Below are positions 1 to 64,000 of a DNA stretch of 64,000 nucleotides, piece after piece. Location: positions 137,054 to 201,053 of the forward strand of contig JAZRLA010000015.1 in assembly GCA_045646605.1 (NCBI GenBank), in the 5' to 3' direction. The DNA comes from Candidatus Enterousia sp. GTDB lineage: Bacteria; Pseudomonadota; Alphaproteobacteria; Rs-D84. Below the pieces are notes generated by a model, which had not been told where the DNA came from, did not search any database, and worked only from the letters and a program-made list of their open reading frames with translations. Made by a program: the position numbers and the translations under genes. Numbering within the stretch: the stretch's first letter is position 1; every line of letters starts with the position of its first letter.

Positions 1-191
1 TATGGGGCGTCCGGGATGTCAAAAAATGGGGTTACGGAAAAAAGTGTGCTTGCCAGAATCCAACAAGAAGCCGAAACACCATATGAAAACAAAAAGAAAG
101 CAAATATAAACAAACTTCGCAATATCAACGTAAAGAAAAAAAATATGCTGACATCAATTTTGGAACACCTTGATAAATTGATTTAAAAAAT

Positions 192-785
192 ATGAATCAA
201 TACAACGAATTTTTGGATTCTTGGAATCATGTTCTGGGATACGAAACACCGAGGCATCATCAAGAAATGACAAATTTTCTTGCCAATGTCACCGAAGGCG
301 ATTCGCATCGTGGGTTACTTATGGCGTTCAGGCATTCCGGAAAATCAACAATTGTTGGAATTTTTGCCGCATGTGTGTTATATATGCGTCCTGAAACACG
401 AATTTTAATTTTATCTGCGGAAACACATTTGGCAACACGAATGGTTATGCATATACGGCATATATTGGAAAATCATCCATGGTGCGTCGATATGATCCCC
501 AAAAATAAACGTGAATGGGCAGAAAACAAAATAACAATCAACAGACCGATCGGCATACGTGAACCTTCGGTTGTTTGCCAAGGTATCCACGGAAATATAA
601 CGGGTATGCGTGCAGATTTAATAATATGTGACGATGTCGAGGTACCAAATACATGCAACACAATAAAAAAACGTGGTGCGCTGCGTGAAAGATTAAGGGA
701 ACTGGATTTCATCCTTTCACCACACGGCACCATGATTTATATTGGAACGCCACATACACTGGATACGATATATCGCACAAATTAA
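192..785 (+). CDS. phage/GTA-like terminase large subunit, N-terminal ATPase fragment (gene appears split)
   Basis: Walker A 'RHSGKST' and Walker B 'DLIICDDVE' motifs. ORF stops at 785. The matching nuclease half resumes at about 4160 on the same strand. Confidence 0.6.
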   Translation: MNQYNEFLDSWNHVLGYETPRHHQEMTNFLANVTEGDSHRGLLMAFRHSGKSTIVGIFAACVLYMRPETRILILSAETHLATRMVMHIRHILENHPWCVDMIPKNKREWAENKITINRPIGIREPSVVCQGIHGNITGMRADLIICDDVEVPNTCNTIKKRGALRERLRELDFILSPHGTMIYIGTPHTLDTIYRTN

Positions 786-1435
786 TCCTTGCCATGTGAT
801 GGCATAGAACTTGTCAAACCATGTAAACGATGTAACAGTTCTTTACCTTCGTTCCCAAACATAGGAAGATAAGTTTCATATTCCGGCATATCAACCTGAA
901 GATTTGCGCGAACACGATCAGTTACCGGTTGTGCAAGGATTTCATTCGCAATATTCCAAATTTGATACGCTTTGGATACACGAACAATGTCATCAAATTT
1001 TTTCAATTCTTCGTGATTGTTGGCCAATACGTTTCGTGACATCGTAACCCAATCAGTCCCAAATTTTTTTATGATTGGGTTATTCATAAATTCATCCATA
1101 CCTTCTGGGGTTGGATTAAACGAATCAACCGCCGAAATAACTTGCTGTAATTCTTCGGGCACTATATTGGTGACGACCGTTGATTCGGCCATCATACCAC
1201 CATATGGCAATAATTCTTGCGCAATAGAATCCATCGATGTGACACCATCACGCAGGTTTTTGATATGTTGAACCAACATTTTCCCCGTCGGCAAATCTTG
1301 CAATTCACGCAGAATCTCATCGTTTGCCTCGTTAACAAAAACCTGATTTACCGCGCTCCACCCGCCAACAATAACATGCGCCTGGCGGTACAGATTCAAA
1401 AGTTTCTGTGCGGTAACACTTGTCTTTGCCTTCAT
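782..1435 (-). CDS. hypothetical protein, part of the inserted module
   Basis: 217-aa ORF with no recognisable motifs. Lies inside the segment that separates the terminase halves. Confidence 0.35.
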   Translation of the reverse strand: MKAKTSVTAQKLLNLYRQAHVIVGGWSAVNQVFVNEANDEILRELQDLPTGKMLVQHIKNLRDGVTSMDSIAQELLPYGGMMAESTVVTNIVPEELQQVISAVDSFNPTPEGMDEFMNNPIIKKFGTDWVTMSRNVLANNHEELKKFDDIVRVSKAYQIWNIANEILAQPVTDRVRANLQVDMPEYETYLPMFGNEGKELLHRLHGLTSSMPSHGKD

Positions 1436-1453
1436 CTCGATTACTCCCCCGGG

Positions 1454-2464
1454 TTATTCACTGATGAACATTATGACCTTATGCATCGTTGGCGCCGAAA
1501 TCTTTTCGTCGGGTGAAACCATTTGACCATAGACCTTACCCTTTGAATCTTTGCGTACAATCGCGATATTCGCAGACACAACCTCTTCAGATTTAAGGGT
1601 GCTGAAATCTTTATTGATAAAAACAGCCAAATCGCCAACATTAACATCGGCCTTGGTATCGGCAAAAATATAAGATTTTTCAGGTACAAATCCACCCAAA
1701 CGCTTGGAATTTGGTATAACCGCGTAAACACCGCGACGACCTTCAAGATTTGCCGGGGCCGCGATCATATTTGAATCCGACCTTTTGAACGATAGGTTCT
1801 TGCCATCTGGTTTGCCAAATACGGGAATCAATTTGCGACGCGCATTATCATAAAGCTTTGCACCATACAAATGCCCGTGCATTTCATCAAAATCACCCGC
1901 CGAATCCCCAGGCACCAAAACGGCCTTTACACGTTCTTGGACCTTGTTCATTTGTTTCGCTAATTCGCCAGATTTGTAAAGTTCCGCAATTTTATCAAAC
2001 AGGCTTTCGACAGAATGTGCAAAAGATTTCGCCAACGGTTCAATTTCGTTTTTATAAACCTCGCGTTGTCCGACCTCTATCTTGTGATAAACCGAAAGTG
2101 TCATACCGGCGTCCTTGGCCGCTTGGGCAATTGTTTTGCCGGATTGTTGACGTATTTTGCGTAATCCACTGCCAAATACTTTAAGTCCACCATCTTCGTT
2201 GTCGTTCATACGACGTGTGATTTCGGTTTGCCACTTGGATGCAACTTCATCAGTATCCTTGATAAAAATGTCGGACAATTTGCACCCCAATATATTGCAT
2301 ATATTCAATAATTGTTTCTGATTAAGGCGCCGCACACCCTTTTCAATCTTGGAAACGGCGGACAAAGACAAATTTGAACGACGTGCAAGTTCGGTCATTT
2401 TCATGCCCGTCGCAAGCCTTATATTACGAATATTGTTTGGAAAAATGATTTCTTCTTGGGCCAT
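1454..2464 (-). CDS. XRE-family repressor-like protein with two HTH domains and a C-terminal S24 (LexA/CI)-like domain
   Basis: Two HTH_XRE-like segments ('MTELARRSNLSLSAVSKIEKG' and 'IAQAAKDAGMTLSVYHKIEVG'). C-terminal region resembles the S24 peptidase fold ('DSNMIA'). Confidence 0.5.
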   Translation of the reverse strand: MAQEEIIFPNNIRNIRLATGMKMTELARRSNLSLSAVSKIEKGVRRLNQKQLLNICNILGCKLSDIFIKDTDEVASKWQTEITRRMNDNEDGGLKVFGSGLRKIRQQSGKTIAQAAKDAGMTLSVYHKIEVGQREVYKNEIEPLAKSFAHSVESLFDKIAELYKSGELAKQMNKVQERVKAVLVPGDSAGDFDEMHGHLYGAKLYDNARRKLIPVFGKPDGKNLSFKRSDSNMIAAPANLEGRRGVYAVIPNSKRLGGFVPEKSYIFADTKADVNVGDLAVFINKDFSTLKSEEVVSANIAIVRKDSKGKVYGQMVSPDEKISAPTMHKVIMFISE

Positions 2465-2537
2465 TTAAAGTCTCCTTGGATAAATCTTGACAAAATAATA
2501 AGGGATTTTTTAAACCATGGCAAGGAAAAAGTTTTGG

Positions 2538-2625
2538 GGTGGTTAGTGTTAGTGGCTAGTGGTTAGTAAACTCTGGAACTTATCCATAATTGTGAACAAA
2601 ATCCAAAGGTTACTAACCACTACTC
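2538..2625. repeat. palindromic repeat element A, copy with a divergent core
   Basis: Left arm GGTTAGTGTTAGTGGCTAGTGGTTAGT and right arm TACTAACCACTAC flank a CTCTGGAA...core. Overlaps the dnaB stop codon. Confidence 0.55.
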
Positions 2626-4287
2626 AAATTCATCGGGAATTTCATCGATGTCAATCGGCGTTGGGGCGTCAGTTGGCCCAGGAACCGGCGATACATCGGG
2701 TGCAAATTCAACCGTGCGACCCGCCATTTCATTAAGGTTATCGAACAAACTATATTCAGCCAAGAACGCAACCGTAACCGTATCTGTTCGACCGTGACGA
2801 TTTTTACCAATGATAATATCAGCCTTGCCCTTGGCCTTTTCAAGTCGGTTTTGCCATGAATCAACAGACTTTTCACTTGGTGTATTTGAAAGTCGCCGCG
2901 ATGGATCACGGTTTTGCAGATAATATTCTTCGCGATATGTGAACATAACAATGTCTGCATCTTGTTCAATAGAGCCCGATTCACGCAAATCGGCAAGTTG
3001 TGGCCGTTTATCATCGCGATTTTCCACACTGCGCGACAATTGTGAAAGTGCGATAACCGGAACACTAAATTCCTTGGCCATCATTTTAAGACCACGCGTG
3101 ATTTCGGATAATTCCTGAACACGATTATCACTGCGTTTACCCCCCGGCAAAGTTAGTAACTGCAAGTAATCAATAACGATAAGCGCAATTCCGTTATATT
3201 TCCGGGCAAGCCGTCGCACGCGTGTGCGAATCATCGGCAAAGACATCCCTGGGGTATCATCAATAAACAATGGAATTCGTCCGATTGCATCGGAAAATTG
3301 CGCCATTTTAAGGAAATCTTCATCAGTTAAAGAACCTTCACGCATCGCGGACGATGGAATTCGTGCCTGGGATGACAAAACACGTGCCGCCAATTCGGAT
3401 GCACCCATCTCTAAGCTGAAAAACGCAACGGCACCTTTATACTGTTCATTCGCGCGACCAGAAAAAATCGCATTTGCCGCATTAAACGCAATATTCATGG
3501 CAAGTGTGGTTTTACCCATACCCGGGCGTCCCGCGATGATAAGTAAATTTGATTTATGCAATCCACTTATTGCACGGTCCAAATCGGTAAGCCCAGTGGT
3601 CAGCCCAGAAAGTTTCCCATCGGCTTTGTACGCGATTTCTGCTTCGGCCAGTGCATCCTTTAACGCATTTGCAATTGGTACGACATCACGCGACGCATCC
3701 CCGGTCATTGCAAGATTGAATAACTTTTGTTCGGCGGATTCGATTTGTGATGATACCGGGTTATCAAGGTCTTCAACAAATGCCGCATCGGTAACGGATT
3801 GCCCAAAATCAATAAGTTCGCGCCGCACCGCATTTTCGTGAACAATTCGCCCATACTGTTCAACATTCACGACCGTTGCGCCGGCGCCAGCCAATTGAGT
3901 CAGGTATTCAACCCCACCAACCGATTCCAATGTTCCCTGTTGATCAAGGTAATTTTTTGCCGTGATTATATCAAAAGGAATTCCGGCGGCAAATTGGCGC
4001 AGGGCAAGTTTATATATTTCCTGGTGCGCGGGATGTGAAAAATCTTCGGGTCGCAGAAATTCGGAAATTTTTTCCAATGCGCGATTTTTCATCAAAACCG
4101 CGGCAAGGACGGCCTGTTCGGCCTCTAAATTAGTCGGTAAAGTTTTGGGAGTAAAGTCCATGCCAAACATAGTATACGAAAAAAATGTTTTTTCAACGCC
4201 TTTTTTATCGGGATATGCGGAACTTAAAATTCCAATAGTCGACAAAGATGGAACCGCGGCATGGCCGGCGGTTTTTCCCATAGACAA
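2620..4287 (-). CDS. dnaB: replicative DNA helicase DnaB
   Basis: DnaB N-terminal domain followed by RecA-like core with 'GRPGMGKTTLA' Walker A and 'IVIDYLQLL'. True start may be the internal 'MFGMDF'. Acidic C-terminal tail. Confidence 0.85.
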   Translation of the reverse strand: MSMGKTAGHAAVPSLSTIGILSSAYPDKKGVEKTFFSYTMFGMDFTPKTLPTNLEAEQAVLAAVLMKNRALEKISEFLRPEDFSHPAHQEIYKLALRQFAAGIPFDIITAKNYLDQQGTLESVGGVEYLTQLAGAGATVVNVEQYGRIVHENAVRRELIDFGQSVTDAAFVEDLDNPVSSQIESAEQKLFNLAMTGDASRDVVPIANALKDALAEAEIAYKADGKLSGLTTGLTDLDRAISGLHKSNLLIIAGRPGMGKTTLAMNIAFNAANAIFSGRANEQYKGAVAFFSLEMGASELAARVLSSQARIPSSAMREGSLTDEDFLKMAQFSDAIGRIPLFIDDTPGMSLPMIRTRVRRLARKYNGIALIVIDYLQLLTLPGGKRSDNRVQELSEITRGLKMMAKEFSVPVIALSQLSRSVENRDDKRPQLADLRESGSIEQDADIVMFTYREEYYLQNRDPSRRLSNTPSEKSVDSWQNRLEKAKGKADIIIGKNRHGRTDTVTVAFLAEYSLFDNLNEMAGRTVEFAPDVSPVPGPTDAPTPIDIDEIPDEFE

Positions 4288-5008
4288 AATAGAAAAAATT
4301 CGTAAAACGGTCGGAGAAAGGTATTTTTCAGCACAAATGATGTTGCAATTTGTTGCGCCTGATAAAATACGCCTCGATCCGGGTGGTATAAAGTTTTATG
4401 ATACTGACTTTGATCCGCACAGTTGCCGAATTGGTGATACACCAATAACTGGGGCAACAATTTATTGGGACCCATCGGGCGGTCGACGAAATTCTGATAA
4501 CAGTGTTTGTGTCATTATTTATCGCGATGACCGAACGCACCGGGTTTTTATCCACGATATAATTTATATCGTTGTCCCAGACGCAATTCAATATCCGCTT
4601 GCCTATCAATGTGAAAAAGTTCTTGGGTTTGTGCGTGCGCATCGGCAAAGGGCGCTCTGTCTTGAAACAAATGGAATCGGTGCGGCATTGCCGGAAATAA
4701 TGCGCGAAACAATTTCACGCGCTGGTTACGAAATACAAATACGTCCAATAACCAACAGCCGTCGCAAAGAAGACAGAATTTTGGACGCGATTGAACCATT
4801 GCTTACGACCGGACGTTTTTACGCAAATCGACGTATAACCCAGACACCATTTATATCAGAAATGTTGGCATGGACCCCGATTGGCAGTTCCGAACATGAT
4901 GACGGATTGGACGCAGTCGCGGGTGCAATTTTATGTTCGGCCACACCGATGCGGCCGATTGGAACAAATGTTCACAATTACATTGCGAACACAGATTTTA
5001 AACTTTAA
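4160..5008 (+). CDS. terminase large subunit, C-terminal nuclease fragment
   Basis: Continues the terminase after the about 3.4-kb opposite-strand insertion. The six-frame ORF 3962-5008 has a spurious N-terminal extension that overlaps dnaB antisense. Confidence 0.5.
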   Translation: MPNIVYEKNVFSTPFLSGYAELKIPIVDKDGTAAWPAVFPIDKIEKIRKTVGERYFSAQMMLQFVAPDKIRLDPGGIKFYDTDFDPHSCRIGDTPITGATIYWDPSGGRRNSDNSVCVIIYRDDRTHRVFIHDIIYIVVPDAIQYPLAYQCEKVLGFVRAHRQRALCLETNGIGAALPEIMRETISRAGYEIQIRPITNSRRKEDRILDAIEPLLTTGRFYANRRITQTPFISEMLAWTPIGSSEHDDGLDAVAGAILCSATPMRPIGTNVHNYIANTDFKL

Positions 5009-5023
5009 CCAAAAGGAAAGAAA

Positions 5024-6250
5024 ATGAAATATGACTTACAAAAAATGTATTCACGTGCATTAAACCTGCGCGAACCATGGCTGAAACGCTGGTCGGATGC
5101 GCGCCGTTATACAATGCCAACAACCGATGAAGAAATCGCGACATTGTTTGATGGAACGGCGGCGGATGCGGCGGACAATCTTTCGGCATGTATGTATTCA
5201 TTGCTAACGCCACCGGAATCATTGTGGTTGAACCTTGTCCCTGAATCCGAAGAATCACCGGACCCGGTTGCGGCAACTATGGCATTACGTTCGAATCTTA
5301 ATGAATCTAACTTTTATACAACTGTTCATCAATGTTATATGGATTTGGTAACAATGGGAACGGCGTGTTTGTTTATGTCTGAATCACCAATTGGTGCGGC
5401 AAGTGCATTTAACTTTACGGCAATCCCGATGACGGACATCGCGATTTTGCCGAATGCGGTATTTCATACTGCAACCGTTACCGCCCAAGATGTCGCGCGC
5501 CGTTATCCTGAATGGACGCCACCACGTGCAATCGTTGACGCAATAAAGCAAAATCCTGAATATCAATTACGCCTGGTCCAGGCATTAATTGATACCGAAT
5601 TCACTGCATGGATAGATGCGGGTGGCAATATTGAAAACAATATTGTTGCGACCGGCACATTCGAAACAAACCCATACATCATATTCCGTTGGGCGTTGGC
5701 GAGTGGCGAACTTTACGGTCGCGGTCCAATTCTGCGTGCATTACCCGATATCAAAACTGCAAATAAAGTTGTAGAATTGGTCCTTAAAAATGCGACAATC
5801 GCGGTCAGTGGTATATGGCAAGCCGATGATGACGGGGTCATAAACCTTAGTAACATCAATTTAACACCTGGTGCAATAATTCCCAAAGCGGTGGGCAGCA
5901 CCGGCCTAACGCCACTTGCGACGGGCGCGAACTTTGATGTGTCACAGATAATTTTGAAAGACCTGCGTGAACGCATCCGCCACACAATGCTTGCGGACAG
6001 AATCGGCACGCTTTCGGACAAAGAAATGACCGCAACGGAAATACTTGCGCGGAACGCGGACATGCTGCGCATATTGGGCGCGACATATGGACGATTGCTG
6101 CACGAATTTATCCGCCCGCTTTGCGACCGCGGACTTCAAATTTTGGCGCGGCGCGGCGTAATCGACAAAATATCACTGCACAGTGATGCGGAATTAAAAT
6201 ACATCGCACCGATTGCACAAATGGTCGCGGAAAACGGCACATTGATATAG
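5024..6250 (+). CDS. phage portal (head-to-tail connector) protein
   Basis: 408-aa ORF directly downstream of the terminase with an RBS. Synteny and overall portal-like composition support the call. Confidence 0.5.
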   Translation: MKYDLQKMYSRALNLREPWLKRWSDARRYTMPTTDEEIATLFDGTAADAADNLSACMYSLLTPPESLWLNLVPESEESPDPVAATMALRSNLNESNFYTTVHQCYMDLVTMGTACLFMSESPIGAASAFNFTAIPMTDIAILPNAVFHTATVTAQDVARRYPEWTPPRAIVDAIKQNPEYQLRLVQALIDTEFTAWIDAGGNIENNIVATGTFETNPYIIFRWALASGELYGRGPILRALPDIKTANKVVELVLKNATIAVSGIWQADDDGVINLSNINLTPGAIIPKAVGSTGLTPLATGANFDVSQIILKDLRERIRHTMLADRIGTLSDKEMTATEILARNADMLRILGATYGRLLHEFIRPLCDRGLQILARRGVIDKISLHSDAELKYIAPIAQMVAENGTLI

Positions 6251-6259
6251 GGGGCGCGC

Positions 6260-6466
6260 ATGGAAAAAATCGCACACGAATACGCCCGCACTTTTGCAGG
6301 GCCGTCCGGTCGGGCGGTCATTGACCACCTGCGCCGGATAACAATCGAAAGGGTGTTGGGGCCGCACGCAACGGACGCAGAATTGCGAACGCTGGAGGGT
6401 GCGCGCGCAATCGTGCATCAAATTGAAACACTAATTGAACGGGGACGGAACAATGCCAAAATCTAA
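6260..6466 (+). CDS. hypothetical small protein in the phage-like cluster
   Basis: 68-aa ORF placed where GTA/phage head clusters carry a small ORF after the portal. Confidence 0.25.
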   Translation: MEKIAHEYARTFAGPSGRAVIDHLRRITIERVLGPHATDAELRTLEGARAIVHQIETLIERGRNNAKI

Positions 6467-6710
6467 TGGATTCGCAAACATCATCGACACATTGCGCAGT
6501 GGTTGGTTCCTTATCGCGTTTATTGCCGGCATGATATATTGGGTCGCGCGCCAAGATAACGCCCTGGTCGAACTTGACCGATTGACGACACGCATAACGA
6601 CACTTGAAAACCGGACAACGATTTTGGAAACCGGAATAGGGCAATTACAACTAAAAATCGACGGCATCAAAGAAGACCTGACCATCATCAAAACAGCGGT
6701 GATAAAGTAG
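6435..6710 (+). CDS. small membrane protein with coiled coil (holin-like or unknown)
   Basis: One TM helix ('WFLIAFIAGMIYWV') followed by a heptad-like region. Confidence 0.3.
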   Translation: MNGDGTMPKSNGFANIIDTLRSGWFLIAFIAGMIYWVARQDNALVELDRLTTRITTLENRTTILETGIGQLQLKIDGIKEDLTIIKTAVIK

Positions 6711-6726
6711 TGTTAGTGGTAAGTGT

Positions 6727-6814
6727 AAGTGGTTAGTATACTCTGGAATAATTTCGCAATTACGGATTGATTCCAGAAGACGACTAACCACTAGAAAGCG
6801 TTTTTTGAATTTAA
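6727..6814. repeat. palindromic repeat element A (canonical copy)
   Basis: Arms GTGTTAGTGGTAAGTGTAAGTGGTTAGT and ACTAACCACTAG flank the palindromic core TTCTGGAATAATTTCGCAATTACGGATTGATTCCAGAA. Confidence 0.7.
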
Positions 6815-6835
6815 TTTGAAAAATTTAACAACATA

Positions 6836-6864
6836 TTGACAATGTGTGTTTTCTGTGCTATTAT
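6836..6864 (+). promoter_or_regulatory. near-consensus sigma70 promoter for the 6897 gene
   Basis: TTGACA, 17-nt spacer, TATTAT. An AAAGAG RBS precedes the ATG at 6897. Confidence 0.5.
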
Positions 6865-6896
6865 ATGGTCGTACAACAAAATAAAAAGAGTAAAAC

Positions 6897-8183
6897 ATGA
6901 CAGAATTAAATAAAAAATTCGGCTTTACAGAAGAACAGTTAGAACAGTTTGATGACGATCTTAGAAATGGCGGAAGAGACGGTAGAAGAGCACAAATACC
7001 CAAAGAGGTTTTGGCGATACTGGGTGATTATTACGTGCAATTGATTGAAAAATCCGTTCAGGCGACCGAAAAAGGTATGTCACACGAGGATGACATAGCT
7101 TCAGTAAGTCACCCTTTGTGCCATATTTACGAAGATGGTTTGATGGCCAATGAATTATATCGCCCGATTGGTGATATTTTGTTAGATAAATTGATTGAAA
7201 AGGCCGAACAGGGGTATTACAGCCATGCAAATCGTTCAATAGATGGTTATTGGCGCAGTGTGAAAGATAATAAAGATGCCCAGAAAGGATTGAAAACGAT
7301 ATTAGAAAAACATCCTAACTATGCATTTGGGCAGAAATATTTATCATACATGAATGGTGCCAGTCCCGAAGACGAAATGGCGATGATACAAAGTTATATT
7401 GAAAACCCAGATATGTATTTTGTTACCACAATTATGGTCGATATTGATGGCACACTTATTCGAAACGGTAAAGCCAATGATAATTTGATAGATTCAATTA
7501 TTGGTCGTAAAAATATCGCCATTTATACGGGTGGGGACCCCGTGAGCCAAAAGAAAGTTCTTGTAAAGGCAATCGCAGAAAAAATTTTGGAAAAATTCCC
7601 TTTGATAAAGGAAGATTTTTCTGTGGATACTATTGTAAATATTTATTCCCAAGATAATGAACAGAATATAGCATTGCGTGAGAAGTTATCACGCACACTA
7701 AGAGACAAAATCTGGGGTTTGTTTTTCAACCAAGAACCTGGCAATAAAGTTGATGCCCATATGATAGATGATATGGCGAACCGGGCTAAACGTATTTTGG
7801 AATTTCTAAATCGTTTAACGGCAACAGGTGGTGATCAGATTAAAATTTATCCAAAACAGGCATTCGCGCAGGAAAATATTTGTTTGGCCGACACTGTGAT
7901 TGATGATACCCAACCAGCCGCCCAGGGAATGAAAAGTCTTTATTCAGCGTGTCTGACCCCAGGTGAATCCCCGTTTTGGGTGAAAGAGATCAGGGGTGTC
8001 GAAAGGGGAATATCCAAAGAACGCGAAATAACGGCAGAGCAAGCTTTTGCTATGTATCAGCAAAAATGTAAAGAAAACATGATTGCGGGCGCTAAACAAG
8101 TTGATAAGCTAAGTGCTACCGAACAGAAAGCAACGGCTTTTTCTGATTCGTGTAAAACCGATGTTAAAAAAACTACTAGATAG
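6897..8183 (+). CDS. hypothetical protein with a central HAD-like phosphatase motif
   Basis: 'FVTTIMVDIDGTLI' matches HAD motif I (hhhhDxDGTL). Large flanking regions are unknown. Bracketed by A elements. Confidence 0.45.
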   Translation: MTELNKKFGFTEEQLEQFDDDLRNGGRDGRRAQIPKEVLAILGDYYVQLIEKSVQATEKGMSHEDDIASVSHPLCHIYEDGLMANELYRPIGDILLDKLIEKAEQGYYSHANRSIDGYWRSVKDNKDAQKGLKTILEKHPNYAFGQKYLSYMNGASPEDEMAMIQSYIENPDMYFVTTIMVDIDGTLIRNGKANDNLIDSIIGRKNIAIYTGGDPVSQKKVLVKAIAEKILEKFPLIKEDFSVDTIVNIYSQDNEQNIALREKLSRTLRDKIWGLFFNQEPGNKVDAHMIDDMANRAKRILEFLNRLTATGGDQIKIYPKQAFAQENICLADTVIDDTQPAAQGMKSLYSACLTPGESPFWVKEIRGVERGISKEREITAEQAFAMYQQKCKENMIAGAKQVDKLSATEQKATAFSDSCKTDVKKTTR

Positions 8184-8196
8184 TACGAAACCAGAA

Positions 8197-8371
8197 TAGT
8201 GGGTAGTGTAAGTGATTAGTGTTAGTGCGGGCGCGTTTGCGCCCGTTTTTGCGACACCCCGGCCTGCGGCCACCCCTCTAGCCAGATGGGAACTTTGCTT
8301 TCTGGAATAATTTCACAATCACGGATTGATTCCAGAAACTACTAACCACTTCCCACTAACACTAACCACTA
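8197..8371. repeat. palindromic repeat element A with embedded hairpin and element B
   Basis: Contains the A arms and core, the hairpin GCGGGCGCGTTTGCGCCCG, and a B copy at about 8253-8295 (GACACCCCGGCCTGCGGCCACCCCTCTAGCCAGATGGGAACTT). Confidence 0.7.
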
Positions 8372-8710
8372 AAACGCATTTTTCGTCCAATCTATGTGCC
8401 ATCCGTGGACGATAATAACATCAAACCGCGCGTCACCACACCAACGCCGCTGCAGCAAAAATGTTTCCGCCGCCAATCGCAGCCGCCTTTGTTGCGCGGA
8501 CGTAATCGCACCCCACGCCGCCATCACATTTTTGCGCTTTTTTACTTCGACAAAGATAATAAGTTTTCCGCGTTTTGCAATTATATCAATCTCTGCGCGC
8601 CCCGTATTTCGCCCGGTCGTATAACGCCGATGCAAAATCCGAAATCCATGCAATACCAAAAAAGCGCATGCAAAAAATTCTGAAAAAATTCCGGTCTTGT
8701 ATGAATCCAT
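8369..8710 (-). CDS. yraN: YraN-family (UPF0102) endonuclease
   Basis: 113 aa with 'GRAEIDIIAKRGKLIIFVEVKKRK', typical of YraN. Confidence 0.65.
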   Translation of the reverse strand: MDSYKTGIFSEFFACAFLVLHGFRILHRRYTTGRNTGRAEIDIIAKRGKLIIFVEVKKRKNVMAAWGAITSAQQRRLRLAAETFLLQRRWCGDARFDVIIVHGWHIDWTKNAF

Positions 8711-8712
8711 AT

Positions 8713-9513
8713 CTAAAACGCATAGGGTTCGGCGGCAAAATTATCCTGTGATTGCTGGACATTAAGGGCGCTATCCTCCGCATGCTTGCCACAGTCAATC
8801 AATTCCAATTCCCCCGAATACGCCGTCATCATTGGGTCGAACGAATTATCTGAACTTGCCCACCGCGTTGCGCCCGCATTCGGCACGCCATATTTATCAA
8901 CAACATTTTGCCACCAATACATAGTTTTTTTGTCGCGTTGATTTTCAAACTTTTCCGCATCGCCTTCCATTTCATCGGTGTCGTTATGATAGACGATTTT
9001 CCACACGACATTATCGGTTGCGTTGCTTGTAAAGAACACATCAATTGTTTCGCCCGTGACACCGCGCACCAGGTGCAATTCCGCCGCATACAATACGCCA
9101 CGATTCCGCGCAAGTGAATTTATACATTTTTCCAATGCCGCCGGCGCATAAATTTTCATCCGTCGACATTCGTAATCAAGGTTATATTTCCAATCGGGGT
9201 GCATCGAATACACAACACTATTTTTTGGTCGTTCGGCATAAAGGCCATCGGCGGCCACAATAAATTTAACCGCATCAAAATCCATCCCCAGCATGATACC
9301 CGCAATATCAAAATCCGCAACCGGCGATACCGCCGCACCGGCGTTTAGTGACACGGTATCCAAACTGCACTCAATATCACCCGTGTCCGGCGTTTCGATA
9401 TAGTAATCATCAAAATTGATATTATCGTCTGCCAAAACATCATCAAACTCGTCCGCGCGCGCGCCGACCGATAACAAACAAACAAAAATTCCAACAATAA
9501 TTTTTTTCATCAC
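8713..9513 (-). CDS. secreted protein, possibly outer-membrane associated
   Basis: Signal peptide 'MMKKIIVGIFVCLLSVGARA'. C-terminal residue is aromatic ('...EPYAF'). Confidence 0.4.
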   Translation of the reverse strand: MMKKIIVGIFVCLLSVGARADEFDDVLADDNINFDDYYIETPDTGDIECSLDTVSLNAGAAVSPVADFDIAGIMLGMDFDAVKFIVAADGLYAERPKNSVVYSMHPDWKYNLDYECRRMKIYAPAALEKCINSLARNRGVLYAAELHLVRGVTGETIDVFFTSNATDNVVWKIVYHNDTDEMEGDAEKFENQRDKKTMYWWQNVVDKYGVPNAGATRWASSDNSFDPMMTAYSGELELIDCGKHAEDSALNVQQSQDNFAAEPYAF

Positions 9514-10169
9514 TATTTTTCTTCCACCAAGATCCGTTGTACATTGAACACAAATACCAACGCCGGATCAACACCGCGTTTCAATGCACCATGAATATCC
9601 CCATCTTTGACATCGCCGATTGCCCCAACCCAATTGTCACCACCCAAGTCAAGGTACATCGTTCCGCGCGTTATCTTTGGGCTTTCCGTCATGTCATTTG
9701 GTTTATACCATGTTTTCAGTTCATAATCAACCCGCCAATAATTACTTGCCGCCGGGCGATAGATTCCATTAAACACGGTCACCGTCCGTCGCGCCCCGGC
9801 TGTAACCAAACTTTCAATTTCCGGCAATTCGTTTTGCCGCCAATATTCCAACGCCGCCGCGCCCGACATTATGCGCAGTGCCGAATTTCGCGCGGTGCGC
9901 CGTTCAATATCCGCATCATCCGGCACAACATAAAAATATTCCGTCACATATTTTTGAATCAACCAATCGCGCAATTTGCGTTTTCCAACCTCCGCCCAAG
10001 AATGCGGCATTCCGGGCAAATCATTTGATTGAATACTGGTGCGCAAGAATCGCGGTTCCACGGCAAACTTTTCGGAAGTGTCATAGATGGACGCAGCAAC
10101 ATAAATCGCACCAAAGACCATAATCATGGTCGCAAGCCCGAATAAAAATCCGATCAGTTTCTTCATCAC
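9513..10169 (-). CDS. bitopic inner-membrane protein with periplasmic NTF2-like domain (VirB8-like or Tim44-like candidate)
   Basis: N-terminal TM helix. C-terminal domain is paralogous to the next ORF. Four-base overlap suggests an operon. Confidence 0.4.
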   Translation of the reverse strand: MMKKLIGFLFGLATMIMVFGAIYVAASIYDTSEKFAVEPRFLRTSIQSNDLPGMPHSWAEVGKRKLRDWLIQKYVTEYFYVVPDDADIERRTARNSALRIMSGAAALEYWRQNELPEIESLVTAGARRTVTVFNGIYRPAASNYWRVDYELKTWYKPNDMTESPKITRGTMYLDLGGDNWVGAIGDVKDGDIHGALKRGVDPALVFVFNVQRILVEEK

Positions 10170-10864
10170 TGTTCCCTGTACGCGTTAAATTCCGCCACGT
10201 AAAACCCAAGTGTTTGCGGGTACCTTTCCGCATTACGTGCGATTTTCACATACGCAATCACATCAAAATCGCCGTTCAGGTTTGACCGCACCGATGTCCG
10301 AACAATCCAGGTGCCACCATCTTTGGTTATTTCGCCATTGGGCATAACGCTAATCTTTTTTGTGTCGACATTCCAACGTTGGCCCACACCCTCATACGAA
10401 CGATACATCGGCAAAACTTTTTCGGCAAAGTAACGGAACATATTGTCACCCGCCATACAATACAAATCACAACCAACATCCGATTCAAAGGTATTACTTA
10501 TCCGGTTGACACAATCAGCGTTACGATCACACTGTGCCCAATTCTTGGAATTTAACGCCGGATCATCGGAAATAGTGAACCATTTTTTTGTAAAAACCCC
10601 TGCCAATGCCCGCTGTGCCGAATCATAATACGGCACAATGATATTTTTGCGAACCTGGCCCACCAATTGCCAATTCCCGCGCATTCCGTCAACATAAATC
10701 ACATACGGACTGACGGTGCGGCTGTTTTGCAACCACGGTATCGCGATGCAACATGCGATGGTCAAAAAGAACGCGACCATCACCCACACGCCAAAGGTGC
10801 GTGAAATCGCAATCCGTTTTCCTGCGGAAAATGCGGGCGTATCAAAATCTTCTGGGTAATCCAA
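10166..10864 (-). CDS. bitopic inner-membrane protein, paralog of the 9513-10169 ORF (VirB8-like candidate)
   Basis: Short cytoplasmic N-terminus, TM helix ('VWVMVAFFLTIACCIAIPWL'), periplasmic domain with a shared 'W.VD...P.G...G.W...VK' pattern. Confidence 0.4.
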   Translation of the reverse strand: MDYPEDFDTPAFSAGKRIAISRTFGVWVMVAFFLTIACCIAIPWLQNSRTVSPYVIYVDGMRGNWQLVGQVRKNIIVPYYDSAQRALAGVFTKKWFTISDDPALNSKNWAQCDRNADCVNRISNTFESDVGCDLYCMAGDNMFRYFAEKVLPMYRSYEGVGQRWNVDTKKISVMPNGEITKDGGTWIVRTSVRSNLNGDFDVIAYVKIARNAERYPQTLGFYVAEFNAYREQ

Positions 10865-10891
10865 AATTCCCCCCTACGCGGCGCCACGTCA

Positions 10892-11038
10892 CTATGCGCG
10901 ATATACCATGATGCATGCGCACGGACTAAGTTTCAATTCGTTTGTGTCATAACCGATTCCAACCGGTTCGCGGTCATAAATCTGGCCACAGCCGGCAAGT
11001 GTCAGTCCCAAAAACACGGCAACTAAAAACTTTTTCAT
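10892..11038 (-). CDS. small lipoprotein (VirB7-like candidate)
   Basis: 'MKKFLVAVFLGLTLAGC' lipobox. Mature peptide is about 30 aa. Confidence 0.4.
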   Translation of the reverse strand: MKKFLVAVFLGLTLAGCGQIYDREPVGIGYDTNELKLSPCACIMVYRA

Positions 11039-11184
11039 TATCTTTCCCCCTTTGCTTTTTTTGATTATAAAAAATTTTCTCTGCACCGGTCAAGTGTAAA
11101 TAAAGAGCAAATTTTTTAATGATTTTAAATTGAAATTTATTCGATTGATTGTATTATAATCGCAACAATATAAAAGGTTATACA

Positions 11185-11973
11185 ATGATAAAAACTATTA
11201 TTGCTGTGGGTGGTGGATCATATGGTCAAATCAAAATGTATCCTGATGGACGGCAAGTTCAAAAAAATAAAGATACAATAGAAATTGATAAGAAAATGGT
11301 AAAACTTGTCGGCAAAGAGCACCCAAAAATTGTGTTTATCGGTGCCGCACATGGCGATGATGAATCACGTTTTTTAGTAATCAAAAATTATTTTAATGGC
11401 GACTTTGGTTGCGATGTCGAAAATTTAAATTTGGTTGACGATTCAAAAAGACCAAGTGCCGATAAAATCAAAGAAATTATTTTGGGGGCCGATATCGTCT
11501 ATGTTGGTGGCGGAAATGTCACTTTCTTGATGAAGGTTTTGCAAAAGACCGGTGTCGATAAATTGTTGGTTCAGGCGTATAACAAGGGTACCATTATGGC
11601 CGGGAACAGTGCGGGTGGCTGTGTTTGGTTTGAATATTATGGTAACGATGAAGATGATGATTTTGATGGAACTTTTAATACATTTAAACCTAAAAAAGCA
11701 CTCGGGTTAGTTCGTGGATATTTTGAACCGCACTGGAACGAAAAGCCCGAAGAAGGAATTGATAAGGAATCTGTGTCTAAAAATGCTGTGCAACGGATGT
11801 TGGCGCACGAAGGAATATCGGGATATGGTGTTGACGAAGGTGCGGCGATTATGGTTCAAACTGATGGTGACAAGCAAACAATGACCGATATTGCATCAAA
11901 CAAAGGTGCCAAAGTATATAAACTGGTGCCCACAAAACAACAGCACATAAATCCCGGGAAGGGCAGGGAATAA
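11185..11973 (+). CDS. S51-family peptidase (peptidase E / cyanophycinase-like)
   Basis: 'IVYVGGGNV' and 'IMAGNSAGG' serine-nucleophile motif. Confidence 0.55.
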   Translation: MIKTIIAVGGGSYGQIKMYPDGRQVQKNKDTIEIDKKMVKLVGKEHPKIVFIGAAHGDDESRFLVIKNYFNGDFGCDVENLNLVDDSKRPSADKIKEIILGADIVYVGGGNVTFLMKVLQKTGVDKLLVQAYNKGTIMAGNSAGGCVWFEYYGNDEDDDFDGTFNTFKPKKALGLVRGYFEPHWNEKPEEGIDKESVSKNAVQRMLAHEGISGYGVDEGAAIMVQTDGDKQTMTDIASNKGAKVYKLVPTKQQHINPGKGRE

Positions 11974-11999
11974 AAATCTATCGTTCTCAAAACACTTGA

Positions 12000-12306
12000 A
12001 ATTTGGAAAAAATGTCCTACAATGAGAAATGAAAGCCGATAATCCACTAACAATGGGGAGGCGGAAGAAGAACGGCGGCAAAATACTTGCGCTTATTAGA
12101 ACTTCCCGGGATTGCCCGTCACAGCAAACGACTCTTTAATGGTATGGCGAATCCAGCGAGAGTTAAAAAGGCAACATTGGCGACAGTGTTGTAAAACAAG
12201 GTGGCACCGCGTTGGTGTTGTGTATTCTGAAATACGATATGCACGATATTTAACGTCCTTGTGTTCTTATTATAAACAGTAATAACGAAACATAAAGGAG
12301 GTTAAA
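12000..12306 (+). promoter_or_regulatory. putative T-box riboswitch leader of the AspRS gene
   Basis: AAGGTGGCACCGCG at 12198-12211 matches the T-box core AGGGUGGNACCGCG at 13 of 14 positions. Upstream 'AGCGAGAG' resembles the AGAGA box. Leader is about 300 nt. Confidence 0.35.
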
Positions 12307-13623
12307 ATGTCAATGATAAGAACGCATATCGCCGAAATTCCACAAAAGATTGGCGAAACAATAACTGTCAAAGGTCACGCGCAAACAATTCGCGAACAAT
12401 CAAGTGTTGCGTTTATTGTTCTGCGTGAAATAACTGGAACTGTTCAATGTGTTGTTGAACGGGGAACACCGGCCTTTGAAGTTGCAAAACAAATCACAAC
12501 GGAATCTGTCATTTCCGTGACGGGAACCGTTGTAAAAACGTCCAGTACGGAATCTGGATTCGAAATCCATGTTTCCGAATTGGAAATAATATCGCTAGCG
12601 GAGGCAACGCCGATACCGGTGACCCCAAAAGGCACTGCCGAAGTCACACCGGAAAAATCGCAAGATTGGCGTTTTCTATCGCTGCGCGCGCCGCGCAGTG
12701 CGACAATCATGCGCGCATTTTCTGCGATGACGGCGGGATACCACGAATATTTGGAAAAGCAAGGATTCATAGAAATCCAAACACCAAAGATTATGGCAAC
12801 ACCGTCTGAATCACGTGCCGAATTATTCAAACTTGAATACTTTGGGCAAACGGCATACCTTGCGCAATCGCCCCAGTTGTTCAAACAAATGGCAATTGCA
12901 AGTGGTCTGGAACGCGTGTTCGAAGTCGCACCGGCATTCCGTGCGGATCATTCTTTTACAACGCGTCATGCAACCGAATTCACATGTTACGATGTTGAAA
13001 TGGGTTACATTGAAAGTTTTGAAGAAGTGATGACGGAATTGGAACAAACGATACGCTATATGCTTACCTCAATAAAGAAAAAGTGTGGGCGGGAAATCGA
13101 AAAGTATTTCGGTATCACAGAGTTCCAGTTAAAAAAACCGATTCCACGCATAACCATGGCGCGTGCCAAGGAAATCTTGCGCGAAATGGGCGCGGCATCG
13201 GATCAGCCGGACCTTACCACGGCGGAAGAAAAGGCATTGGGCGAATATGTGCGGGAACATTTTGGTTCTGAATTCGTCTATGTCACCGAATGGCCATGGG
13301 CGGCGCGCCCGTTCTATCACAAGAAAGGCATTGGTGAACACGGTGAACCGATATCTGTTTCGGCCGACTTGCTGTACAAAGGCGTTGAAATCGTGACATG
13401 CGCCCAACGTGAAGAATCCTATGGCAAATTGTGTGAACAATTGCGCGAAAAGGGTTTACACCAAGAAGGCCTGCAATGGTACCTGGAATGCTTTCGCTAT
13501 GGCATGCCGCCACATGGTGGTTGGGGCTTTGGTGGTGCGCGGTTTATAAAACAGTTGTTGGAATTACCAACAATCCGCGAAGCGATGTTTTTATTCCGTG
13601 GTCCATCGCGCCTAATGCCGTAA
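12307..13623 (+). CDS. aspS: aspartate--tRNA ligase, archaeal/type-2 form (438 aa)
   Basis: C-terminus 'GMPPHGGWGFGGARFIKQLLELPTIREAMFLFRGPSRLMP' and 'FRADHSFTTRHATEF' are near-identical in pattern to archaeal-type AspRS. Confidence 0.8.
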   Translation: MSMIRTHIAEIPQKIGETITVKGHAQTIREQSSVAFIVLREITGTVQCVVERGTPAFEVAKQITTESVISVTGTVVKTSSTESGFEIHVSELEIISLAEATPIPVTPKGTAEVTPEKSQDWRFLSLRAPRSATIMRAFSAMTAGYHEYLEKQGFIEIQTPKIMATPSESRAELFKLEYFGQTAYLAQSPQLFKQMAIASGLERVFEVAPAFRADHSFTTRHATEFTCYDVEMGYIESFEEVMTELEQTIRYMLTSIKKKCGREIEKYFGITEFQLKKPIPRITMARAKEILREMGAASDQPDLTTAEEKALGEYVREHFGSEFVYVTEWPWAARPFYHKKGIGEHGEPISVSADLLYKGVEIVTCAQREESYGKLCEQLREKGLHQEGLQWYLECFRYGMPPHGGWGFGGARFIKQLLELPTIREAMFLFRGPSRLMP

Positions 13624-13661
13624 AACAAAAGCCCGCATATGCGGGCTTTTTTGATGCGTTA

Positions 13662-15920
13662 CTAAAACTGTGTTTCGAACGAAAGCAAGAATCGGCGTTC
13701 GCGGTCGTGTGGGCCGGTTTTCAGCGGCCAACCCCAACTGAAATTCATTGGCCCCATCGGTGTGTTCCAATATATACCAAACCCCGCGGACGTGCGTAGG
13801 CCCGTTTCAATATAATTCGGCTTCCCAAGGTAAGTATCTTCGCGGGCGGGCGGCTTGCCAAGTATACCATAGTCCATAAACACAAAACCCTTTATCTGAT
13901 ATTCGTCCGGAATAAATATCGGGAAATTGAGTTGCGTTGAACCGTTCGCCTTCCACATACCGCCAAGTGAATAGGACTGATACGCCCAATTACGGCTGCC
14001 CACGCCGGCGACATCAAACCCGCGCAGTGATTCGCCGCCCAAAAAGTACCGATACACACGCGGCACATAATCGCCACCAATCGTCTGAATATAACCAAAT
14101 TCCAGTGAAGAACGCAATTGCCACCGGTCGTCCCAAAAATTCACCATGCCAATCACATCGGCATTATACCGGAAAAATTCTTCCGTTCCGCCAAAGCCGG
14201 TATATGCCACGCCGATATTTCCAACAACACCGGTGTGGGTGTTCTGTTCAAAATTAGTATTCAAATTATGATACTTGAAATACGTCCCCAATGTATATAA
14301 TGTCGCATCGCGCCACCCACCTTCTTGCAAATCATAGTTTTGATCGAACGATGCAGATAAACGCAAAATTTGTGACCAATGGTCGGTCAGTTGCCACCCA
14401 AGCCGCCCCGCAATCGTAAGTGAATCGCGGTCATATCCAAAACCACCAAGTTTTTTATAGTTATACATTGTATACGACACATCAAACCCGGCGGACAACG
14501 CGCGCCCAAACAGGAACGGTTCGGTAAAACTAAACAAAGCTTGCTTTTGATACTGGGCGATTGACCCGCGCAACTGCACCGTTTGACCACGGCCCATAAA
14601 GTTATTTTCCGTAATCCCGGCATCAACCATAAATCCGTTTATATTCGACCAACCAAACCCGCCAGACAATTCACCCGTTGGTTGTTCTTCAACCTTGATA
14701 TCCAAATTCATCATGTTTGCATCGGGAATACGGCTCGGTACCATTTGCACATCTTTGAAATAGCGCGTCCGCATTAAACGTTGACGACCTTGTTCAATCG
14801 TTTGTAATGAAAACGGATCGCCCGCACGCATAGGAATCAGTTGATTAATCACGGAATCAAATGTTCGCACATTCCCAAGGATATTGATAGAATTCAAATA
14901 AATTCGATTTGTTTTCTGTATCTTGAACTTCAAATCAATCGTGCGCGTATCGTCATTTTTCTGCGGAATCGGGTCAACACTGATGAACGCATAGCCATAA
15001 TCAGCAACCGCGCCGCGAATGGCGGAAATTGTTGCCTCGACATCGTCAACATTATATGTGTCGCCGGTGGAAAGCTTCATAACATCAAACAATTCTTTGT
15101 CCGCAACATCCGAAAAAGGATTATCCAATTCAACCTTGCCAATCCTGTATTTTTCGCCTTCGTCCACATGGAAAACAACCGAATAAAATTGCCGATCGGG
15201 CGTAAATGTTCCCTTGGCACCCTTGACCTGAAAATCAACATAGCCGTTACGCAGGTAAAACTGGCGCAACATTTGTTGGTCATATTGAATGCGGTCTTCA
15301 TCATATACATCAAATTGCGACATAAAACGCCACCACGCATGTTCGCGCGAAAGAATTTCCCCGCGCAGCGTCCTATCACTGAACCGTTCGTTGCCTTCAA
15401 ATTCAATGGACTCAATGTATGTCGGGTGCCCTTCGGTAATTTCATAGACAACATTTACGCGGTTATCGTCCAACAGGATTTTTTTCGGTTCGATTTTTGT
15501 GCCAAAAAACCCCTTGCGCTGGTAAACCGTAAGCATACGCCCAACATCCGCGCCAATAACGGATTCATCAAACGCGGCGCGTTCCGCAAGTTTTATTTCT
15601 TTTTTCAAATCGTCGGTTGAAACATCATCGTTACCTTCGACCGTAACCATGTTTACAATTGGTGCCTCGGTCACGCGGATTTCCAACGTATCACCAACAG
15701 TTTTAACCGAAACCTTGGAAAAATATCCACTTCCCTGCAGCTTTTTTGCAATTTGGTTTGCGCGTTCCGTACCAACATTTTCGCCATATTTTACCTCTGC
15801 CAGAATACGGACCGATTCCGCGTCCATACGTTTATTACCAATAACATCAATGCGTGAAATACCCGCGTGCGCCGCACCTACCATAAACATAGTCAAACAA
15901 AAAGCGATCTTTTTCATCAT
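13662..15920 (-). CDS. bamA: outer membrane protein assembly factor BamA
   Basis: Signal peptide, POTRA repeats and a C-terminal Omp85 barrel ending in F. Confidence 0.85.
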   Translation of the reverse strand: MMKKIAFCLTMFMVGAAHAGISRIDVIGNKRMDAESVRILAEVKYGENVGTERANQIAKKLQGSGYFSKVSVKTVGDTLEIRVTEAPIVNMVTVEGNDDVSTDDLKKEIKLAERAAFDESVIGADVGRMLTVYQRKGFFGTKIEPKKILLDDNRVNVVYEITEGHPTYIESIEFEGNERFSDRTLRGEILSREHAWWRFMSQFDVYDEDRIQYDQQMLRQFYLRNGYVDFQVKGAKGTFTPDRQFYSVVFHVDEGEKYRIGKVELDNPFSDVADKELFDVMKLSTGDTYNVDDVEATISAIRGAVADYGYAFISVDPIPQKNDDTRTIDLKFKIQKTNRIYLNSINILGNVRTFDSVINQLIPMRAGDPFSLQTIEQGRQRLMRTRYFKDVQMVPSRIPDANMMNLDIKVEEQPTGELSGGFGWSNINGFMVDAGITENNFMGRGQTVQLRGSIAQYQKQALFSFTEPFLFGRALSAGFDVSYTMYNYKKLGGFGYDRDSLTIAGRLGWQLTDHWSQILRLSASFDQNYDLQEGGWRDATLYTLGTYFKYHNLNTNFEQNTHTGVVGNIGVAYTGFGGTEEFFRYNADVIGMVNFWDDRWQLRSSLEFGYIQTIGGDYVPRVYRYFLGGESLRGFDVAGVGSRNWAYQSYSLGGMWKANGSTQLNFPIFIPDEYQIKGFVFMDYGILGKPPAREDTYLGKPNYIETGLRTSAGFGIYWNTPMGPMNFSWGWPLKTGPHDRERRFLLSFETQF

Positions 15921-16972
15921 AGCCCAAACACCCGCGCGATATCATTCCACATGGTCAGCATGAACACGAACCCAAGGAAAACCCAGCCACACACAATTAC
16001 GATTTCCATACCCTTGCCACCAAGTTTTCTGCGTGTTGCCGCTTCTATAAGCAAAATAAGCAAATATCCCCCATCCAACACCGGCAACGGAAGTAAGTTT
16101 ATCACACCCAAATTTACCGACAACAACGCGATAATAGATAGCAACGCAAAGAACCCTGCCGCCAACGCCTGGCCTGAAACTTGGGCTATCGTAATGAACG
16201 ACCCAAGTTGCTTTGAAGACCTATCACCGGTTATAATCTGTTTTAACACAACGACCAACGTCCGCGATTGATAATAAGTTTCACGCGCACCGGCATATAA
16301 CGCACCAAAGAACCCCTTTTTACGTAACTCTGTCTTACTGCCATCCGCAACAAGGCCCCATCGCGACGCGGGCGAAAGTTTAACATTAATGGTTTCGCCA
16401 TCGCGCGCAATCACAACATCCGCATCATGTGTGCCCGCCAATTCTTTGGCAATAACCAATTCACCCCAGTTTGTAATATCCGCATCATCAATTTTGCGAA
16501 TAACATCGCCCGGTTTAACGCCGGCATTAAATGCGACGGTTCCTTGAATAACCTGGCCCACGACGGGCAATTGCACATCGCGCGGTTTGAACATAAATAT
16601 CGCAGAATAAATCGCCCATGCCAAAACAAAGTTCATAAACACACCCGCACCGATTATAATAAATTGCTTCCACGCCGGTGCAGAAAGATAATGGCCAACC
16701 TTTTTTACCTTTGGCAATTCATTATATTTTTTGCGATTGAACATATCTTCTTGGCCATAAATGGAAACATATCCACCCAGTGGCAAGCACGCAATTTTCC
16801 ACACAGTTCCCTTTTTATCGTGCCATTTTATAATCGCGGGACCAAACCCAATGGAAAAAGCATCAACACGCACGCCAGCCCAGCGCGCGGCCAAAAAATG
16901 CCCCAGTTCGTGAATAAACACCACAACCCCAAGGACAATTAATAACGCAACAATTGTTGTTATCGTATGCAT
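15917..16972 (-). CDS. rseP: RIP zinc metalloprotease RseP
   Basis: 'HELGHFLAA' HExxH motif, PDZ domain, multiple TM helices. Confidence 0.85.
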   Translation of the reverse strand: MHTITTIVALLIVLGVVVFIHELGHFLAARWAGVRVDAFSIGFGPAIIKWHDKKGTVWKIACLPLGGYVSIYGQEDMFNRKKYNELPKVKKVGHYLSAPAWKQFIIIGAGVFMNFVLAWAIYSAIFMFKPRDVQLPVVGQVIQGTVAFNAGVKPGDVIRKIDDADITNWGELVIAKELAGTHDADVVIARDGETINVKLSPASRWGLVADGSKTELRKKGFFGALYAGARETYYQSRTLVVVLKQIITGDRSSKQLGSFITIAQVSGQALAAGFFALLSIIALLSVNLGVINLLPLPVLDGGYLLILLIEAATRRKLGGKGMEIVIVCGWVFLGFVFMLTMWNDIARVFGL

Positions 16973-16987
16973 CTTCCTTTTCCCCCT

Positions 16988-17638
16988 TTATGCAAGTATC
17001 AACCAAATCAGTGGCAACACATAAATCCAACCGTCCATGCGGTCAATGATTCCGCCGTGCGCACCAAGCACATGACTAAAATCTTTGATTTTAAGTTTGC
17101 GTTTTACAAAACTTGCGGTTAAATCGCCATATTGCGATAGCAATGAAACACTTATTCCAATCCATAACAATTGTGGTGCAAACGCGCCAAGCGTCAAATA
17201 TCCATACAAAACGGCGACCGTTGTTCCACCAATTACACCAAAAATCTGACCGGCCCAAGTTTTATGCTCGGAAATGCGCTCCCAAAGTTTGTCGCCACCG
17301 ATTATCCTGCCAAAAAGCCACGCGCAAATATCCGCCGCGCATATCACGCACAACACGAACAGCAATAACATCGGCCGATGCCCAAGTGTCAAAAGCGAAA
17401 CGAAATCAACCCCTAAAATACCAAGGAAAATTCCGAACAAAACAAAATTTTTTACATTAAACATAACCGCGCGTGGTGCATGCCAAAGGCAATATGCAAA
17501 TTCGCCAATCATTGCAAGCCCAACAACGATACAAAGCCAATAAACACCGTGAATTCCCAAAAATTCCAACCACGCGGCAACACCGATGACGAACGCCAAT
17601 CCGGCCGCAACCAAAATTCTGTTCATTGTATCTGACAT
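16988..17638 (-). CDS. cdsA: phosphatidate cytidylyltransferase
   Basis: Polytopic protein with the CdsA C-terminal signature 'SFVKRKLKIKDFSHVLGAHGGIIDRMD'. Confidence 0.8.
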   Translation of the reverse strand: MSDTMNRILVAAGLAFVIGVAAWLEFLGIHGVYWLCIVVGLAMIGEFAYCLWHAPRAVMFNVKNFVLFGIFLGILGVDFVSLLTLGHRPMLLLFVLCVICAADICAWLFGRIIGGDKLWERISEHKTWAGQIFGVIGGTTVAVLYGYLTLGAFAPQLLWIGISVSLLSQYGDLTASFVKRKLKIKDFSHVLGAHGGIIDRMDGWIYVLPLIWLILA

Positions 17639-17649
17639 ATTTTTTACCT

Positions 17650-18402
17650 TTATTTCTTTCCGGAATAATTTGCTTTTTTCCCACCACCAAACCGGCGATT
17701 ACGTTTCGCATATTCATCCAGCACAAATTGCCAAAGTTTTTCGGACTTTACCAAATCCGGCCAATGTTCCGGCACAAACAGCAATTCCGCATACGCCAAT
17801 TTCCACAACAAGAAATTTGAAATTCTAAATTCATTACTTGTCCGCACCATTAAATCAATAGGTAACAAATCCCCCGTATCAAGGAAAGTTTCAAATGTTT
17901 CGCGTGTGACGGATGCGCCGGCGGCAACCGCGGCGTTCACGGCATTCACAATTTCATCTTGGCCACCATAGTTCAACGCAAATACAACCGTGCCACCCGT
18001 GTTTTCTGCGGACTGCGCTTCCAATTCATCACAAAGCTGTGCCAACTTTTTTGGTAACCTTTCGCGCGTTCCGATAACACGATAGCGCAGATTTTTTTCA
18101 ATCGCATGTTTTAAATTCTTTTCCAATTCAGAATAAAATAAATCCATAAGGAAATCGACTTCTTCTTCGGATCGATTCCAATTTTCCGTTGAAAATATAA
18201 AGAACGTAACCGTCGTTACACCACGCGCGATAAACCAATCGACCAAGTTTTCAAAATTCGAAATCCCTGCACGATGCCCCATCAGCGGCGGCAAACCACG
18301 TGCCTCGGCCCAGCGGCGATTCCCGTCACAAATAAAAGCAACATGCTTTGGAACCTTCGCCGGTTGTACGTTTTTTTCTCTCTTTTTAAGTATTTTGAAC
18401 AT
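17650..18402 (-). CDS. uppS: undecaprenyl-diphosphate synthase
   Basis: 'HVAFICDGNRRWA' cis-prenyltransferase motif. Confidence 0.85.
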   Translation of the reverse strand: MFKILKKREKNVQPAKVPKHVAFICDGNRRWAEARGLPPLMGHRAGISNFENLVDWFIARGVTTVTFFIFSTENWNRSEEEVDFLMDLFYSELEKNLKHAIEKNLRYRVIGTRERLPKKLAQLCDELEAQSAENTGGTVVFALNYGGQDEIVNAVNAAVAAGASVTRETFETFLDTGDLLPIDLMVRTSNEFRISNFLLWKLAYAELLFVPEHWPDLVKSEKLWQFVLDEYAKRNRRFGGGKKANYSGKK

Positions 18403-18422
18403 TTTTTTCGCTTTTGATTTTG

Positions 18423-18983
18423 TTACACCGACATAATATCCGCTTCTTTTTGCTTGGCAATTGCATCGACTTCGGCCGTGCGGGCATCAAACACCTTTTG
18501 CAGGTCGGATTCATACTGACGCTGGTCATCTTCGGAAATTTCTTTGTCGGTGACGGCGCGTTTAATTTTGCCCATCGCATCTTGGCGAATATTACGCATA
18601 GAAATTTTTGCCTCTTCGGCATATTTTCCCGCCACTTTGGTCAGTTCCCGCCGGCGTTCTTCGGTAAGCGGTGGCATGTTAATGCGAATAACCGCACCCG
18701 CACTCATCGGGTTCAGGCCCAAACCGGAATCACGAATCGCCTTTTCCACTGGGCCAACATTTGTAATATCCCAAACGGTAACCGAAAGTGTTTGATTATC
18801 GGGCGTTGACACAGTTGCCAATTGATTCAACGGCATATCGGAACCATAGGTCTGGACCCGCACGCCGTCAAGCAAATGCACCGATGCGCGCCCCGTACGC
18901 AAACCCGCATATTCACCCCGCAAAACATCCAACGTTTGCGCGGTTTTTTGTTCAACTTCTGATTTCAAAGATTGATAGTCCAT
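18423..18983 (-). CDS. frr: ribosome recycling factor
   Basis: Typical 186-aa RRF sequence. Start taken at the internal 'MDYQSL'. Confidence 0.8.
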   Translation of the reverse strand: MDYQSLKSEVEQKTAQTLDVLRGEYAGLRTGRASVHLLDGVRVQTYGSDMPLNQLATVSTPDNQTLSVTVWDITNVGPVEKAIRDSGLGLNPMSAGAVIRINMPPLTEERRRELTKVAGKYAEEAKISMRNIRQDAMGKIKRAVTDKEISEDDQRQYESDLQKVFDARTAEVDAIAKQKEADIMSV

Positions 18984-19068
18984 GTATACATCTCCTTGCT
19001 TATCGCACACAGGTTAGCAAATCCATTTGACATTTGGCAAGAAGAAATATAGAATACGCGATTGATAT

Positions 19069-19144
19069 GGGGTTGTAGCTCAGTTGGTAGAGCACTTGCA
19101 TGGCATGCAAGGGGTCGTCGGTTCGAGTCCGATCAGCTCCACCA
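19069..19144 (+). tRNA. tRNA-Ala (GGC)
   Basis: Cloverleaf with anticodon loop ATGGCAT, G3:U70 alanine identity pair, CCA encoded. Confidence 0.9.
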
Positions 19145-19150
19145 AAAATT

Positions 19151-19179
19151 CAAACCGCCGTTCGGCGGTTTTAATTTTT
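19151..19179 (+). terminator. rho-independent terminator after tRNA-Ala
   Basis: Hairpin AACCGCC-GTTC-GGCGGTT followed by a T run. Confidence 0.6.
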
Positions 19180-19265
19180 GCCGCGATCAGACGGATTTTT
19201 ACAAACGCAGTGCAGTAAAAATAAATTGCGAACGCAATTTGTCGTCACCCCGGCGCAGGCCGAGG

Positions 19266-19281
19266 CCGATCAGCTCCACCA
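19266..19281 (+). repeat. 16-bp direct copy of the tRNA-Ala 3' end (att-like)
   Basis: CCGATCAGCTCCACCA is identical to tRNA positions 19129-19144. Confidence 0.7.
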
Positions 19282-19433
19282 TCCGTCTTCGCTTCGCTCC
19301 GTCGCGATTGGTACAATCGGGCGGGGCGATGTGATTTTAATCACGCGAAGCGGATGTCGCGACGGAGCATACAAAGTATGCGTAGACGGACAAAGTCGCG
19401 AAGTAGCGTAAGCGCAGACGGACGGACAATAAA

Positions 19434-19673
19434 ATGTATTATGTATATATTTTGCAAAGTATAGATTCCCCAGATAAATTTTATATCGGATATACCGAAG
19501 ATTTGAAACGTCGTATGAAACAACATAATTACGAACATTTCGGACATACAGAAAAATATCGTCCGTGGCGACTGAAAGATTATTTTGCTATTGATAATGA
19601 AAATAAAGCAAAAAAATTTGAACAATATCTAAAATCTCAATGTGGTCGAGAATTTATAAAAAAACATTTTTAA
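19434..19673 (+). CDS. small stand-alone GIY-YIG nuclease family protein
   Basis: 'YYVYILQS...KFYIGYTEDLKRR' matches the GIY-YIG motif. 79 aa. Confidence 0.7.
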   Translation: MYYVYILQSIDSPDKFYIGYTEDLKRRMKQHNYEHFGHTEKYRPWRLKDYFAIDNENKAKKFEQYLKSQCGREFIKKHF

Positions 19674-19693
19674 TCGTACACGTCCAATGTCTT

Positions 19694-19936
19694 TTACAAC
19701 AACCCTTCGAAAAATCTTAAGATTTCGCGATTGTTAAAATCCAGCGCGCGCAGGATCCGTACCAAATCTATAATATCCAACCGACGTTCGCATGTTTCCG
19801 CACGCCCGACAAAGCAATGCGCAACCCCCAACTTTTTCGCCAAATCGCGTTGGGTTAAACCCTGTTGCATACGCAAAGATTTTAACGAATCTATCATCGC
19901 GCGATATTTTGGGTCAAAAATTGTTTTCCTGGTCAT
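19694..19936 (-). CDS. XRE-family HTH transcriptional regulator
   Basis: 'LRMQQGLTQRDLAKKLGVAHCFVGRAE' HTH. Confidence 0.6.
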   Translation of the reverse strand: MTRKTIFDPKYRAMIDSLKSLRMQQGLTQRDLAKKLGVAHCFVGRAETCERRLDIIDLVRILRALDFNNREILRFFEGLL

Positions 19937-20018
19937 GATATCATTTTGATATCAAAAAATACTTGAACTCAAATTGAGAACAAAGTAGAATGTTTTCCGG
20001 AAAAAGAGAGATAAAATT

Positions 20019-20771
20019 ATGAAAAAATTTATTATATTTTGCACATTCTTGTTTTGCACCGCCGCAATTGCACATACAATAAATTGGTATGTTGATGGTT
20101 CGTTATATCACACAACAACTTGCAATTCCGGCGACAGCGTAACACCACCAACCCCACCGACAAAATATGGGTACACTTTCCGTGAGTGGGAAGGATATAC
20201 GCAATTGGAATATATCGAAACTACTGGAACCCAGTATATTGATACTGGGATTTATCCAAACGGTTTAATAAGAATGACAGCTAAAATAGAAACTTTAAGA
20301 GCAGGAACAGAAATCTCCGCGTTTTCAGGTGTTATTCATAGCGGGTTTACAGGAGTATGGCAAGTTGTTTATTCTTATCAAGGAGGCGTAGATTTTAATG
20401 TTTCACAACAAGAAATAGTCTTTTCTCAATCATATGTAGGTATTCAGGATTTTGATATAGATCAAATAAACAAAACAATTATATGTAACGGTATCACTAA
20501 ATATATGACAGAAACACCAGTTGCTGTGGAACCTGGCCATTCTAATATTCCCTTGGGCAGATACCAATATGAAATCGGTCCAGGACCGAGCAATTTTTGG
20601 TATGGAAAAATATATTTTACCAAATTATATGACAACAACATCCTTGTCAGAGATATGATTCCCGTTCTTGATAAAAATGGTACACCATGTATGTACGACA
20701 AAGTTAGTAACACTTTTTTTTATAATGCGGGAACTGGTGACTTTATTGCGGGGCCGGCGGTTAGTGAATAA
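20019..20771 (+). CDS. secreted hypothetical protein
   Basis: Signal peptide present. Shares the 'TCNSGD' motif with the next ORF. Confidence 0.4.
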   Translation: MKKFIIFCTFLFCTAAIAHTINWYVDGSLYHTTTCNSGDSVTPPTPPTKYGYTFREWEGYTQLEYIETTGTQYIDTGIYPNGLIRMTAKIETLRAGTEISAFSGVIHSGFTGVWQVVYSYQGGVDFNVSQQEIVFSQSYVGIQDFDIDQINKTIICNGITKYMTETPVAVEPGHSNIPLGRYQYEIGPGPSNFWYGKIYFTKLYDNNILVRDMIPVLDKNGTPCMYDKVSNTFFYNAGTGDFIAGPAVSE

Positions 20772-21496
20772 TGAAAAAAGTTTTTGCTTCTTTATTATTT
20801 GTTTTGACTGCAAATGCCACATTCGCGGCATTCATGTGCGACGATGCAACAAATTATAAGGCAATATATGATATAAATTCTTATACTTGTAATTCGGGTG
20901 ATTTTTTACCGGCAAATTATGATAATGGGTGTGTTACCTGTCCGGCAAATGCAACATGTAATGGCGGAACATTTGTTTTTAATCCAAACAGTTTTCAAGG
21001 ATTAAACATAGGTAATAGTATAACAGGTGCAACAATGAATAATGTATGCGCGGATAATTTACAACCTAGTTGGCGGGCAATTTATATCCCAAATCAACAC
21101 ACATGCGCACCCGGATATTATATGCCGGCGAATACAGACGGTTGTGTTGTGTGTCCCGAAAATTCATACTGCGCTGGTGGAACATATACATTTAATGAAA
21201 CAACCGCCCAGGGCATAGTTGCGTGCGCATCGGGCCTGTTTGCGCCGACGGGAATGTGGGAACCCGAACAATGTGGCCGTGTATTGCACGTGGACAATGA
21301 TGTTATTTACCTGCGTTCAACAAAAAAGACCACACATGCGATACACTTTGATATGAACCATGATGGAACCGCGGATTATTTTGCAAATATGACAACGGCG
21401 GCCGTTCCAATGCATGCTGGTTCAACGCGCAAACTAAAGGTGCAATTTGGCGGGCAAACATATTCCGTCCATGATGATACAGTGACGGTTCCGTAA
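20771..21496 (+). CDS. secreted Cys-rich repeat protein (furin/ephrin-receptor-like Cys-rich repeats)
   Basis: Signal peptide. Two copies of a C..G.Y.PAN.DGCV.CP.N..C.GGT..FN module. Confidence 0.45.
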   Translation: MKKVFASLLFVLTANATFAAFMCDDATNYKAIYDINSYTCNSGDFLPANYDNGCVTCPANATCNGGTFVFNPNSFQGLNIGNSITGATMNNVCADNLQPSWRAIYIPNQHTCAPGYYMPANTDGCVVCPENSYCAGGTYTFNETTAQGIVACASGLFAPTGMWEPEQCGRVLHVDNDVIYLRSTKKTTHAIHFDMNHDGTADYFANMTTAAVPMHAGSTRKLKVQFGGQTYSVHDDTVTVP

Positions 21497-21547
21497 TATC
21501 TTTACTAACAACTTGCCTTTCGCTACTTTCTGTCCTATACTCAACCT

Positions 21548-22150
21548 ATGCTCTATATCATGCGACATGGCGAAACCGATTGGAATCTTGAAAATAAAAT
21601 TCAAGGTCAAAGCGATGTGCCACTAAATGATGCCGGACGAACCCAGGCATATGAAATGTCAAAAAAACTGTCGCGTTTTAATCCGGAATATATTATTTCA
21701 TCTGATTTGTCGCGGGCGGCGGAAACCGCGCAAATCATCGGCGATAATTTGAATCTGCGGGTCAAATACGATACGCGATTGCGTGAATATAATTTCGGAA
21801 TTTTGACCGGGCTAACCAGGGCTGAGCTGTCCCCACAAACGGTGGAATTATTCTTTATGAACCCAACAAAATTTGATGCCGAACCATTATGTGATGCCTT
21901 TGCGCGTGTTGGTGATTTTCTAAAAACTTATGACTATAACCCGCACAGCGCGGTTGTAACACACGGTGGTGTTATAAATTTTATGTTGTGTTATTTGGAA
22001 GACGACCATAACATCCATCCACATGCATATCTACAAAAATGCCTTTATACAAAAATCAATAATGCGGCGATATTGCGCATCAAAAATTTGGAATCGGGTA
22101 TATCGATACTTAAAAACAAAAGATTTTTTAAATTGCAAAGTTCGAAGTGA
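21548..22150 (+). CDS. histidine phosphatase family protein (phosphoglycerate mutase-like)
   Basis: 'IMRHGETDWN' RHG catalytic motif. Confidence 0.65.
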   Translation: MLYIMRHGETDWNLENKIQGQSDVPLNDAGRTQAYEMSKKLSRFNPEYIISSDLSRAAETAQIIGDNLNLRVKYDTRLREYNFGILTGLTRAELSPQTVELFFMNPTKFDAEPLCDAFARVGDFLKTYDYNPHSAVVTHGGVINFMLCYLEDDHNIHPHAYLQKCLYTKINNAAILRIKNLESGISILKNKRFFKLQSSK

Positions 22151-23074
22151 TTACATAACAAGCTGCATTGTATAAACCACATACGCAATCAGAAACAGAA
22201 TCCCCCCCACGCGCGACAACCGTGAATTTTTTGCTACAAAAATCATCAGCATAATAACCGCCAATAACGCGACCAGCCCGTCAATCACAAACGCACGTTC
22301 AAAGGGCAGGGGGCTTATCGCCGCCGTCGCACCAAGGACAAACAAAATATTGAAAATATTTGACCCAACGATATTCCCGACCGCCATATCGTATTCGCGC
22401 TTTATCGCCGCGGCAACACAGACGACAAGTTCGGGCAAACTGGTCCCCAATGCCACCAGTGTGAGACCGATTACGCGTTCCGACACGCCCAATCGCGTTG
22501 CAACATCCGTCGCGGAATCAACCGTTAGGTTGCTGCCGATAATCAATGCGGCGATGCCTGCAACAATCATAACGATTGTTTCAATCATCGGGATTTTTTT
22601 ATATTCCGCCACCGGTTCGTTTGATTTCTTGGCGATAATGATGGTGTAAATTATAAAACCAACAAACAATGTTAAAAACACCGCCGCCGCCCCGCGCGAA
22701 ATTTCCCCGAACCAAAAACCAATCAAACACAGCAACAAAGTTATGATCCCAACAAACGGCAATTCATAAAACTTGGTATTTTTACGAATTGGTAATGCGG
22801 CGATAACCGCGGTAAGGCCAAGTATAAGGAAAATGTTTGTGATATTGCTGCCGATGATATTCCCAATGGACACACCGTCCGACCCGGCGATTGCGGCGGT
22901 AATACTGATTGCGGCCTCTGGCGCACTGGTGCCGATGGCGACAAGTGTTGTGCCAATAACAATCGGCGGAATATCAAAACGTCGTGCAATACTTACCGCG
23001 CCATCAACAAAAGTATCCGCACCGCGTACCAATAACACAAAACCGACAATTAATAAAACAAGTAATATCAACAT
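22151..23074 (-). CDS. Ca2+/Na+ antiporter, CaCA family (YrbG-like)
   Basis: Two alpha-repeats: 'GTSAPEAAISI...GNIIGSNITNIF' and 'GTSLPELVVCV...GNIVGSNIFNIL'. Confidence 0.75.
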   Translation of the reverse strand: MLILLVLLIVGFVLLVRGADTFVDGAVSIARRFDIPPIVIGTTLVAIGTSAPEAAISITAAIAGSDGVSIGNIIGSNITNIFLILGLTAVIAALPIRKNTKFYELPFVGIITLLLCLIGFWFGEISRGAAAVFLTLFVGFIIYTIIIAKKSNEPVAEYKKIPMIETIVMIVAGIAALIIGSNLTVDSATDVATRLGVSERVIGLTLVALGTSLPELVVCVAAAIKREYDMAVGNIVGSNIFNILFVLGATAAISPLPFERAFVIDGLVALLAVIMLMIFVAKNSRLSRVGGILFLIAYVVYTMQLVM

Positions 23075-23085
23075 ATGAAATATAT

Positions 23086-23125
23086 TATCACAAAAAGACT
23101 TTTCTTAGAACAACTTTTGTGATAA
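23086..23125. promoter_or_regulatory. perfect 12-bp inverted repeat (operator-like) in the divergent promoter region
   Basis: TTATCACAAAAG, 16-nt spacer, CTTTTGTGATAA. Lies between the antiporter start (23074) and the giant gene start (23163). Confidence 0.4.
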
Positions 23126-23162
23126 AATTGTAAAAAACTTAAATCAAAGGGAGATTTTTATT

Positions 23163-26100
23163 ATGCCGACGAATGAAAAATTAAACGAAAATACCAAGAT
23201 TTATGACAAAAATGTTGCCCGTTTTGCTAAGCGAATTGCCGCGGCTTATGGTGACGCCAAGGTTCGTCTTTTGGCTTCGCGCGATGTTCGTCGTGCGGTC
23301 CTTTTGCGCGATATTGATGCCATAAATAATGTTATTGCCAAGGTTCCACAAATGTCGGCGGGACTACGTTTGGATTTTTGCGATGCCTTTGTTGGTGAAG
23401 ATATGTCGGGACTGGATTTAGCCACACCGGCAATTTTGGCGGATGCGTATCGCGCCATTTCCGCGCGTGTCAAAGAAGGGGATGCAAAACAGCAAGAACG
23501 TCTTGATAAAATTGCGGCGCGTATCGACGATTTATCCGCGGATTTTGCAAATTCTGGCGGCATGGTGGTAAGCCAAAATGAATGGCCATTGGTTGATATG
23601 TCGAATATTGCCAATATTTATGAAGGTTTCGGCAATATGCTTGATGCACGTATCGTGGATGTGGACGTGGATAAAAATCCAGAAAAAGTCGCAGAAATGC
23701 AGGCAAACAAAAAACAGATAGAAACGGTTGTTTCGGATTATGATGGGTCTTGGGGGCTTGGAAAGTTGCGCGCCGAAGATGCACCAAAATTGGCGGACCG
23801 TTGGGACGAAATTTATGCCATGTTGAACCGTGCAAAAATCTTTGATGAAACCAAGGAAAAAACCGCAAAATGTAAGTTTTTGGATGCCCGTGGTAATATT
23901 ATTCCGCAGTTCAAGTCTAATAAACGTGGCGACACGAAAAGATATGAAGAATACGATGTTGGGTTCGATATTGCCAAAGATGGTCGACTTGCATCCATTG
24001 TTGAACTTGCGCGTCATAATGTCGCAAAAAGACACGTTGCAAATTTTGATGACAAAATCGATGAAGATACGCTTGAATCTGAATTAAACGAAGAAATTTT
24101 GAGTGTTTTATATGAGGTTTACGCCGCAGACCAAGTTGCCCAGGATGCAACCAAAACCCCAGAACAATTTTCTGACCCTGAATTTCGTGCGGAATTTATG
24201 ACCGCCCTTAATGAAATGGGTAAAGAAATTTCAGATAATGGATATAACGTCGCAATTGAAACACAAACCGATGCAACCGTTGGGTGGGCAGCGCGTATTA
24301 AAAGCAAATTAGGTGCGGCGACCAAGAAACTCGATGGATTGTGGACGCGTGCTAATCGGCCACTTGATAGAATTGATGATATGGCGGATGTTCGTATGTC
24401 GCGCGGGGCGGTTGCGCGTCGTAAAAAACGTCGTGAATTTTGTTGGCGTATTTTAAAGGGTTTTAACAGTTCGTTTATCGTAAGTGCGCTTATTACGGTG
24501 ATTGCAGCCGCGGCGGCGGCAAGGTTGGGCGTGTCACTTGCGTCGGGACTTGCCATGATTGGCGGCGGCCTTGCGCTTGGGATGATTGGTTTCCAAGTTG
24601 CGCGTTGGATTAAAAATCAAAAAAAGAATAATTTACCGGTCAGTTTAGAGGAGTTTTTCAAGGATAAACAGTTGGTACGTTCAATTGTGACCAGTGCGCT
24701 TGCAATTGCGGCCATGGGACTTGGTGCGGCTGGATTGGGTGCCGCCGCAATGACCGTTGGTGTTGGTGCGGCGTTACTTGGCGCATACAATAATGGACGC
24801 GGTGTATTCGAAGCGGCGCGTGATGTTAAAATGTCGCACCGTCAAAGAATCGCATGGGCGATTGCGAATGCCGGATCGGTCATTGCGGGTGCGCTTGGCG
24901 GCGGTTATGTTGGACGCGGATTGGTCAGTATGTTTAACCGTTTGTATCCGGGTAACACATTTTTCCAAAATAAAGAAACAGTTGAAGGACCAAAGCGCAA
25001 GGTTTCTGACGAAATCACGCACGAAAGGACAACCAGACATTATACAGATGATATGTTAAGAAGCGCCAAGGATGCCGTGGAAGATTGGTACGCGCACGAT
25101 TATCCAAATCATCCGGAAATATTGCAACAGGATATTGATGCCGTAAATCAGTACAATGCGGACCATGATACCAACCTTGATCCATATCGTATATTGCGCG
25201 CAATGAAAACATCGCAACCATCACGTTTGGTATATACCGAGGGTTGGACCAATGCACATAACATTTCCCAAGAAACAATTGCTCAGGCCGCAAATGCGGT
25301 TGGTGGTGGAACCTATAATCCCGCGGGCATAGAATCCGCACGTTTGATAGATGCAAATATGGGTACCCAAGGCGAAGTGGGCCCGGTTGGGGATTTTACA
25401 AATAAAACCTATTCACCGATTACGGAATTACCAACCGACAAAATCGAAACCGTTGTTGATCAACCGGCGGTTTACGAGCAAACATATAACGATACATACA
25501 AACCTGTTGATGTAAAGCCTGGATATGGCGCATTCGGAAATTACACGCCACGTGAACGCATTAATGATCGTATTGCTTCTTTCCTTGATCGTGTGCGTCG
25601 TGGTCGGCGTGCGGAATCAAAACCGACGTTGGAACCAAAACCGACATATGTTCCGCCAATTACCAGCATAAAAGAACCCGCAGACAAAAAATTACAAGGT
25701 TTTGAATCGGATACAAAAGATAAAAAGCCGACATATGTTCCGCCAATTACCCACATAAAAGAACATGCAGACAAAAAATTACCGGATATATCACTTGATC
25801 GTGTGTTTCCGAAACCGGCTTTTGACGATACCGAAGGGCACCTGCGTCGCATACGTGATGCATACCGGGATTTAAAAACCCAAGATGTACCTGTGGCCCC
25901 CGAAAAAACGGACGTCGCACCAAAACGTACGTCTGTTTTGGCGGTGACATACGCGCGTGCAAAAAAATGGGACGAATTGCATGACAAATTGGACGAAGTC
26001 AGGAATAAAATAATGAATTCTGCGCTTGGTGCGGCAAAAAGTGCGGAACTTAGGGCCCAAGAAAAGAATATTATCCACAAAATAGAACATTTATATAATT

Positions 26101-28262
26101 ATTTTGGACGGCCGTCTATGGATGAACTTGGCGCTGCACTTGCCAATGCGTATCGCCGTGAATATGTATATCATATGCGTGCAAAACCCGATGAAAAACA
26201 TTCTTCGCACAAGACGGTTCGTGATTGGAATGAAAAACACGAACGTTTGTTGAAAAAAATGGAATTGTATGGTTGGGATGAACCTTTGGACGGCGAAAAT
26301 CTTGATTTTGCCGCTCCAGTTATGGGCGTTCAGGCGCAAAAACAGGTTGTTCGTGGCCAAAAATATGAACAAGAACGTTTGCAACGTGAAGAGGCCGAAC
26401 AACAGAAAGTAAAAAATTTACGTTTGCCGGTCTTGATGTACAGACCTGAAAAAAAGAAAAATAGAAGATTTCATAAACCCTTTGAACAGGAAAAACCCAT
26501 AATTTTGGCGGACCTTGGGACGGCACTTGAAAATGTCCAGGCAAAGGATGGACAACAAGTTGGTGATAGAAAATATTTTGTTCCAGATGCCCTTAGAAAT
26601 TTGGCCGGAAACAAAAATTTGTTCACAGAACCGCTGATTGAAATACGCGGTGTGCCGGTTAACCTTATCGATTTAACGGGGCAGAATAACCCAATTACAC
26701 AAAGTGAAAATCGCGTAATGGTTATGGTAGATGTTGATGGATTGCGGATGCCGTTCTTCCTTGCCAATGGCGATGAAAAGTTTGAAAATATTAAACCCGG
26801 GAAATGGTATCCGGCATTCGATTTATCGCGTGACGGTTCGTGGCGTTTTTGGAAAACGGCGGAATACCTTGATTCGAAAAGAGGTGAAACATCCGAGAAA
26901 ATTGATGAGATATCCAAAACATTGAACGAAGTTATTGGTGATATAAGGAATTACAGGGATACCAAGGCAACAACCGAAAATGAAATACGCGGATTTGATG
27001 GTTTTGTCGGCGGTGTGGACGCCTTTGACCGTGTTGATCCCGATATCATAGTAAATATGACCGAACATCAACCAAATGATTTGGGCAAATATATGTATTG
27101 GTTAAGTTTGGGGGACAAAATGACGGGTGCGTATGTGCCATATATAAAATGGTATTTTGAAAATATTAAATCACCCGATTATGCCCCAGAAGAAAAAAAT
27201 TGGCTTGATGAAATAATTGAAAAACATCAGGACACCGTGCAAAACGTCAAGAGCACCGCCAAGAACGTCGTGCAAAACGTCAAGAGCACCGCCAAGAACG
27301 TTGTGCAAAACGTCAAGAACACTGTCCAGGAACGTCGTGAAAAACGTCAAGAACGCCGCCAAGAACGTCGCGAAAACCGTTCCGGCATTATATCAAATGC
27401 GGATGTCGAAAACGTGTTACCCGGGGACATGATGCTACCGGTTTCTGAACCTGTTCAAAAACCGATTGAAAAACACATTGATGAACCAAAGCCGGTTGAG
27501 CCGGTGGTTGCGCAAAACGGCCTTGGAACGGTGCTTGAAACCGCAATTTACAAAAATGAACACGACACTGGTGGTGAACACAAAGTGCCCGAATCTTTGA
27601 TCGATTTGGCACGTCGGCCGGATATTTTTTCCACGCCAATTACGACCATACGTGGTGTACCGGTGAAATTGGTTGATATCACGGGACACAATAACCCATT
27701 CACCCAAAGTGAAAATCGCGCAATGGTTATTGTCGATGTTAATGGCCAACGTTTACCATTTTACCTTGCCAATGGGAACGAACGTGGTGTGACGGGGGTC
27801 GCGGGTGTTTGGCGACCGGTTTTGACCCTTGATCGTACCGGCCGGTGGTATATAAATTCAAATGATCATGTTGATTCCAAAGAGTTAAATACGATCATCA
27901 ACGCGTTGAATGAACACATCGGCGACATACGGAATTACAGGGATAAAACGGCCACACATACACGAATGGAAATAACAGGGGACAAGGAAAATTTTGTTGG
28001 TGGTGTTGATGCCATTGACCAGGTTGATCCAAACAAAATCTTGGATATCATAAGGGCGGGCAACACAACCAATGATGATGACATTATATGGTGGCCTTAT
28101 GGTGGGGGTGCATCGTGGCATGCAAAACCGGGTGCCGTTGCAAAGTTTTTACGTGGGGTAGAATCGCCCGATTATCGCCGATCAAGAGGTTTTCTGGAAA
28201 AGTTAGAGGAAGGATTAGGCCGGCGGTTTAAACGGTTTAATAGGGATAAAAAATACGAATAA
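23163..28262 (+). CDS. giant (1699 aa) multi-domain membrane protein with duplicated C-terminal domains
   Basis: Continuous ORF. TM cluster at about aa 430-590. Tandem repeats at protein and DNA level. Two paralogous modules of about 170 aa. Confidence 0.6.
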   Translation: MPTNEKLNENTKIYDKNVARFAKRIAAAYGDAKVRLLASRDVRRAVLLRDIDAINNVIAKVPQMSAGLRLDFCDAFVGEDMSGLDLATPAILADAYRAISARVKEGDAKQQERLDKIAARIDDLSADFANSGGMVVSQNEWPLVDMSNIANIYEGFGNMLDARIVDVDVDKNPEKVAEMQANKKQIETVVSDYDGSWGLGKLRAEDAPKLADRWDEIYAMLNRAKIFDETKEKTAKCKFLDARGNIIPQFKSNKRGDTKRYEEYDVGFDIAKDGRLASIVELARHNVAKRHVANFDDKIDEDTLESELNEEILSVLYEVYAADQVAQDATKTPEQFSDPEFRAEFMTALNEMGKEISDNGYNVAIETQTDATVGWAARIKSKLGAATKKLDGLWTRANRPLDRIDDMADVRMSRGAVARRKKRREFCWRILKGFNSSFIVSALITVIAAAAAARLGVSLASGLAMIGGGLALGMIGFQVARWIKNQKKNNLPVSLEEFFKDKQLVRSIVTSALAIAAMGLGAAGLGAAAMTVGVGAALLGAYNNGRGVFEAARDVKMSHRQRIAWAIANAGSVIAGALGGGYVGRGLVSMFNRLYPGNTFFQNKETVEGPKRKVSDEITHERTTRHYTDDMLRSAKDAVEDWYAHDYPNHPEILQQDIDAVNQYNADHDTNLDPYRILRAMKTSQPSRLVYTEGWTNAHNISQETIAQAANAVGGGTYNPAGIESARLIDANMGTQGEVGPVGDFTNKTYSPITELPTDKIETVVDQPAVYEQTYNDTYKPVDVKPGYGAFGNYTPRERINDRIASFLDRVRRGRRAESKPTLEPKPTYVPPITSIKEPADKKLQGFESDTKDKKPTYVPPITHIKEHADKKLPDISLDRVFPKPAFDDTEGHLRRIRDAYRDLKTQDVPVAPEKTDVAPKRTSVLAVTYARAKKWDELHDKLDEVRNKIMNSALGAAKSAELRAQEKNIIHKIEHLYNYFGRPSMDELGAALANAYRREYVYHMRAKPDEKHSSHKTVRDWNEKHERLLKKMELYGWDEPLDGENLDFAAPVMGVQAQKQVVRGQKYEQERLQREEAEQQKVKNLRLPVLMYRPEKKKNRRFHKPFEQEKPIILADLGTALENVQAKDGQQVGDRKYFVPDALRNLAGNKNLFTEPLIEIRGVPVNLIDLTGQNNPITQSENRVMVMVDVDGLRMPFFLANGDEKFENIKPGKWYPAFDLSRDGSWRFWKTAEYLDSKRGETSEKIDEISKTLNEVIGDIRNYRDTKATTENEIRGFDGFVGGVDAFDRVDPDIIVNMTEHQPNDLGKYMYWLSLGDKMTGAYVPYIKWYFENIKSPDYAPEEKNWLDEIIEKHQDTVQNVKSTAKNVVQNVKSTAKNVVQNVKNTVQERREKRQERRQERRENRSGIISNADVENVLPGDMMLPVSEPVQKPIEKHIDEPKPVEPVVAQNGLGTVLETAIYKNEHDTGGEHKVPESLIDLARRPDIFSTPITTIRGVPVKLVDITGHNNPFTQSENRAMVIVDVNGQRLPFYLANGNERGVTGVAGVWRPVLTLDRTGRWYINSNDHVDSKELNTIINALNEHIGDIRNYRDKTATHTRMEITGDKENFVGGVDAIDQVDPNKILDIIRAGNTTNDDDIIWWPYGGGASWHAKPGAVAKFLRGVESPDYRRSRGFLEKLEEGLGRRFKRFNRDKKYE

Positions 28263-28292
28263 AAATATGGGGCCCCGCCCCATATTTTTTGT
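28262..28292. terminator. bidirectional terminator (perfect palindrome)
   Basis: AAAAATATGGGGCCCCGCCCCATATTTTTT. Confidence 0.6.
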
Positions 28293-28296
28293 TCGT

Positions 28297-28340
28297 GGTT
28301 ACCCCACTAACCACTAACACTTGCACTAACCACTTTTTTA
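28297..28340. repeat. partial element A (right-arm CACTAACCAC repeats only)
   Basis: GGTTACCCCACTAACCACTAACACTTGCACTAACCAC. Confidence 0.5.
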
Positions 28341-28380
28341 TGTTTCTTATCGCAAAAATTTATGATATAATACGATTATC

Positions 28381-29328
28381 ATGAGAAGTAGGATTTTATC
28401 TTTTTTTGCCGTTTTATGCGGTTTATCTGCGGGTTCGGCGTTTGCCAATTGGCAATATGCGGGCGGTTCGCTTTATGATACGGGGTACGGTGATAACGGT
28501 TCGCGCGTAACGGTATCGTTCCGTGGCGGGGCGTCGCTTGCTTTTTCCAAGATAAAAAATGATGTTGGGTCCGTTGTCTATTCCTATTGCGTTGACCCTG
28601 TGACCGGCGACATTTATCCGACCGATTCAGATGGCGGGTGCCCCAGCGGTGATGCTTTTGCCGGGACCGGATCCCTTGGGTCATTAGGCGCCGAAAACAT
28701 GCACGAAATTGGTTTTTCGGCGGGTGCAAGTATTGGATGGGTTTTACCCCAAACACCACAATGGCGAATTGAACTGGGGTGGGATCATTTTAGCAAAGTT
28801 GATTACAATAAATCACCATTATTTTCCGGCAATATGCCACTTTCCGAAGGCTATTCTGTGCACATAGATAGCGGCAGTGTTCAATCCACAATGTCAACGG
28901 ATATCATAAGTGTAATGGCGTATTACGATTTCTTTGATGGGTTGCAAAAACCGATTCGAAAAGCAATACCGTATATTGGTCTTGGGTTTGGTTATGCCGA
29001 TACCCAAACGGTGATGAACCTTGCAGATCCCTGGGGTGACTTGTCCGGTGTCGAAGATTTGACCAATTTTGGAACGGTAAATTCGAATGGTGTTTTACAG
29101 TTTTATCGTTCAACCACAAATACAACAAATGTTGCGGGGATTGTGGCACTTGGCTTTTCGTTCGGCATAGATGAAAACTTGTTTGTTGACTTTGGTGCGC
29201 GCGCGGCGTATTTGCCACGTGTAAAGTATGCGCTTGTGAATTCTGATGATACGCGTCATTTGGATTGGTTCAGTGCGAAAAATCTGATATACGCGAATGT
29301 TATGCTTGGTCTGCGCATTGAATTTTAG
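28381..29328 (+). CDS. outer-membrane beta-barrel protein
   Basis: Signal peptide, alternating amphipathic strands, C-terminal '...LGLRIEF'. Confidence 0.55.
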   Translation: MRSRILSFFAVLCGLSAGSAFANWQYAGGSLYDTGYGDNGSRVTVSFRGGASLAFSKIKNDVGSVVYSYCVDPVTGDIYPTDSDGGCPSGDAFAGTGSLGSLGAENMHEIGFSAGASIGWVLPQTPQWRIELGWDHFSKVDYNKSPLFSGNMPLSEGYSVHIDSGSVQSTMSTDIISVMAYYDFFDGLQKPIRKAIPYIGLGFGYADTQTVMNLADPWGDLSGVEDLTNFGTVNSNGVLQFYRSTTNTTNVAGIVALGFSFGIDENLFVDFGARAAYLPRVKYALVNSDDTRHLDWFSAKNLIYANVMLGLRIEF

Positions 29329-30851
29329 TTTTTAAGTTTTACACCGTATTTACCACGATTGATCGGACGGTACGAAATCGCTTCGGCCAAATCATCCATC
29401 GTAATATCATCGCCCCCGCGCAGGTCGGCAATCGTTCGCGCAATTCGCTTTATACGATTATATCCGCGCGCCGACATTCCCATCTTTTCCGCCGCATTAT
29501 TTAGGAATGTTGTAAGTTCATCGCTTAAAACAATATATTTTTCCAAATCCGCCCCGTCCAGCAACGCGTTCACATACCCTTGGCGGGCGATTTGGCGGGC
29601 GCGTGCGGCAACAACGCGTGCGCGGATTGTCGCACTGCCTTCGGCCGGAATATTGCTTTTCATTTCCCACGGATTTACCGGGTCAACATCAACATGCAAA
29701 TCAATACGGTCAAGCAGTGGCCCCGAAATTTTATTCTGGTACGCTTCGGCACACCTGGGTGCGCGGGAACAGGACAGGGCGGCGTTGCCCAAATGTCCGC
29801 ACGGACATGGATTCATTGCGGCGATAAGTTGAAACCGTGCGGGATATGTCGCGTTGCGCTTTGCACGCGAAATCATAATTTTCCCCGATTCCATCGGTTG
29901 CCGCAAAATTTCCAGTGTTGCCCGATTAAATTCCGGCAATTCGTCCAAAAACAAAACGCCATTGTGTGCCAATGATATTTCGCCCGGTCGCGCATCCGAC
30001 CCGCCGCCGGCAAGTGAAACCGGACTTGAAGTATGATGTACACTGCGGAACGGGCGACGTGACATCAGGGTTTTATTATCCAACTTTCCCGCAATCGAAT
30101 AAATTATCGATGTTTCCAAAACTTCATCCGCGGTCATTTCCGGCATAATCGTGGCCAATCGTGATGCAAGCATTGTTTTCCCCGACCCCGGTGGCCCAAC
30201 CATCAACATTGCATGCCCGCCCGCCGCCGCAATTTCGATGGCGCGTTTTGCCGCCACCTGGCCATGCACTTCGGCCATATCGGCGGTCGTGTTTGCACTT
30301 TCCGTATGCGCCGCCGGCAAATCCGGCAACAACAGTGGATTTTTTCCATTAAAATGGTTGATAAGTTCCAAAACATGAAACGGCGCGAGGATATCCAAAT
30401 CGCCGGCCCATCGCGCTTCGGCCCCTTGGTCGCCGGGACATACTATACCAAATCCGTTTTTCTTGGCCCATACGGCCGCCGCCAAAACACCATTTGTCTT
30501 TGCAACCGTACCGTTCAGGCCGACTTCGCCAATAATAATATATTTTGATAATTTATCTTGGGGCAAAATGTCGAACGCGCAAAGTATTCCACACAATATC
30601 GGCAAATCAAAATGTGCGCCGCTTTTTTCGACATCCGCCGGCGAAAGGTTTACGGTCAACCGCTTTGGTGGTAATTGCAGGCCCAACGCCGAAAGAACAT
30701 TTACAATGCGTTCCGCAGATTCCTTGACCGCGCGGTCGGCAAGCCCGATAATTTTGAAATCAGGTTTCCCAAGGCCCGCGGAAATTTGCACCTGGACATC
30801 AATTTTTATCGCATCCATTCCGTTAAAGATAATAGAAGCCAAAGAAATCAT
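29325..30851 (-). CDS. comM: Mg-chelatase-like AAA+ ATPase YifB/ComM
   Basis: N-terminal Lon-like domain, 'MLMVGPPGSGKTMLA' Walker A, and the Cys cluster 'PCPCGHLGNAALSC'. Confidence 0.8.
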   Translation of the reverse strand: MISLASIIFNGMDAIKIDVQVQISAGLGKPDFKIIGLADRAVKESAERIVNVLSALGLQLPPKRLTVNLSPADVEKSGAHFDLPILCGILCAFDILPQDKLSKYIIIGEVGLNGTVAKTNGVLAAAVWAKKNGFGIVCPGDQGAEARWAGDLDILAPFHVLELINHFNGKNPLLLPDLPAAHTESANTTADMAEVHGQVAAKRAIEIAAAGGHAMLMVGPPGSGKTMLASRLATIMPEMTADEVLETSIIYSIAGKLDNKTLMSRRPFRSVHHTSSPVSLAGGGSDARPGEISLAHNGVLFLDELPEFNRATLEILRQPMESGKIMISRAKRNATYPARFQLIAAMNPCPCGHLGNAALSCSRAPRCAEAYQNKISGPLLDRIDLHVDVDPVNPWEMKSNIPAEGSATIRARVVAARARQIARQGYVNALLDGADLEKYIVLSDELTTFLNNAAEKMGMSARGYNRIKRIARTIADLRGGDDITMDDLAEAISYRPINRGKYGVKLKN

Positions 30852-30932
30852 GGTTTTTGTATTATATACTTGCCATAATTGAATTCAAGTCTTAAAATGC
30901 AAATCGCGAAATTGTCAAAGAAAGGAAAGAAG

Positions 30933-31811
30933 ATGATAAAAAAGCCCAAAAATCGCCTGCGTGAATGGTTTGATACACTGTTTTACGGAATCCTTATTGC
31001 CATTATATTCCGCAGCTTATTCCTTGAACCATTTAATATTCCATCGGGTTCAATGATACCCACGTTGCATATCGGTGACCATATTTTCATAACCAAATGG
31101 TCATACGGTTATTCGCGGTATTCGTTTCCGTTTGGTTCGTGGCACCTGTGGAACGGGCGCATATTCAAAACTATGCCAAAGGTTGGCGATGTTATCGTAT
31201 TCCGTAATCCAAAGAATGAATCACTGGATTATGTAAAGCGCCTAATTGGATTGCCGGGTGATACGATTCAGATGAAAGATGGGCGCCTGTATATAAACGG
31301 TGAAATGGTTGAACGCAAAGATCCGCGGCCCTATGTCGTCGCGGTTTTGCCACGTTCATTGCGCAGTACCGGTTATTACTATGAAAATATGCAGGTGCGT
31401 GGGAACAAGGTTTATGTTGACGGTGCGCCGGCGGACTTTAATTATACCATAGAATATCGTGCCGACCATATTTGCCGCACCACACCCGGCCTTTGTGGCA
31501 TTTTCCCGGCAACCGAATATACCGAGGTTTTACCGAATGGCATCGAACACAGCATAATTGAATACACTGATAATGGGCCGATGGATAACACGATGGAATT
31601 CTTGGTGCCGGCGGGTCAATTGTTCTTTATGGGTGATAACCGTGATAACAGCAACGACAGCCGTGCGGATGTTGGATTTGTTCCGGTTGAAAATATGCTT
31701 GGGCGCGTTTGGTTTGTGTGGTATTCACATAATTACGCGTCACCAATGGTTGCATTTTGGAATTGGAATGCTAAGATGCGCTGGAACAGATTTGGCAAAG
31801 GCATAAATTAA
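30933..31811 (+). CDS. lepB: signal peptidase I
   Basis: 'SGSMIPTL' catalytic Ser box. Start moved to the internal Met preceded by an AGGAAAG RBS. Confidence 0.8.
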   Translation: MIKKPKNRLREWFDTLFYGILIAIIFRSLFLEPFNIPSGSMIPTLHIGDHIFITKWSYGYSRYSFPFGSWHLWNGRIFKTMPKVGDVIVFRNPKNESLDYVKRLIGLPGDTIQMKDGRLYINGEMVERKDPRPYVVAVLPRSLRSTGYYYENMQVRGNKVYVDGAPADFNYTIEYRADHICRTTPGLCGIFPATEYTEVLPNGIEHSIIEYTDNGPMDNTMEFLVPAGQLFFMGDNRDNSNDSRADVGFVPVENMLGRVWFVWYSHNYASPMVAFWNWNAKMRWNRFGKGIN

Positions 31812-31812
31812 A

Positions 31813-32457
31813 ATGAAACTATATTACAAATTCAAAGATAAATCGCTTTTGGAACTTGCGCTGACGCAACGTGGCGTGAACAGTCATCATAACAATGAAC
31901 GCCTTGAATTCGTGGGCGACCGCGTCTTGGGGCTAAGTGTCGCCGCCATGCTTTACGCGATGTATCCAAACGAAAACGAAGGTGAACTTGCGCGGCGTTT
32001 TGCCTCCCTGGTATCGACGGAAACATTGGCGGATGTCGCGCGTTCGTTTGATTTACATAAAGAGGTTCGACACACTCATATGACCGCCGGCCGCACGCGA
32101 CACATGCTTGCCAATGCGATGGAGGCGGTAATCGGTGCGATATTCTTTGACGGCGGGTTTGACAATGCGCAACGCTTTGTATGCGGCATTTGGCACGATT
32201 TGGCCGCCGCGGAACTAAGACCGCCCAAGGATCCAAAAACCATGCTCCAAGAATTCGTGCAAAAACATGCGGACGGCGCATTGCCGGTCTATGCCGATGC
32301 GGAAAAGACCGGCGAAGATCACAGCCCCGTGTTCACCGTGACGGTCACCGCCATGGGCGAAAGTGCAAGTGGTGACGGCCCATCCAAAAAATCCGCCGGG
32401 TCCGCCGCCGCCGCCGCATTGTTGAAAATACTTGAAAGCAAGAAAATTGATGATTAA
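31813..32457 (+). CDS. rnc: ribonuclease III
   Basis: 'ERLEFVGDRVLG' RNase III signature and a C-terminal dsRBD. Confidence 0.8.
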   Translation: MKLYYKFKDKSLLELALTQRGVNSHHNNERLEFVGDRVLGLSVAAMLYAMYPNENEGELARRFASLVSTETLADVARSFDLHKEVRHTHMTAGRTRHMLANAMEAVIGAIFFDGGFDNAQRFVCGIWHDLAAAELRPPKDPKTMLQEFVQKHADGALPVYADAEKTGEDHSPVFTVTVTAMGESASGDGPSKKSAGSAAAAALLKILESKKIDD

Positions 32458-32484
32458 AATGTTGCAGAAATAAAAGGATAAAAA

Positions 32485-32856
32485 ATGTTTTCAATTTTAC
32501 TGGTATTACTGATAATCGTTGCGGTATTCATGACCGGAATTATTTTGTTACAAAAATCAGAGGGCAGTGGTATGTCCGGTTCGTCCGCGGCATCTATGTT
32601 CGGTGGCGCACTGACCGGTGCGGCGGCGGGAAATTTTCTGACAAAACTAACCACATGGCTTGCGATAATCTTTTTCGTGTTGTGCGCGGCGTTGGCGGTT
32701 GTGTCGTCCAAAACCGCGGGTAACGCGCAAAGCGAACTTCGCACGGAACTTGCGGCGGACGAATTGGCAAACGAACCAACACCCACACCCGATGCGACCG
32801 ATGGCGCGGCGCCCGCCGAACCGGTTCAAACAACCGACACACCGGCACAGAATTAA
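32485..32856 (+). CDS. secG: preprotein translocase subunit SecG
   Basis: 'LLVLLIIVAVFMTGIILLQKSEGSGM' is SecG-like. Ala/Pro/Thr-rich tail. Confidence 0.7.
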   Translation: MFSILLVLLIIVAVFMTGIILLQKSEGSGMSGSSAASMFGGALTGAAAGNFLTKLTTWLAIIFFVLCAALAVVSSKTAGNAQSELRTELAADELANEPTPTPDATDGAAPAEPVQTTDTPAQN

Positions 32857-32882
32857 AAAGTAAAAAGGTTAAAAAACAAAAA

Positions 32883-32914
32883 CCCCAAAGATTAAAACTT
32901 TGGGGCTTTTCGTT
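32883..32914. terminator. rho-independent terminator
   Basis: CCCCAAAG-ATTAAAA-CTTTGGGG followed by a T run. Confidence 0.6.
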
Positions 32915-33216
32915 TATCGTCTTTTTACATTATTACTGGTCAAAGATAGAAACAAATCGACTTTTGCGTTGTCCGCGTTTTCTTTTGACCCAAAAAATAC
33001 GCAGTATCGTTCAGTGGCAAATGGTAATTTGCATGCATAATAACAAAAGTTGACATAATCAAATAATTTTTTAGGTTCTGGACCGTAGACATAAGTCGGT
33101 TCGGGGGAAATTGAATAACGACCTGGCACCGGTTCACATCTATCACAACCGTTACATCTTGGGAAACATTCGTTCGCCATGTTAATTATTTCTTGTTCTG
33201 TGTATTGTTTCGACAT
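32914..33216 (-). CDS. hypothetical Cys-rich protein
   Basis: 'CFPRCNGCDRCEP' cluster. No known family assigned. Confidence 0.3.
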   Translation of the reverse strand: MSKQYTEQEIINMANECFPRCNGCDRCEPVPGRYSISPEPTYVYGPEPKKLFDYVNFCYYACKLPFATERYCVFFGSKENADNAKVDLFLSLTSNNVKRR

Positions 33217-33241
33217 AATATATTCCTTTTTTTGTATTGAT

Positions 33242-34240
33242 TTATCTTAACCCAAGCGCAAGTTTAGCGCGGTTCAGGGTTTCTGATGCAACTACGCGGG
33301 CTTTTCCTGCGCCATCATCAAGAATCTTGTTCAACACTTCCGGATTCTTGAACCGCTGATATTTTGTTTGAATGTTTCCAATTAAACCGCAAACCGCATC
33401 CGCAACTTCGCGCTTGAAATCGCCGTACCCATGACCCGCAAAACGTTTTTCTATTGCTTCAATGCTTTCGCCGGTTGTCGCGGCCAGTATGCTTATCAAA
33501 TTTGAAAGGCCGGGTTTCGCACTTTCATCAAACCGTATCACAGATTCATTGTCCGTGACCGCCGACATTATCTTTTTGCGAACCAATTTCAAATCGTCCA
33601 TCAGAAAGATTGTTCCCGGGTTTGGACCGTCCGATTTATTCATCTTTTCCGTTGGATTTTGCAGGTTCAATATCTTGTTCCCCACGGGCGCGATATAAAC
33701 ATCGGGTTCATTAAATGTATCGCCATATCGCTTGTTAAACCGTTGTGCCAAATCGCGGGTTAATTCCACATGCTGTTGCTGGTCCAATCCAACCGGAACC
33801 ACATCTGTATTATACAGCAATATATCGGCGGACATCAACGGCGGATACACAAACAGCCCCGTATCAATTCCGTTTTTGCCCACATTTTGCGATTTCAATT
33901 TGAACTGGGTCATACGCGACAATTCGCCCATATGCGTTTGAAACGTCATTATAAAGCCCATAATGCCGTGTTCCAAAACATCGCTTTGCCGAAAGACAAT
34001 TGTTTGTTCTGGGTCAACACCGCACGCCAAATACATGGCGATACAGTCATTGACCGCGATCTGCAATTCCGCCGGGTCGCGGGGCGATGTTATCGCATGC
34101 AAGTCCGCCACAAAAATATAACTTTTGTATTGGGCCTGGCGCGTCACAAAATTTTTTATGGCGCCCAAATAGTTCCCAAGTGTCAGGTTTCCACTGGGCC
34201 GCACACCGGTTAACATAACCTTTTGTTCATTGTTTTTCAT
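33242..34240 (-). CDS. trpS: tryptophan--tRNA ligase
   Basis: Class I HIGH-like 'TGVRPSGNLTLGNYLG' and 'KMNKS' (KMSKS) motifs. Confidence 0.85.
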   Translation of the reverse strand: MKNNEQKVMLTGVRPSGNLTLGNYLGAIKNFVTRQAQYKSYIFVADLHAITSPRDPAELQIAVNDCIAMYLACGVDPEQTIVFRQSDVLEHGIMGFIMTFQTHMGELSRMTQFKLKSQNVGKNGIDTGLFVYPPLMSADILLYNTDVVPVGLDQQQHVELTRDLAQRFNKRYGDTFNEPDVYIAPVGNKILNLQNPTEKMNKSDGPNPGTIFLMDDLKLVRKKIMSAVTDNESVIRFDESAKPGLSNLISILAATTGESIEAIEKRFAGHGYGDFKREVADAVCGLIGNIQTKYQRFKNPEVLNKILDDGAGKARVVASETLNRAKLALGLR

Positions 34241-34765
34241 AATAAAAATCCTTTGTTTATAATTAAACTAAATTGAGTTGAAAAAACATAATAGGTATAG
34301 AAAGTACTGGCTGTGACTACAGCCACCAAACGAAAGAACAAAATGCAACTTGCGTGTTCATACCGTGAATTATAATGTATTTTATTTGAAAAGTCAATGC
34401 ATAGACATGATTAGCGCACCCAGAAGGGTTTGCTCGCACGACACTGAGTGTCGGCTGCGCGCAACCCGTGACGATTTCGCTGCACTCCGTTTGCAAAATC
34501 TACTTGGTTTCGACCCCTTCGTTGCTTCGCAACTCTGTCGGGTTCGCATCCCTGTTGTTCCAACAGTAAAAATAAAAACATCGCGCAAGGCGATGTTTTC
34601 ATTTTTATCCTGGCGCACCCATTCATTCCCCTTGATAAACAATAAATAAAATTAAAAAATTTACTTGCATAAATTTTTAAAATTTTACTAATTGTTCATC
34701 TGCGTATTGTGTGCTGCGCCGATACAGGGCTCGCACACATCCTTCTGGGTGCATTGTCCCAAAAA

Positions 34766-34792
34766 TTAAAAACCGACCATAAACGGTCGGTT
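34766..34792. terminator. terminator hairpin downstream of tRNA-Arg
   Basis: AAAACCGACC-ATAAAC-GGTCGGTTTT. Confidence 0.6.
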
Positions 34793-34801
34793 TTGAATTT
34801 C

Positions 34802-34878
34802 TGGCGCACCCAGAAGGATTCGAACCCTCAGTCTTCTGATCCGTAGTCAGACGCTTTATCCAGTTGAGCTATGGGTGC
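34802..34878 (-). tRNA. tRNA-Arg (ACG)
   Basis: Reverse complement folds as a cloverleaf. Anticodon loop CTACGGA. CCA encoded. Confidence 0.9.
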
Positions 34879-34927
34879 AACGCGTATTATTTTATACCAA
34901 AATATCCCGATTGCAAGAAAAAAGATT

Positions 34928-35854
34928 TCACATCTCCTCCAACCGCCGGATTCTTTCCTTAATCGGTGGGTGGGTCGCCATAATTTCACCGAAAAACGCG
35001 CGCGCCCGTGTTGGGTTTGCGATGCATATTGCCGCCATTGTCTTGCGACCATCAAGGTTTTTAACAACCGAATGTTCCGAAATTTTGCGCAGCGCCGCCG
35101 CGAGTGCCCGCGGATTCCGCGTTATATACGCGCCCGTCGCGTCCGCCGCATATTCACGCCGCCGCGAAATCGCCATGCGTAAAATCGGCGTGACAACGAC
35201 ATTAAAAATCGTAAACGCCAACCAGACCATCATTATCACCGCCGCACCATTGCTTTTATCGTTATCGCGCGGACGTGCATACATCATATTCCGCGCCAAC
35301 ATATCCGCAATAAAGACCGTAACGCCAATGCCGGTTATGATAAACATATCAAGACGTATATCGCGGTTGCCAATGTGTGCCATTTCGTGGGCGATGACAC
35401 CTTCCAATTCCGGTCGGTCCAATTTTTCAATAATCCCACGCGTCAGCGCAACCGTCGCATCACGTGGCGCGCGGCCCGTTGCGAATGCGTTAAGGCCGGC
35501 GTCTTCGATAATATAAACGCGTGGTGTGGGCAACCCGGCGGCGATTGCGACATTTTCCACTGATTTGTAAACATAGCGATAATCTGGGTCGGTGTCGTTT
35601 ATCTGCTTTGCGCCCGCCACGGAAAGCATCATCGAATCCCCAAACGCCCACGATATCAGCATCCAAATGGCGCACACAACAACCGTCGGCACCGCCACCA
35701 TCGTCGTCGTATTTATCGCATCAACCGGCGGTTGCACACACCAAACACACAGAAACACAATTGCGATAAAAATAATTGGAAACATCATCACCAACACCGC
35801 GGTCTTTATATTATTCGCGCGTATATGGTCATAAACAGTTTTAACTTTTTTCAT
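34928..35854 (-). CDS. htpX: M48 zinc protease HtpX
   Basis: 'HEMAHIGNRD' HExxH motif and TM helices. Confidence 0.8.
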   Translation of the reverse strand: MKKVKTVYDHIRANNIKTAVLVMMFPIIFIAIVFLCVWCVQPPVDAINTTTMVAVPTVVVCAIWMLISWAFGDSMMLSVAGAKQINDTDPDYRYVYKSVENVAIAAGLPTPRVYIIEDAGLNAFATGRAPRDATVALTRGIIEKLDRPELEGVIAHEMAHIGNRDIRLDMFIITGIGVTVFIADMLARNMMYARPRDNDKSNGAAVIMMVWLAFTIFNVVVTPILRMAISRRREYAADATGAYITRNPRALAAALRKISEHSVVKNLDGRKTMAAICIANPTRARAFFGEIMATHPPIKERIRRLEEM

Positions 35855-35940
35855 ATCCTAATCATACCGAAATATATCGGCACAATTCAATAAAAATTTC
35901 ACTAACCACCAACCACTAAATATGATAAAATACATACATA

Positions 35941-36786
35941 ATGTGGCGGAAAATGGTTTTCGTTTTTGCAATGTTCACGCACACGGCAGTTTATGCCGGG
36001 TTCCTTGCACCAATGGAATTTCCAAAGACCGCGGCCGATTTGTCTTTTGTTGATCGCATGGCACTAAACGCCGCCGGATATGAACCATACGAAAGCGAAT
36101 ATGATGAAAACGGAAAATGCATTTCGGGGTGCGCGTATGTGTTGCCAAATATCGAAGAAGAAATCGCCGCAATGCAACGCCGTAATGCGATTGTTCGCCA
36201 AGAATTGGTAGACAATTACGGATACACCGAAACCGAAGACGGTGGTTTAATTCCACCGCCCGAATACGTGCCACCCGTTTCCGTCCCAGATGCCCCTGAA
36301 ACCCCATTCCCAGACGATACGCAAACCAAACTATGTGCCATTCAAAATCCAAAGTTTAAAAACACTAATGTGCCATCTGGGTCGCCACTTGGGTATATAA
36401 CATGTATAACATCAGATTACGGCGTGCAAAGAAAATTGTCTTGGAACAAAACTACGAAGATTCATTATGGCATTGATTTGGCCGCAAACACCGGAACGCC
36501 GATATACGCACCGGCAAACGGTGTTGTTGAAACAATTTTCAATATGAATAAAACCTGTGGCAACGGAATAATTATAAAGCATCCAAGTGGTTACACAACA
36601 CAATATTGCCATCTAAGTAAAGTGTCCGTATCGCGTGGTGAATCTATTTTATCGGGTTGCCTTATTGGTTATACAGGTAACACCGGCCTTTCAACCGGCC
36701 CGCACCTGCATTATGCGGTAAAGAAAGATGGTTATGCGGTTGACCCGAAAAACTTTATCGAACCCGGCCACAAAATGTGTCACTAG
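35941..36786 (+). CDS. M23 family metallopeptidase (LytM domain)
   Basis: 'HYGIDLAANTGTPIYAPANG' and 'GNTGLSTGPHLHYAV'. Confidence 0.7.
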   Translation: MWRKMVFVFAMFTHTAVYAGFLAPMEFPKTAADLSFVDRMALNAAGYEPYESEYDENGKCISGCAYVLPNIEEEIAAMQRRNAIVRQELVDNYGYTETEDGGLIPPPEYVPPVSVPDAPETPFPDDTQTKLCAIQNPKFKNTNVPSGSPLGYITCITSDYGVQRKLSWNKTTKIHYGIDLAANTGTPIYAPANGVVETIFNMNKTCGNGIIIKHPSGYTTQYCHLSKVSVSRGESILSGCLIGYTGNTGLSTGPHLHYAVKKDGYAVDPKNFIEPGHKMCH

Positions 36787-37060
36787 GGTAAATGTTACTA
36801 AATTCTATGGCAAGATTATCGTAACGTTGCGACAATTTCCAGAACGACGTCATACCGCCGAAGGGCGGTATCCAGTTTTTGCGAATGCAAAAACTTGCGT
36901 CGCAGACATTTATGTTTTTCATCGCAAAGCGATGAAAAATCCCTTGCGGGGCAAGTCATCGCTATCGCAATGCCTGGGCACCACGCTTCCGCGGTGTGAC
37001 GATTCACTGGAATTTTAGTAACCTGTTTCAATTGTGCATTAACAAAAATTTACAAATTAC

Positions 37061-37088
37061 TTGACATTGTATATTTTTGTATTATATT
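37061..37088 (+). promoter_or_regulatory. sigma70-like promoter
   Basis: TTGACA, 16-nt spacer, TATATT, upstream of the 37118 ORF. Confidence 0.4.
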
Positions 37089-37117
37089 TGTGTTGAACAA
37101 ATACAAAAGAGTTGTTT

Positions 37118-37717
37118 ATGAAAATTAAAACACCGGATTTTAACGAAATAGCGGTTAATGCGAAAAAAGCAAAAAGATGGGCTATTGTAGCGGTTGTTGT
37201 TGGTTTTTATGCGCTTATAGAAACCTTTGTTTGGTGGAATTGGCTTGAGCGTGCTAGTGCTTATTCCTATAAACCTAATAATTTTTATGACCGTTTTTTT
37301 GAAAGCATAAACGGATGGCCTCTTTCTACCATGTGTGAATTTTGTCTGTGTTTTATTGCGCTGCTCTGTTGGAATGATCGTCGCGATGATTCAAAAAACG
37401 TTATAGACAAGATAATAAAATCGCGTTTCCCCAATGTGGATTTCAAAGATATTGAGTGTGCAAAATTGATGGCGGAATACATTTTAGGCTTTATGACAAA
37501 TGATGAAAAATCAATGATAAAAAATGCACATAAAAGCACGAATTTTAATGACAACGGTTCGATAGATAAATTTGTCAAATGTGTTAACAAAACTGTTGAC
37601 GGCGCTCTTAAACGTGAATATGCGCGTAATTCCAAAATAAAAGAAGACTTGACAGCCATAGCCAAAGGTAAAACGTATATGTTTAGCAGTTGGAATTATT
37701 GTCATAGCGGTCGGTAA
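37118..37717 (+). CDS. hypothetical membrane protein
   Basis: Two TM helices. No recognisable motifs. Confidence 0.35.
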   Translation: MKIKTPDFNEIAVNAKKAKRWAIVAVVVGFYALIETFVWWNWLERASAYSYKPNNFYDRFFESINGWPLSTMCEFCLCFIALLCWNDRRDDSKNVIDKIIKSRFPNVDFKDIECAKLMAEYILGFMTNDEKSMIKNAHKSTNFNDNGSIDKFVKCVNKTVDGALKREYARNSKIKEDLTAIAKGKTYMFSSWNYCHSGR

Positions 37718-37763
37718 TACCCCTTAATCAAAATGGGCGCAAACGCGCCCTTTTTATAATGTA

Positions 37764-38135
37764 TCAATTGTTGGCTGAACTGCGAAATTTTACCGCGAAA
37801 CTGCCATTATTTATCGGTGTGCATGAAACAATGTACGGCGAAAGCAAACTTTCCCGTACCCATTCTTGGAATTTTATTTTTAATATTCCACTTGCGCCGG
37901 TGATAATCTTTGCGTCCTTTACGCCCGATAGCGCAAGTTCCATAATGGCATCCCAAGATTGTTCAATTGTTTTCATGTGCAAATCCAGTGTTGCGTGTTC
38001 GGGTACATGAACGGGCGCGGGTATTCGCGTTGAAAGGTGTAACTCGGTCCGCACCCGCCGCCGCACATCGGAATCGTCCGGCGAAAAATTCGCACCAATC
38101 ATTTCTGCAATATCTTGGTCAGTTAAGTTTCGCAT
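37764..38135 (-). CDS. Smr-domain protein
   Basis: 'LDLHMKTIEQSWDAI' with 'KIITGASGILK' matches the Smr/MutS2 C-terminal pattern. Confidence 0.45.
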   Translation of the reverse strand: MRNLTDQDIAEMIGANFSPDDSDVRRRVRTELHLSTRIPAPVHVPEHATLDLHMKTIEQSWDAIMELALSGVKDAKIITGASGILKIKFQEWVRESLLSPYIVSCTPINNGSFAVKFRSSANN

Positions 38136-38138
38136 ACA

Positions 38139-38867
38139 CTATTTATCCCCCAATTTTTTCGCCCATTTGCCGTCTGGAAAATTGAGTTTCAACATTTCGG
38201 CATACCCGTCCGCCTGTTCCGGCAAGCCTATCGCGGTATATGCCTCGGTCAACCTATACATTGCCTCTTCGGGCATAACGGTTTCCGGCGCATCGGTTAT
38301 AACCGATTGAAATTTCGTAATTGCACTTGCCCAATTTTCTTTGCGCATATCATTTCGCGCGGAATACATAACCTTGCCCGCAATATAGTTTTTTAGGATA
38401 TTGATTTTATTTTTCGCATTTTCGGCATACGGCGACCGTGGAAAACGGTCAACAATTTGCTGAAATTGCTGCAGGGCATAGACCGACATCCCTGGTTCGC
38501 GGCGAACATCACTTACCTGGCGATAATAACACATCCCACGCAGGTAAAGCACATACGGCACATCTTTGTGCCCGGGGTGAAACCGCATAAACCGGTCGGC
38601 GGTAAGGATTGCACCCGGAAAATCGTCATCCAAATATTGTGAATATGCCGCCATAATCAACGCATCAGCCGTCCACGGGTTGGCGGGGTATTGCGTTTCG
38701 ACCATCATGAATTTTTCGGCGGCATCGTCATAATCTTTTTTTTCAAATTCGCCGTACGCGTCATCATACAACTCGGCAAGTGTTTTATTTGTAATAATTT
38801 TGTCGGCATCCCCACTGCATCCGGCAACAATTGTACCCAATAAAAGCGGTAAAAATAATTTTTTCAT
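38139..38867 (-). CDS. bamD: outer membrane protein assembly factor BamD (YfiO)
   Basis: Lipobox 'IVAGCSG'. TPR-like repeats. Confidence 0.7.
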   Translation of the reverse strand: MKKLFLPLLLGTIVAGCSGDADKIITNKTLAELYDDAYGEFEKKDYDDAAEKFMMVETQYPANPWTADALIMAAYSQYLDDDFPGAILTADRFMRFHPGHKDVPYVLYLRGMCYYRQVSDVRREPGMSVYALQQFQQIVDRFPRSPYAENAKNKINILKNYIAGKVMYSARNDMRKENWASAITKFQSVITDAPETVMPEEAMYRLTEAYTAIGLPEQADGYAEMLKLNFPDGKWAKKLGDK

Positions 38868-38921
38868 TTCTTTTTATTCCTGTCTTGATTTTGGTTATTC
38901 GCGTTTAGTATAATCTAAACT

Positions 38922-40385
38922 ATGAAACTTGGCAAACATATTTTCGGCGTCGGTCTTATGACAGGAATAAGTCGCATATTCGGATTCATTCGTGATATGC
39001 TGATTGCGCGTGTTTTGGGGGCGGGGCGACTTTCCGATATCTTTCTTGCCGCGTTCAAGTTACCAAATTTGTTTCGTGATTTGCTGGGCGAAGGCGCGCT
39101 TTCCGCAATTTTTATTCCAATGTATGCGGATTCCCGACACGATAAATCATTTGCAAAAAATGTTTTTTCTTGGTTGATGGTTGTGTTGCTTGGCATAACA
39201 ATAGTTTTTGAAATTTTTATGCCACTTGTTGTGTGGATTTTGGCACCTGGGTTTGCGGACGTGCCGGGTAAAATGGAAATGACGGTTGTTATATCGCGCA
39301 TAATGTTTTTCTATGTAATCTTTATTTGCGCGGCGGCATTTTTGTCGGCGGTGTTGAACGCATTTTCGCGCTTTATGCTTGCGGCATTCATGCCGGTGCT
39401 GTTAAACATAATGCTGATTTGTGCATTAATATTTTCGCTGTACATCGGCGCATCAGATACAGTTCTGTATATAATGGCGGGCACGGTTGTTTTGTCTGGA
39501 ATAATTCAGTGTTTGGTTTTACTGGCGCGTATAAGGCGAAAGCATTTTGGATTGCACCTTGTTATTCCGCGATGGACCCCATCGATAAAGACAATGTTTA
39601 AACGTTTCGGGGTCAGCATTATCGGCAACGGATTTTATCAGATCACGATTATTCTTGGTACACTGGTGGCCAGTTTTGAAAGTGGTGCGGTTTCATGGCT
39701 TTATTATTCCGACCGTATTGTTCAATTGCCGTTTGCAATGATTGGTCTTGCGGTTGGAACGGTTTTGATGTCGTCAATATCGAACGCACTCGCAGAAAAG
39801 AATATGCGCAGTGTTCATATCCAGCAAAATTCTTCGATGCGCCAATCAATGATGCTGATAATGCCGTGCGTTGCGGGTCTGTTTGTGTTGGCAGAACCGA
39901 TAATAAAGTATTTGTTTGAATACGGCGCATGGACGGCGCATTCTACGCACGCGGTCGCAATCGCAATTATGATTCAGATCTTTGTTTTGCCCGCCATGCT
40001 GGTCAGCCAGATTTTCAGTAAAACTCTCTATGCTTCCCAAGATGTTAAAACCCCGGTTAAAACAAGTATCGTATCACTTGGCATTGCATCGGCGATATAT
40101 TTAGGATTGTTTTATTTCGTTGGCTATTTGGCAATACCAATCGGTGTGGTAATAAGTGGATATGTGAAAAATTACCTGTTGGGACGGGCGTGTCGCCGGC
40201 TCGGACTTACCAAAATTGATGGCCGAACGGTTCGTGCTGTGGCCATATTTGGGTTGCTTGCGGCGGTGCTTGGGTGCGGATTGTGGTTCGTTCCGATAAA
40301 CAGCATTTTTGCACTTGGACTTGCGATTGCGGGTTATGGAATTATCTATATGCCAATTGCGTTTTTGATAAATCGCAAAATATAA
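38922..40385 (+). CDS. murJ: lipid II flippase MurJ
   Basis: MviN-type polytopic protein of 487 aa. 'RDMLIARVLGAG' N-terminus. Confidence 0.8.
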   Translation: MKLGKHIFGVGLMTGISRIFGFIRDMLIARVLGAGRLSDIFLAAFKLPNLFRDLLGEGALSAIFIPMYADSRHDKSFAKNVFSWLMVVLLGITIVFEIFMPLVVWILAPGFADVPGKMEMTVVISRIMFFYVIFICAAAFLSAVLNAFSRFMLAAFMPVLLNIMLICALIFSLYIGASDTVLYIMAGTVVLSGIIQCLVLLARIRRKHFGLHLVIPRWTPSIKTMFKRFGVSIIGNGFYQITIILGTLVASFESGAVSWLYYSDRIVQLPFAMIGLAVGTVLMSSISNALAEKNMRSVHIQQNSSMRQSMMLIMPCVAGLFVLAEPIIKYLFEYGAWTAHSTHAVAIAIMIQIFVLPAMLVSQIFSKTLYASQDVKTPVKTSIVSLGIASAIYLGLFYFVGYLAIPIGVVISGYVKNYLLGRACRRLGLTKIDGRTVRAVAIFGLLAAVLGCGLWFVPINSIFALGLAIAGYGIIYMPIAFLINRKI

Positions 40386-40454
40386 AAAATAAAAAGTTGA
40401 AACCACCTTTTTTATATGATATAATGCCAGCATAAAGAATGTAAGGAGTAATCA

Positions 40455-41348
40455 ATGAAAAAATTGGTATCTTTGGCGGTTTTAACCGCACTGGTCGCGG
40501 GATGCGCGGATTTGTCACAAACAAGTGGAAACGGTGACTATGGAACAGAGGGTATTGCTGAAGAAACGCTTAGTACTGAACCCAAGGTTGCACCGGTGGA
40601 TGACGATTCGTATCTGCTTGCGGCGGCGCCTCGTTACTATATTGGTAATGCGTATAAGGTTGAAGATATTCAATACATACCGGTTGAAGATTTTACATAC
40701 AACCAGGTTGGCATGGCGGGTATAATTCCAACAGAATTAAATGGTACCAAGACCAGTAATGGTGAAACATATAATATGGGACAAATGTTGGCAACAAGTA
40801 AAACTTTGCCATTGCCCACAATTGCCAAGGTTACGAATTTGGAAAACGGTGAATCGGTCGTTGTTCGTATAAACAATCGTGGCCCGTTTGTGAACACACG
40901 TATTATGGATTTATCTGCGGCCGCGGCGGAAAAAATTGGTATAACCAATCAATCCAAGGTCCAGGTCCAAGTTATGCCGGAACAAACAATGTTGGTTAAA
41001 ACCGCAACCGTTGGAAAAAATCCGGCAACTGTACCGGCGGGTGAGCCTGCTGCCAAACAACCGGTCGCCGAAGAAACAACTGTGCCGGCGCCAACACCGG
41101 TTGCGACGGGCGATTACAGTGTCCAAGTTGCGGCGTTCTATGCCGAAGATAGCGCAAATACATTATTGCAAAAAATGCGCACCTATGGTGACGCGATTGT
41201 CGTCAAAGAAGGCGACATGTATAAGGTTCGTATTGTGAATCTTGATGCGGCCGGTGCGCGTCGCGTAATTGATGCACTGCGCAATGGCGAAGGTATGGCC
41301 CCGGGTCTGTTAAAGAACGGCCGTTGGGTAAATGCCGACAGCATCTAG
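40455..41348 (+). CDS. rlpA: septal ring lytic transglycosylase RlpA-like lipoprotein with SPOR domain
   Basis: Lipobox 'LVAGCAD', DPBB-like middle region, C-terminal SPOR domain ('YSVQVAAFYAEDSANTLL'). Confidence 0.6.
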   Translation: MKKLVSLAVLTALVAGCADLSQTSGNGDYGTEGIAEETLSTEPKVAPVDDDSYLLAAAPRYYIGNAYKVEDIQYIPVEDFTYNQVGMAGIIPTELNGTKTSNGETYNMGQMLATSKTLPLPTIAKVTNLENGESVVVRINNRGPFVNTRIMDLSAAAAEKIGITNQSKVQVQVMPEQTMLVKTATVGKNPATVPAGEPAAKQPVAEETTVPAPTPVATGDYSVQVAAFYAEDSANTLLQKMRTYGDAIVVKEGDMYKVRIVNLDAAGARRVIDALRNGEGMAPGLLKNGRWVNADSI

Positions 41349-41397
41349 TGTAAAGGCGTTCCTCCTAAAAATCCCCGTTACAAAACGGGGATTTTTC

Positions 41398-41886
41398 TTA
41401 GTGGGATTTATCGTTCGTACTGATTGATTTATATATAACGCCGGCTTCGTCAAACATTTTAAAAGACGTTGCCAAACTATCGCGCCAACCTGGTATCTGT
41501 TTCCTTTCTTCTGGTTCCATATAAATTACTTCTTTGATTCCGGCCTGAATAATTGCGCCCGCACAATGTGTGCATGGTGGCATAGTCACATATAAAATTG
41601 CCCGACTAAGATTGGTTCCATTTCTTGCAGCATTCAACACGGCGTTCACTTCGGCATGCACGACGTAATCATACTTTGTTGGACGCGTCCATCTTTCTGG
41701 AATGTTATCATTTACCAAACGTGGAAAACCGTTGTATCCCATGGAACGAACCTCTTTATCCGGCCCTATGATAACACAACCAACCTTGGTGCTGGTATCC
41801 TTGGACCATGTCGCGATAAGTTTCGCCATATCCATAAACCGCAAATTCCATTTTTCATCAAATGTGAAACTTTTCTGTTCTTTCAT
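41398..41886 (-). CDS. dCMP deaminase (CMP/dCMP deaminase zinc-binding)
   Basis: 'HAEVNAVLNAA' and 'PCTHCAGAI'. Confidence 0.65.
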   Translation of the reverse strand: MKEQKSFTFDEKWNLRFMDMAKLIATWSKDTSTKVGCVIIGPDKEVRSMGYNGFPRLVNDNIPERWTRPTKYDYVVHAEVNAVLNAARNGTNLSRAILYVTMPPCTHCAGAIIQAGIKEVIYMEPEERKQIPGWRDSLATSFKMFDEAGVIYKSISTNDKSH

Positions 41887-41966
41887 AATAAATCCTTTTG
41901 TAATTACCTTGACCACAACTTACAATAACCGCGGAATTTTGCAAGTTTTTTGTTCACTTTTGAAAT

Positions 41967-42881
41967 ATGTGTGCTATTGTGTATGGTATGAGCAAGACAT
42001 ATTCAGGTTTTATCGCCATTGTCGGCCCAACGAACGCCGGCAAAAGCACTCTGTTGAATCAGATCATGGGGCGTAAGGTTTCTATCGTTTCGCACAAGGT
42101 GCAAACCACGCGAACGAACCTGCGTGCCGTTAAAATGGTCGGGGATCGTCAATTGATTTTTGTCGATACGCCGGGAATTTTTAGGCCCAATCGGCGTTTG
42201 GATCGCGCGATGGTTTCGGCGGCGATGACGGCACTTTCCGATGCGGACGCGGTACTTTTGATTATTGATGCGACCAAGGGTATTACCGATACGGTGCGTG
42301 GTATCGTTGAAAAAATTCGCGGACATAAAAACCTGTTTGTGGCGTTGAACAAAACCGATGCGGTAAAAAAATCTGATTTGTTACCGATTGCGGCGGATTT
42401 AAATGAAATGGCGGATTTTCGTGAAATCTTTATGATTTCGGCTATGAAAAATGATGGCGTTGCGGAAATGTTGGTGTCGATTGCGTCGGTAATGCCGGAA
42501 TCACCGTATCTGTTTGATGCGACGGACGCAACCGATGTTCCGGATAACCTGTACCTTGCGGAATTGACGCGGGAAAAGGTCTATCGTTATATCCACCAAG
42601 AATTGCCATATCACATAAATGTCGTGACGGAACGTGTTGATGTGGATGACGAAGGGGTGCTTGATATATATCAAAAAATCGTCGTGCAAAGTGATGCGCA
42701 TAAAAAAATTGTAATTGGTCGCGGTGGTGCGCAACTTAAGAAAATAGGAACATCGGCGCGCCATGATATCCAAGATCAATGGGGCGTGAACGCACGTTTG
42801 CATTTGTTCGTGCGTGTTGAACCGGATTGGGAAAATACCGCCGAAAATTACACCGACCAAGGGTTAGAGTTTAAGAAATAA
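41967..42881 (+). CDS. era: GTPase Era
   Basis: 'GFIAIVGPTNAGKSTLLN' G1 motif, 'DTPG' G3 motif, C-terminal KH domain. Confidence 0.85.
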   Translation: MCAIVYGMSKTYSGFIAIVGPTNAGKSTLLNQIMGRKVSIVSHKVQTTRTNLRAVKMVGDRQLIFVDTPGIFRPNRRLDRAMVSAAMTALSDADAVLLIIDATKGITDTVRGIVEKIRGHKNLFVALNKTDAVKKSDLLPIAADLNEMADFREIFMISAMKNDGVAEMLVSIASVMPESPYLFDATDATDVPDNLYLAELTREKVYRYIHQELPYHINVVTERVDVDDEGVLDIYQKIVVQSDAHKKIVIGRGGAQLKKIGTSARHDIQDQWGVNARLHLFVRVEPDWENTAENYTDQGLEFKK

Positions 42882-44813
42882 ATGCTGCACACATCCGACT
42901 TTGATTTTGAATTACCCCCGGAACTTATCGCATCGCACCCACTTGCGCGTCGTGACGCATCCCGTATGTTGGTGGTGGAACCAAGTTCCCCTCCGTTGGA
43001 TGGGTGCCCGCAGGGCGGGGTGGGGGCGAAAGTTCCCCTCCTGTGGAGGGGTGGCCGAAGGCCGGGGTGGTCTTTTGAAGCGTGTAAATTCGGCGCAAAC
43101 TTCAAATTGCCTTTTAATAAAAATTTGGTGGAACGTGCCCGCAAACTTCGTAAAGCAGGTAGTTTACCAGAAGCGTTATTATGGAAAGAAATTAAAGGCA
43201 AGCAAGTAAATGGTTTAAATTTTGATAGGCAAAAAGTTATCGGAAATTACATAGTGGACTTCTTTTGCCCAGAATTGGGGATTGTTATAGAAATAGACGA
43301 TAAAACGCACGACTTTAAAGCTGAATATGACGAAAAAAGAGAAAAATATTTGCGCAGTCTTGGGCTGGAAATAATACACATCAGTGCCAAAGATGTTTTA
43401 GAAAATCCGGCATCCGTTGCGTTGTGGTTAAAGACCGCCCCGGCCTTCGGCCACCCCTCCACAGGAGGGGAACTTACCCTCTCCGACAAACATATACGCA
43501 ATTTTTTGGATTACCTGCGCCCTGGTGATGTGGTTGTGTTTAACAATTCGCGGGTGATTCCGGCGCGTTTTGATGCGGACGGTTATGAAATCACATTGCA
43601 TACCGCGGTTGATGACAAAAATTGGTGGGGCCTGTGTAAAAAATTCAATAAAATAAAAGTTGGCGATACACTTACCATGGCGGACGGCACAACAATTACG
43701 GTTGTGGACAAAGACGATGAAAGTGGCCTTTTGCTGCACTTTAATTGCGATAATGTATTTGATGTCTTGAACCGTGTTGGAAAGATGCCATTGCCTCCAT
43801 ACATGAAACGCGATGCCGAAATCGCCGATCAAACGCGCTATCAAACGGTTTATGCGGACCCACTTGGGTCAATGGCGGCACCGACGGCGGGTTTACACTT
43901 TACCGATGAATTGATGCGTGAAATAGAGGCACGTGGCGCGAAAATCGTGAAAATCACACTGCATGTCGGCGCGGGAACTTGGATGCCGGTCAAGACCGAA
44001 AATCTGTCCGAACATAAAATGCACAGTGAATGGTGCCAAATCACACCGCAGCAAGCCGGAATCATAAACGCCGCAACGCGTGTAATCGCCGTTGGCACAA
44101 CAACGCTCCGCACATTGGAATCCGCCGCGTCAAGTTCCCCTCCTTTGGAGGGGTGGCGGGTAGCACCCGCCGGGGTGGTTAGAGACACCGCAAACTATCG
44201 CACATTACCATTTAACCCAAAATTAAAAGAGCGTGCACGCGAATTGCGGCATGCGGGCAGTTTGCCCGAGGCATTATTGTGGAACGAAATCAAAAATAAA
44301 AAATTAAATGGTCTGGATTTTGATAGACAGAAAATAATTGGAAATTACATCGTTGATTTCTTTTGTGCGTCAAAATTTTTAGTTATCGAGGTTGACGATA
44401 AAACCCATGACACAAAAGTTGATTATGATAGGCAGCGTGATGAATATCTAAAATCTTTAAATCTTGCAGTGATACATATCCAGGCCAAAGATGTCTTGCA
44501 AGACCCTCACGGTGTTTTTAACTGGCTGTCTAACCACCCCGGCACTTCGTGCCACCCCTCCAACGGAGGGGAACGTGCGCGTGTCGCACCAATCTGCCAA
44601 ACCACAGATATCTTTATTACACCCGGTTACAAATTCCGCGTGGTTGATGTGTTGCTGACGAATTTTCATTTGCCACGGTCAACACTTTTTATGTTGGTGT
44701 CGGCGTTTTCGGGATTCGCCGAAATGAAGGCGGCATACGCCCACGCCATCGCCGAAAAATACAGATTCTTTAGTTATGGCGATTGCTGTTTGTTATTTAG
44801 AAAGGATAATTAA
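42882..44813 (+). CDS. queA: S-adenosylmethionine:tRNA ribosyltransferase-isomerase QueA with two in-frame insertions
   Basis: QueA N-terminus, middle and C-terminus are separated by two insertions of about 150-167 aa. Each encodes a DUF559-like domain. Total 643 aa against about 340 typical. Confidence 0.8.
   Translation: MLHTSDFDFELPPELIASHPLARRDASRMLVVEPSSPPLDGCPQGGVGAKVPLLWRGGRRPGWSFEACKFGANFKLPFNKNLVERARKLRKAGSLPEALLWKEIKGKQVNGLNFDRQKVIGNYIVDFFCPELGIVIEIDDKTHDFKAEYDEKREKYLRSLGLEIIHISAKDVLENPASVALWLKTAPAFGHPSTGGELTLSDKHIRNFLDYLRPGDVVVFNNSRVIPARFDADGYEITLHTAVDDKNWWGLCKKFNKIKVGDTLTMADGTTITVVDKDDESGLLLHFNCDNVFDVLNRVGKMPLPPYMKRDAEIADQTRYQTVYADPLGSMAAPTAGLHFTDELMREIEARGAKIVKITLHVGAGTWMPVKTENLSEHKMHSEWCQITPQQAGIINAATRVIAVGTTTLRTLESAASSSPPLEGWRVAPAGVVRDTANYRTLPFNPKLKERARELRHAGSLPEALLWNEIKNKKLNGLDFDRQKIIGNYIVDFFCASKFLVIEVDDKTHDTKVDYDRQRDEYLKSLNLAVIHIQAKDVLQDPHGVFNWLSNHPGTSCHPSNGGERARVAPICQTTDIFITPGYKFRVVDVLLTNFHLPRSTLFMLVSAFSGFAEMKAAYAHAIAEKYRFFSYGDCCLLFRKDN
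43031..43475 (+). mobile_element. TIR-flanked DUF559 endonuclease-domain cassette, in-frame in queA (copy 1)
   Basis: 42-bp inverted B elements sit at 43031-43072 and 43434-43475. Interior encodes a DUF559 domain ('GNYIVDFFCPELGIVIEIDDKTH'). An extra degenerate B half-copy lies at 42984-43027. Confidence 0.6.
44133..44576 (+). mobile_element. TIR-flanked DUF559 endonuclease-domain cassette, in-frame in queA (copy 2)
   Basis: Inverted B-like elements at 44133-44178 and 44535-44576. Second DUF559 domain ('GNYIVDFFCASKFLVIEVDDKTH'). Same ~444-bp size as copy 1. Confidence 0.6.
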
Positions 44814-44814
44814 C

Positions 44815-45921
44815 ATGTCACTGAAATTTTGTCTTTTAGCAACGGACGGAAATGCGCGGCGGGGGGCGGTTGAAACCGCGCACGGAACTTTTCAAACGCC
44901 GGCGTTTATGGCGGTTGGTACGGCGGCAACGGTCAAGGCACTGACCATGGACCAAGTAGCGGCGACGGGAACCCAGGTTATTTTGGGCAACACATATCAT
45001 CTGATGATGCGGCCCGGCGGTGACTTGGTGGAAAAGATGGGTGGATTGCATAAATTTAGCGGTTGGCACGGGCCGATTTTGACGGACAGTGGCGGTTTTC
45101 AGGTTATGTCGCTTTCGAACCTTGTTAAAATGAAAGAAGAGGGCGTAGAGTTCACTTCGCACATTGACGGCGGGATAAAACACTTTTTGCGCCCCGAAGA
45201 TTCCGTGCATATTCAACACCAACTTGATTCCAATATCACAATGGTTTTGGACGAATGTTTGAAACTGCCCACAACGCGTGCACGTGCGGAAAAAAATGTT
45301 GATATGGTAACGCGTTGGGCGGCGCGCAGTAAAAATGCGTTTGTTGACCGCCTGGGCTATGGTATTTTCGGCATTGTCCAAGGTGCGGATTATAAAGATT
45401 TGCGTGAAAAGTCCGCACGGGAACTGACCGCGATTGGGTTTGACGGGTACGCAATCGGCGGACTGGCCGTCGGAGAACCGCAAAGCGTTATGTTTGATAT
45501 GATTGCAACGGTCACGCCAATGTTGCCGACAGACAAACCGCGGTATTTGATGGGGGTTGGAACACCGCTGGATATACTGGGCGCGGTGGAACGCGGTGTT
45601 GATATGTTCGATTGCGTCATGCCAACGCGCGCGGGTCGTACGGCGATGGCGTTCACGCGACATGGCACAATGAATATGCGCAATGCGAAATATCGCGATG
45701 ATGATGCGCCACTGGACGACAAATGTGGTTGCCCTGCATGCAAGCTTTCGCGCGCGTATTTGCACCACTTGATTAAGTGTAACGAGATTTTAGGCTCAAC
45801 ACTTCTTACACAACATAACCTTTGGTTTTATCAAGACCTGATGCGCGATATTCGCGAAAGCATAGAGCAGGGCCGTTTTGCCGAGTTTAAGGCAGAATTT
45901 ATAAAGAATTATATGGGTTAG
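44815..45921 (+). CDS. tgt: queuine tRNA-ribosyltransferase
   Basis: 'MSLKFCLLATDGNARRGAVETAHGTFQTPAFMAVGT' Tgt N-terminus and 'CGCPAC' zinc site. Start set just after the queA stop. Confidence 0.85.
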   Translation: MSLKFCLLATDGNARRGAVETAHGTFQTPAFMAVGTAATVKALTMDQVAATGTQVILGNTYHLMMRPGGDLVEKMGGLHKFSGWHGPILTDSGGFQVMSLSNLVKMKEEGVEFTSHIDGGIKHFLRPEDSVHIQHQLDSNITMVLDECLKLPTTRARAEKNVDMVTRWAARSKNAFVDRLGYGIFGIVQGADYKDLREKSARELTAIGFDGYAIGGLAVGEPQSVMFDMIATVTPMLPTDKPRYLMGVGTPLDILGAVERGVDMFDCVMPTRAGRTAMAFTRHGTMNMRNAKYRDDDAPLDDKCGCPACKLSRAYLHHLIKCNEILGSTLLTQHNLWFYQDLMRDIRESIEQGRFAEFKAEFIKNYMG

Positions 45922-45963
45922 TTCTCCTCCTGTGGAGGAGTACGGCGAAGCCGGGAGGTGGTC
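45920..45963. repeat. solo element B (double-hairpin) immediately after the tgt stop
   Basis: AGTTCTCCTCCTGTGGAGGAGTACGGCGAAGCCGGGAGGTGGTC. Confidence 0.6.
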
Positions 45964-46042
45964 TTTTTGAAAAAATAATTTTCCGTTGCAATGAAATTTG
46001 TTTCTTTGTTAAAATGAAAATAATTAAAACAAAGGAGCAAAC

Positions 46043-47017
46043 ATGCCAAAGAAAAAAGAAATCGAAGTAATCGACCGCGGCGGTGCGAAAACCGTCGCAA
46101 AGAAAACGTCTGTGGTCACGCACGCGCGGCGCATATTTTTGATCGTGTCCATTATATGGCTTGCGTTCGTTGTATGGTTTCCACTGCATGTAAAGGCCAA
46201 GTATTCTGATTCGATAAAGCAATCGACCGTTGTTGCAATTTTCTATGATTTGCAACGCAATGTTGCGGAACAATATGAAAGGATGCTGGGCGGAATCAAA
46301 AATGCGATAAACCTTGAAAAGCCTGTCGCGATTGCGATTGACAAGGTAAAGATGGTTGAAAATCAGGTAAATAAAGTGACCGACACAACGGCCAAGGCCA
46401 AGGAACAAACGGCCAAGGTCAAAGAACAAACGTCCGGTGTGCGTGGCCTTACCGGTCTTGCAAATAAATTTGGGGTGAAAACCGATGCAATTGATAATGC
46501 GCTGGACCGTGCGGACGGTGCGGTGGACAAAGCAAATGCGGCGGTTGATAAAGTCGACAATGTTGCAAAAAAGGTAAACGAAAAATTGGACGGCGTTGAA
46601 AAAGAACTTACGCGGGTTACACAGTTAGAGGTTGATAAAGTAATCGATGCCGCAATCAAAAGCCAAATGGATTCGGCGGTTGCGATGCTGTTCACGAAAT
46701 ATGATATCAAACATGTGTATCCGTGGGAACCATCATCTTGGCCGACCGCGCGCAAGATTTATCGCGAACTGGCGAATTCCAATCTGGATTTTGTTCAGAC
46801 GATTATCAAGACCGTGAATAAATATTTCGGTTACGTGATTTGGACTTTCGTAATTGCGGCGTGGTTGCTGGGGCTTTATATCTGGACATTTATTAACAAG
46901 TGGTACAAGGCGACAATTGCACCATTCATCGTATGCCCGCGCTGTGGCCACACATTTGCAGACAAACGCACGGCGATGAGTATGCTAAAATTACTGCAAC
47001 CATGGAAATGGTTTTAA
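46043..47017 (+). CDS. hypothetical membrane protein with coiled coil and C-terminal zinc ribbon
   Basis: TM helices near both ends. 'CPRCGHTF' motif. Confidence 0.4.
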   Translation: MPKKKEIEVIDRGGAKTVAKKTSVVTHARRIFLIVSIIWLAFVVWFPLHVKAKYSDSIKQSTVVAIFYDLQRNVAEQYERMLGGIKNAINLEKPVAIAIDKVKMVENQVNKVTDTTAKAKEQTAKVKEQTSGVRGLTGLANKFGVKTDAIDNALDRADGAVDKANAAVDKVDNVAKKVNEKLDGVEKELTRVTQLEVDKVIDAAIKSQMDSAVAMLFTKYDIKHVYPWEPSSWPTARKIYRELANSNLDFVQTIIKTVNKYFGYVIWTFVIAAWLLGLYIWTFINKWYKATIAPFIVCPRCGHTFADKRTAMSMLKLLQPWKWF

Positions 47018-47113
47018 AATGGGAATTTGATGCCGCCCCATCGGGGCGGCATTTTGTTTGACCAAGATAGCATTTTCTGATAAAATTTATATGAAAAAAC
47101 AAAAGGATTATAT

Positions 47114-48550
47114 ATGCGAAAGTCGGTGTCGCAAAAAAACAAACTTAAAAAAATTTTATTTGGTATCGCAACACTTGGATTGGTGACATTTGTCGGAACC
47201 AAAGCCGGAAAATTAGTTAATAACAGAAATAGCGATAAAGAAGAAAAAGAAGAAATAATCAAAGAACCGGAAAAACCAACAGATTTTACTTCGTTGGCGA
47301 TGGCGCATTATTATCCTGAATTGTTTGTCGCGGTCGAAGAATTAGAGACATATCGCGCAACACCAAAAAAGCACACCAAAGAAAAACGCTATACATATTG
47401 GAACGGTTTGACATGGGTTTATACGGTGAATAAAAACGGCACAATTTCCCAGCACCCGTGTACCGGACAATGGAAAAATATGGCGGCGGGTTTCAGTCGT
47501 GAACAATGTGAAGAACAATTTCGTTTGCACTTGCAATTCGAAACATTTAAATCACTTGAAATGGCAATCAGTGGTAAAAGCAATATAAATCATCAACAGA
47601 TAATGGGCTTGTTAATGTTGGGTTATCAATTGCCCGGAAAAATTGCCCCGATTGCGGTTCATTTGAATAAAGCAACAAATACACAACAAATAATGGACGC
47701 TTTCAAATACAGTTTGCCCGAAAACACATTATGGCGCGAAGGAACACTTAAACGTCGTTGGTGGTGTGGGGCATACGCCGCGGGTTTGATAACGGTTGAT
47801 GATTTGCTGGGTTTGAAAAAAGATTCCTTTTCAAAAATATCTTTGGCGAAAGTTGCAACCGGAATTAAAAGAAATTCAAAAGGCGAAGTGTTATCAATTG
47901 AACATTTCAAATTTGATACGGCAACTGTGCAATATGCGTTGAATACTGCCCGCACAAAAGGGAACAACCCAATCGTTAGGGATGTATTAAATCAAACCGC
48001 CGGTGGTCGTGCTGTGATAAAGGCCGTTGAATCTGGGACACAGATTGATTTTATTATCGCAAAATCGAATTTTGATCAAACAGATTATGCCAAAGCGGTA
48101 ACATCTTTCAGGTCCGGCGATTACGAATCCGCGGCGGCGGGGTTTAAGAAACTGTTAGAAACAAATCCGAATGATGCATTGCTTTGGAATGATTTGGCCG
48201 CGTCTTACAATAACCTTGGCAAATATGATTTGGCACTTGAATGCACAGGCAAAATTTTCAAAGAAATTGGGGATAGGTCACAATATGCGGCCGCGTACTA
48301 TAATGCCGGCGTCGCACGCGAAAATTTGGGGCAATATAAATCCGCATTGGCTAATTATCAATACGCGAAAAAGAGTGGTAATAAATCGCCGGATGTTGAT
48401 ACGGCAATCGCCCGTGTGCAGAAAATAATGGCAAAATCCGCCAAAATGCGGGCTTATAATGCCGGAACACAAAAAGTTGGTGCCACTATGCAACACCACA
48501 AATTGCAAAATATCCGTACATTGCCCAAGACGGGCGCGCGACGCGCATAA
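47114..48550 (+). CDS. membrane-anchored TPR-repeat protein
   Basis: N-terminal TM helix. C-terminal TPR repeats ('LLWNDLAASYNNLGKYDLALE'). Confidence 0.45.
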   Translation: MRKSVSQKNKLKKILFGIATLGLVTFVGTKAGKLVNNRNSDKEEKEEIIKEPEKPTDFTSLAMAHYYPELFVAVEELETYRATPKKHTKEKRYTYWNGLTWVYTVNKNGTISQHPCTGQWKNMAAGFSREQCEEQFRLHLQFETFKSLEMAISGKSNINHQQIMGLLMLGYQLPGKIAPIAVHLNKATNTQQIMDAFKYSLPENTLWREGTLKRRWWCGAYAAGLITVDDLLGLKKDSFSKISLAKVATGIKRNSKGEVLSIEHFKFDTATVQYALNTARTKGNNPIVRDVLNQTAGGRAVIKAVESGTQIDFIIAKSNFDQTDYAKAVTSFRSGDYESAAAGFKKLLETNPNDALLWNDLAASYNNLGKYDLALECTGKIFKEIGDRSQYAAAYYNAGVARENLGQYKSALANYQYAKKSGNKSPDVDTAIARVQKIMAKSAKMRAYNAGTQKVGATMQHHKLQNIRTLPKTGARRA

Positions 48551-48621
48551 AAACACCGGTTTTTTGCGGAATATTTTTTCCTTGCAAATTGGATTTTTGT
48601 GTGTAAGAATATGCGGGCAAT

Positions 48622-48698
48622 GCGAGCGTAGCTCAGTTGGCTAGAGCGCAACCTTGCCAAGGTTGAGGTCGAGGGTTCGAGCCCCTTTGCTCGCACCA
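48622..48698 (+). tRNA. tRNA-Gly (GCC)
   Basis: Cloverleaf with anticodon loop TTGCCAA. CCA encoded. Confidence 0.9.
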
Positions 48699-49034
48699 AA
48701 GTTTTTTATTAGAAATCCGGACGTTTGCGCCGGATTTTTTGTTTTGTGTCGAAAAATACCGATGCAACGAACCCCTTATAAATCTAACATTTTTTGCTTT
48801 TGGCACACTTGAAAAATAAAGGATGAAAACCTATGTTTAAGAAGTGTAAAGCAAACTGTCAAGCAAACTGATAAAAGAGCAGGTAAAAAGCGGCGGAAAT
48901 CGCGGCGGAACAAAGTGGAGACGGCAAGCAAATATCTATGGGGTAATGCGTTTTATTAGACTATCGAATCGCCGTTTCAAGACGGTAAAAAGGGAAAACG
49001 AATTGTTTTACGCCCGCAATATCGTTCAAAATTC

Positions 49035-49562
49035 TTAATCTGGGTGATAAAGGTAAAATTTATCTTGTTGATGCGTGGTTTTACTCCATAATTCCCCAGA
49101 TTCCTTTTCTGACATATTTGAAAAATCGATTCTTTCTTTAAGGACAAATACTCTGATATTGCCATTTTTTATTTCTTGCATAATGTCAATTTCAATAATT
49201 CTTTTAATTTTCTTGTCTGCCAAGCAATAATAATCCGTACCAGTATCATGCATGAACCCGTCGGAATCCAATTCATATACATACGCTTTTTCTGGAATAT
49301 TTGGTTTGAGTCTTTCGACATATAACGCAGAACTGCCCACGGGGGATTTCCAACCACTGCCTATCAATCTCATGACGGCGTAAAGGCGCGCGTGTGCAAA
49401 ATCAGACGTTGCGAACACAGCGGTTATTTCCGTTTTCATATGATCTATATAGCCCGGTGACATCTGAATAAATCCGGTGTCTATTTTCACGCGAGAACCA
49501 TGATAAAGGATTTCTGGTAACTTATCATTCATGCGAATGAGTGTACCAAAAAATAATGACAA
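49035..49562 (-). CDS. hypothetical protein (island cargo)
   Basis: 175 aa. 'ILYHGSRV' N-terminal motif. No family assigned. Confidence 0.35.
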   Translation of the reverse strand: MSLFFGTLIRMNDKLPEILYHGSRVKIDTGFIQMSPGYIDHMKTEITAVFATSDFAHARLYAVMRLIGSGWKSPVGSSALYVERLKPNIPEKAYVYELDSDGFMHDTGTDYYCLADKKIKRIIEIDIMQEIKNGNIRVFVLKERIDFSNMSEKESGELWSKTTHQQDKFYLYHPD

Positions 49563-49596
49563 TTCAAGGAATTTATAGGGGCATAAATCTGGTTTT

Positions 49597-50190
49597 TTGT
49601 TGACAAATTCGTTTAATATAATATACTTTGGGCGACAAAAAGCAGAAAAAGGTAAAAATGTGACAAATAACGATAATCATGAAAAACAGGAAATACAATC
49701 CGATGACCCGATAATCCAAAAATGCTTGGATATTATTCGTAATGAAAAGACCATAGTCATAAAACCTTTTCAAAAACACGGCGACTTTTATGTAGCGTAT
49801 ATAAAAAATGGGGAACTTTTCAGCTTTGTTCCAGAATACAGCATATTGGGCAAAACGTGGAAACATACCATTAGAATAAATAATGATAAGCAACCAACCG
49901 TTTTTTATGGAAAGCGATCGTCAGATTTAATAGAATTGCATAAATTATGTGACGAAAAATATTTTAAAAGAAAAGAAGCCCAAAAAGAATGGAGGCGAAA
50001 ATATTATCCAATAATTTTAGCTTCTGCGCTTGGTGTCGGTATGCTCGTTTTTGGTTGGTCCAGAATTCATAAAAAAGATAATGTTGATAAACAGGTTGAA
50101 TCGTATGAAAAAACTTTACCGGGGTATTTGGAACAAAAACAGACGGTCGAACACTATCGCGACAGTTTAATGCACGCCAAAAGACGGTAA
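49597..50190 (+). CDS. hypothetical protein with C-terminal TM helix (island cargo)
   Basis: ORF with one predicted TM helix ('YPIILASALGVGMLVFGW'). Confidence 0.35.
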   Translation: MLTNSFNIIYFGRQKAEKGKNVTNNDNHEKQEIQSDDPIIQKCLDIIRNEKTIVIKPFQKHGDFYVAYIKNGELFSFVPEYSILGKTWKHTIRINNDKQPTVFYGKRSSDLIELHKLCDEKYFKRKEAQKEWRRKYYPIILASALGVGMLVFGWSRIHKKDNVDKQVESYEKTLPGYLEQKQTVEHYRDSLMHAKRR

Positions 50191-50209
50191 AGAAAGAAAA
50201 GCAATTTTT

Positions 50210-50371
50210 TTGCGACCATTTTCGGCACAATCAAAGAAATTAAAACTATCACGAAATACTAAAAAGATTAAAAACTGGTTAGATACAGGATTCACAAAAT
50301 ACCGCATTGCAAAAATGATGTCTGTATCACCATCAACTGTTTCGAACTTTATTCAACGGATGGGGGGGTGA
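50210..50371 (+). pseudogene. HTH-domain fragment, possibly a transposase or excisionase N-terminal remnant
   Basis: No ATG start (TTG at 50210). Encodes 'TGFTKYRIAKMMSVSPSTVSNFIQR', a typical IS/recombinase HTH. Ends in a G7 homopolymer. Confidence 0.3.
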
Positions 50372-50393
50372 TGCACCATATGGCGTTTTCGAT

Positions 50394-51419
50394 TTAATTT
50401 CTGCGGTTCAAGACACTGATAACAACTTGCTTTACCGTTTCCATCTCGGCGGGTTTGCTTTCTGCGATAAGCAAAGTCAATGCGAATAAGGTTGCGCCAT
50501 CAATCAGTGTTTGACCGTTTTCGTCATACAACATTTTGTTCCGGTCCAAGAAATACAGGAAACAACTGGCCCCTATGCGTTTGTTCCCGTCAACAAAACT
50601 GTGGTTTTTGACAATCAGGTAAAGTAATGTCGCGGCTTTTTCTTCCAACGATGGATAGAATTCTTTGCCGTCAAAGGTTTGATAAATCTGTCCCACAGAA
50701 CTGTAAAAACCTTGGTCTTTTTGCTTTGCGAAAACATCACTGGCAAAACTGCCCTTCATTTGGTCAACCACAGACAAAAATTCTTCAGCACCAATCACAA
50801 CCGCGTCGTTTTTGGTTCTGCCAGTTCGGTCCAGTGTTTTATGGTCAAAGTCGTCCAACAAATTTAACCCGCGCACAAAATCATTCAAAACGCGCGAAAT
50901 CTCTTGGACTTGGTCCATATTATCAGTTTGATTTTCAATGCTGCGCGTCATTAAATCCAAAGTTTTTTGCAAAGTCAGCAACTTTGATTTTTGTTCAGCG
51001 ATGACGCGTTGGTTTATAACATAACCCTGGACCAGGTAATCTTTCAGCGTTTTCGTTGCCCAGATACGGAATTGAGTCGCAGTTTTTGATTTTACCCGAT
51101 ATCCAACCGACAAAATCATGTCCAGGTTATAGAATTTTATATGACGGGTTATCTTGCGCTTGCCTTCTTGTTGAACTTGTGCAATTTTGGCACAAGTTGA
51201 ATTTTCTGCCAATTCTCCGTCTTTAATAATGTTTCGTATGTGCTTTACTATCGCCGTTCTGTCTGTATTAAACAATGCAGACATCTGGTCTTGGGTCAAC
51301 CAGACGGTATCGTCCTGAATCTTGACATCAATCCGTGTTTGACCATTTTCAGCGGTATAAATCGCAATTTGATTATTTATATCGTTCATATCAAATCCTT
51401 TGGTGGGATTATAACCCAA
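50394..51419 (-). CDS. RhuM-family N-terminal domain fused to a Fic/Doc-family domain
   Basis: N-terminus 'IAIYTAENGQTRIDVKIQDDTVWLTQDQMSALF' is RhuM-like. C-terminus 'HSFVDGNKRIGAS' matches the Doc/Fic motif HxFx(D)GNKR. Confidence 0.7.
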   Translation of the reverse strand: MGYNPTKGFDMNDINNQIAIYTAENGQTRIDVKIQDDTVWLTQDQMSALFNTDRTAIVKHIRNIIKDGELAENSTCAKIAQVQQEGKRKITRHIKFYNLDMILSVGYRVKSKTATQFRIWATKTLKDYLVQGYVINQRVIAEQKSKLLTLQKTLDLMTRSIENQTDNMDQVQEISRVLNDFVRGLNLLDDFDHKTLDRTGRTKNDAVVIGAEEFLSVVDQMKGSFASDVFAKQKDQGFYSSVGQIYQTFDGKEFYPSLEEKAATLLYLIVKNHSFVDGNKRIGASCFLYFLDRNKMLYDENGQTLIDGATLFALTLLIAESKPAEMETVKQVVISVLNRRN

Positions 51420-51600
51420 AACACCGAGTTGTGAAATAAAAAAATCGTGTACTTTTGCCGAAAATCGTGTTATTTTATAAAAGTGCCAAGCAAAGTGTCA
51501 GGCAAACTGATAAAAAACAGGTAAAAAGCGGCAAAAAGGGTTGAAAAAACGGCTAAAAAAAGTCAAATGCGTTCCCCTTTGCTCGCACCAGAAATTTTAA

Positions 51601-51626
51601 AAACCACCATTTGGTGGTTTTTTCTA
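51601..51626. terminator. terminator hairpin
   Basis: AAAACCACC-ATT-TGGTGGTTTTTT. Confidence 0.5.
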
Positions 51627-51681
51627 TTGATTTTATATTTTACTTTTTAATACACTGCCCCAGGAAGGAAAGGAGAAATTC

Positions 51682-52308
51682 ATGAAAAAATTCATCGGTA
51701 TTTTATTTGCGTTCGTTGCGCTTGTTGCGTGCACTGTTAAACTAAGCGCGATATTAAATGTTTCTGATATTCTATCGGACCAGAACAAGGCGTTGATGGT
51801 AGATGTTCGTATCTTGGTTATGAATTGCGATGAAGATTCAATTGCGGAAATCCAAACCGCGTTTGAAAAACGAAAAATTTCTGCGCGATTCAACAAGTGC
51901 GGTTCCGAAGATATGTTTAATGAATACGCGGGTTTTTCTCTGCCGATCGCAATAGTTCATGATTTATCTAAACCGATCCCGGTTGAAAATGGAATATATT
52001 TCTATGTAGCGGATGATACATTGTCGCTAAGGACATCTGATAATTTTGCATCAATGTTGGCTTCGGATTCTGATTTTGACGATGGTATTGAAATTTCATC
52101 GATTGAATTTTCACTAACGAACGATGGCATGTCGGATTTTGTTATAAAGCCGTGGTTGGTGTTTGTTGATGAACGCCCTGTGTTTGATAGTGAAATTACG
52201 ATTCCTTCGTTTAGCAAGGTTTCAATAAAATTGCCAGATGTCGCGAATAAATTGCTAGAAAAATCGAATGCCGAATATCCGATATTCAGGTTCATGCGTA
52301 ACAATTAA
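51682..52308 (+). CDS. hypothetical lipoprotein
   Basis: Signal peptide with 'LVAC' lipobox. Confidence 0.4.
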   Translation: MKKFIGILFAFVALVACTVKLSAILNVSDILSDQNKALMVDVRILVMNCDEDSIAEIQTAFEKRKISARFNKCGSEDMFNEYAGFSLPIAIVHDLSKPIPVENGIYFYVADDTLSLRTSDNFASMLASDSDFDDGIEISSIEFSLTNDGMSDFVIKPWLVFVDERPVFDSEITIPSFSKVSIKLPDVANKLLEKSNAEYPIFRFMRNN

Positions 52309-52356
52309 CAAAATATAGAAACGCCGGTTTGTCCGGCGTTTTACTACGATAATAAC

Positions 52357-54432
52357 CTATGCCAATGCGCCGACGGACATCGTGATACGACGAATTCCAC
52401 TGCTGATGGATTTTTCCTTGTTTATTTTTGCGCGGATAATTTCGCCGGTGTGGTTAACATGTGTCCCACCACACAGTTCACACGATACATCGCCCGCCGT
52501 TATTACGCGCACGACATCACCATACTTTTCACCAAACAGTGCCATCGCACCGCGTTTTTTTGCTTCGTCAATTGGCATTTCTTCGTGTTTAACGGGCATA
52601 TCCGCCACAATCCATTTGTTCACCAAATCTTCAACCGCCGTCTTTTCTTCCGCGGTCATTGCGCGACCAAACGAAAAGTCAAATCGCACGGAATCCGGTG
52701 CAACCTTTGATCCACGTTGTTCCACATCGGTATTCAAAACTTGTCGCAATGCCGCTTGCAACAAATGCGTCGCGGTATGTGCACGTGCCGTTTGCGTGCG
52801 AACATCCGCATTTACAACCGGCGTTACCGTGTCGCCAACCGAAATTTTTCCAACAACCGTTCCGCGATGCAAAACAACATTATTTGCACGCGTGGCATCC
52901 GTTACATCCAAAACGACATTATCGCCAATTTTCAATTTACCACTGTCGCCGACCTGGCCACCCTGGGTACCATAGAAATTTGTTTTATCCAATGCAACCT
53001 CTACCACATCGCCATCGGTCGCACTATCCACGAATTCTTCGCCATGCAATATCGCCAAAACGCGCGATTGCATATCGGCATTTGGCGCATACTTTGTCGT
53101 GTCATCCGTCGCCGTCACATCACCGCGTGATTCCCACAGCAATTTTGTCCCGCGTGTGTCGGCGCGACTGCGTTCCTTTTGCGCCGCCATCTCCGATTCA
53201 AATCCGGCGACATCAACATCGATGCCGCGTTCCCGCAAAATCATTTGTGTTAAATCAAGCGGAAATCCATATGTATCAAATAACTTAAACGCGACCGCGC
53301 CCGGCAATGTTTTCCCGGAAAGTTTCGGCAATTCATTGTCCAACAACTTCATACCATTATTCAACATATCGGCAAAGGCGTTTTCTTCGTTTGTTATAAT
53401 TTCAACAACGTGCGCCTGATTTTTGGCAAGTTCTGGATATGTCGCGCCCATTTGTTCCACCAATGCCGGATAAAGTTTCGATAGCAACGCCCCCGAATGC
53501 CCAAGCAATTGACCATGGCGCATCGCACGACGCAAAATACGGCGAATCACATAACCACGGTCGGTATTCGACGGGATAACACCATCGGCAATCGCAAAAC
53601 CAACAGAACGCAAATGGTCGGTAATAACCTTGAAACTGGTTTTGTTTGCGTCCGTCTCTTTGACGCCCGTCACGTCACTCACCGCGCGTTTAAGGTTTAC
53701 GAACAAATCGGTGTCATAGTTATCAAATTTCCCCTGAAGCATCGCGGCCCAGCGTTCCAACCCCGCGCCCGTATCAACATTTTGCTTTGGCAGGTTAGTT
53801 AAATTCCCATTTGCATCGCGGTCATATTGCATAAACACATCGTTCCAGATTTCGACAAAACGCCCGCCGTCTTCGTCCGGCGTCCCCGGCAGTCCCCCCG
53901 GAATATCCGCGCCAAAGTCATAGAATATTTCAGTGCACGGGCCACATGGACCGGTATCGCCCGCCGACCACCAGTTATCTTTGTCCAAACGAATTGCATC
54001 TTTGTTTGCGACGCGTCGCCAAATTGCGGTTGCTTCGTCATCGGAAATATGTGTTGTTACGACAAGGCGCGCTGGGTCCAATCCAATAACGCGCGTCAAT
54101 AAATCCCATGACATTTCGATTGCGCCCTCTTTGAAATAATCGCCAAACGACCAATTCCCCATCATTTCAAAGAATGTATGATGCCGCCCGTCAAAACCGA
54201 CATCTTCCAAATCATTATGTTTGCCCCCCGCACGAATACACTTTTGCACATCGGCCACACGTGGTGCCGGTGCGGGTTCAAGCCCCTGTAATATCCCCTT
54301 CCACGGAACCATGCCCGCCACAGTGAATAACAGTGTCGGGTCATTCGGTATAAGTGACGCAGACGGCACAATTTTATGCCCGTGCGATTCAAAATAATTT
54401 AAAAAAACTTTTCTAATTTCATCGTATGTCAT
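52357..54432 (-). CDS. alaS: alanine--tRNA ligase (short form, 691 aa)
   Basis: Class II catalytic core, tRNA-binding and editing domains ('HTATHLL...', 'CGGTH'). Lacks the usual C-terminal extension. Confidence 0.85.
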   Translation of the reverse strand: MTYDEIRKVFLNYFESHGHKIVPSASLIPNDPTLLFTVAGMVPWKGILQGLEPAPAPRVADVQKCIRAGGKHNDLEDVGFDGRHHTFFEMMGNWSFGDYFKEGAIEMSWDLLTRVIGLDPARLVVTTHISDDEATAIWRRVANKDAIRLDKDNWWSAGDTGPCGPCTEIFYDFGADIPGGLPGTPDEDGGRFVEIWNDVFMQYDRDANGNLTNLPKQNVDTGAGLERWAAMLQGKFDNYDTDLFVNLKRAVSDVTGVKETDANKTSFKVITDHLRSVGFAIADGVIPSNTDRGYVIRRILRRAMRHGQLLGHSGALLSKLYPALVEQMGATYPELAKNQAHVVEIITNEENAFADMLNNGMKLLDNELPKLSGKTLPGAVAFKLFDTYGFPLDLTQMILRERGIDVDVAGFESEMAAQKERSRADTRGTKLLWESRGDVTATDDTTKYAPNADMQSRVLAILHGEEFVDSATDGDVVEVALDKTNFYGTQGGQVGDSGKLKIGDNVVLDVTDATRANNVVLHRGTVVGKISVGDTVTPVVNADVRTQTARAHTATHLLQAALRQVLNTDVEQRGSKVAPDSVRFDFSFGRAMTAEEKTAVEDLVNKWIVADMPVKHEEMPIDEAKKRGAMALFGEKYGDVVRVITAGDVSCELCGGTHVNHTGEIIRAKINKEKSISSGIRRITMSVGALA

Positions 54433-54468
54433 GGTGATTCCCTTTTTGTCATGGCAAATTATAGAACA

Positions 54469-55278
54469 TTATTGCGCGTCCGCAACCATATTTTGCATCG
54501 CGGCGCGTTCAAACATTTCGGTAAATTTTTTGATAACATTTGAATTAAAGGTTTTCGCGGATGTTGCCGGCACCGCACGCATGCCATACTTTTGCGCCGC
54601 ATGCCCAAGTTTTATGGAAACATAATTTGTTTGATTCATATAAATTGCGGACATTTCCGGATGCGCCGCGCGCATAAATGTCTTTAACCCCGCCCACATT
54701 ACCGCGCCCGCCGGCACGCGATATTTGAACCCGTGCGCGATTTTTGCAATTTCCGGCAGATTCACACGCATAAAGTGTGCAAATTCAATCGCCACATCCC
54801 GCCGAATAAGTGTTCCGGTAATATCAAAGTGCGCGCCCGTCTTGCCATATTCCGAACCGGCCGTCCATTTTGGTGTTATCTTGAAAATGTCGGTTATGTT
54901 ATCCGAAATCGTTGTCGCATTTTGAACAACCGCAAAGGTTGATTCCGAAACATTCGGTATATTAACATCAATCAGTGCATCGTCGTCATCAACAAATACA
55001 ATCCAATCACACGGAATTTTTTCTTTATCGATATATTTCAAAACCGCGATTCGTGATTCAAATTCACCGAGATTGTTTTCTTCGTTTATAATATGCAACG
55101 CGCCGCGCCACCCAAGTTTATGAATAAATTGTTTTGTAACCAATGTGTCGGGATTGTCATTGTGCACAATTAAAATTGCGTCACGCGCACACCGTCGCAC
55201 CGCAGGCACAGACAAATGCAACGCATCAATATCATACGTGGTTATTGCAATAACGATGTCTGATTTCCGTGTGAACAT
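54469..55278 (-). CDS. putative glycosyltransferase (GT2-like)
   Basis: 'IVIAITTYD...' N-terminus and 'IVFVDDDDAL' DxD-type motif. Confidence 0.4.
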   Translation of the reverse strand: MFTRKSDIVIAITTYDIDALHLSVPAVRRCARDAILIVHNDNPDTLVTKQFIHKLGWRGALHIINEENNLGEFESRIAVLKYIDKEKIPCDWIVFVDDDDALIDVNIPNVSESTFAVVQNATTISDNITDIFKITPKWTAGSEYGKTGAHFDITGTLIRRDVAIEFAHFMRVNLPEIAKIAHGFKYRVPAGAVMWAGLKTFMRAAHPEMSAIYMNQTNYVSIKLGHAAQKYGMRAVPATSAKTFNSNVIKKFTEMFERAAMQNMVADAQ

Positions 55279-55362
55279 AGTTAAAGTGTAAATAAAACTT
55301 TCTAAAATTGCAATTGGTTAGTTTTTTGTGGTATAATAAGATATCAAAAGGAATTTTCGCAC

Positions 55363-55842
55363 ATGAAAAAGTCAATGATATCGGTCATCACTTTTTTAAC
55401 CGCCATTGTTTTGATGGCGACGTTTGATTTGTCGTTGGGCCCCGACACGGTAATAAATGTCCCGGAAAGTATGCGTGGACGCGCCTTGTTCGTGTGTCCT
55501 GCGGAAAGTGATTTGTGGAATTCGCTTGCCACCGGATTTGGACATTTTTATAAATATATAACAATTGGATTTTTCTTTGCGATGATTATATTGGTGTTCG
55601 TTTGGGGATGGTCTTTGTATCAAAATTTGTTAAAAGATTCTTTTAAAAAAGAAGATTTTTCGAAACCTTGGGCGTTTACCAAGTTGCTTTTTTGGGCGGG
55701 CGTGATATTAATCCTTATATTCAATACACCAAATAAATATCGCGAAGTTAGCATTACAAATAAACCGGGAAACTGGGTTTTGTGCGAAAATTCATCGACC
55801 GGCGCCCAGGCGATAAACAGTAATCTTGTCAAAGCAAAATAA
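55363..55842 (+). CDS. hypothetical membrane protein
   Basis: Three predicted TM helices. Confidence 0.35.
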   Translation: MKKSMISVITFLTAIVLMATFDLSLGPDTVINVPESMRGRALFVCPAESDLWNSLATGFGHFYKYITIGFFFAMIILVFVWGWSLYQNLLKDSFKKEDFSKPWAFTKLLFWAGVILILIFNTPNKYREVSITNKPGNWVLCENSSTGAQAINSNLVKAK

Positions 55843-56056
55843 TTATCATAATAAAAAATACGCGCGTTTATAAATACATCTTGACTTGGATGCCGGAATT
55901 CTCTACGATTCGGTTAGGCGTTTCGGGCAATGCCCTTGAAAATTGCTTGGTTGCATTTTTGCATATCTTGTAACTGGCACGAATGTAACGATTTTCATGG
56001 GCATTGCCAAATGAAGCGTTGGACACCTTAAATAAATTTATGAAAGGAGAAAACAA

Positions 56057-56329
56057 ATGAACAAACAACAATTAATTGAAGCAATCGCAAACGAAGTTGA
56101 CATTACCAAGGCAACAGCTGCGGCGTGTCTTGATGCGTTTATTAACACTGTCACAAAAGTTCTGAAAAAGAAAGGTGACGTTCGTTTGGTCGGTTTTGGA
56201 ACATTCACAACCGCAAAACGCAAGGCCACAACCGGCCGCAACCCACAAACGGGTGCCGCTATCAAAATTCCGGCTTCTACTCAGCCGAAATTTAAACCTG
56301 GCAAGGCCTTAAAGGATGCTTTGAATTAA
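56057..56329 (+). CDS. hup: DNA-binding protein HU
   Basis: 'MNKQQLIEAIANEVDITKATAAA...GFGTF...RNPQTG' is classic HU. Confidence 0.8.
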   Translation: MNKQQLIEAIANEVDITKATAAACLDAFINTVTKVLKKKGDVRLVGFGTFTTAKRKATTGRNPQTGAAIKIPASTQPKFKPGKALKDALN

Positions 56330-56458
56330 ACAATTGTTTGATTTATTGCGCACCCCGCAATCGCGGGGTGTTTTTTGTCGTATGGTTACTATTTCCCTTG
56401 TATTTGTTATAAAAAAACTGTATTATCTTTGCTGAATTTTTAACAAAGGATTTTATAA

Positions 56459-58285
56459 ATGGTAAAGTTACACGAATACATTGACCCAGATCTTGAATTG
56501 GATGCCGAAAACGAAGATAATTTATCTGTGCATGTTTCAAGTGAAAAAAATACTAAAAAGAAAAAAGATACGCGCACCGCGAATGCAGATGATGAAAAAG
56601 TATATTTTATGGCGCTTGGTGGGTTGGAACATGTCGGGCAAAATATGTACCTGTATAAATACAGGGATAAATTTATTGTTGTTGATTGTGGTATGGGATT
56701 CTTGGAGGAGGAAATCGGTGCCGGCGATGTGCAATATTGTGATACCAAATGGCTTGAGAAACGTAAAAAAGATGTTGTCGCTTTTGTTATCACACATGGC
56801 CACGAAGATCATATTGGTGCGTTGAAATACATTTGGCCAAAGTTCCGTAAACCGATTTATTGCACGCGTTTTCCGGCGGAAATTTTGCGTCAAACTTTTC
56901 GCGGTATTGAATTGGATTTTGACCCAAAGCGTGACATCGTTGAATTTGATGCGGCGGGCGCAACATTAAAACTTGATCCGTTTGAAATTGAAACTTTCCA
57001 CGTAAGCCATTCGGTCCCAGAGGCACAGATGTTAATTATCAAAACCGGTGCGGGAAAAATTTTGCATACTGGTGATTGGACATTTAATGACGATAACCCA
57101 ATTGAACCTGGAACAAATTATGAACGTTTGCGTGAAATTGGTTCGGACCCGCGGCTTATCGCGTGCGCGTGTGATTCAACATCTGTGTCGCGTCAAAATC
57201 CGCAAACAACGGAAATTCAGGTTCGTGATACATTAACACAAATTATGCGTGATGCACCGGGCCGCGTTATTGTTACGGGGTATTCACGCAGTATTGCACG
57301 TCTTAAAATGTTTGCCGAAGCGGCACGCGCAACGGGCCGTATGGCGGCGATAAAGGAACGCAGCAATCCAAATCCGGTACCGTACGTTGGATTGCCGGAA
57401 TTCCGCGAAATGGGAATCGATTTTAAATACTTAAATGAAAACGATATTCTTCAGTTTTCGGAAATCAAAGATTTGCCGGCGGAAAAACAGGCAATATTCC
57501 TAACGGGGTCCCAGGGCGAAAAATACGCAATGCTTACGCGTCTTTGCCGGGGCCAGGTAAAGGAAATGAAACTTATGCCGACGGACACGGTCGTGTTCAG
57601 TGCGATTATTATTCCGGGCCGCGAACAAGATGTTTCTTTCCTGTATAATAAACTTGCCAAGATGGGAATCCACACTCACACAATTTACGATACCGACCAT
57701 GTGCATGCCAGTGGCCACGCCGGTCGACCGGAACTTGAACGATTCTATGACATGGTTCATCCCCAGGTTTCAATACCGATGCACGGTGATTACATAAATG
57801 AAATGCTGAACGGAAAAATGGCGATGGAACGTGGTGGCGCAAAGCACATGATGCTGGTGCGGAATGGTGAAATGATTGCATTGGGTGATGGGGCGGAACC
57901 ATACGTGTGTGAAACGATTGAAACAGGATATGTTGTTATGGAGGGCGAAACCGAACGCAGTGCCAATGACCCGGTTTACAAAAATCGCAAGAAAATTGCA
58001 TCGAACGGCGCGATATTTGTAACGTTACCGGTTGATAAACGTGGGTATTTAAAAGGCACCCCAGAGGTTTCCAGTGCGGGTATTTTTGAATCTGATACAA
58101 CCGGATTTATGAAACGACAAATTCAAATTGAAATCACCAAGGCGATTGATGAATTGTCCAAGGCCGAACGTAAATCCCAAGATAACTTGGTCCGTGCGGT
58201 GCAAACGGCGGCGAACAAGGTTGTGCGCGGTGCGCTGGGTGCGGATAAAAAACCACAATACAGCGTACACTTTGTGCAGAAGTAG
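56459..58285 (+). CDS. rnj: ribonuclease J
   Basis: Metallo-beta-lactamase motif 'ITHGHEDHIGAL', beta-CASP domain. Lys-rich N-terminal extension. Confidence 0.8.
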   Translation: MVKLHEYIDPDLELDAENEDNLSVHVSSEKNTKKKKDTRTANADDEKVYFMALGGLEHVGQNMYLYKYRDKFIVVDCGMGFLEEEIGAGDVQYCDTKWLEKRKKDVVAFVITHGHEDHIGALKYIWPKFRKPIYCTRFPAEILRQTFRGIELDFDPKRDIVEFDAAGATLKLDPFEIETFHVSHSVPEAQMLIIKTGAGKILHTGDWTFNDDNPIEPGTNYERLREIGSDPRLIACACDSTSVSRQNPQTTEIQVRDTLTQIMRDAPGRVIVTGYSRSIARLKMFAEAARATGRMAAIKERSNPNPVPYVGLPEFREMGIDFKYLNENDILQFSEIKDLPAEKQAIFLTGSQGEKYAMLTRLCRGQVKEMKLMPTDTVVFSAIIIPGREQDVSFLYNKLAKMGIHTHTIYDTDHVHASGHAGRPELERFYDMVHPQVSIPMHGDYINEMLNGKMAMERGGAKHMMLVRNGEMIALGDGAEPYVCETIETGYVVMEGETERSANDPVYKNRKKIASNGAIFVTLPVDKRGYLKGTPEVSSAGIFESDTTGFMKRQIQIEITKAIDELSKAERKSQDNLVRAVQTAANKVVRGALGADKKPQYSVHFVQK

Positions 58286-58432
58286 TGGATAGTGGCTAGT
58301 GTAAGTGGGTAGTGTAAGTGAACCACACCCCGGCCTTCGGCCACCCCTCTCTAGAGGGGAACTTTATATTCTGGAATAAATTCGCAATTACAAACTAATT
58401 CCAGAACTCACTAACCACTAACACTAATCACT
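58286..58432. repeat. palindromic repeat element A with embedded element B
   Basis: Contains the A arms and core. B copy at 58322-58364 (ACCACACCCCGGCCTTCGGCCACCCCTCTCTAGAGGGGAACTT). Confidence 0.7.
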
Positions 58433-58494
58433 TTTCTCTGGACATTGAAATTTAATTTCTATACAATAAACACGCAAAACAAAAAGGAAGGAAA

Positions 58495-58914
58495 ATGCAA
58501 AAAAAATCATCTGTTAAAAGAACAACAAAACGCACGGTAAAACGTCCGGCCATGGCCGAAATTCCGGCACCGGAAATGCACGAATGCAAATGTGGCACAT
58601 CGTGTGGGTGCGGTTGTCATTGCGGTAAGTTTAAAAAATTTATCGTGTTGTTAATCGTGTTTGCCCTGGGGTTCGCGGTTGCAAAGTTAACATGCTGTCG
58701 TGGCCATCATCACATGCCGAAAATGGAACCAAAGTTTGAAAATGGTTGCCTTGTTATGGATTCAATCAAATGTCCAAAAAAGCAATCAGAGTTGGTTTTT
58801 GCCGATACGGATATGGATGGTTGTATTTCGCGTGTTGAATTTGATTCGGTAAAAAAATCTATGCACAAAAAAATGCGTGAACATCGCAGACACGACGAAC
58901 GTAAAGACGATTAA
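58495..58914 (+). CDS. small membrane protein with metallothionein-like Cys cluster and EF-hand-like loop
   Basis: 'CKCGTSCGCGCHCGK', then a TM helix. 'DTDMDGCISRVE' matches the EF-hand loop pattern DxDxDGxIxxxE. Confidence 0.45.
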   Translation: MQKKSSVKRTTKRTVKRPAMAEIPAPEMHECKCGTSCGCGCHCGKFKKFIVLLIVFALGFAVAKLTCCRGHHHMPKMEPKFENGCLVMDSIKCPKKQSELVFADTDMDGCISRVEFDSVKKSMHKKMREHRRHDERKDD

Positions 58915-58986
58915 ATAAAGCTTTATAAAGAAGAACGCCCAAATTATTGGGCGTTTTTTGATTCGTAAATTTTATAACTTTTCACA

Positions 58987-59532
58987 TTATTTAAAACTGA
59001 CGCGCGGGTTTGCCCGTTCGGATTCATCAATTTCAAATAACTTTTCATGTGAAAAACCAAACATGCGTGCAACGATACTGCTTGGGAATTGGTCGATTTG
59101 CGTGTTAAGTCCCATGACCACCGTATTATAGAATTGTCGCGCAGATTGAATTTTCGTTTCCGTATCGGTCAATTCACGTTGCAATTCTAAAAAGTTTTCG
59201 TTCGCACGCAGGGCAGGGTACGCCTCGCCCAATGCGAATAATTTGTTCAATGCACCCGATAAACCGTGCTCTGCCGTTGATTTATCGTCAACACCACGTG
59301 CAGACATCGCCGCATTTCGTGCCGCAATAACCGCACCAAGCGTTTCCTTTTCATGTGCCGCCGCGCCACGCACGGTTTCAACCAAGTTTGGAATTAAATC
59401 ATACCGCCGTTTAAGTTGTGTATCAATCGTCGCCCATGCCTCACGTACCTGATTCCGTCGCGCGGCCAGGCCATTATACACCGCAATAAAATACAAAACC
59501 AAAACCGCAACAATACCAATCGCCGTCCACAT
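58987..59532 (-). CDS. lemA: LemA family protein
   Basis: N-terminal TM helix and LemA-like sequence throughout. Confidence 0.75.
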   Translation of the reverse strand: MWTAIGIVAVLVLYFIAVYNGLAARRNQVREAWATIDTQLKRRYDLIPNLVETVRGAAAHEKETLGAVIAARNAAMSARGVDDKSTAEHGLSGALNKLFALGEAYPALRANENFLELQRELTDTETKIQSARQFYNTVVMGLNTQIDQFPSSIVARMFGFSHEKLFEIDESERANPRVSFK

Positions 59533-59652
59533 AAAAAACTCCTTTTGTTGATGTATAAATTATACCGAAAAATAGCAAAAAAATCAACCACGATAAACAA
59601 ATTATCACTAACACTTACACCAAAAAGTCCTGCACTTGCAGGACTTTTTTTT

Positions 59653-59985
59653 CTATTTTTTCCAGAAAGCAAACCCAGAATGTTTTTCTTCTTTTTTACT
59701 TTCTTCGCGCGCGCGCCGTCTTTCGGCACGCCGTTCTTGAAATCGTTTGGCTGATTCTTCGTCGCGTTGAACAAGTTTTAATGTTGTGACCGACAATTTG
59801 CCATTACGAACTTCCTCATCAAATTCGACGATATCGCCTTCGTTCAAATATCGCAAATCCGCATTTTTTAATGAACTTGAATGAACAAATACATCATCCG
59901 TGTTGCCATCCGCATTCGGTGTATCCGGCGCAATAAAGCCGTAACACTTTTTGCCATTGTACCATTTTACTTTACCTTGGCGCAT
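59653..59985 (-). CDS. cold-shock domain protein with basic C-terminal extension
   Basis: 'GKVKWYNGKKCYGFIAPD' RNP1-like CSD motif. Confidence 0.7.
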   Translation of the reverse strand: MRQGKVKWYNGKKCYGFIAPDTPNADGNTDDVFVHSSSLKNADLRYLNEGDIVEFDEEVRNGKLSVTTLKLVQRDEESAKRFQERRAERRRAREESKKEEKHSGFAFWKK

Positions 59986-60109
59986 CTTTTTTTCCTTTAC
60001 TACCTTGTTGATGATTTAACCGATCGATTAAATCTGATTTAATCTTGTCATAACGAAAAAGTAAAATCAAGAAAATAACGCACGTGCCAAAAAGGACATT
60101 TGTCCCGGC

Positions 60110-61516
60110 CTATATATTGCGTTCGGAATTATAGTATCGTGAAACTTCATGCATAACAAAATTGAACAATCGTACCGCAAGTGTATCACCCGAAACTTTG
60201 CAACCCACGTGCGTATACGGCATCGCCGAAACCAAAACAAACCGCGCCATAAAACGGAAAATTGCGATTTCCTGTGCCTTGTCCAATTTTGATGAAGAAT
60301 TTGTCACAACAAAAATTTCATTTTTAACCGCGGCATCCAATTTATTCATAATTTTTTCAACAATTGAATGCGGATAATAAAGTTTACATTCACGCGGAAA
60401 ACCTTCAAACAGTGAAACATCATTACCACGACTGTATAAAATATTCCAACCAACGCGTTCAAGTAAATCGTCCAAACACCTACATATCATCTTATTATAT
60501 TGCTCGATACCGTTTTCCATCATTTCGGCGGCTTCGGCTTCGATTTTTGCATTTGTCGCATTTGGATTTTGACGCAATGCCGCATAGTAATCATGTGTCC
60601 GGCGTTCAAATTCAAAAAACGTTCGAACCTGGCATATAATTTCCATTGGGATAACTTTATCCGCCGTGCCGATGTTCAAAATTACCTTGGAATCACGATA
60701 GTTGCGCGGATTCGTAATATCATAAAATTTATCACGCACCGATATAACGCGTTCCGGCATCATATCGCGCAGACGCTCAATAAAAGTTCGTGCCTGAGGA
60801 ACCAAATCAAACAAACATTTTACGCGCCACACATCGTTCAGGTGCAAATAAGGTTTCTTGATCTTATCCAATTCACGCACAAGTTTCACAACCAAACCAT
60901 CTTCACTTTGCCCCATGATGGATAAAACTTCTTCGGCGGCATTGGTTACATAATGGTCCGCAAAACCTTTGCGAATTTTTTCTTCCATTTTTTTAATCTG
61001 TTTTTCGCGTCCTGTTTCTGTGAACACGCGCGTAACCGCCGATATAACATCATTGATAAAGAACTGATAGTATTTCCCGGTCACTTTTTCCAACGCGCGT
61101 TCAACATTTTTCTGGGCGGCAACAATTACCGTCACAATCGATGATACCGACAAATCGATTTTGTGTGATGCACGACACGTAAAAAACTGATTTCGCATTG
61201 GGTCCGCGTCCAAACGATGATTGACCAAGTATGAACAAAGCGGATTTATATCAACAATTTTTATTGGCTTGTCCACCGACAAATCCGTCACAGGGTCATA
61301 TTCCGTAACCGCTGTTTTCGGCGCGCCAAAGCATTTACCCAAAACATGAAACACATCGCGATAGCAATCCATGCCGTCGGCATAAAGCCGCCGCAAATAC
61401 TGCGCCGTTTCATCGTCTATGCGTCCCGTATCATACGCATTATCAATAAACGCGATGTTATGCCGGTCACGATCGGCGGTAAGAATATCAGCATCTGGGA
61501 CGGTTGTTTTTACCAT
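60110..61516 (-). CDS. hypothetical protein (468 aa)
   Basis: Long ORF with coding-like composition. No family assigned. Confidence 0.4.
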   Translation of the reverse strand: MVKTTVPDADILTADRDRHNIAFIDNAYDTGRIDDETAQYLRRLYADGMDCYRDVFHVLGKCFGAPKTAVTEYDPVTDLSVDKPIKIVDINPLCSYLVNHRLDADPMRNQFFTCRASHKIDLSVSSIVTVIVAAQKNVERALEKVTGKYYQFFINDVISAVTRVFTETGREKQIKKMEEKIRKGFADHYVTNAAEEVLSIMGQSEDGLVVKLVRELDKIKKPYLHLNDVWRVKCLFDLVPQARTFIERLRDMMPERVISVRDKFYDITNPRNYRDSKVILNIGTADKVIPMEIICQVRTFFEFERRTHDYYAALRQNPNATNAKIEAEAAEMMENGIEQYNKMICRCLDDLLERVGWNILYSRGNDVSLFEGFPRECKLYYPHSIVEKIMNKLDAAVKNEIFVVTNSSSKLDKAQEIAIFRFMARFVLVSAMPYTHVGCKVSGDTLAVRLFNFVMHEVSRYYNSERNI

Positions 61517-61527
61517 GCATTCATCCG

Positions 61528-62994
61528 TTACTTCATAATTGGAAATAAAATTACGTCACGTGCGGTCGGTTGATCAAATACGATCATGGCAAGTCTGTCA
61601 ATACCCATGCCCACACCGGAAATCGGCGGGAACCCATGTTCCATCGCGCGTACAAAGTCATTGTCCGGATTAAACGCTTCTTCTTCACCGCCTTCGATAT
61701 TTTTGGCTTGGTCTTCGAACGCTTTGGCCTGTTGAATCGGATTTACCAATTCGGAATAACCCTTGCACAGTTCGCCCCCCGCCACCAACAATTGATACAT
61801 ATCAAGCCGCCGGTCATCTTCATCATTATGCCGCGCAAGTGGTACCATGTATGTTGGATAGTTATAAAGGAACGTCGGTTGGACAATCTGATTCCGGATT
61901 TTCCGCTTGTACACATAATCAACCAACGTTGCAAGTGATTTTAAATCTTCCAATTCAGACATCGGGAACATACCCATATCAACCAATTTTTGCCGCAATA
62001 CATCGACATCATCAAAATCCAAAATATTGCATCCAAAAAGTTCGTTCATTCTTGCGGTATAATCCATCATGTCATACTTACTGAAATCAAGTTTGGTTCC
62101 TTGAAATTCAATCTGTAACGTTCCGCGTGCACGCTTTATCAGTTCTTGGACCATTTGCCACGTGAATTCAATATTGCGCCGATAATCCCAATACGCCGCA
62201 TACCATTCAATCATGGTGAATTCTTGCAGGTGCATCGCATCCATACCTTCGTTGCGGAAATCCTTGGCTACTTCATAGACGCGGTCAAACCCGGCACCAA
62301 TCGCCATCTTTAAAAACAACTCTGGTGAAATGCGCAACTGGAAATCCGCATCTAATGCATTGTGATGCGTAACAAATGGCCGCGCCGCTGCACCCGATGC
62401 GATGTTTTGCATAATCGGCGTGTCAATTTCCAAGAAACCATGGCTGTTCATAAATTCGCGCAAATGCTGGGTCATTTTGAATCGCCCAAGCAATGCATTG
62501 CGTGATTCCGGATTCGATACAATATCCAAATAACGCTGACGATAACGCGTTTCCATATCGGTAAGGCCATGGAACTTTTCCGGTAACGGCCGCAATGCCT
62601 TGGCCAGAATTTCGTAATTTGCCACGCGTACGGTCAATTCGCCCGCGGTCGTATGATAAAGTTTCCCACTTATTCCGATAAAGTCACCCAAATCAACATT
62701 TGCCTTCATGAATTTATAGTTTTCTTCGCCCAATTCTTCGCGGGACATAGAAAACTGAATTTCGCCATTTATATCATAAATGCGCCCGAACATAAGCTTT
62801 CCCATCCAACGCAACGCCGTCACGCGCCCGCAAAGACGAACATCTGTGTCGTCAGGTAATTCACGCGCATCGGCAATTGTGTGCGTGCGATCAAATTTAT
62901 CCTTCCACACAACACCATCGCGTGCGCGAATGTTTTCCGCCTTTTGCAGGCGTGCGGTTAATTCGTTTGTGGACATTGTTTCATTTTCTGACAT
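61528..62994 (-). CDS. lysS: lysine--tRNA ligase (class II)
   Basis: Anticodon-binding OB fold followed by class II motifs ('FRNEGMDAMH', 'GGELCKGYSE', 'GMGIDRL'). Confidence 0.85.
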   Translation of the reverse strand: MSENETMSTNELTARLQKAENIRARDGVVWKDKFDRTHTIADARELPDDTDVRLCGRVTALRWMGKLMFGRIYDINGEIQFSMSREELGEENYKFMKANVDLGDFIGISGKLYHTTAGELTVRVANYEILAKALRPLPEKFHGLTDMETRYRQRYLDIVSNPESRNALLGRFKMTQHLREFMNSHGFLEIDTPIMQNIASGAAARPFVTHHNALDADFQLRISPELFLKMAIGAGFDRVYEVAKDFRNEGMDAMHLQEFTMIEWYAAYWDYRRNIEFTWQMVQELIKRARGTLQIEFQGTKLDFSKYDMMDYTARMNELFGCNILDFDDVDVLRQKLVDMGMFPMSELEDLKSLATLVDYVYKRKIRNQIVQPTFLYNYPTYMVPLARHNDEDDRRLDMYQLLVAGGELCKGYSELVNPIQQAKAFEDQAKNIEGGEEEAFNPDNDFVRAMEHGFPPISGVGMGIDRLAMIVFDQPTARDVILFPIMK

Positions 62995-63170
62995 AACGTT
63001 TCCTTTTTTTTGTTAAAAAGAACGGGGCACCACAAAGGTGCGCCCGTAAATTACTTTATGGTCGCACCATTATAACAAAAATTTTTTGCAAATCGTACGC
63101 ATTTCGCCCACCATTATGCACGGTCTTTTTCCAAATGTAAAGTATTTTTTATCGGCCCAGAAAAAAATCA

Positions 63171-63422
63171 TTGATTATGCGAAAACTTGCCCTTATAATC
63201 CCCCGCAAACGAAAGGAAGTACAAATGCCATACGAAATATCAAAAATTAAATGGTTTCCGCAAATTGGGTATTTCAAAGTTATAATAAAGACCGGCGATA
63301 CCCCGGTCAACGAACAGATTGTGTTATCAAAAAAACGCGTGGCACTTGAAAATTATGTCGCCGAATTCATCGCAGATCGTCGGCAAAACGAAAAAATATA
63401 TGCCCGCGCACACGGTCAGTAA
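63171..63422 (+). CDS. hypothetical small protein
   Basis: 83-aa ORF, no recognisable motifs. Confidence 0.25.
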   Translation: MIMRKLALIIPRKRKEVQMPYEISKIKWFPQIGYFKVIIKTGDTPVNEQIVLSKKRVALENYVAEFIADRRQNEKIYARAHGQ

Positions 63423-63486
63423 CCACCCAACACTTTTCTATTGACTTTTCATACAAAAGTGCATAAAATATGCACACTTGAGTTTT

Positions 63487-63563
63487 GGGGTTGTAGCTCA
63501 GTTGATTAGAGCGCCTGATTTGCATTCAGGAGGTCGTGGGTTTGAGTCCCATCAGCTCCACCA
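63487..63563 (+). tRNA. tRNA-Ala (TGC)
   Basis: Cloverleaf with anticodon loop TTTGCAT, G3:U70 pair, CCA encoded. Confidence 0.9.
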
Positions 63564-63776
63564 CCGATTTTTGTTATCGCGCGCACATCGGGCCCCGCGA
63601 AATTTGAAAAATTTTGTGGGTGATACGGGCGCACGATTAAAAAAATCGAGTGCCGCGCCGTCATCCCGCGCTTGATGCGGGATCTCGTGGTTTCAACTGT
63701 GACGCGGGGATACCGCCCTTCGGCGGTATGACGGTGGCAACAAACATCAAACATCGCCAAAGGGGGTGAATAGTTT

Positions 63777-63983
63777 ATGGTAAAAGTTTTGGTTCGTGAT
63801 AACAACGTCGAACAGGCTTTGCGTGTCGCAAAACGCAAATCGCAAAAAGAAGGACTGTATCGCGAAAGCAAGGAACGTCAACGTTACGAAAAACCGACGA
63901 CAAAGCGCAAACGTCTGCGTGAAGAGGCCGTGCGTAACGAAAAGAAACGGCAATCAAAACAACGCATGGTCTTTGGATTCTAA
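63777..63983 (+). CDS. rpsU: 30S ribosomal protein S21
   Basis: '[21 protein letters not shown]...[10 protein letters not shown]' is classic S21. Confidence 0.8.
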
Positions 63984-64000
63984 GTGTTGTTTAATTCCAA

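Follow-up and report, generated by a model that had tools for sequence, protein, structure and literature searches.

TonB and TolA are inner-membrane-anchored connectors that span the periplasm. The extended VirB6 paralogues of Anaplasmataceae and TraG of the F plasmid are polytopic proteins of the inner membrane whose C-terminal extensions are large and variable. Wolbachia wsp and outer-membrane or secreted proteins of Neisseria and Helicobacter are mosaic surface antigens, while chlamydial Inc proteins and type III translocators insert hydrophobic hairpins into the membrane of a partner cell. Here, we compare these systems with a 1699-residue protein, referred to as the giant, encoded in a stretch of 64,000 nucleotides of Candidatus Enterousia DNA (the window).

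With TonB and TolA, the giant would have in common an inner-membrane anchor, an extended spacer, Pro-rich or charged, in which tandem repeats are tolerated, and a small globular α/β domain at the C terminus directed towards the outer membrane, all with poorly conserved sequence. The Pro-rich periplasmic spacer of TonB has its counterpart in a KPTYVPPIT duplication and in PxPx spacers found throughout the family. TonB and TolA, however, have a single membrane helix, whereas the giant has five after an N-terminal domain of 435 residues, is three to seven times longer, carries, besides this conserved and predicted cytoplasmic domain, a further conserved one close to the membrane, and ends in a module that is swapped and duplicated. 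A Pfam scan of the whole giant at E ≤ 1 gave no match to TonB_C (PF03544), neither Pfam nor NCBIfam returned TolA C-terminal domain III or a TolA profile, and no exbBD or tolQR genes were found among the neighbours compared. By analogy, the design may be said to resemble that of TonB/TolA, but its parts are unrelated to theirs.

Extended VirB6 proteins and TraG share with the giant a polytopic core followed by a very long, repeat-bearing and fast-evolving extension, and extended VirB6 also occurs in reduced-genome, partner-dependent alphaproteobacterial hosts. The giant differs in its large N-terminal domain, which is predicted to be cytoplasmic. It does not match TrbL/VirB6 (PF04610) or TraG_N even at E ≤ 1, eight distant relatives gave no TrbL/VirB6 match either, and no vir genes or type IV secretion operon occur among the neighbours compared in 23 genomes. 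The likeness to mosaic surface antigens lies in segments with different closest relatives, in tandem coding repeats and in a divergence that far exceeds that of flanking housekeeping genes; those antigens are outer-membrane or secreted proteins, whereas for the giant an inner-membrane anchor is predicted.

The host clade is itself of interest: members of the Rs-D84 order, including Candidatus Enterousia, have genomes of 0.75-1.0 Mb, lack both respiration and the standard transporters for nutrients, and are proposed to live at the expense of partner cells in a way not yet explained (PMC12306168). The giant gene alone takes up about 0.5% of a genome of this size.

Domain architecture, topology and family

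The reading frame of the giant, described in an earlier, sequence-only reading of this DNA whose anatomy of the protein proves largely correct, is intact and uninterrupted (Table 1). Its start is supported by an invariant M1 and a P2 that is at least 90% conserved among 52 homologues.

Table 1. Coordinates of the giant gene, its parts and its downstream flank
Feature	Position	Strand	Residues	Basis or remark
Giant open reading frame	23163..28262	+		1699 aa
N-terminal domain	23163..24467	+	1-435	predicted cytoplasmic, all-helical
Five Gly/Ala-rich hydrophobic helices	24468..24917	+	~436-585	Kyte-Doolittle scan
Post-membrane conserved domain	24918..25622	+	586-820	alignment A4 across distant members
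Pro-rich spacer, duplicated unit KPTYVPPIT(S/H)IKE(P/H)ADKKL	25637..25782	+	826-873	
Charged middle region	25860..26462	+	~900-1100	poorly conserved, mosaic hot spot
Module copy 1	26475..27182	+	1105-1340	protein self-alignment
33-bp tandem array	27237..27380	+		TRF period 33, 4.3 copies, score 212
Module copy 2	27489..28175	+	1443-1671	core 27648-27944
Basic C-terminal tail RRSRGFLEKLEEGLGRRFKRFNRDKKYE	28176..28259	+		alignments A1 and A2
Hairpin	28261..28289	.		perfect 13-bp stem, A and T runs on flanks
OMP-like gene, downstream	28381..29328	+		315 aa, signal peptide, C-terminal ...LGLRIEF

The N-terminal region followed by a Gly/Ala-rich hydrophobic cluster, as first read, is borne out. The N-terminal domain (N-domain) carries the motifs LDFCDAFVGEDM, RIDDLSADFANSGGM and KFLD..G..IPQF, which are conserved family-wide, with a column identity of 45-65%; its AF2 model is helical, with a pLDDT of ~80-90 over aa 70-330, and Pfam, PDB and Foldseek searches with it gave no match. 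The hydrophobic helices (aa ~436-457, 459-480, 504-527, 528-545 and 563-585) form two tight hairpins and a separate fifth helix, TM5. The domain that follows ends in the family motif G.G(M/A)FG...R.R(I/V)G/A..(L)D(R/K), is invariant at W, G, G, R and D in alignment A4, and has no match in PDB or Pfam. Beyond it, the duplication of the KPTYVPPIT unit noted earlier holds at the DNA level: two 59-nt copies (25637-25695 and 25724-25782) are 92% identical and lie 87 nt apart. Pro-rich tandem repeats occur at the equivalent position in other family members, and of the family's 53 tandem peptide repeats, 45 are located beyond the membrane cluster, mostly as PxPx spacers.

How is the protein oriented in the membrane? 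Averaged over about 160 family members, positive residues (K+R) outnumber negative ones (D+E) before TM1 (5.6 vs 1.4), in loop 2-3 (7.4 vs 2.6) and in loop 4-5 (3.3 vs 2.2), and the ratio is reversed after TM5 (1.3 vs 2.5). This positive-inside pattern, seen across these ~160 proteins, therefore points to an N-in, C-out topology. Depletion of Cys was considered as a second topology marker and rejected: the giant has no Cys in aa 436-1699, but family-wide the effect is only twofold (0.14% after TM5 vs 0.26% in the N-domain), with low values in both halves.

TM5 is the least hydrophobic of the helices (mean KD 0.94). If it did not span the membrane, both large regions would be cytoplasmic, and the giant could be a scaffold on the cytoplasmic face that organises polarity, division or chromosome tethering. 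The weak hydrophobicity of TM5 would fit such a role, as would charged regions rich in Arg, Lys and Glu that look like cytoplasmic linkers, the housekeeping genes around the giant, and the low Cys content of both halves that weakens the Cys argument. We nevertheless consider a scaffold quite unlikely: the segment after TM5 has a net negative charge while the three other loops are all positive, Pro-rich spacers built of PxPx repeats typically occur in segments that span the envelope, the tenfold faster evolution and allele swapping described below would be unexpected for a housekeeping scaffold, and the C-terminal module recurs in a giant phage open reading frame that adjoins a virion structural gene.

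An exhaustive profile search with the N-domain and membrane helices matched 181 cluster representatives, 124 of them below 1e-30. About 180 representatives have the N-domain and the five hydrophobic helices in common, and those fetched also have the post-membrane domain. We thus define the family by the N-domain, five Gly/Ala-rich helices and a post-membrane domain ending in G.GMFG...R.G..D. The giant heads alignments A1 and A3, is also contained in A4, and is on these sequence features a member of an uncharacterised protein family. All named members are hypothetical proteins of uncultured Alphaproteobacteria MAGs, and neither the whole giant nor any of its parts had a match in Pfam, NCBIfam, PDB sequences or Foldseek-PDB; this newly defined family of ~180 cluster representatives is, in this sense, dark. 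Searches elsewhere returned nothing from plasmid genome collections (tblastn) or from viral contigs scanned with the N-domain/TM alignment, and profile searches of a word-indexed protein database with the module alignments A2 and A5 gave one fragment each; as they missed even known family members, these last searches carry no information.

Locus, divergence rate and mosaicism

The order antiporter, giant, OMP-like gene, ComM is kept in all 23 related Rs-D84/Enterousia genomes fetched, each of them a MAG of Candidatus Enterousia or of an unclassified (alpha)proteobacterium. The divergent pairing with an antiporter, noted in the sequence-only reading, is real and conserved, the upstream gene encoding a Na/Ca exchanger (PF01699, E 5e-64), but it carries no functional weight, since the other genes compared at the locus are equally ordered and distant family members lie elsewhere. 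The neighbourhoods of three such members, P0052, P0127 and P0062, are all different, which rules out a conserved operon partner. At the 3′ end, the perfect palindrome described earlier was found again: a hairpin, AAAAATATGGGGC-CCC-GCCCCATATTTTT, begins at the stop codon and forms an intrinsic terminator that looks bidirectional, which makes the giant gene monocistronic here. The OMP-like gene that follows has no Pfam match and is present in every fetched locus that extends beyond the giant gene. BamA is encoded within the window, in line with a diderm host. The giant gene is single-copy in the regions examined: neither the window nor the ~450 kb of related loci contains a paralogue.

Between species, the flanking proteins are 87-98% identical, the OMP-like protein 63-84% and the giant 43-51%; the giant thus diverges roughly ten times faster than its neighbours. 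This divergence is unevenly distributed. In 50-residue windows against P0002, identity runs from 100% to 46%, back to 90-94%, down to 10-44% and up again to 76-94%, and in the low-identity gaps other relatives are closest. The middle region is only 26-36% identical to that of P0002, although the N-terminal 800 residues are 80% identical, and is closest to P0023, P0014 and P0017. The N-domain is likewise mosaic and fast-evolving. By these patterns, the giant is an intragenic mosaic whose segments have been swapped between lineages. Present in all 23 fetched genomes and evolving roughly ten times faster by segment exchange, it is a leading candidate for the interaction machinery still missing from the picture of this clade.

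Each end of the gene co-varies with what lies next to it. For the 5′ end and the gene upstream, r is 0.36 (p 0.009); for the module and the OMP-like gene, a partial Mantel test with BamA as control gives r 0.45 and p 0.0005. No co-variation is seen between the two ends, and among the neighbours only the OMP-like gene diverges in step with the module. As proof of an interaction, this co-variation was discarded: the control pairing of N-domain and antiporter gave a signal about as strong, so plain linkage would account for it equally well. What the data do raise is a concrete, testable pairing of the giant with the adjacent OMP-like protein.

That the entire protein is hypervariable and mosaic, beyond the tip alone, also brings to mind an exported effector or translocon, delivered by type I or IV secretion towards a partner cell, where its hairpins would insert into the partner membrane and its C terminus would engage targets. 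The two tight hydrophobic hairpins, the conserved basic C-terminal tail and the partner-dependent lifestyle proposed for the clade agree with this, and the gene of the distant member P0052 is followed by MacA/MacB/TolC-like genes. Nonetheless, none of the Enterousia loci and neither of the other distant ones (P0127, P0062) showed a secretion system beside the gene, and Pfam and NCBIfam revealed no RTX or other secretion-substrate features. With five hydrophobic helices instead of a single bilobed segment, and with loop charges that obey the positive-inside rule in ~160 proteins, as fits insertion into the producer's own membrane, we regard export as unlikely.

C-terminal modules and a phage relative

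The two paralogous modules reported earlier were recovered by self-alignment (42% identity over 241 columns, E 1e-52; cores 76% identical as DNA), but each spans ~235 residues rather than ~170. The conserved core, IRGVPV...IGDIRNYRD, covers aa 1161-1266 in copy 1 (26643-26960). The module was found in 60 of 197 proteins, C-terminal every time, and is limited to the Enterousia-type branch of the family; only three proteins, P0001-3, contain two copies, and other clades have different C-terminal domains. Copy 2 belongs to the allele type of P0006, P0007 and P0011: its identity is 64-67% with the single module of P0006/7 taken together with the linker upstream, and 78-79% with copy 2 of P0002/3, but only 42% with the giant's own copy 1. 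The AF2 model of the module (pLDDT 91.8, pTM 0.90) found nothing with Foldseek against PDB, and the suspicion that the module might be a mundane known domain did not hold, as neither Pfam nor PDB contains a match. The result is a confident new module model without solved analogue. Behind it, the C-terminal tail fits a family consensus, G......R.R.RF....(D/E)-rich end.

A conserved N-terminal half, a variable C terminus, an appended second cassette of another allele type and the different C-terminal domains of other clades are also hallmarks that a polymorphic toxin would show, in which a conserved delivery part carries an exchangeable toxin and a new C terminus is gained behind the old one. 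We hold this to be very improbable. All 60 modules are mutually homologous under one profile instead of representing unrelated toxin folds, and their invariant or near-invariant residues (W, L, G, P, F, V, I) include the structural W, L, G, P and F while catalytic types are absent. Neither a known toxin or trafficking domain nor the N-terminal trafficking or repeat domain of Rhs/CDI/MAF-like toxins was found in the giant with Pfam or NCBIfam, and the downstream gene, which encodes a signal-peptide-bearing OMP-like protein and co-varies with the module, as linkage would equally explain, is probably not a small variable immunity gene.

An unexpected link leads from the module to a giant phage open reading frame. 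A domain homologous to the module core lies in a >4360-aa frame on one viral contig of 57 kb, IMG/VR UViG_3300007512_000043 (64 bits against the module profile; blastp E 4e-12), with VVDVDG.RIPFYL..G...PGKWYP...L..IA..LD..IGDIR in common. This frame adjoins a virion structural gene and has a PAPEPAPEP spacer upstream of the module-like domain, which itself has no Pfam or PHROG match. Fold matches in BFVD were A0A6J5QDC6, A0A8S5MLI3 and a structural protein of Cellulophaga phage phi4:1, with Foldseek probabilities of 0.87-1.0 but TM-scores of only 0.36-0.40; of these large phage proteins, one bears a lytic transglycosylase and one is named 'structural protein'.

Could the giant then be a domesticated phage protein, a remnant or co-opted giant virion protein of the tape-measure or ejection type? 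Besides the homologous core and the fold matches, it matches phrog_167, 'tail length tape measure protein' (E 3.4e-6), and the window contains a T7-type portal gene 17 kb upstream of the giant. The phrog_167 match covers the repeat region, is not reproduced in P0006 and P0037 (0 matches) and is probably compositional; since the gene also sits outside any tail-gene module, between chromosomal flanks in 23/23 loci, we rejected a tape-measure identity. More broadly, all of the phage frame beyond the module core is unrelated to the giant, and profiles of the N-domain, membrane helices and post-membrane domain score nothing on it. In 23 species the gene has a fixed place, with the same chromosomal genes on either side, its GC content is that of the genome, and tblastn against 50,697 phage genomes returned nothing. 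A phage origin of the whole protein is thus improbable.

A proposed envelope-spanning model and the junction between the modules

The sequence-only reading had suggested a surface or host-interaction protein. That the giant is a genuine, modular membrane protein with a hypervariable distal half stands; surface exposure is unsupported, as there is no sign of passage through the outer membrane. The reading we prefer, which we put forward tentatively and rate somewhat short of an even chance, is that of an inner-membrane protein in N-in/C-out orientation, with a variable distal module that extends in the direction of the outer membrane, based on the charge bias, the Pro-rich repeat spacers and the phage link. 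The giant would insert into the bacterium's own inner membrane by its five Gly/Ala-rich helices; to judge from composition, the helical N-domain of ~435 residues would stay in the cytoplasm and the other ~1100 residues would lie outside it. There, the conserved membrane-proximal domain, the Pro-rich, repeat-prone spacer and the charged middle region would form a putative stalk, which may hold the globular α/β module towards peptidoglycan and the outer membrane. The module might bind a ligand in the envelope that is itself variable, the adjacent OMP-like protein being one possibility, and recombination would diversify this binding end. Distal mosaicism, repeats and a duplicated module would be expected for a protein facing an external partner.

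Several points count against this envelope-spanning model. The proposed topology rests on statistics and includes a weakly hydrophobic TM5, and a purely 'exposed tip' view would not predict a mosaic, fast-evolving N-domain. Arg/Glu-rich tracts are unusual cargo for Sec export, extreme variability is uncommon among periplasmic proteins, and the phage link consists of a single contig and weak fold matches. Going further, one could imagine the family as the main envelope-spanning contact device of these transporter-poor gut bacteria, an inner-membrane machine in which a cytoplasmic domain is coupled, mechanically or allosterically, through the stalk to an exchangeable module docked on the adjacent fast-evolving OMP, forming the partner-cell interface (or a phage receptor complex) that phages copied the module to exploit; this we see as a long shot.

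The junction between the modules has a history of its own. Three perfect 33-bp repeats had been described there, followed by a separate RRQERR tract. A tandem array is indeed present, but its units are not all perfect: two near-identical copies (27237-27269 and 27270-27302) are a single synonymous base apart, the third (27303-27336) is diverged and, at 34 nt, has gained one nucleotide, and the fourth (27337-27369) is 85% identical in an offset 55-nt register. Units 1-3 code for VQNVKSTAKNV-type 11-mers; owing to the 34-nt unit, the fourth is read in a different frame and codes for EKRQERRQER. The 11-mers and the basic tract both exist, then, but as one DNA array in two frames rather than as separate elements. 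A basic tract of the ERRQERR type is the usual post-module tail in one-module homologues. The nearest relatives with two modules, P0002 and P0003, lack the array entirely. Two scans of JGI metagenomes by exact pattern, aimed at strains with other repeat numbers, found neither the repeat junction nor its flank, and the 90% cluster of the giant has one member.

In this lineage, a second module that came with its own linker and belongs to a different allele type may have been joined in frame after the truncated basic tail of the first, and the junction would later have grown by tandem duplication of the 33-bp unit. Amphipathic repeats with an 11-residue period are also known from LEA proteins, apolipoproteins and synucleins, but the giant has only 2.7 copies of its unit and faint Pfam scores below the cut-offs (ApoO 14.4 bits against 31.4, ApoLp-III 14.0 against 36.3, LEA_1 12.2 against 25). 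A lipid-binding role is speculative, because the units arose by frameshifted duplication of an Arg/Glu-coding tract. The array is a clear, small case of one tandem DNA repeat translated in two frames inside one protein.

Anatomy, family and locus

The giant protein picked out by the sequence-only reading is real and was, for the most part, accurately described. Its ORF is uninterrupted, and conservation across 52 homologues (M1 invariant, P2 at least 90% conserved) supports its start codon. As had been proposed, a soluble N-terminal region precedes a Gly/Ala-rich TM cluster, the KPTYVPPIT unit is duplicated, the divergent upstream antiporter gene (a Na/Ca exchanger) is there, and so is the perfect palindromic terminator. 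The C-terminal modules are likewise duplicated, with 42% identity over 241 columns (E 1e-52) and cores 76% identical in DNA; their aligned spans, however, put them at about 235 aa rather than the ~170 aa claimed.

An exhaustive profile search with the N-domain and TM alignment returned 181 cluster representatives of 900-2245 aa, 124 of them below 1e-30. The members read share the N-domain, five hydrophobic helices (TM1-TM5) and a post-membrane domain ending in a G.GMFG...R.G..D motif, while C-terminal tails vary by clade. In the giant protein, aa 1-800 are well conserved, aa 800-1150 poorly, and the module core well once more; aa 1350-1699 align only in P0002 and P0003, two close homologues. 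The module profile matches 60 of 197 proteins, always C-terminally, and twice only in these two and P0001, the exact NCBI match of our query. Of 164 members, 43 contain tandem peptide repeats (45 of 53 repeats after the TM cluster), mostly as Pro-rich PxPx spacers ~250-300 residues past TM5, where the KPTYVPPIT duplication also lies. Neither Pfam nor NCBIfam gave anything significant for the query or eight distant relatives, nor did PDB sequences for the single sequence or a profile of each part. This sizeable family is wholly uncharacterised and, as far as seen, confined to reduced-genome gut Alphaproteobacteria.

Most of the 52 close homologues lack a source name; the named ones are all annotated as hypothetical proteins from uncultured Alphaproteobacteria. 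The gene is found in 23 species-level genomes: six are labelled Candidatus Enterousia sp. and the others are MAGs listed as unclassified alphaproteobacteria or proteobacteria, many of which take their names from rumen, omasum or reticulum samples. In the order Rs-D84, which includes Enterousia, genomes measure 0.75-1.0 Mb and encode no TCA cycle, respiration, flagella or standard uptake transporters; dependence on partner cells has been proposed (PMC12306168). The window is ordinary core genome (DnaB, BamA, RseP, MurJ, QueA, AlaRS), BamA showing the presence of an outer membrane. The order antiporter(-), giant gene(+), OMP-like gene(+), ComM(-), signal peptidase is conserved in related genomes wherever the fetched contig covers these genes. 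Distant family members sit in unrelated neighbourhoods, leaving no conserved operon partner, and no paralogue was found in the window and about 450 kb of related loci. At the locus of P0052, the most distant homologue from the first search, MacA-like, MacB-like and TolC-like genes follow, an arrangement absent from Enterousia loci. In one related MAG the giant gene falls into two consecutive ORFs; the cause is either a lineage-specific frameshift or stop, or misassembly.

Coordinates of the features discussed (nucleotides unless marked aa)
Feature	Sequence	Position	Strand	Remarks
Giant gene	window	23163-28262	+	1699 aa
N-domain	giant protein	aa 1-435
TM cluster	giant protein	aa ~436-585		preceded by ~435-aa region
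Module 1	giant protein	aa 1105-1340
Module 2	giant protein	aa 1443-1671
KPTYVPPIT copies	window	25637-25695, 25724-25782		59 nt each, 92% identity, 87 nt apart
12-bp periodicity	window	27348-27371		inside 33-bp array
Hairpin	window	28261-28289		13-bp stem, starts at giant-gene stop codon
OMP-like gene	window	28381-29328	+	315 aa
Histidine-phosphatase gene	window	21548-22150	+	adjoins antiporter
Portal-family ORF	window	5024-6250	+	PF12236, E 9e-80
Unassigned ORF noted with it	window	6897-8183
Strain-specific stretch	window	~19010-21548
CNSGD ORFs	window	20019-20771, 20771-21496
QueA ORF	window	42882-44813	+	643 aa
Split giant gene	CAMVAR010000038.1 (L015)	964-2565, 2572-5430
P0052 locus	L024	12075-16567
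Giant phage ORF	viral contig (L030)	7307->20399		>4360 codons, open at end of fetched stretch

Recombination, an apparent cassette fusion and a repeat in two frames

What stands out is the extreme, recombination-driven divergence of the giant gene, whose place in the core genome is fixed: flanking proteins of the closest species share 87-98% identity with those of the window, the giant protein only 43-51%. Profiled in 50-aa windows per relative, alongside region-wise BLAST, the divergence is uneven and its pattern varies with the relative compared. Identity to P0002 is 100% at aa 101-150, 46% at 151-200, 90-94% at 451-600, 10-44% at 801-1150, 50-64% in module 1 and 76-94% in module 2; P0004 is 84% identical over aa 151-200, and P0014 reaches 66-82% over aa 51-300 but just 22-48% over aa 451-800. 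A partial Mantel test across 14 genomes, with BamA distance as the control, shows co-variation of the module with the OMP-like gene downstream (r 0.45, p 0.0005) and of the N-domain with the antiporter upstream (r 0.36, p 0.009), and none between the two ends of the giant gene (partial correlation -0.12). The giant gene is thus an intragenic mosaic, each end sharing its history with the adjoining gene, and this pattern is direct evidence of recombination. Because of this shared history, the module-OMP correlation is no proof of physical interaction. The OMP-like protein has a signal peptide, a C-terminal ...RIEF and no Pfam match; its gene ranks second in variability at the locus (57-84% identity). 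The histidine-phosphatase gene is also unusually divergent, its identities to the window falling into two groups (41-46% and 60-66%) that do not follow BamA distances, which suggests two allele classes.

How did the two-module form arise? Module 2 and its ~60-aa upstream linker are of the P0006, P0007 and P0011 allele type (64-67% identity), while for module 1 the nearest types are those of P0002, P0014 and P0008 (49-53%). The basic tail behind module 1 is a truncated form of the usual post-module tail and is followed by the P0006-type linker. From these sequence comparisons, the form appears to have come about by joining two allelic 3' cassettes in frame, not by simple local duplication.

The three perfect 33-bp repeats reported earlier did not hold up. 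The array (TRF: 4.3 copies, score 212) consists of two units differing at one synonymous base, a diverged third of 34 nt and a fourth that the extra base of the third shifts into another frame, encoding EKRQERRQER. A single DNA repeat read in two frames thus gives both the VQNVKSTAKNV repeats and the RRQERR tract, a notable feature in itself. One-module homologues carry an ERRQERR-type basic tract behind the module; the frame of this tract is probably the original one, with the VQNVK units as its probable frameshifted expansion. An inner 12-bp periodicity, CAAGAACGCCGC, encodes QERR, suggesting that, ahead of the frame switch, the array grew hierarchically, its unit lengthening from 12 to 33 bp. 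The fusion is also present in P0002 and P0003 but the array is not, which makes the array a later, lineage-specific expansion.

Topology, fold and a phage relative

Across ~160 family members, mean K+R and D+E counts are 5.6 and 1.4 before TM1, 7.4 and 2.6 in loop 2-3, 3.3 and 2.2 in loop 4-5, and 1.3 and 2.5 in the 20 residues after TM5. By the positive-inside rule, this predicts a cytoplasmic N terminus, two hairpins and a fifth pass, with the C-terminal ~1100 aa outside the cytoplasm. All three Cys of the giant protein lie within the N-domain; family-wide this bias is weak (0.26% against 0.14% after TM5). Since TM5 is the least hydrophobic of the five, the protein might instead cross the membrane an even number of times. 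A scaffold on the cytoplasmic face is rather unlikely.

We tentatively favour an inner-membrane-anchored, envelope-spanning stalk with an exchangeable binding module. The conserved cytoplasmic domain and membrane core would bear a stalk formed by the membrane-proximal domain, Pro-rich repeat spacer and charged middle region, which would display the putative binding module close to peptidoglycan or the outer membrane; the first candidate for its partner is the adjoining OMP-like protein. The overall design resembles TonB/TolA, but of the features tested for membership only the Pro-rich spacer was found. An exported effector or translocon is a minor alternative.

The structure prediction that the sequence-only reading had proposed gave a confident AlphaFold2 model of the module (pLDDT 91.8, pTM 0.90, 30-row alignment): a seven-strand beta-rich first half, then helices and two more short strands. 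For the N-terminal 640 aa the model is helical and of moderate confidence (pLDDT 67); it matched no fold in PDB. It is notable that the module, so confidently predicted, has no solved analogue (Foldseek against PDB: best E 1.7, TM-scores below 0.2), yet has a phage relative. Among predicted viral structures it matches parts of large phage proteins: a 1233-aa LT_GEWL-domain protein (E 8e-5, probability 1.0), a 1434-aa podovirus protein and the 979-aa 'structural protein' of Cellulophaga phage phi4:1. Independently, scanning IMG/VR by pattern located the module core in one 57-kb viral contig, IMGVR_UViG_3300007512_000043 (module-profile score 64 bits; blastp match to aa 1125-1262, E 4e-12). The giant ORF carrying it, without Pfam or PHROG match, lies co-directionally after a gene matching virion structural family phrog_3287 (E 2e-27), and its remainder is unrelated to the bacterial protein. 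By sequence, the module is thus a mobile domain common to both. That the giant protein is a domesticated phage protein is improbable, and that it is a polymorphic toxin very improbable. The phage ORF also has Gly/Ala-rich hydrophobic segments and a PAPEPAPEP spacer. The query's sole PHROG match, tape measure phrog_167 (E 3.4e-6), is lacking in relatives and spans the repeats; it is probably compositional.

Other features of the window

In an otherwise housekeeping stretch of this ~1 Mb genome, one ORF matches the T7-type phage head-to-tail connector (portal) family and may be a prophage remnant or domesticated particle gene. Just upstream of the hypervariable region lies what looks like a strain-specific insertion: two adjoining small proteins with signal-peptide-like N-termini and shared Cys-containing motifs (CNSGD), matched in none of the related loci compared, one with a sub-threshold Listeria-Bacteroides repeat match (Flg_new). 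Finally, an unusual fusion or insertion marks the QueA (queuosine biosynthesis) ORF, which has DUF559/REase_MTES_1575 endonuclease-like matches over aa ~447-549.

Follow-up and report, generated by a model that had tools for sequence, protein, structure and literature searches.

The region 34411-34801, downstream of tRNA-Arg(ACG) in the 64 kb stretch of DNA that was analysed (the window), is probably a tandem pair of tRNA-linked, non-coding modules resembling the RtT repeats of E. coli. The last ~22 nt of tRNA-Arg(ACG), referred to as A, are the template of all the copies on which the modules are built. The preliminary description had reported three partial copies of this 3' end, two direct and one inverted, and a repeat search recovered all of them within 390 bp downstream of the gene:

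34802-34878, minus strand: tRNA-Arg(ACG), identified by ARAGORN and by the Rfam tRNA model (62.4 bits).
34739-34752, minus strand: A'1, antisense copy and 5' arm of module 1, ATCCTTCTGGGTGC, 14/14 complementary to 34806-34819.
34610-34621, minus strand: A1, sense copy and 3' arm of module 1, CTGGCGCACCCA, 12/12 identical to 34801-34812.
34414-34430, minus strand: A2, sense copy and 3' arm of module 2, AACCCTTCTGGGTGCGC, 16/17 identical to 34804-34820.

Read in the tRNA orientation, A'1 is GCACCCAGAAGGAT, and it lies at the equivalent position in the related loci L001 and L004, at +49 to +50 past the tRNA end. A1 comprises the final 11 nt of the tRNA and one flanking base (TGGGTGCGCCA + G). A2 starts in the T-loop, has an exact 14-nt core (34414-34427) and reads GCTA where the tRNA has GCCA; it marks the outer boundary of the array. 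The spacing of the direct repeats is 191 and 199 bp. The significance of these matches, raised as a point to be checked when they were first described, was assessed against shuffled sequence. A 14-mer with up to two mismatches and a 12-mer with up to one occurred only at these places in the whole window, compared with a mean of 0.23 matches in shuffled sequence, and the observed count was reached by 1 of 100 shuffles, each pattern taken separately. A chance origin of the copies is excluded.

The modules follow a single plan, which in the tRNA direction runs from a terminator hairpin through A' and a structured body to A. Here A' repeats the T-arm and acceptor 3' strand of the tRNA in antisense, and A repeats its 3' end in sense, from the T-loop towards CCA. 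The array therefore reads tRNA, T1, A'1, a GC hairpin with an AT-rich tract, A1, T2, A'2, a small hairpin, GGGGTCGAAACC, the CAAACGGAGTGCAG-loop hairpin, a GC hairpin and A2, followed by the trpS promoter. Its remaining parts are:

34759-34804, unstranded: T1, a bidirectional terminator-like palindrome straight after CCA; inverted repeat with 20-nt arms, 90% complementary.
34622-34738, minus strand: body of module 1, or unit C, with a GC hairpin (34709-34714 with 34733-34738) and the AT-rich tract.
34567-34607, unstranded: T2, a second terminator-like palindrome; inverted repeat with 18-nt arms, 94% complementary.
34540-34554, minus strand: A'2, a decayed antisense copy of part of the tRNA T-arm, CAGGGATGCGAACCC in the tRNA orientation.
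34506-34539, minus strand: sense T-arm 5' half and small hairpin, with GGGGTCGAAACC at 34506-34517 and GTTGCGAAGCAAC at 34521-34533.
34456-34520, minus strand: conserved hairpin of module 2, with the invariant loop CAAACGGAGTGCAG at 34480-34493; covariance model R1, 53.6 bits, E = 2e-9.
34431-34455, minus strand: GC-rich hairpin (34439-34453, from the fold) and linker before A2; a homologous hairpin is present in L002, L004 and L091.
34369-34397, minus strand: trpS promoter (TTGACT, 17-nt spacer, TATAAT; 11/12 consensus match), outside the array and marking its outer limit.

The strong hairpins already noticed between the copies were recovered by a terminator scan as the stem-loops 34769-34794 of T1 and 34575-34599 of T2. 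T1 is 96% identical in L001 and L004; T2 follows A1 as T1 follows the tRNA, and in L002 and L096 a T2-type terminator stands directly after the tRNA. A'2 contains the T-arm-like GGGTTCGCATCCC (34540-34552), likewise pointed out before, and aligns with the fuller antisense arms of L082 and L091; these two loci and L096 have arms of the form GCACC-AGAAGGAACGAACCC (20/22). In the fold, GGGGTCGAAACC pairs with A'2, and the region 34506-34539 that contains it is kept in L002, L004, L082, L091 and L096. Between the repeats, the list of open reading frames held only overlapping chance ORFs, with no gene remnants and no credible ORF, and a search of 34200-34950 for known RNA families in Rfam returned only the tRNA at the gathering threshold or at E <= 10.

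The array is strongly structured, and its conserved hairpin shows compensatory changes. The composite fold of the tRNA-sense strand reaches -137.9 kcal/mol (z = -8.0 against shuffles) and that of the antisense strand -117.7 kcal/mol (z = -6.2); in the minimum-energy fold, A'1 pairs with A2 (34414-34430). The conserved body hairpin combines the invariant loop CAAACGNAGTGCAG with covarying stems. Across 34 non-identical hairpins, 85.9% of the cells of the apical stem are paired versus 70.8% in shuffles (0 of 500 shuffles reach the observed value), and 52 stem cells are changed on both sides, with one position alone occurring as GC, UA, AU, UG and GU. On the tRNA-sense strand, G.T pairs exceed A.C pairs by 17 to 7 in related sequences whose counts are not independent, and this excess gives modest support to the tRNA-sense strand being the folded one.

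The modules at the tRNA-Arg locus are members of a wider family. The 17-base motif TTTTNCAAACGNAGTGCAG occurs at exactly two places in the window, behind tRNA-Arg and behind tRNA-Ala(GGC), and at both loci the distance from the motif to the end of the cognate tRNA-end copy is 66 nt. When the motif was extended to 20 bases and scanned against public metagenomes, 75 loci were recovered, in two classes. Class A consists of Enterousia-like contigs with tRNAs Arg-ACG, Arg-TCT, Leu-CAA, Lys-TTT, Pro-CGG and Ala-GGC; wherever a tRNA was detected nearby, it was always upstream, with the motif in the tRNA orientation and then the 3' end of that tRNA. Two further, diverged modules come from the trpS loci, where they follow Ser-TGA (L018) and Ser-GGA (L024); in all, the family occurs with at least eight tRNA species. 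In 16 of 17 class A loci, the sense copy measures 16-21 nt with at least 94% identity, and across the same 17 loci the antisense copy lies at +36 to +50 after the tRNA. In that survey the antisense copy is clearly cognate-specific at the Arg, Ser-TGA, Lys and some Leu loci; the best matches at the Ala, Pro and Ser-GGA loci either are short or do not exceed those of non-cognate controls. At one Leu locus (L128), where the tRNA carries CCGATC, A' carries GATCGG, and the other Leu loci have CCGACC and GTCGG, a single instance in which A' appears to track tRNA differences between species. In L089 (Arg-TCT) and L113 (Lys) the duplication reaches ~49 nt and takes in the terminator, giving an overall range of 16 to ~49 nt. 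We considered and rejected a MITE, as the arms change with the local tRNA and the duplication length varies over this range rather than being fixed. Within 364 kb of Enterousia-like DNA, R1 found only four tRNA-adjacent hairpins, all already known; the Ser-type modules are too diverged for this model.

A comparable arrangement in relatives, which the preliminary description had suggested looking for, was found as modules behind tRNAs in Enterousia-like loci with the units reordered. Relatives hold the units in other numbers and orders (L002, L004, L082, L091, L096), including an additional terminal piece in L004 and a T2-type unit directly after the tRNA in L002. L001 was considered as an empty tRNA-Arg site and rejected, because T1 and A' are retained there and abut a decayed A, making it a deletion derivative. 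Unit C is 98.6% identical to its counterpart in L004 and 97.6% to that in L002, versus 86-90% in the flanking coding DNA, and it also lies upstream of the promoter of another gene (L091:2983-3074); its conservation and this second locus suggest constraint or recent spread. Copy-number differences of this kind (the window versus L002 versus L004, and 0-10 in E. coli) can arise from unequal crossing-over between A repeats, and A, T1 and A' together form one long quasi-palindrome centred on the terminator loop. These features would fit a local tandem duplication or palindrome extension around the terminator, without family behaviour, or else chance matches. However, chance is excluded, and local duplication alone cannot yield homologous bodies at different tRNAs with different arms, and we regard this origin as highly improbable.

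RtT provides the closest parallel to this architecture. The tyrT repeats and the rtT RNA of E. coli have been known since about 1980. According to Bosl and Kersten (1991), cited in PMC3318445, the rtT RNA is released from the tyrT transcript by processing, and in 2024 it was listed as a processed RNA of the tyrT operon whose mode of action was called unknown (bioRxiv 10.1101/2024.07.17.603846). In our analysis, the 178-bp repeats behind tyrV of E. coli K-12 (rttR, tpr) share the plan of the modules and match the Rfam RtT model (RF00391) at 133-137 bits. The E. coli unit consists of the tRNA with CCA, a spacer of ~57 nt, GGGGAAGGATGAGAAGCTTCGA, CC, AAGGTTCGA, a 65-nt insert and AATCCTTCCCCCACCACCA. 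Of these, GGGGAAGGATGAGAAGCTTCGA is a 22-nt antisense arm that is 86% complementary to the 3' part of tRNA-Tyr, with a mismatch bubble at the T-loop; the unit also has a split T-arm (AAGGTTCGA ... AATCC) and a 19-nt sense arm. The A'/A pairing corresponds precisely to the closing helix of the Rfam RtT model, which leaves the last 9 nt unpaired. Of 5426 complete E. coli genomes, 688 lack RtT, and others have it at up to 10 places.

Like the RtT units, the modules at 34411-34801 lie directly 3' of a tRNA gene, on the same strand and in tandem, and each unit closes with a copy of the tRNA 3' end, CCA included, which measures 16-21 nt across loci and 19 nt in E. coli. Both have a 5' antisense arm complementary to the sense copy (14/14 for A'1), equivalent to the Rfam closing helix; in both, the 5' half of the sense T-arm (GGTTCGA) comes next after the antisense arm, giving the sense arm the appearance of a T-arm interrupted in its loop, and in both the copy number is polymorphic. 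Colinear blocks common to RtT and the Arg-TCT and Pro modules are GAYGAGAACCTTCGAC, or GA(T/C)GAGAACCTTCGAC, then TTGCC(C)CGCAGGCA and, next to A, GAGNGA(A/G)T. The Ser(TGA) module of L018 gave the top RtT match, full-length but sub-threshold, at 19.9 bits (E = 0.08 in a 175-nt search), so that the best Enterousia module falls short of the 45-bit Rfam gathering threshold. The Arg modules of the window (34200-34950) had no RtT match at E <= 10, and neither had the Lys module (L113). The case for homology to RtT thus consists of a single sub-threshold match, short shared blocks and a common architecture. Unlike the E. coli units, the Enterousia modules have a terminator hairpin on the 5' side, and most of them have the extra CAAACGNAGTGCAG-loop hairpin. 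They are also associated with at least eight tRNA species rather than only tRNA-Tyr, in a reduced-genome alphaproteobacterium. The modules look like a new, remote variant related to the RtT repeats, which were previously known from one locus.

The copies of tRNA ends behind tRNA-Arg, tRNA-Ala and tRNA-Gly had been taken as one phenomenon, and this view holds for only two of the three. Behind tRNA-Ala(GGC), the case reported before is confirmed as a 16-nt exact copy, which is the sense arm of a further module:

19145-19281, plus strand: short-type module behind tRNA-Ala(GGC), same family; R1, 46.1 bits.

It consists of a terminator, a weak A', the conserved hairpin (19175-19239), two more hairpins and the 16-nt sense copy (19266-19281). 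An orthologue is present in L123, and a body that is ~92% identical by manual count stands behind tRNA-Leu in L102 and L135, with compensatory changes between the Ala and Leu bodies in two hairpins. The Ala module folds no better than shuffles (z = -0.6), which weighs against the RtT-like reading. A 79-aa GIY-YIG gene adjoins it and is found in no other fetched locus.

The tRNA-Gly copy, a 17-nt exact match at 51574-51590, 2.9 kb downstream of the gene, belongs to a different category. It is one of the 17-nt direct repeats that bound an ordinary 2.9-kb island (48699-51590), from which the conserved hairpin is absent. Among the five ORFs of the island, only a RhuM/Fic protein and DUF7424 were recognised, with no integrase or transposase. 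Of the two earlier readings, repeated integration and decay at tRNA 3' ends or a tRNA-end-derived repeat family, the decayed-island reading fits this tRNA-Gly island and not the tRNA-Arg locus, where homologous, structured, RtT-like modules found behind many tRNAs favour the repeat family. Applied to tRNA-Arg, the former reading would interpret the copies as attL/attR-type scars of repeated integrase-mediated island integration with the interiors deleted. The 3' ends of tRNAs are classical integration sites, the window contains a genuine 2.9-kb island at tRNA-Gly, and in relatives the flank downstream of tRNA-Arg is variable (L091) and different tRNAs precede trpS. The modules also share with integrase-type islands and CIMEs (cis-mobilisable elements, their gene-less derivatives) a tRNA 3' end repeated directly from the T-loop onwards, a proximal copy that restores the tRNA, a terminator of their own and tandem accretion at one tRNA. 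Unlike such islands, however, they are 110-300 bp long, carry no integrase or any other gene, and have an antisense target copy and covarying hairpins. The DNA between the copies contains no gene fragments; it is strongly structured (z = -8), with compensatory substitutions in its hairpins, and matches or exceeds coding DNA in conservation. An antisense target copy is not a feature of lambda-type att arms, and the tRNA-Gly island is without the conserved hairpin. Island scars are thus a very unlikely explanation for the tRNA-Arg array.

Comparison of filled and empty sites at tRNA-Ser(GGA) shows the extent of the inserted unit. In L039 and L006, the tRNA is followed directly by GTATTCTG..., which in L039 runs on as GTATTCTGGGA... 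At the same point, L024 has 156 extra nt of non-coding DNA (terminator, A' and body) and a second copy of the 19-nt AATCCCTTCGTCTCCGCCA, after which the shared flank resumes; the 19-nt duplication spans the T-loop to CCA. The terminator and the antisense arm are therefore part of the inserted unit. A precise deletion between the 19-nt repeats could equally have produced the empty sites as their never having been occupied, and the direction of the event is consequently not proven. L018 and the loci L007, L010 and L031 were also considered as a clean filled/empty pair and rejected, as their downstream flanks differ.

The tRNA-Ser(GGA) sites bear on a further explanation, in which the modules are gene-less, non-autonomous mobile elements. 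The segment A - terminator - A', or A' - body - A, would fold as a single strand into an att-like site resembling the T-arm and acceptor end of the target tRNA gene in duplex form; the conserved hairpin would be the recognition or nick site of a tyrosine recombinase or HUH nuclease acting in trans, and strand exchange in the T-loop would regenerate the tRNA and duplicate its 3' end. Such an origin is compatible with the modules also being RtT-like. It would account for the clean 156-nt insertion with its 19-nt duplication and element-borne terminator, for homologous bodies that follow at least eight tRNA species and have arms fitting each target, and for the tandem arrays. The duplication always begins in the T-loop, and the mismatches between A and A' cluster there, as in the overlap of a folded att site. 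Invariant loops with covarying stems are typical of sites read single-stranded, unrelated environmental contigs carry the hairpin too, in high-copy repeats without a tRNA or a linked gene, and unit C exceeds the neighbouring genes in conservation and is present at a second locus. The modules resemble CTX-phi attP(+), integron attC, IS200/IS605 PATEs and REP/BIME in having an imperfect inverted repeat that reproduces a duplex target, with mismatches clustered at the presumed crossover, a conserved loop on variable stems, and a small, gene-less and repetitive nature. Unlike the CTX-phi, attC and HUH sites, they would target many tRNA ends instead of one site. The genes next to the copies included no candidate recombinase or HUH nuclease, and the phage and plasmid collections contained no module match. 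A protein cluster recurrent in module-bearing loci was examined as a mobility gene and turned out to consist of glycosyltransferases. An element of 150-200 nt would need new arms for each tRNA, and no mechanism for such a switch of targets is known; the RtT units stay at one locus in E. coli, and presence and absence are also explained by deletion between repeats. We consider mobile elements of this kind possible but rather unlikely.

If the modules are RtT-like units, as we favour, pairing of A' with A would give a single module, or the array as a whole, a closed multibranched fold with an NCCA-type tail at its 3' end. By analogy with the rtT RNA of E. coli, we infer that the modules act as RNA in the tRNA sense; they may be read by read-through from the tRNA gene and then trimmed at the tRNA-like end by tRNA-processing enzymes. 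The array could grow and shrink by recombination between the repeated A segments, and new tRNA loci might be colonised by a target-templated process, centred on the T-loop, that copies both strands of the target 3' end. Three observations weigh against the RNA reading. A strong terminator separates the tRNA from each module and so speaks against efficient co-transcription, the promoter scan found no internal promoter on the tRNA-sense strand of the module region, and the 3' tail left by the A'/A helix varies from 4 to 8 nt. A clean GCCA tail is left only for Arg(ACG); the tail is 8 nt for Lys and for the Tyr units of E. coli, so that the description of the modules as acceptor mimics does not hold for every member.

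The hairpin extends beyond tRNA-linked loci. Class B of the metagenome scan comprises ~50 environmental contigs with a 150-nt repeat that shares the hairpin and has the loop CAAACGNAGUGCAG; these repeats had no tRNA, no recurrent neighbouring gene and no Rfam match. Six motif matches in viral contigs, all without tRNAs, were set aside as probably due to chance; the one inspected locus, L064, resembles coding sequence. The loop sequence occurred in no paper found by our literature search. It is conceivable, though we think it doubtful, that RtT, the Enterousia modules and the tRNA-free environmental repeats form one unrecognised superfamily inserted by tRNA-templated copying of both strands, with the CAAACGNAGTGCAG loop as the handle for a trans-acting enzyme shared across phyla; the templated route could be folded single-strand recombination, or copy-choice or reverse transcription centred on the T-loop. 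If so, it would amount to a target-programmable insertion system without a gene of its own. The family widens RtT from a one-locus curiosity to a group with testable rules (arm-tRNA match, T-loop boundary and invariant loop), with presence/absence polymorphism between species and a hairpin common to unrelated environmental repeats. For genome annotation, fragments of tRNA ends near tRNA genes are not always island scars, and their uncritical use as att sites is unwise.

Two genes flank the tRNA-Arg locus:

33242-34240, minus strand: trpS, class I Trp-tRNA synthetase, flanking gene.
34928-35854, minus strand: M48 peptidase, flanking gene.

A T-box leader or other regulation of trpS was considered and rejected, as Rfam gave no T-box match and the copies, being upstream of the trpS promoter, fall outside the trpS transcript. 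The nearest genomes, whose TrpRS is 81-96% identical, are MAGs from rumen and gut that carry the label Candidatus Enterousia or Alphaproteobacteria. The trpS promoter and leader are kept in all relatives whichever tRNA precedes (Arg-ACG, several Ser species or Lys), and trpS has a Trp-Trp leader peptide. In L091, toxin-antitoxin and glycosyltransferase genes lie downstream of tRNA-Arg in place of trpS.

Rearrangements in this lineage appear to break recurrently in the 3′ flank of tRNA genes, because the tRNA gene ahead of trpS differs from species to species while the promoter and leader of trpS remain constant. Among the trpS loci fetched from related species (L001-L039), the preceding tRNA is Arg-ACG, Ser-TGA, Ser-GGA, Ser-CGA, Ser-GCT, Lys-TTT or none, and the trpS promoter and leader are unchanged whichever of these is present. 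The leader comprises two overlapping features:

34317-34361, minus strand: trpS leader ORF of 14 codons, MNTQVAFCSFVWWL*
34308-34325: terminator-like hairpin, overlapped by the leader ORF

The ORF starts ~7 nt past the -10 box of the trpS promoter and carries two Trp codons side by side, and the region of the ORF and hairpin is highly conserved among relatives. The leader looks like a Trp-sensing attenuator of the Trp-tRNA synthetase gene.

Two other tRNA flanks in the window, those of tRNA-Gly(GCC) and of the tRNA-Ala module (a short-type member of the module family), contain additional genes:

48699-51590: low-GC island of 2.9 kb behind tRNA-Gly(GCC)
50394-51419, minus strand: RhuM/Fic-domain gene inside the island
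19434-19673, plus strand: stand-alone GIY-YIG nuclease-domain gene, 79 aa, directly after the tRNA-Ala module
19694-19936, minus strand: XRE-type HTH gene, 80 aa, accompanying the GIY-YIG gene

The island is delimited on both sides by 17 nt identical to the tRNA 3′ end, with ~40-nt direct repeats close to either end (~48843-48895 and ~51487-51535). Four of its ORFs were tested, and no integrase match was obtained for any of them. A perfect 12-nt inverted repeat (19296-19307/19357-19368) lies ahead of the GIY-YIG and XRE-type genes, and the 79-aa GIY-YIG gene was detected in none of the other fetched loci.

A second copy of unit C, the AT-rich body of module 1 in the tandem array behind tRNA-Arg(ACG), was found at L091:2970-3075 (95.7% identity over 92 nt), immediately 5′ of a promoter-like TTGACA/TATATAT and a 155-aa ORF and at a distance from tRNA ends. 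Possibly, unit C is a promoter-proximal module in its own right. The module at L092:830-1100 and in L069 is preceded solely by ~10 nt of tRNA-like 3′ end (ATTCCCACCA) and a terminator, with no intact tRNA found before it by ARAGORN; this module has outlived or lost its own tRNA. In two species, nested extra hairpin insertions of ~40-45 nt are present in the final hairpin of tRNA-Leu modules (L122:95-140 and the element region of L128), which suggests that small insertions form an additional layer within these modules.

Metagenome contigs from lake sediment, peat and fen (within L065-L139; e.g., L093, L065, L073, L111 and L138) contain a family of ~150-nt repeats, which have neither a tRNA nor a recurrent neighbour gene and matched no Rfam family. 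These environmental repeats share with the tRNA-linked modules a hairpin with loop CAAACGNAGTGCAG and the motif GAGCGAAGCGAA. They fold strongly (z = -4.4 to -5.4), and L073 holds three tandem copies.

Follow-up and report, generated by a model that had tools for sequence, protein, structure and literature searches.

Vsr-like (EDxHD) homing endonucleases, such as I-Bth0305I, are encoded in group I introns, between the halves of split inteins, or at positions where they split the host gene itself to give 'fractured genes' (PMC2677866, PMC3239194). RPEs and other in-frame bacterial MITEs are short, stop-free palindromes lying in frame in housekeeping genes, apparently where a loop is tolerated, and they are not reported to encode a protein or to have a partner enzyme (PMC10969869). 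In REP/RAYT (REPIN) systems a single gene lies between inverted hairpin repeats that are also dispersed as short copies, the hairpin structure being conserved and the stem sequence variable; RAYTs are HUH/Y1 transposase-like and intergenic. Inteins are in-frame selfish inserts that have their nuclease made through host translation, possess a Hint domain and junction nucleophiles, and pass through invasion, degeneration and loss. Paquin, Laforest and Lang are said to have described GC-rich double hairpins in Allomyces mitochondria, in association with a mobile endonuclease ORF that forms an in-frame fusion with atp6.

The 64 kb stretch of Candidatus Enterousia sp. DNA analysed here (the window) contains a queA gene carrying two cassettes, A and B. 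In each, a complete DUF559 domain lies between two double-hairpin repeats in inverted orientation, the whole being in frame, and DUF559 is the sole coding content of the unit. The cassettes share the Vsr-type PD-(D/E)xK fold with Vsr-like homing endonucleases, and both are selfish nucleases at fixed positions of conserved genes that show sporadic distribution, recent horizontal spread and degeneration. The homing endonucleases carry an extra DNA-binding region, which the cassettes lack, and unlike their genes the cassettes involve no intron, intein or fracture but lie in a continuous ORF, bracketed by hairpins. The single and paired repeats of this family behave as RPEs do; the full-length form carries a nuclease, and the likeness drawn here is one of behaviour. 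The resemblance to REP/RAYT extends to the dispersed short copies and the variable stems, whereas the enzyme is a PD-(D/E)xK DUF559 protein that can sit in frame within coding sequence. Terminal inverted repeats (TIRs) are common to transposons, MITEs and the cassettes, yet the latter have no DDE, HUH, serine or tyrosine transposase. Likewise the intein-like life history is not accompanied by a Hint domain or junction nucleophiles. The Allomyces elements also combine GC-rich double hairpins, in an AT-richer genome, with an in-frame inserted endonuclease ORF, but they are organellar, involve another nuclease family and are not shown there to form a TIR-bounded unit; we regard them as a lead only. 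The first-pass annotation of this DNA knew of no family with this architecture, and we found no prior description in open-access papers and bioRxiv, a 2024 review of MITEs included, though an earlier report elsewhere is possible.

Organization of the queA locus

The queA ORF encodes 643 residues and its frame stays open across both cassettes (Table 1). Alignment to insert-free orthologues assigns the QueA core to residues 1–34, 199–416 and 567–643. The Pfam family Queuosine_synth is matched in three stretches (E = 5.6e-110), as are two QueA equivalog models, both passed (NF001140, 397.5 bits against a cutoff of 324; TIGR00113, 340.4 bits against 267), and Foldseek on QueA returns 1yy3 and 1vky. 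A full-protein Pfam scan gave Queuosine_synth, DUF559 and MTES_1575 only. The 643-residue queA with two in-frame DUF559 inserts described in the first-pass annotation is thus confirmed by the ORF, the split Queuosine_synth match and the paired DUF559 match. The neighbouring genes are era and tgt. An exact look-up of this QueA returned no record; the nearest relatives are gut and rumen Alphaproteobacteria MAGs, Candidatus Enterousia among them. In the AlphaFold model of the whole protein the QueA termini are poor and the pTM is 0.46.

Table 1. Features of queA and of related repeats in the window.
Feature	Position	Strand	Evidence or description
queA ORF	42882–44813	+	ORF call, Pfam, NCBIfam, alignment to insert-free orthologues
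Single left-type hairpin repeat abutting cassette A	42983–43023	+	encodes SSPPLDGCPQGGVG; 85% identical to 43030–43070
Cassette A left TIR	43030–43075	+	AAGTT-CCCCTCC-TGT-GGAGGGG-TG-GCCGAAGGC-CGGGGTGGTCTTT: hairpin 1, hairpin 2, GGGGTGG box
Cassette A DUF559 (Vsr-like PD-(D/E)xK)	43107–43421	+	residues about 76–180; D...E-x-D...H intact
Cassette A right TIR	43430–43475	-	reverse complement of left TIR, 98%
Cassette B left TIR	44132–44183	+	hairpin 1 44137–44153, hairpin 2 44155–44171, then GGGGTGG box
Cassette B DUF559	44220–44522	+	residues 447–547; motif intact
Cassette B right TIR	44529–44577	-	architecture as left TIR; hairpin-2 sequence different
Single repeat copy of the same family, intergenic between convergent genes	8225–8296	-	
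Degenerate single repeat directly after the tgt stop codon	45921–45965	+	TAGTTCTCCTCCTGTGGAGGAG...GGAGGTGGTCTTTTT

Both cassettes measure 446 bp (A 43030–43475, B 44132–44577; boundaries AAGTT...AAC(T/G)T), so that the near-equality noted earlier holds, whilst the sizes then given, 445 and 444 bp, do not; nor does the TGTG loop, the first hairpin having a loop of 3 nt, TGT. The arms of cassette A are 46 nt long, 98% complementary and 354 bp apart. In cassette B complementarity is divided between outer arms of 27 nt (44131–44157 and 44551–44577, 93%) and inner arms of 15 nt (44169–44183 and 44529–44543, 100%), and the hairpin between the outer and inner stretches differs from left to right. The cassette A TIR sequence has, by inspection, no stop in any of the six frames. 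The core motif TTCCCCTCCnnnGGAGGGGTGGC occurs five times in the window, against 0.01 expected, and always within queA. Hairpin 2 is variable in sequence with a near-perfect stem (126 variants; mean MFE -8.8 against -5.3 for shuffled sequences). The linkers encoded by the repeats are rich in Gly and Pro, have pLDDT values below 50 and are probably flexible.

Directly 5′ of cassette A lies a further single repeat, because of which insert A seems longer (about 164 residues). It aligns with the left TIR of the site-A cassette of the relative L005 and is probably the remnant of an earlier cassette resembling that one. Cassettes A and B, about 66–73% identical at the DNA level, belong to different sublineages and did not arise by recent duplication of one from the other. 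This qualifies the earlier proposal of an element replicated twice into queA.

The nuclease domain

Pfam PF04480 (DUF559) is matched in two stretches of the queA product at 179.5 bits, against a cutoff of 20.6 (E = 1.8e-53), a highly significant match that bears out the earlier reading of complete DUF559 domains. In a six-frame search of the window the domain was found at the two queA positions only. Both copies keep the acidic and histidine residues of the D...E-x-D...H motif, mapped onto the Vsr catalytic residues by motif, and 116 of 120 inserted domains in relatives fit the D..ExD..H pattern; in two of the four exceptions the motif is intact and was missed by the regular expression. The domains are predicted at pLDDT values above 90. 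They match 3HRL by sequence (E = 1.1e-15) and by fold (TM 0.75) and 1vsr more weakly, and Foldseek retrieves the homing endonuclease I-Bth0305I (3r3p) with probability 1.00 and TM 0.68.

The Vsr mismatch-repair endonuclease proper was considered and rejected: the Vsr equivalog model gave no match, the sole nuclease-family NCBIfam match being NF007294 (DUF559), below its cutoff, and the neighbours are era and tgt rather than a Dcm-type methyltransferase. Each insert comprises a catalytic domain of about 105 residues and the repeat-encoded linkers, with no separate DNA-binding region.

The DUF559 core has a dN/dS of 0.05 (window against the relative L004). The nuclease domain is under purifying selection and therefore translated, and this coding signature establishes the element as translated in QueA. 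The insert is predicted, from the structural models, to stay in mature QueA as an extra domain on disordered linkers. Purifying selection on DUF559 would also fit a role beneficial to the host.

Distribution and transfer among queA genes

Among the top 121 QueA relatives ten have no DUF559 domain, 102 have one and nine have two, a prevalence of cassettes that is biased by the query. Insertion invariably follows reference residue about 33 or about 258–273, and in related gut and rumen Alphaproteobacteria cassettes are present in queA at neither, one or both of these loops. Orthologue alignment, a check suggested with the first-pass annotation, reveals two fixed insertion loops with presence/absence polymorphism, and related strains display empty, footprint-bearing and MITE-like sites. 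The opposing case, of the same domains fixed in unrelated lineages without repeats, is not what the orthologues show.

Cassette B is 99.1–99.6% identical in three genomes, the queA genes of which are only 83–88% identical. There are four differences in 446 positions with respect to L005 and two in 446 with respect to L002, whereas the divergence of the hosts predicts 55–57 (P = 2e-20 and 6e-24, respectively). The tract of identity stops no more than about 25 bp from the ends of the TIRs. To the left of the cassette there are 24 identical bases, which is marginally unexpected, and to the right none; co-conversion of flanks was set aside, as it would cover at most about 25 bp and is statistically insecure. 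The divergence of cassette A is like that of the host gene.

Cassettes also change position. L005 holds a B-type cassette at site A, five of 18 cassette clusters (defined at 75% identity) have members at both sites, and at least one further DUF559 lineage, with unrelated repeats, occupies the same queA sites. Relatives of the cassette at 66% identity or more were found in queA only, and this lineage therefore appears gene-specific, in the manner of homing, rather than a promiscuous transposon. As with homing endonuclease genes, presence or absence at fixed sites is combined here with an element divergence much below that of the host.

No direct repeat indicative of target-site duplication was found at the queA sites or at 14 MITE-like copies, the ancestral empty sites being inexactly known, and a search for a target motif shared by the two queA sites found none. 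At the 'empty' sites of L001 and L002 the sequence is similar to the right TIR end, and it was considered as such a motif; sites of other relatives that are genuinely naive (VVDGNNVSDK, for example) are unlike it, and the L001 and L002 sites are better read as footprints. Taken together, the comparisons firmly delineate a discrete TIR-bounded unit, show it to be polymorphic at two loops of queA that permit insertion, and demonstrate its recent exchange between diverged genomes.

Copies outside queA and decay products

The first-pass annotation had raised the prospect of similar units in other genes, and these are found in many phyla, both embedded and free-standing. Of 73 related DUF559 copies from metagenomes (47–85% identity, many taxa) 68 lie between the arms of an inverted repeat 14 nt or more in length. 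The repeat is nearly always (A/G)TTCCCCTCCnnnGGAGGGGTG, and the common motif is TTCCCCTCC-nnn-GGAGGGGTG. Embedded copies, recovered through intact ORFs, are in frame in HsdS, Type ISP and Eco57I-like/IIG enzymes, fumarase, a Mur ligase, a class-V aminotransferase and phosphoglycerate mutase (iPGM); in every case the flanks are encoded by hairpins. Some cassettes are free-standing with an ATG of their own, and the same repeat peptides recur in free-standing homologues ranging from Desulfuromonas to Bacteroidota. One Planctomycete fumarase loop is known in three states: naive, holding just a TIR pair, or holding a complete cassette. A total of 16,325 clusters (50% identity) match the window cassette at E <= 0.001. 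Phage and plasmid collections yielded no close relative, the best matches being 33–42% identical, and PHROGs gave weak matches only, with function unassigned.

Degenerate forms are also present. The B copy of L005 has a change of the catalytic His to Arg, the domain is truncated in P0060, and in L019 it has an internal deletion. There are TIR-spacer-TIR elements of 117–171 bp and single TIRs, and the peptide KFPSIGGEL corresponds to a 27-nt palindrome. Arranged in order, these copies document decay of the element: the nuclease is inactivated or truncated, MITE-like pairs of TIRs follow, then hairpins that stand alone, and finally the 27-nt palindrome. The earlier view of a compact selfish element, with TIRs and a nuclease in frame, gains support from the polymorphism, recent transfer, switching and decay.

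A model for mobility and its alternatives

We propose that the nuclease, produced within QueA as a passenger domain or, in free-standing copies, from an ATG of its own, would recognise either the conserved hairpin ends or the DNA of unoccupied sites and there create a nick or break. Host recombination or repair could then copy in the cassette from an occupied template, a homing-like gene conversion. Leftover single hairpins might act as landing pads, which would account for the recurrent switches from one queA site to the other. Sense-oriented, stop-free insertions that keep the frame in surface loops of expressed genes would persist because the host protein is still functional, the dN/dS of queA being 0.05–0.06. 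Several findings weigh against this account: neither a target-site duplication nor a shared target motif at the two queA sites was found, co-conversion of flanks is slight and statistically insecure, and the phage and plasmid collections yielded no vector. A domain of about 105 residues, lacking the DNA-binding module of I-Bth0305I, could scarcely be expected to read a long target peculiar to one gene, although its close relatives were found in queA only. That this is a mobile, translated, TIR-bounded nuclease cassette is very likely. The specific hairpin-directed mechanism of break and repair is tentative and somewhat doubtful. The whole account, a selfish element of TIRs and DUF559 with a hairpin-linked break and copying by repair, we consider fairly probable.

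The hairpins may instead be an independent REP- or RPE-like family, spread by another enzyme or through replication and recombination at hairpins, with DUF559 as passive cargo trapped between two of them and moved solely by ordinary homologous recombination between repeats or queA alleles. In related genomes the majority of hairpin copies stand alone or are MITE-like and have no DUF559 in the vicinity, and therefore another enzyme could mobilise them; palindromic repeats could themselves promote recombination. However, the repeat motif accompanies the DUF559 subfamily across phyla, which is hard to explain if the two are unrelated; purifying selection on the domain is strong and its catalytic residues are kept; and the transferred tract coincides with the unit from TIR to TIR. 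We regard passive carriage as unlikely.

A domesticated, vertically inherited insertion that adds a function to QueA in this clade, absences being secondary losses, would accord with the very high though query-biased prevalence among retrieved relatives, with purifying selection on both host and insert, and with the confinement of close cassette relatives to queA. It is largely refuted by the discordant divergence of cassette B and its hosts. The same loops house two unrelated DUF559 lineages and several families of repeat, site switching, decay products and footprints are seen, and the unit exists in unrelated enzymes and free-standing, all of which leave domestication improbable.

Slightly more improbable again is an inversion switch, in which a flipped cassette would stop queA (OFF) and flipping back restore it (ON), giving phase-variable queuosine modification. 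The near-perfect 46-nt inverted repeats of cassette A lie 354 bp apart, an inverted cassette brings stops and keeps the downstream frame, and the programmed-inversion targets predicted in PMC9881135 show an enrichment, with an odds ratio of 14, for 'DUF559 domain-containing protein'. Yet that enrichment may merely reflect TIRs, there is no invertase nearby, and every recovered copy is sense-oriented, in a search biased toward intact ORFs that would miss disrupted or antisense insertions.

The long complementarity of the TIRs could loop an insert out of RNA, and removal after transcription or translation, as with an intron, intein or bypass, would leave mature QueA without inserts; but Pfam detects no Hint or intein domain and Rfam no intron or other family, and an open frame in over 100 variants with a dN/dS of 0.05 is needless for spliced RNA and expected for read-through, so the prospect is very remote. 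The first-pass annotation also raised the doubt of an assembly artefact. That repeats mis-joined contigs to give chimeras in metagenome assemblies (the source and relatives are MAGs) carries a negligible probability, since more than 100 independent assemblies show the architecture, which is always in frame in more than 100 protein clusters (NCBI, ENA, JGI and Logan assemblies, and GTDB genomes) and cassette A diverges as its host does.

Implications

Returning to the selfish-element reading, hairpin-flanked DUF559 cassettes may constitute a distinct, phylum-spanning class of prokaryotic mobile element, in which a minimal Vsr-like nuclease recognises its own double-hairpin termini and mobilises itself together with MITE-like and single-hairpin derivatives; we hold this wider proposal to be not quite evenly balanced, leaning slightly against it. 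Translation of the passenger domain along with its host would let such an element colonise gene interiors, in the manner of a 'splicing-free intein' or a 'coding-sequence REP/RAYT'. If true, it would provide a role for a large part of DUF559 and a source for RPE-like in-frame palindromes.

The origin and mobility of RPEs have been an open question since 2000, and the cassettes offer an 'autonomous partner' model for in-frame palindromic repeats of that kind. A domain tolerated on flexible linkers would be a third way, besides introns and inteins, for a nuclease gene to reside inside essential genes. In annotation, QueA, fumarase, MurC-like ligases, HsdS and other oversized 'fusion' proteins are best described as host plus mobile insert, and predicted 'programmed inversions' at DUF559 genes may be cassette TIRs. 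The insertion sites amount to a natural map of permissive loops for protein engineering, and a small hairpin-specific nuclease could serve as a reagent. DUF559 is a very large family with function unassigned, and the hairpin terminus and signs of mobility give one subfamily a testable role.

queA and its cassettes in the window

The product of the tRNA-modification gene queA matches Queuosine_synth in three stretches (Pfam, E=5.6e-110) and DUF559 (PF04480) twice (E=1.8e-53), and despite these inserts it still passes the NCBIfam QueA equivalog. The 64-kb window holds no DUF559 beyond these two copies, designated cassettes A and B, and the terminal inverted repeat (TIR) core motif occurs five times, all in queA, against an expectation of 0.01. 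The termini share the consensus AAGTT-CCCCTCC-nnn-GGAGGGG-TG-(variable hairpin 2)-GGGGTGGTCTTT. In cassette B the two complementary segments of the arms are separated by a hairpin that differs in sequence between the two ends. Pfam finds no intein domain in this QueA, and the inserts match no intron or any other Rfam family. The first-pass annotation, which described two in-frame DUF559 inserts bounded by double hairpins, is correct overall, with a loop miscounted by one base.

Coordinates of queA and its TIR copies
Feature	Position	Strand	Description
queA ORF	42882-44813	+	643 aa
Cassette A TIR arms	43030-43075 and 43430-43475		46 nt, 98% complementary
Cassette B TIR arms	44131-44183 and 44529-44577		27-nt (93%) + 15-nt (100%) complementary
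Fifth core-motif copy, single repeat	42983-43023		directly 5' of cassette A

Other repeats were observed elsewhere in the window. An intergenic single copy of the double-hairpin repeat (8225-8296) lies between convergent genes at 6897-8183 (+) and 8369-8710 (-). A further GC hairpin (8228-8245) precedes it, and a 22-nt AT-rich inverted repeat encloses it (8206-8227 and 8354-8375). A degenerate TIR copy, extending from the tgt stop codon onward (45921-45965, TAGTTCTCCTCCTGTGGAGGAG…GGAGGTGGTCTTTTT), could double as a terminator-like hairpin. Two perfect GC-rich hairpins lacking the TIR motif, 47030-47052 (ATGCCGCCCCATCGGGGCGGCAT, 10-bp stem) and 56351-56370 (CACCCCGCAATCGCGGGGTG), may be terminators.

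Presence, movement and replacement among orthologues

A protein search found many relatives of QueA, belonging to uncultured Alphaproteobacteria of gut, rumen and termite gut. Mapped on the insert-free orthologue P0103 (360 residues), inserts always follow residue ~33 (site A) or ~258-273 (site B). In the query and 120 hits, a sample of 121 biased toward insert carriers by the choice of query, DUF559 is absent from 10 proteins, single in 102 and double in nine. The queA orthologues have two insertion loops with presence/absence polymorphism. Both loops are also used by a second and very different lineage of DUF559 (…KKLWY…FRRQY…ADFVC…EVDGSQH…), which has unrelated repeats of its own, NPALAAGSQSASNCDARCGGGL flanking it in P0102 and P0097. 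The ‘empty’ allele encoding P0103 (L001:805-1887) carries at site B LAAGARSASAGDARCGGGLN, a single copy of this unrelated repeat; therefore even insert-free alleles bear footprints.

The window was aligned with DNA of four relatives, loci L001 (both sites empty), L002 (B only), L004 (A only) and L005 (both occupied). Host parts of the window's queA share 83-88% identity with those of the other genomes, a divergence that predicts 55-57 differences in the 446 bp of cassette B. There are four relative to L005 (99.1% identical, P=2e-20) and two relative to L002 (99.6%, P=6e-24), and the high-identity tract stops no more than ~25 bp from the outer TIR ends. The TIR-bounded unit moves between genomes. 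Cassette A is 89.7% identical to that of L004, diverged much as the host is. At site A, L005 carries a B-type cassette whose left TIR aligns with the window's single repeat 5' of cassette A, so site A of the window has apparently been filled twice. With inserted domains clustered at 75% identity, five of 18 clusters, the four largest included, contain members from both sites; cassettes have switched repeatedly between sites A and B.

The neighbourhood also varies. In the window (compared over 44776-45921) tgt directly follows queA, whereas L002 and L005 have a Peptidase_M16 gene in the gap, and QueA is four residues shorter, ending …FRKDN rather than the …FRKENQDEI of relatives. The era-queA gap of L004 and L005 holds an ORF of 132-136 residues without a Pfam match, absent from the window.

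Selection, decay and fold

The DUF559 core has a dN/dS of 0.05 (window against L004), no different from the surrounding queA (0.05-0.06). The pattern D…E-x-D…H is matched by 116 of 120 inserted domains, and in two of the remaining four the motif is intact and only the regex fails. In the L005 site-B copy arginine replaces the motif histidine, P0060 retains only a DUF559 fragment, and the L019 cassette has its own ATG, yet its catalytic core is internally deleted. Related genomes contain TIR-spacer-TIR elements of 117-171 bp, and single TIRs stand in frame at the queA loops of relatives. P0061 carries ‘KFPSIGGEL’, a peptide that corresponds exactly to the 27-nt palindrome which recombination between the two hairpin-1 copies should leave. 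A decay series of the cassette exists. Translation of the host gene runs through the insert, which is under selection and then decays.

Cassette ends can amplify locally, in tandem arrays. L019:1216-1397 has three left TIRs at 80-bp spacing, and in L108:497-1438 (Fimbriimonadaceae MAG) seven 45-bp direct copies of the terminal repeat, encoding NHPGLTATPxEEGNG repeats, follow a DUF559 gene.

AlphaFold gives pLDDT >90 over most of each DUF559 domain, and the repeat-encoded peptides are modelled as flexible linkers (pLDDT <50). Foldseek matches are to QueA (1yy3, 1vky), the DUF559 structure 3HRL, which is the sole solved relative found by sequence, and the homing endonuclease I-Bth0305I (3r3p); the match to Vsr is weak. 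The fold search also matches the DUF559 domains to large-subunit proteins of Toxoplasma and Tetrahymena mitoribosomes (9i05, 9g6k, 6z1p; probability up to 1.00), which suggests recruitment of DUF559-fold domains into mitoribosomes.

The unit beyond queA

Searches with cassette B recovered free-standing DUF559 proteins of 130-220 residues from many phyla, covering 95-99% of the cassette at 55-65% identity, repeat-encoded ends included (NSPPLEGWQAQPDGVV … HPALxGTPPxEGN). Scanning metagenomes yielded 80 loci. The 24 with ≥66% identity are without exception in queA, and copies at 47-63% are free-standing or sit within large ORFs. Among copies whose flanking DNA sufficed, 68 of 73 stand between inverted repeats of 14 nt or longer, in nearly every case (A/G)TTCCCCTCC-nnn-GGAGGGGTG. 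The association of this DUF559 subfamily with a single hairpin motif is conserved. At L122 an intergenic TIR-flanked DUF559 has its own start codon, and queA of the same MAG also carries a cassette.

A motif scan of the genome collection found at least 119 loci. Those listed are mostly from gut Alphaproteobacteria MAGs (Candidatus Enterousia; ‘Rickettsiales bacterium’ from termites), with others from Verrucomicrobiota, Kiritimatiellia and Bacteroidota; among them DUF559 is present in only ~14, and roughly one repeat copy in four is located within a long ORF. Hairpin 2 is hypervariable: its 126 distinct versions differ in sequence and length, yet almost all form a perfect stem, many of them with a GNA-type triloop. 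Their mean MFE is -8.8 kcal/mol, and that of shuffles -5.3 kcal/mol. Its structure, not its sequence, is conserved.

An exhaustive HMMER search of 1.84 billion representatives gave 16,325 clusters at E ≤0.001, and 30 long proteins with internal DUF559 from the best 150 matches were scanned with Pfam. Hosts include HsdS, Type ISP C-terminal specificity domains, Eco57I/MmeI-like enzymes, N6/N4 methyltransferases, class II fumarase, Mur ligases, class-V aminotransferase and cofactor-independent phosphoglycerate mutase; further hosts are a Type ISP enzyme from Prolixibacteraceae and a fragment of HsdR. In the examples inspected, hairpin-encoded peptides flank the embedded domain. One fumarase loop of Planctomycetes is naive in P0399 and P0432, has only a left and right TIR in P0391 and holds a full cassette in P0249 and P0387, a recurrence of the queA pattern in a different enzyme and phylum.

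In the Pfam-scanned set a striking share of the embedded domains falls in specificity modules of restriction-modification systems (HsdS, Type ISP_C, TaqI_C). The 1323-residue Type ISP ORF at L113:1298-5266 (Prolixibacteraceae MAG) has ~10 in-frame hairpin-repeat copies, with one DUF559 cassette inside the C-terminal specificity domain.

Mechanism and relation to known systems

How might the cassette spread? We infer that the DUF559 nuclease would nick or cut its own hairpin termini, or unoccupied or single-hairpin sites, and that host recombination would then copy the cassette from an occupied template; in-frame, sense-oriented insertions in tolerated loops would persist. Several observations count against this mechanism. 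Neither a target-site duplication nor a common target motif was found at the queA sites and related copies, the DUF559 domain is very small and lacks a DNA-binding module, no vector was found in phage and plasmid collections, and many repeat copies have no adjacent DUF559. The main rival, in which the repeats form a REP/RPE-like family of their own and DUF559 is carried passively, we consider unlikely. Far less probable is an inversion switch flipping the cassette within queA: an inverted cassette would bring in stops, and predicted targets of programmed inversion are enriched in DUF559 genes (PMC9881135), but every copy found here, in searches that favoured intact ORFs, is sense-oriented.

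Four kinds of system come closest to the cassette: Vsr-like/EDxHD homing endonucleases, which occur in introns and ‘fractured genes’ (PMC2677866, PMC3239194), in-frame MITEs including RPEs (PMC10969869), REP/RAYT systems, and inteins. A defining feature of each is missing from the cassette, which has neither an intron, an intein nor a gene fracture, lacks an extra DNA-binding region and encodes no transposase or HUH enzyme. The literature searched (open-access papers, bioRxiv) yielded no description of the DUF559 hairpin architecture or repeat sequence; one paper mentions just a SPOUT methyltransferase with DUF559 fused C-terminally (PMC1829167). We rate the element as a homing-type selfish nuclease gene in a new combination, TIR hairpins with splicing-free in-frame residence, and there is a substantial chance that the hairpin-flanked DUF559 cassette deserves rank as a class of its own.

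Follow-up and report, generated by a model that had tools for sequence, protein, structure and literature searches.

INTRODUCTION

Cis-mobilizable elements (CIMEs) were first described in streptococci. They are ICE- or IME-derived elements that are flanked by attL and attR but have lost their integration genes (PMC5704250; PMC6323972). The islet described here, at a tRNA-Gly gene in a 64 kb stretch of DNA (the whole of the analysed sequence, hereafter the window), resembles them in its intact attL and attR, derived from integration into the 3' end of a gene, and in the lack of both integration and transfer genes; remnants of tandem accretion at the same site in relatives are a further point of likeness, as are signs of what may be helped movement. 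It differs in its much smaller size (2.9 kb) and its occurrence in uncultured gut Alphaproteobacteria. Its descent from an integrase-bearing element can also be seen in a stub, ICE or IME ancestry being putative, and the family-wide conservation of the recognizable integrase N-terminal stub that it retains is unusual.

Much is also shared with tRNA-targeting tyrosine-integrase islands of the P4-like or lambda-like kind, among them pathogenicity and defence islands. Shared features are insertion at the 3' end of a tRNA gene that is made whole again by the duplicated core, an integrase gene that adjoins the tRNA and reads away from it, low GC content, toxin- or defence-like cargo and an empty site in a relative. 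However, the integrase in the window is only a broken stub, whereas an intact example is present at the same tRNA in the related locus L002.

Among the cargo is a member of the RhuM/Fic-DOC fusions (NCBI 'virulence protein RhuM/Fic/DOC family protein'), with which it shares a RhuM N-domain and a Fic fold with HxFxDGNKR. Such fusions have been proposed as toxins, and occur in mobile or defence contexts, as does the gene in the window (PMC3710099). Unlike the described fusions, the gene is accompanied neither by a restriction-modification or PrrC-like partner next to it nor by a Phd-like antitoxin.

RESULTS

Target site and boundaries

The features of the islet and its target are listed in Table 1. 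The original prediction was based on a 17 bp exact copy of the tRNA-Gly 3' end lying 2.9 kb downstream, interpreted as an attL/attR pair. Exact searching and shuffling confirm the repeat: there are exactly two copies in 64 kb, even with two mismatches allowed, while 0.02 matches are expected in shuffled sequence and none of 100 shuffles reached two. The possibility that the 17-mer is a common repeat, raised as an objection at the time, does not hold within the window.

Comparison with relatives for an empty tRNA-Gly site, as had been proposed, identified one in the related genome L001. Here the terminator lies directly 3' of tRNA-Gly, and in the window the same terminator follows attR; identity between the B' region and the sequence directly 3' of the L001 tRNA-Gly is 92.9% over 56 bp. 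The attL/attR interpretation is supported by this empty site, by other islets bracketed by the same core (L015, L017, L018 and L022) and by the L002 island. The bracketed 2.9 kb is AT-rich, with a GC content of 32–42% compared with 44–52% outside. The pattern here, a 17 bp identity block at a tRNA 3' end beside a gene whose start encodes an integrase arm-binding domain, is that of a tyrosine integrase. No exact-protein matches are on record for the two flanking genes.

Table 1. Features of the tRNA-Gly islet and its target site, with positions in the window
Feature	Position	Strand	Basis
tRNA-Gly(GCC), intact, integration target	48622..48698	+	ARAGORN; Rfam tRNA 65.9 bits
attL core, the final 17 nt of the tRNA, CCCCTTTGCTCGCACCA	48682..48698	+	exact 17-mer, two copies in window
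Left (P') arm: terminator hairpin, then promoter/RBS-like block TTGGCACACTTGAAAAATAAAGGATGAAAACCT upstream of the integrase start	48699..48832	+	sequence reading
Direct repeat, left copy, with tandem 12-mers GTGTAAAGCAAA and CTGTCAAGCAAA	48832..48899	+	
Tyrosine-integrase gene, dead 5' stub, N-terminal DUF6538 domain	48833..49034 (end approximate, ~49030)	+	tblastn, six-frame reading, stub comparison
Cargo 1, 166 aa orphan with HGS motif	49035..49535	-	
Cargo 2, 176 aa membrane-anchored orphan	49660..50190	+	
Small serine recombinase (resolvase) gene, 3' remnant, C-terminal HTH only	50185..50371	+	
Cargo 3, 331 aa RhuM-N plus Doc-type Fic protein	50394..51389	-	Pfam, NCBIfam, PADLOC, PHROG
Right (P) arm, ending exactly at the core and holding the right repeat copy (51471-51537)	51418..51573	+	alignment A3, blastn
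attR core, second exact copy of the tRNA 3' end	51574..51590	+	
B', native tRNA-downstream sequence with the original terminator AAAAACCACCATTTGGTGGTTTTT	51591..51625	+	terminator scan; L001 comparison

Recombinase remnants

The left arm supplies the tRNA with an element-borne replacement terminator (ATCCGG...CCGGAT plus a T-run, 48715-48740), which differs from the native one in L001. The islet had been described as lacking an integrase. This is correct in that no working enzyme is present: Pfam scans revealed no recombinase domain among the 47 window ORFs, and in tblastn searches of the window, queried with the integrases of L002 and L011 and with the resolvase of L002, every match had E>1. 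However, the 5' end of a tyrosine-integrase gene survives as a dead stub, which had been overlooked. This stub was detected by tblastn with the 66 aa L017 stub as query, with further evidence from DUF6538 matches and six-frame reading, and the full-length integrase of L011 is similar to it at the N-terminus (E 6e-5). The stub opens with 12 codons (MFKKCKANCQAN) followed by a stop. A 65 bp right-arm-like insertion (48868-48932), flanked by CAAGCAAA, lies within it, and the continuation beyond this insertion is frame-shifted, with an in-frame stop (YLWGNAFY*TIESPFQDGKKGKR). The stubs of L017, L018 and L022, with which it was compared, are uninterrupted.

A start-less HTH fragment was also predicted, and the ORF is as described, 53 aa in length and ending in ATGGGGGGGTGA, a G7 tract. 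It can now be defined more closely as the C-terminus of a resolvase: its C-terminal 51 residues are 74.5% identical to residues 146-196 of the intact 197 aa L022 resolvase (E 8e-26), and window 50212-50364 matches L022 9984-10136 at the nucleotide level. The best NCBIfam match is to the C-terminus of the Mpi invertase. The N-terminal catalytic Resolvase domain is absent from the fragment, which has no Resolvase Pfam match.

Direct repeats and candidate arm sites

The direct repeat of approximately 55 bp predicted near each end is real. Identity is 82% between 48832-48876 and 51471-51515 and 85% between 48874-48899 and 51512-51537, and blastn of the repeat copies gives 91% over 46 bp. Gapped local alignment stretches the repeat to 48753-48952 and 51418-51573, the right copy stopping exactly at the core; part of this length stems from the right-arm-like patch within the stub. 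The motif does not occur elsewhere in the window. The integrase start codon falls within the left copy, whose 12-mers overlap codons 4-12 of the integrase gene; those of the right copy are GTGCCAAGCAAA and GTGTCAGGCAAA. Each arm carries a tandem pair with the consensus (G/C)TG(T/C)(A/C)A(A/G)GCAAA.

The right arm is shared, with conserved sequence, by eight related islets. It is matched by blastn in L012, L013, L015, L017, L018, L021 and L022, and has an invariant block, AAAAGTG..AAGCAAA.TGTCAGGCAAACTGATAAAAA, in an alignment of eight loci (A3). Conservation of the 22-mer is partly due to ascertainment, as this was the search pattern, but L022, which was found independently, keeps 21 of the 22 bases. 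Three further loci from the metagenome scan (L014, L016 and L019) are chance 22-mer matches.

From their position and conservation, the paired 12-mers are best read as putative arm-type integrase binding sites. Two origins had been suggested for the repeats, as arm-type sites or as traces of tandem integrations; the former fits the window better and the latter less well, the repeats being the conserved arms of an islet family. The shared TTTTATTAGA had suggested a model in which two tandem elements meet in the left repeat, at a P-[core deleted]-P' junction. This model was dropped when TTTTATTAGA turned out to encode part of the integrase stub (GNAFY* matching RNDVFYY). Tandem att remnants are present in relatives.

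Cargo genes

The call of a RhuM-N/Doc-type Fic protein was right, as shown by Pfam, NCBIfam and PADLOC profile searches. The ORF is 341 aa as called, but the true start is probably at 51389. Pfam matches are to Virulence_RhuM (7e-26) and Fic (2e-10; PF02661, 41.7 bits, cut-off 24), while TIGR01550 DOC_P1, at 36.4 bits, is slightly below its cut-off of 38.65. The translation contains HSFVDGNKR, the Doc-type active-site motif being HxFx(D/N)(A/G)NKR. There is also a match to the PHROG Doc-like toxin, and a full-length match to PADLOC PDC-S23 (E 2e-128), in which residues 1-329 align with positions 1-325 of the 327-position profile. The gene is an insertion that separates the stop codon of the resolvase from the right arm; in L022 nothing intervenes between these two. 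No small co-oriented neighbouring ORF that could encode a Phd-type antitoxin lies beside it, and the protein has the N-terminal RhuM domain instead. We infer that this is probably a toxin or abortive-infection-type effector, PDC-S23 being a PADLOC defence candidate only.

Two further proteins had been reported as unknown, one with a 'YHGS' motif. Both lack a Pfam match in the HMM searches proposed for the cargo, and one has LYHGS. None of the four islet ORFs matches a relaxase, coupling protein or T4SS family.

The first of these, the 166 aa orphan, has no match in Pfam, NCBIfam, PADLOC, PHROGs or PDB sequences, and none of its 53 homologues has a Pfam domain. Invariant residues in an alignment of 40 sequences (A1) are Y19 H20 G21 S22, F49, A50, Y60, Y95 and E96. 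In the AF2 model (pLDDT 92), the strand positions of the conserved residues fit the H-Y-[ED] clade of ADP-ribosyltransferases. The best named fold matches are Arr entries, both in the PDB (prob 0.57-0.82, TM 0.33-0.42) and in BFVD, where a phage 'Ms Rifampin ADP-ribosyl transferase' is matched (prob 0.99, TM 0.61 by target). Likeness to Arr, a minimal H-Y-D ADP-ribosyltransferase, extends to the small size, an HG[ST] motif in strand 1, a strand rich in aromatic residues with a helix after it, and an acidic residue past a Y-x-Y strand, but there is no detectable sequence-profile similarity, and TM values of 0.33-0.61 are accompanied by high rmsd. An Arr-like ADP-ribosyltransferase fold is therefore put forward only tentatively, as something that the model may indicate. 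A 167 aa L022 protein, considered as a counterpart, is an unrelated lipoprotein despite its like size and position.

The second, the 176 aa orphan, comprises a small alpha/beta N-domain, and a long helix that includes a transmembrane segment; near its C-terminus the motif YEKTLPGYLEQKQ..YRDSL is conserved (alignment A4). It has 43 relatives among 1.84 billion representatives, only four of which cover the N-domain. A fold search with the AF2 model (pLDDT 79) gave no meaningful match.

Related islets

The islet belongs to a family in related gut Alphaproteobacteria that is defined by a common left arm (core, terminator, promoter and integrase N-terminal stub) and a right arm of about 135 bp ending at the core. 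L015, L017, L018 and L022 are other islets that share these arms and are bracketed by the core repeat; L012, L013 and L021 are partial. Family members are located at tRNA-Gly(GCC), tRNA-Gly(CCC) and tRNA-Thr, and their cargo is variable and often related to defence (RM systems, PLD nucleases). No trace of conjugative or mobilization functions was found in any member. A 112 bp filler module of relatives is absent from the window.

At the same tRNA, L002 carries a different island, with a 568 aa tyrosine integrase and a Type ISP restriction enzyme. The full-length integrases of L002 and L011 are unusually long (568-580 aa), and score only 26-36 bits against Phage_integrase.

DISCUSSION

Origin and movement of the islet

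We interpret 48699-51573 as the decayed remnant of a small tyrosine-integrase island, a CIME-like islet with cargo that was later moved by another integrase, with a probability of roughly 0.75. Both att cores and both arms survive, so that the islet is by definition CIME-like. A tyrosine integrase would have inserted the island at the 3' end of tRNA-Gly(GCC) through site-specific recombination, with duplication of 17 bp and provision of a replacement terminator for the tRNA. The island has lost both recombinases, the integrase being reduced to a broken 5' stub and the resolvase to its last 51 codons. The resulting islet would be unable to move by itself; a helper integrase, in an adjoining element or acting in trans, could shift it after decay. 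The predicted attP junction of the excised circle is ...AAATGCGTT-CCCCTTTGCTCGCACCA-AAGTTTTTTATTAGAAATCC..., and the predicted restored attB is the tRNA followed by GAAATTTTAAAAACCACC.

The alternative that survives best, although unlikely, is that one ancient integration left the cores and arms as an immobile scar within a recombination hotspot. Cargo would since have been exchanged solely when ordinary DNA uptake was followed by homologous recombination, with either the arms or the flanking tRNA and alaS as the regions of crossing over. This would agree with the conservation of the arms around wholly different cargo in L015, L017/L018, L022 and the window, with cargo nucleotide homology in other contexts that stops at gene ends, and with the many different truncation points of the stubs, as repeated replacement would give. 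The slot between attR and alaS is also variable among relatives, without att sites. In addition, no helper integrase was found in proteins or viral contigs. Since no cognate full-length integrase was identified, the helper integrase is hypothetical.

What stands against an immobile scar is that the islet, decayed in the same way, also occurs in another metagenome and at a different tRNA. Identity between window 48683-51415 and L011 3267-6007 is 91.7%, and in L011 the islet abuts an exact 20 bp copy of the 3' end of tRNA-Gly(CCC); it is also found in L020, and in both the integrase stub is likewise broken after 12 codons. The same decay scars at tRNA-Gly(CCC) therefore suggest that the islet moved after loss of its integrase, by means of an integrase encoded elsewhere. 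The three differences between the tRNA cores are all host-type at the tRNA-Gly(CCC) attL, which would place the crossover within the shared CGCACCA(A) segment, and homologous recombination between arms cannot put the islet at another tRNA behind a host-type core. Stub-bearing islets at tRNA-Thr(TGT) also argue against immobility. L011 has no right arm and no second core on the right of the islet, and 144 bp of filler lies between the tRNA and the repeated core, so that its history is more complex than a single clean integration. A tmRNA gene that might have served as right-hand target in L011 was not found.

A further reading, more doubtful than the immobile scar, is that a domesticated stub and the paired 12-mers form a maintained cargo-exchange platform at the Gly-GCC, Gly-CCC and Thr-TGT tRNA genes, where defence or toxin genes would come and go with no resident integrase; the mini-gene of the window would just have died. 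Less probable again is the proposal that the stub is a retained stand-alone DUF6538 arm-binding mini-protein with a regulatory role at the locus, where it might occupy the arm sites and so block or direct further integrations, and that is recently dead in the window. This could account for the size of the stub's relatives, as all 20 related database clusters encode only 44-108 aa, none full-length; among 5.8 billion proteins no full-length integrase with the N-terminus of the stub was found, every match being of 108 aa or fewer, in a homologue search that relies on shared 5-residue words. Viral contigs likewise yielded no cognate integrase. Over shared codons, stub dN/dS is 0.03-0.31 (dS up to about 0.9-1.6), the promoter/RBS-like block TTGGCACACTTGAAAAATAAAGGATGAAAACCT is kept in L011, L017, L018, L022 and L034 and at three different tRNA sites, and the stub begins within the stretch that its tandem 12-mers overlap. 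Against a mini-protein, truncation points and tails vary among relatives, as erosion would give, and the purifying selection on the stubs across the family could date from a full-length ancestor or an unsampled master element. Moreover, only 12 codons precede the break in the stubs of the window and L011/L020, so that a mini-protein cannot act here.

It is very improbable that the small serine recombinase is the integration and excision enzyme of the family, with the arm repeats as its recombination sites. The repeats are in direct orientation around the cargo, intact resolvases directly adjoin the right arm at the right end in L022 and L024, and others are carried by L033 and L002; but the window keeps only the HTH tail, and L015, L017 and L018 have the arms without a resolvase. 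The 12-mers are tandem direct repeats, in contrast to the inverted half-sites bound by serine recombinase dimers, and the tRNA 3'-end insertion, 17 bp block and DUF6538-type gene start are those of a tyrosine integrase. Finally, only its short length would favour the 17 bp repeat having arisen by chance or belonging to a dispersed repeat family, a negligible prospect given two copies in 64 kb where 0.02 are expected, the L001 empty-site boundary exactly at the repeat and the same bracket in four other islets.

Significance

Read as a decayed tyrosine-integrase island, the locus is a well-resolved case of a tRNA-linked island decaying to an integrase-less, att-bounded islet that still carries defence or toxin cargo. 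The type of element is ordinary, but the detail is unusually clear. To our knowledge, the mobile elements of the host lineage, the relatives of Candidatus Enterousia, are essentially undescribed. For experiment, the locus offers concrete att cores and arms together with candidate arm sites. It also places the PDC-S23 RhuM/Doc candidate in a natural setting, and flags an orphan family as a possible minimal ADP-ribosyltransferase. The conserved integrase N-terminal stubs, for which the full-length gene was not found, are the one feature that could lead somewhere new.

An att-bounded islet at tRNA-Gly(GCC)

The region 3' of tRNA-Gly(GCC) is a decayed islet with toxin- or defence-type cargo, resembling a cis-mobilizable element (CIME; bounded by att sites, without its own integration genes). 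The last 17 nt of the tRNA gene, CCCCTTTGCTCGCACCA, recur exactly at 51574-51590, as predicted; a search of the 64 kb that permitted up to two mismatches gave no further copy, and shuffling gives an expectation of 0.02 matches. GC content is 32-42% between the cores and 44-52% outside. A direct repeat of about 55 bp, anticipated near each end, was recovered at 48832-48899 and 51471-51537 (82-91% identity) and has no other site in the window. Gapped local alignment extends it to 48753-48952 and 51418-51573, the right copy terminating precisely at the start of the core.

Two relatives, L001 and L002, were retrieved from the genome collection via the TPR protein encoded upstream of the tRNA. In L001, an alphaproteobacterial MAG from goat omasum (TPR protein 87% identical), GAATTTTTAAAAACCACCATTTGGTGGTTTTTT lies directly 3' of tRNA-Gly, and is the terminator that the window has behind its second core (92.9%, 56 bp). 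Because that terminator adjoins the L001 tRNA, L001 represents the empty site sought in relatives, and 48699-51573 is an insertion edged by the 17-mer; the original observation and its main interpretation, attL/attR, are correct. In the Candidatus Enterousia sp. MAG L002 (79%) a different island occupies this tRNA; its 568-aa tyrosine integrase is oriented away from the tRNA, and it also encodes a resolvase, a SocA/Panacea protein and a 1642-aa Type ISP restriction enzyme. tRNA-Gly(GCC) is a recurrent integration target.

L001 and L002 both have the 478-aa TPR protein that immediately precedes the tRNA in the window. The otherwise syntenic locus L022 lacks it, and there tRNA-Gly comes straight after a coiled-coil membrane protein. 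Between the native tRNA terminator and alaS lies a slot that is itself variable and AT-rich, holding a DUF7424 lipoprotein gene in the window, a GT2 glycosyltransferase gene in L001 and nothing in L022. Att-like repeats were looked for around the slot and none was found.

Features of the islet and of the remainder of the window
Feature	Position	Strand	Remarks
Double-HTH_3 protein	1454-2464	-	
dnaB	2620-4287	-	
Terminase RNaseH-like fragment	3962-5008	+	
T7-type portal	5024-6250	+	9e-80
VirB8-like protein	10166-10864	-	
QueA	42882-44813	+	643 aa; Queuosine_synth 5.6e-110
TPR protein	47114-48550	+	478 aa
tRNA-Gly(GCC), intact	48622-48698		ARAGORN and Rfam
166-aa protein	49035-49535	-	53 metagenomic homologues
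176-aa protein, membrane-anchored orphan	49660-50190	+	Conserved C-terminal YEKTLPGYLEQKQ..YRDSL motif
HTH ORF, tail of resolvase gene	50210-50371		74.5% identity to L022 resolvase residues 146-196
RhuM/Doc protein	50394-51389	-	Virulence_RhuM 7e-26, Fic 2e-10, DOC_P1 36.4 bits
DUF7424 lipoprotein	51682-52308	+	

Recombinase remnants

The original prediction described the islet as lacking an integrase. None of the 47 window ORFs scanned has a recombinase domain, but a dead integrase stub persists at 48833-~49030. The left repeat copy opens with an ATG at 48833, giving MFKKCKANCQAN and then a stop. In islets L017, L018 and L022 the same start reads on as MFKKCKANCQANDNLY(I/L)R..VFYYMVELPRQDGKRRYFIKSLHTK..., which matches DUF6538 and is similar to the N-terminal ends of two full-length integrases, from L011 (E 6e-5) and L002. 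The window gene is split by a 65-bp insertion (48868-48932) with CAAGCAAA at its flanks, the first ~30 bp of which are almost identical to the right arm, and the continuation is frame-shifted and stop-bearing (YLWGNAFY*TIESPFQDGKKGKR). The stub is dead because insertion, frame-shift and stop together break the gene.

The HTH ORF covers residues 146-196 of the intact 197-aa resolvase of L022 (E 8e-26); two orphan genes occupy the place of the resolvase catalytic half. Confidence is high in the insertion and its att sites, in the identity of the integrase and resolvase remnants and in family membership.

A 37-bp imperfect direct repeat (78%; 48979-49015 and 50181-50217), also found in L011, brackets the orphan genes. 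Its left copy falls within the integrase stub, where it encodes QDGKKGKRIVLRP, and its right copy where the resolvase remnant begins (KDGKERKAIFLRP). The repeat may mark how cargo entered a stub-resolvase fusion.

Cargo

The predicted RhuM-N/Doc-type Fic gene was borne out by its domain matches and by a Doc-type motif, HSFVDGNKR, in the translation. The protein matches the PADLOC phage defence candidate PDC-S23 at full length (E 2e-128) and is one of very many members of a family already named 'virulence protein RhuM/Fic/DOC family protein'. RhuM-Doc fusions have been proposed to act as toxins in multilayer defence loci (PMC3710099). In L022 the resolvase stop and the right arm abut; in the window the RhuM/Doc gene has been inserted between the two.

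A 90%-identical RhuM/Doc gene occurs at locus L003 (3754-8993) with four unknown genes (109, 673, 239 and 150 aa), placed between rpsK and rpoA in the ribosomal protein operon, an arrangement seen in several metagenomes. Nucleotide homology between L003 and the window ends at the RhuM/Doc gene boundaries.

No Pfam domain was detected in the 166-aa protein or its 53 homologues; an alignment of 40 sequences shows invariant Y19-H20-G21-S22, F49, A50, Y60, Y95 and E96. Its AF2 model is confident (pLDDT 92), and the best named fold matches, though weak, are Arr rifampin ADP-ribosyltransferases (PDB: probability 0.57-0.82, TM 0.33-0.42; BFVD: a phage 'Ms Rifampin ADP-ribosyl transferase', probability 0.99, TM 0.61 by target). 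With low to moderate confidence, this model suggests a candidate minimal H-Y-E/D ADP-ribosyltransferase.

In L007-L010 (e.g. L007 1397-3136), 87% homologues of this HGS-motif protein are followed by a co-oriented unknown gene of 365-372 aa. The partner is missing from the window, where homology stops 3 bp past the stop codon of the 166-aa gene. The two genes may form a module that is represented in the window by its first gene alone.

The islet family

Scanning of metagenome contigs with the repeat motif and look-up of stub proteins each gave further islets bracketed by the tRNA-Gly(GCC) core. They carry an ankyrin protein (L015, 2.0 kb), a metallophosphoesterase (L017/L018, about 2 kb), restriction-modification genes and a PLD nuclease (L013, partial, >9.9 kb) or, in pig gut L022/L024 (3.4 kb), an intact resolvase, its stop adjoining the right arm, together with two unknown proteins, of which one has a lipoprotein-like signal sequence; L022/L024 share the alaS synteny of the window. 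L012 and L021 are partial islets.

The right arm is common to all of these. Across eight aligned loci a block some 64 bp from the core, AAAAGTG..AAGCAAA.TGTCAGGCAAACTGATAAAAA, is invariant; 21 of 22 bases are retained in L022, which came to light without use of the motif. The left arm, comprising core, hairpin terminator, conserved promoter/RBS-like block and stub, is shared by most of the islets. Each arm has two tandem 12-mers, (G/C)TG(T/C)(A/C)A(A/G)GCAAA. In an excised attP these would flank the core on both sides, an arrangement typical of arm-type integrase sites, and by this analogy they are putative sites of that type (low to moderate confidence).

A filler module of ~112 bp is duplicated beside att cores in L022 (10294-10405), L015 (389-480) and L017 (4087-4310), and occurs at the L013 end and beside the distal core in L018/L021; the window lacks it. 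The module combines a terminator with GGCAAAGGGGCGAGTTGCGAGGCGAGG...CCGAAGTACGTTGCTCGCACCA, and so carries partial copies of the tRNA-Gly 3' end in both inverted and direct orientation. It could be a scar of accretion or a miniature element mimicking tRNA ends.

Probable movement after decay

Contigs L011 (ENA) and L020 (JGI) match window 48683-51415 at 91.7% identity, sharing its broken stub, its insertion and its cargo, and place the islet behind tRNA-Gly(CCC). The L011 islet directly adjoins an exact 20-bp copy of the tRNA-Gly(CCC) 3' end, ATTCCCTTCGCCCGCACCAA (3100-3119 and 3264-3283, separated by 144 bp of filler); the right arm and right-hand core are missing. The GCC and CCC cores differ at 3/17 positions and, because all three are host-type at L011 attL, the exchange point is placed in the shared CGCACCA(A). 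Since the decay scars are common to the window and L011/L020, the islet appears, with moderate confidence, to have been mobilized after integrase loss. The move would then have relied on the enzyme of another element, adjoining or co-resident, as in the CIME scenario (PMC5704250, PMC6323972). This reading is qualified by the missing right side of the L011 islet, and a search for a helper integrase in 5.8 billion proteins and in viral contigs gave none. The tRNA-Gly(CCC) site also holds stub-bearing islets with different cargo (L030-L032), and tRNA-Thr(TGT) holds others (L034-L036).

Other features of the window

The 643-aa QueA contains a DUF559/REase_MTES_1575 endonuclease-like domain (about aa 447-549, 1.8e-53), apparently inserted into or fused to queA, because the L022 orthologue has only 346 aa. 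Phage- or GTA-like genes (1454-10864) lie near dnaB at the start of the window.

Conserved integrase stubs

DUF6538 stubs are present at three tRNA sites, Gly-GCC, Gly-CCC and Thr-TGT (e.g. L017, L022, L030, L033, L034; proteins P0217-P0236). All 20 related database clusters are 44-108 aa long, with no full-length relative in 5.8 billion proteins. Stub tails diverge at differing points, and in P0230 the stub is fused to the final resolvase residues, a cargo-less mini-islet. Shared codons give dN/dS of 0.03-0.31, with dS up to about 0.9-1.6. These ratios may mean that the stand-alone arm-binding domain has been kept for a function or, just as well, that selection acted on a full-length master gene missing from the sample. 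Under either reading the window's own stub is dead. The islet is a known kind of element in a poorly studied gut lineage, and its main value lies in the conserved-stub family and the experimental handles that it offers.
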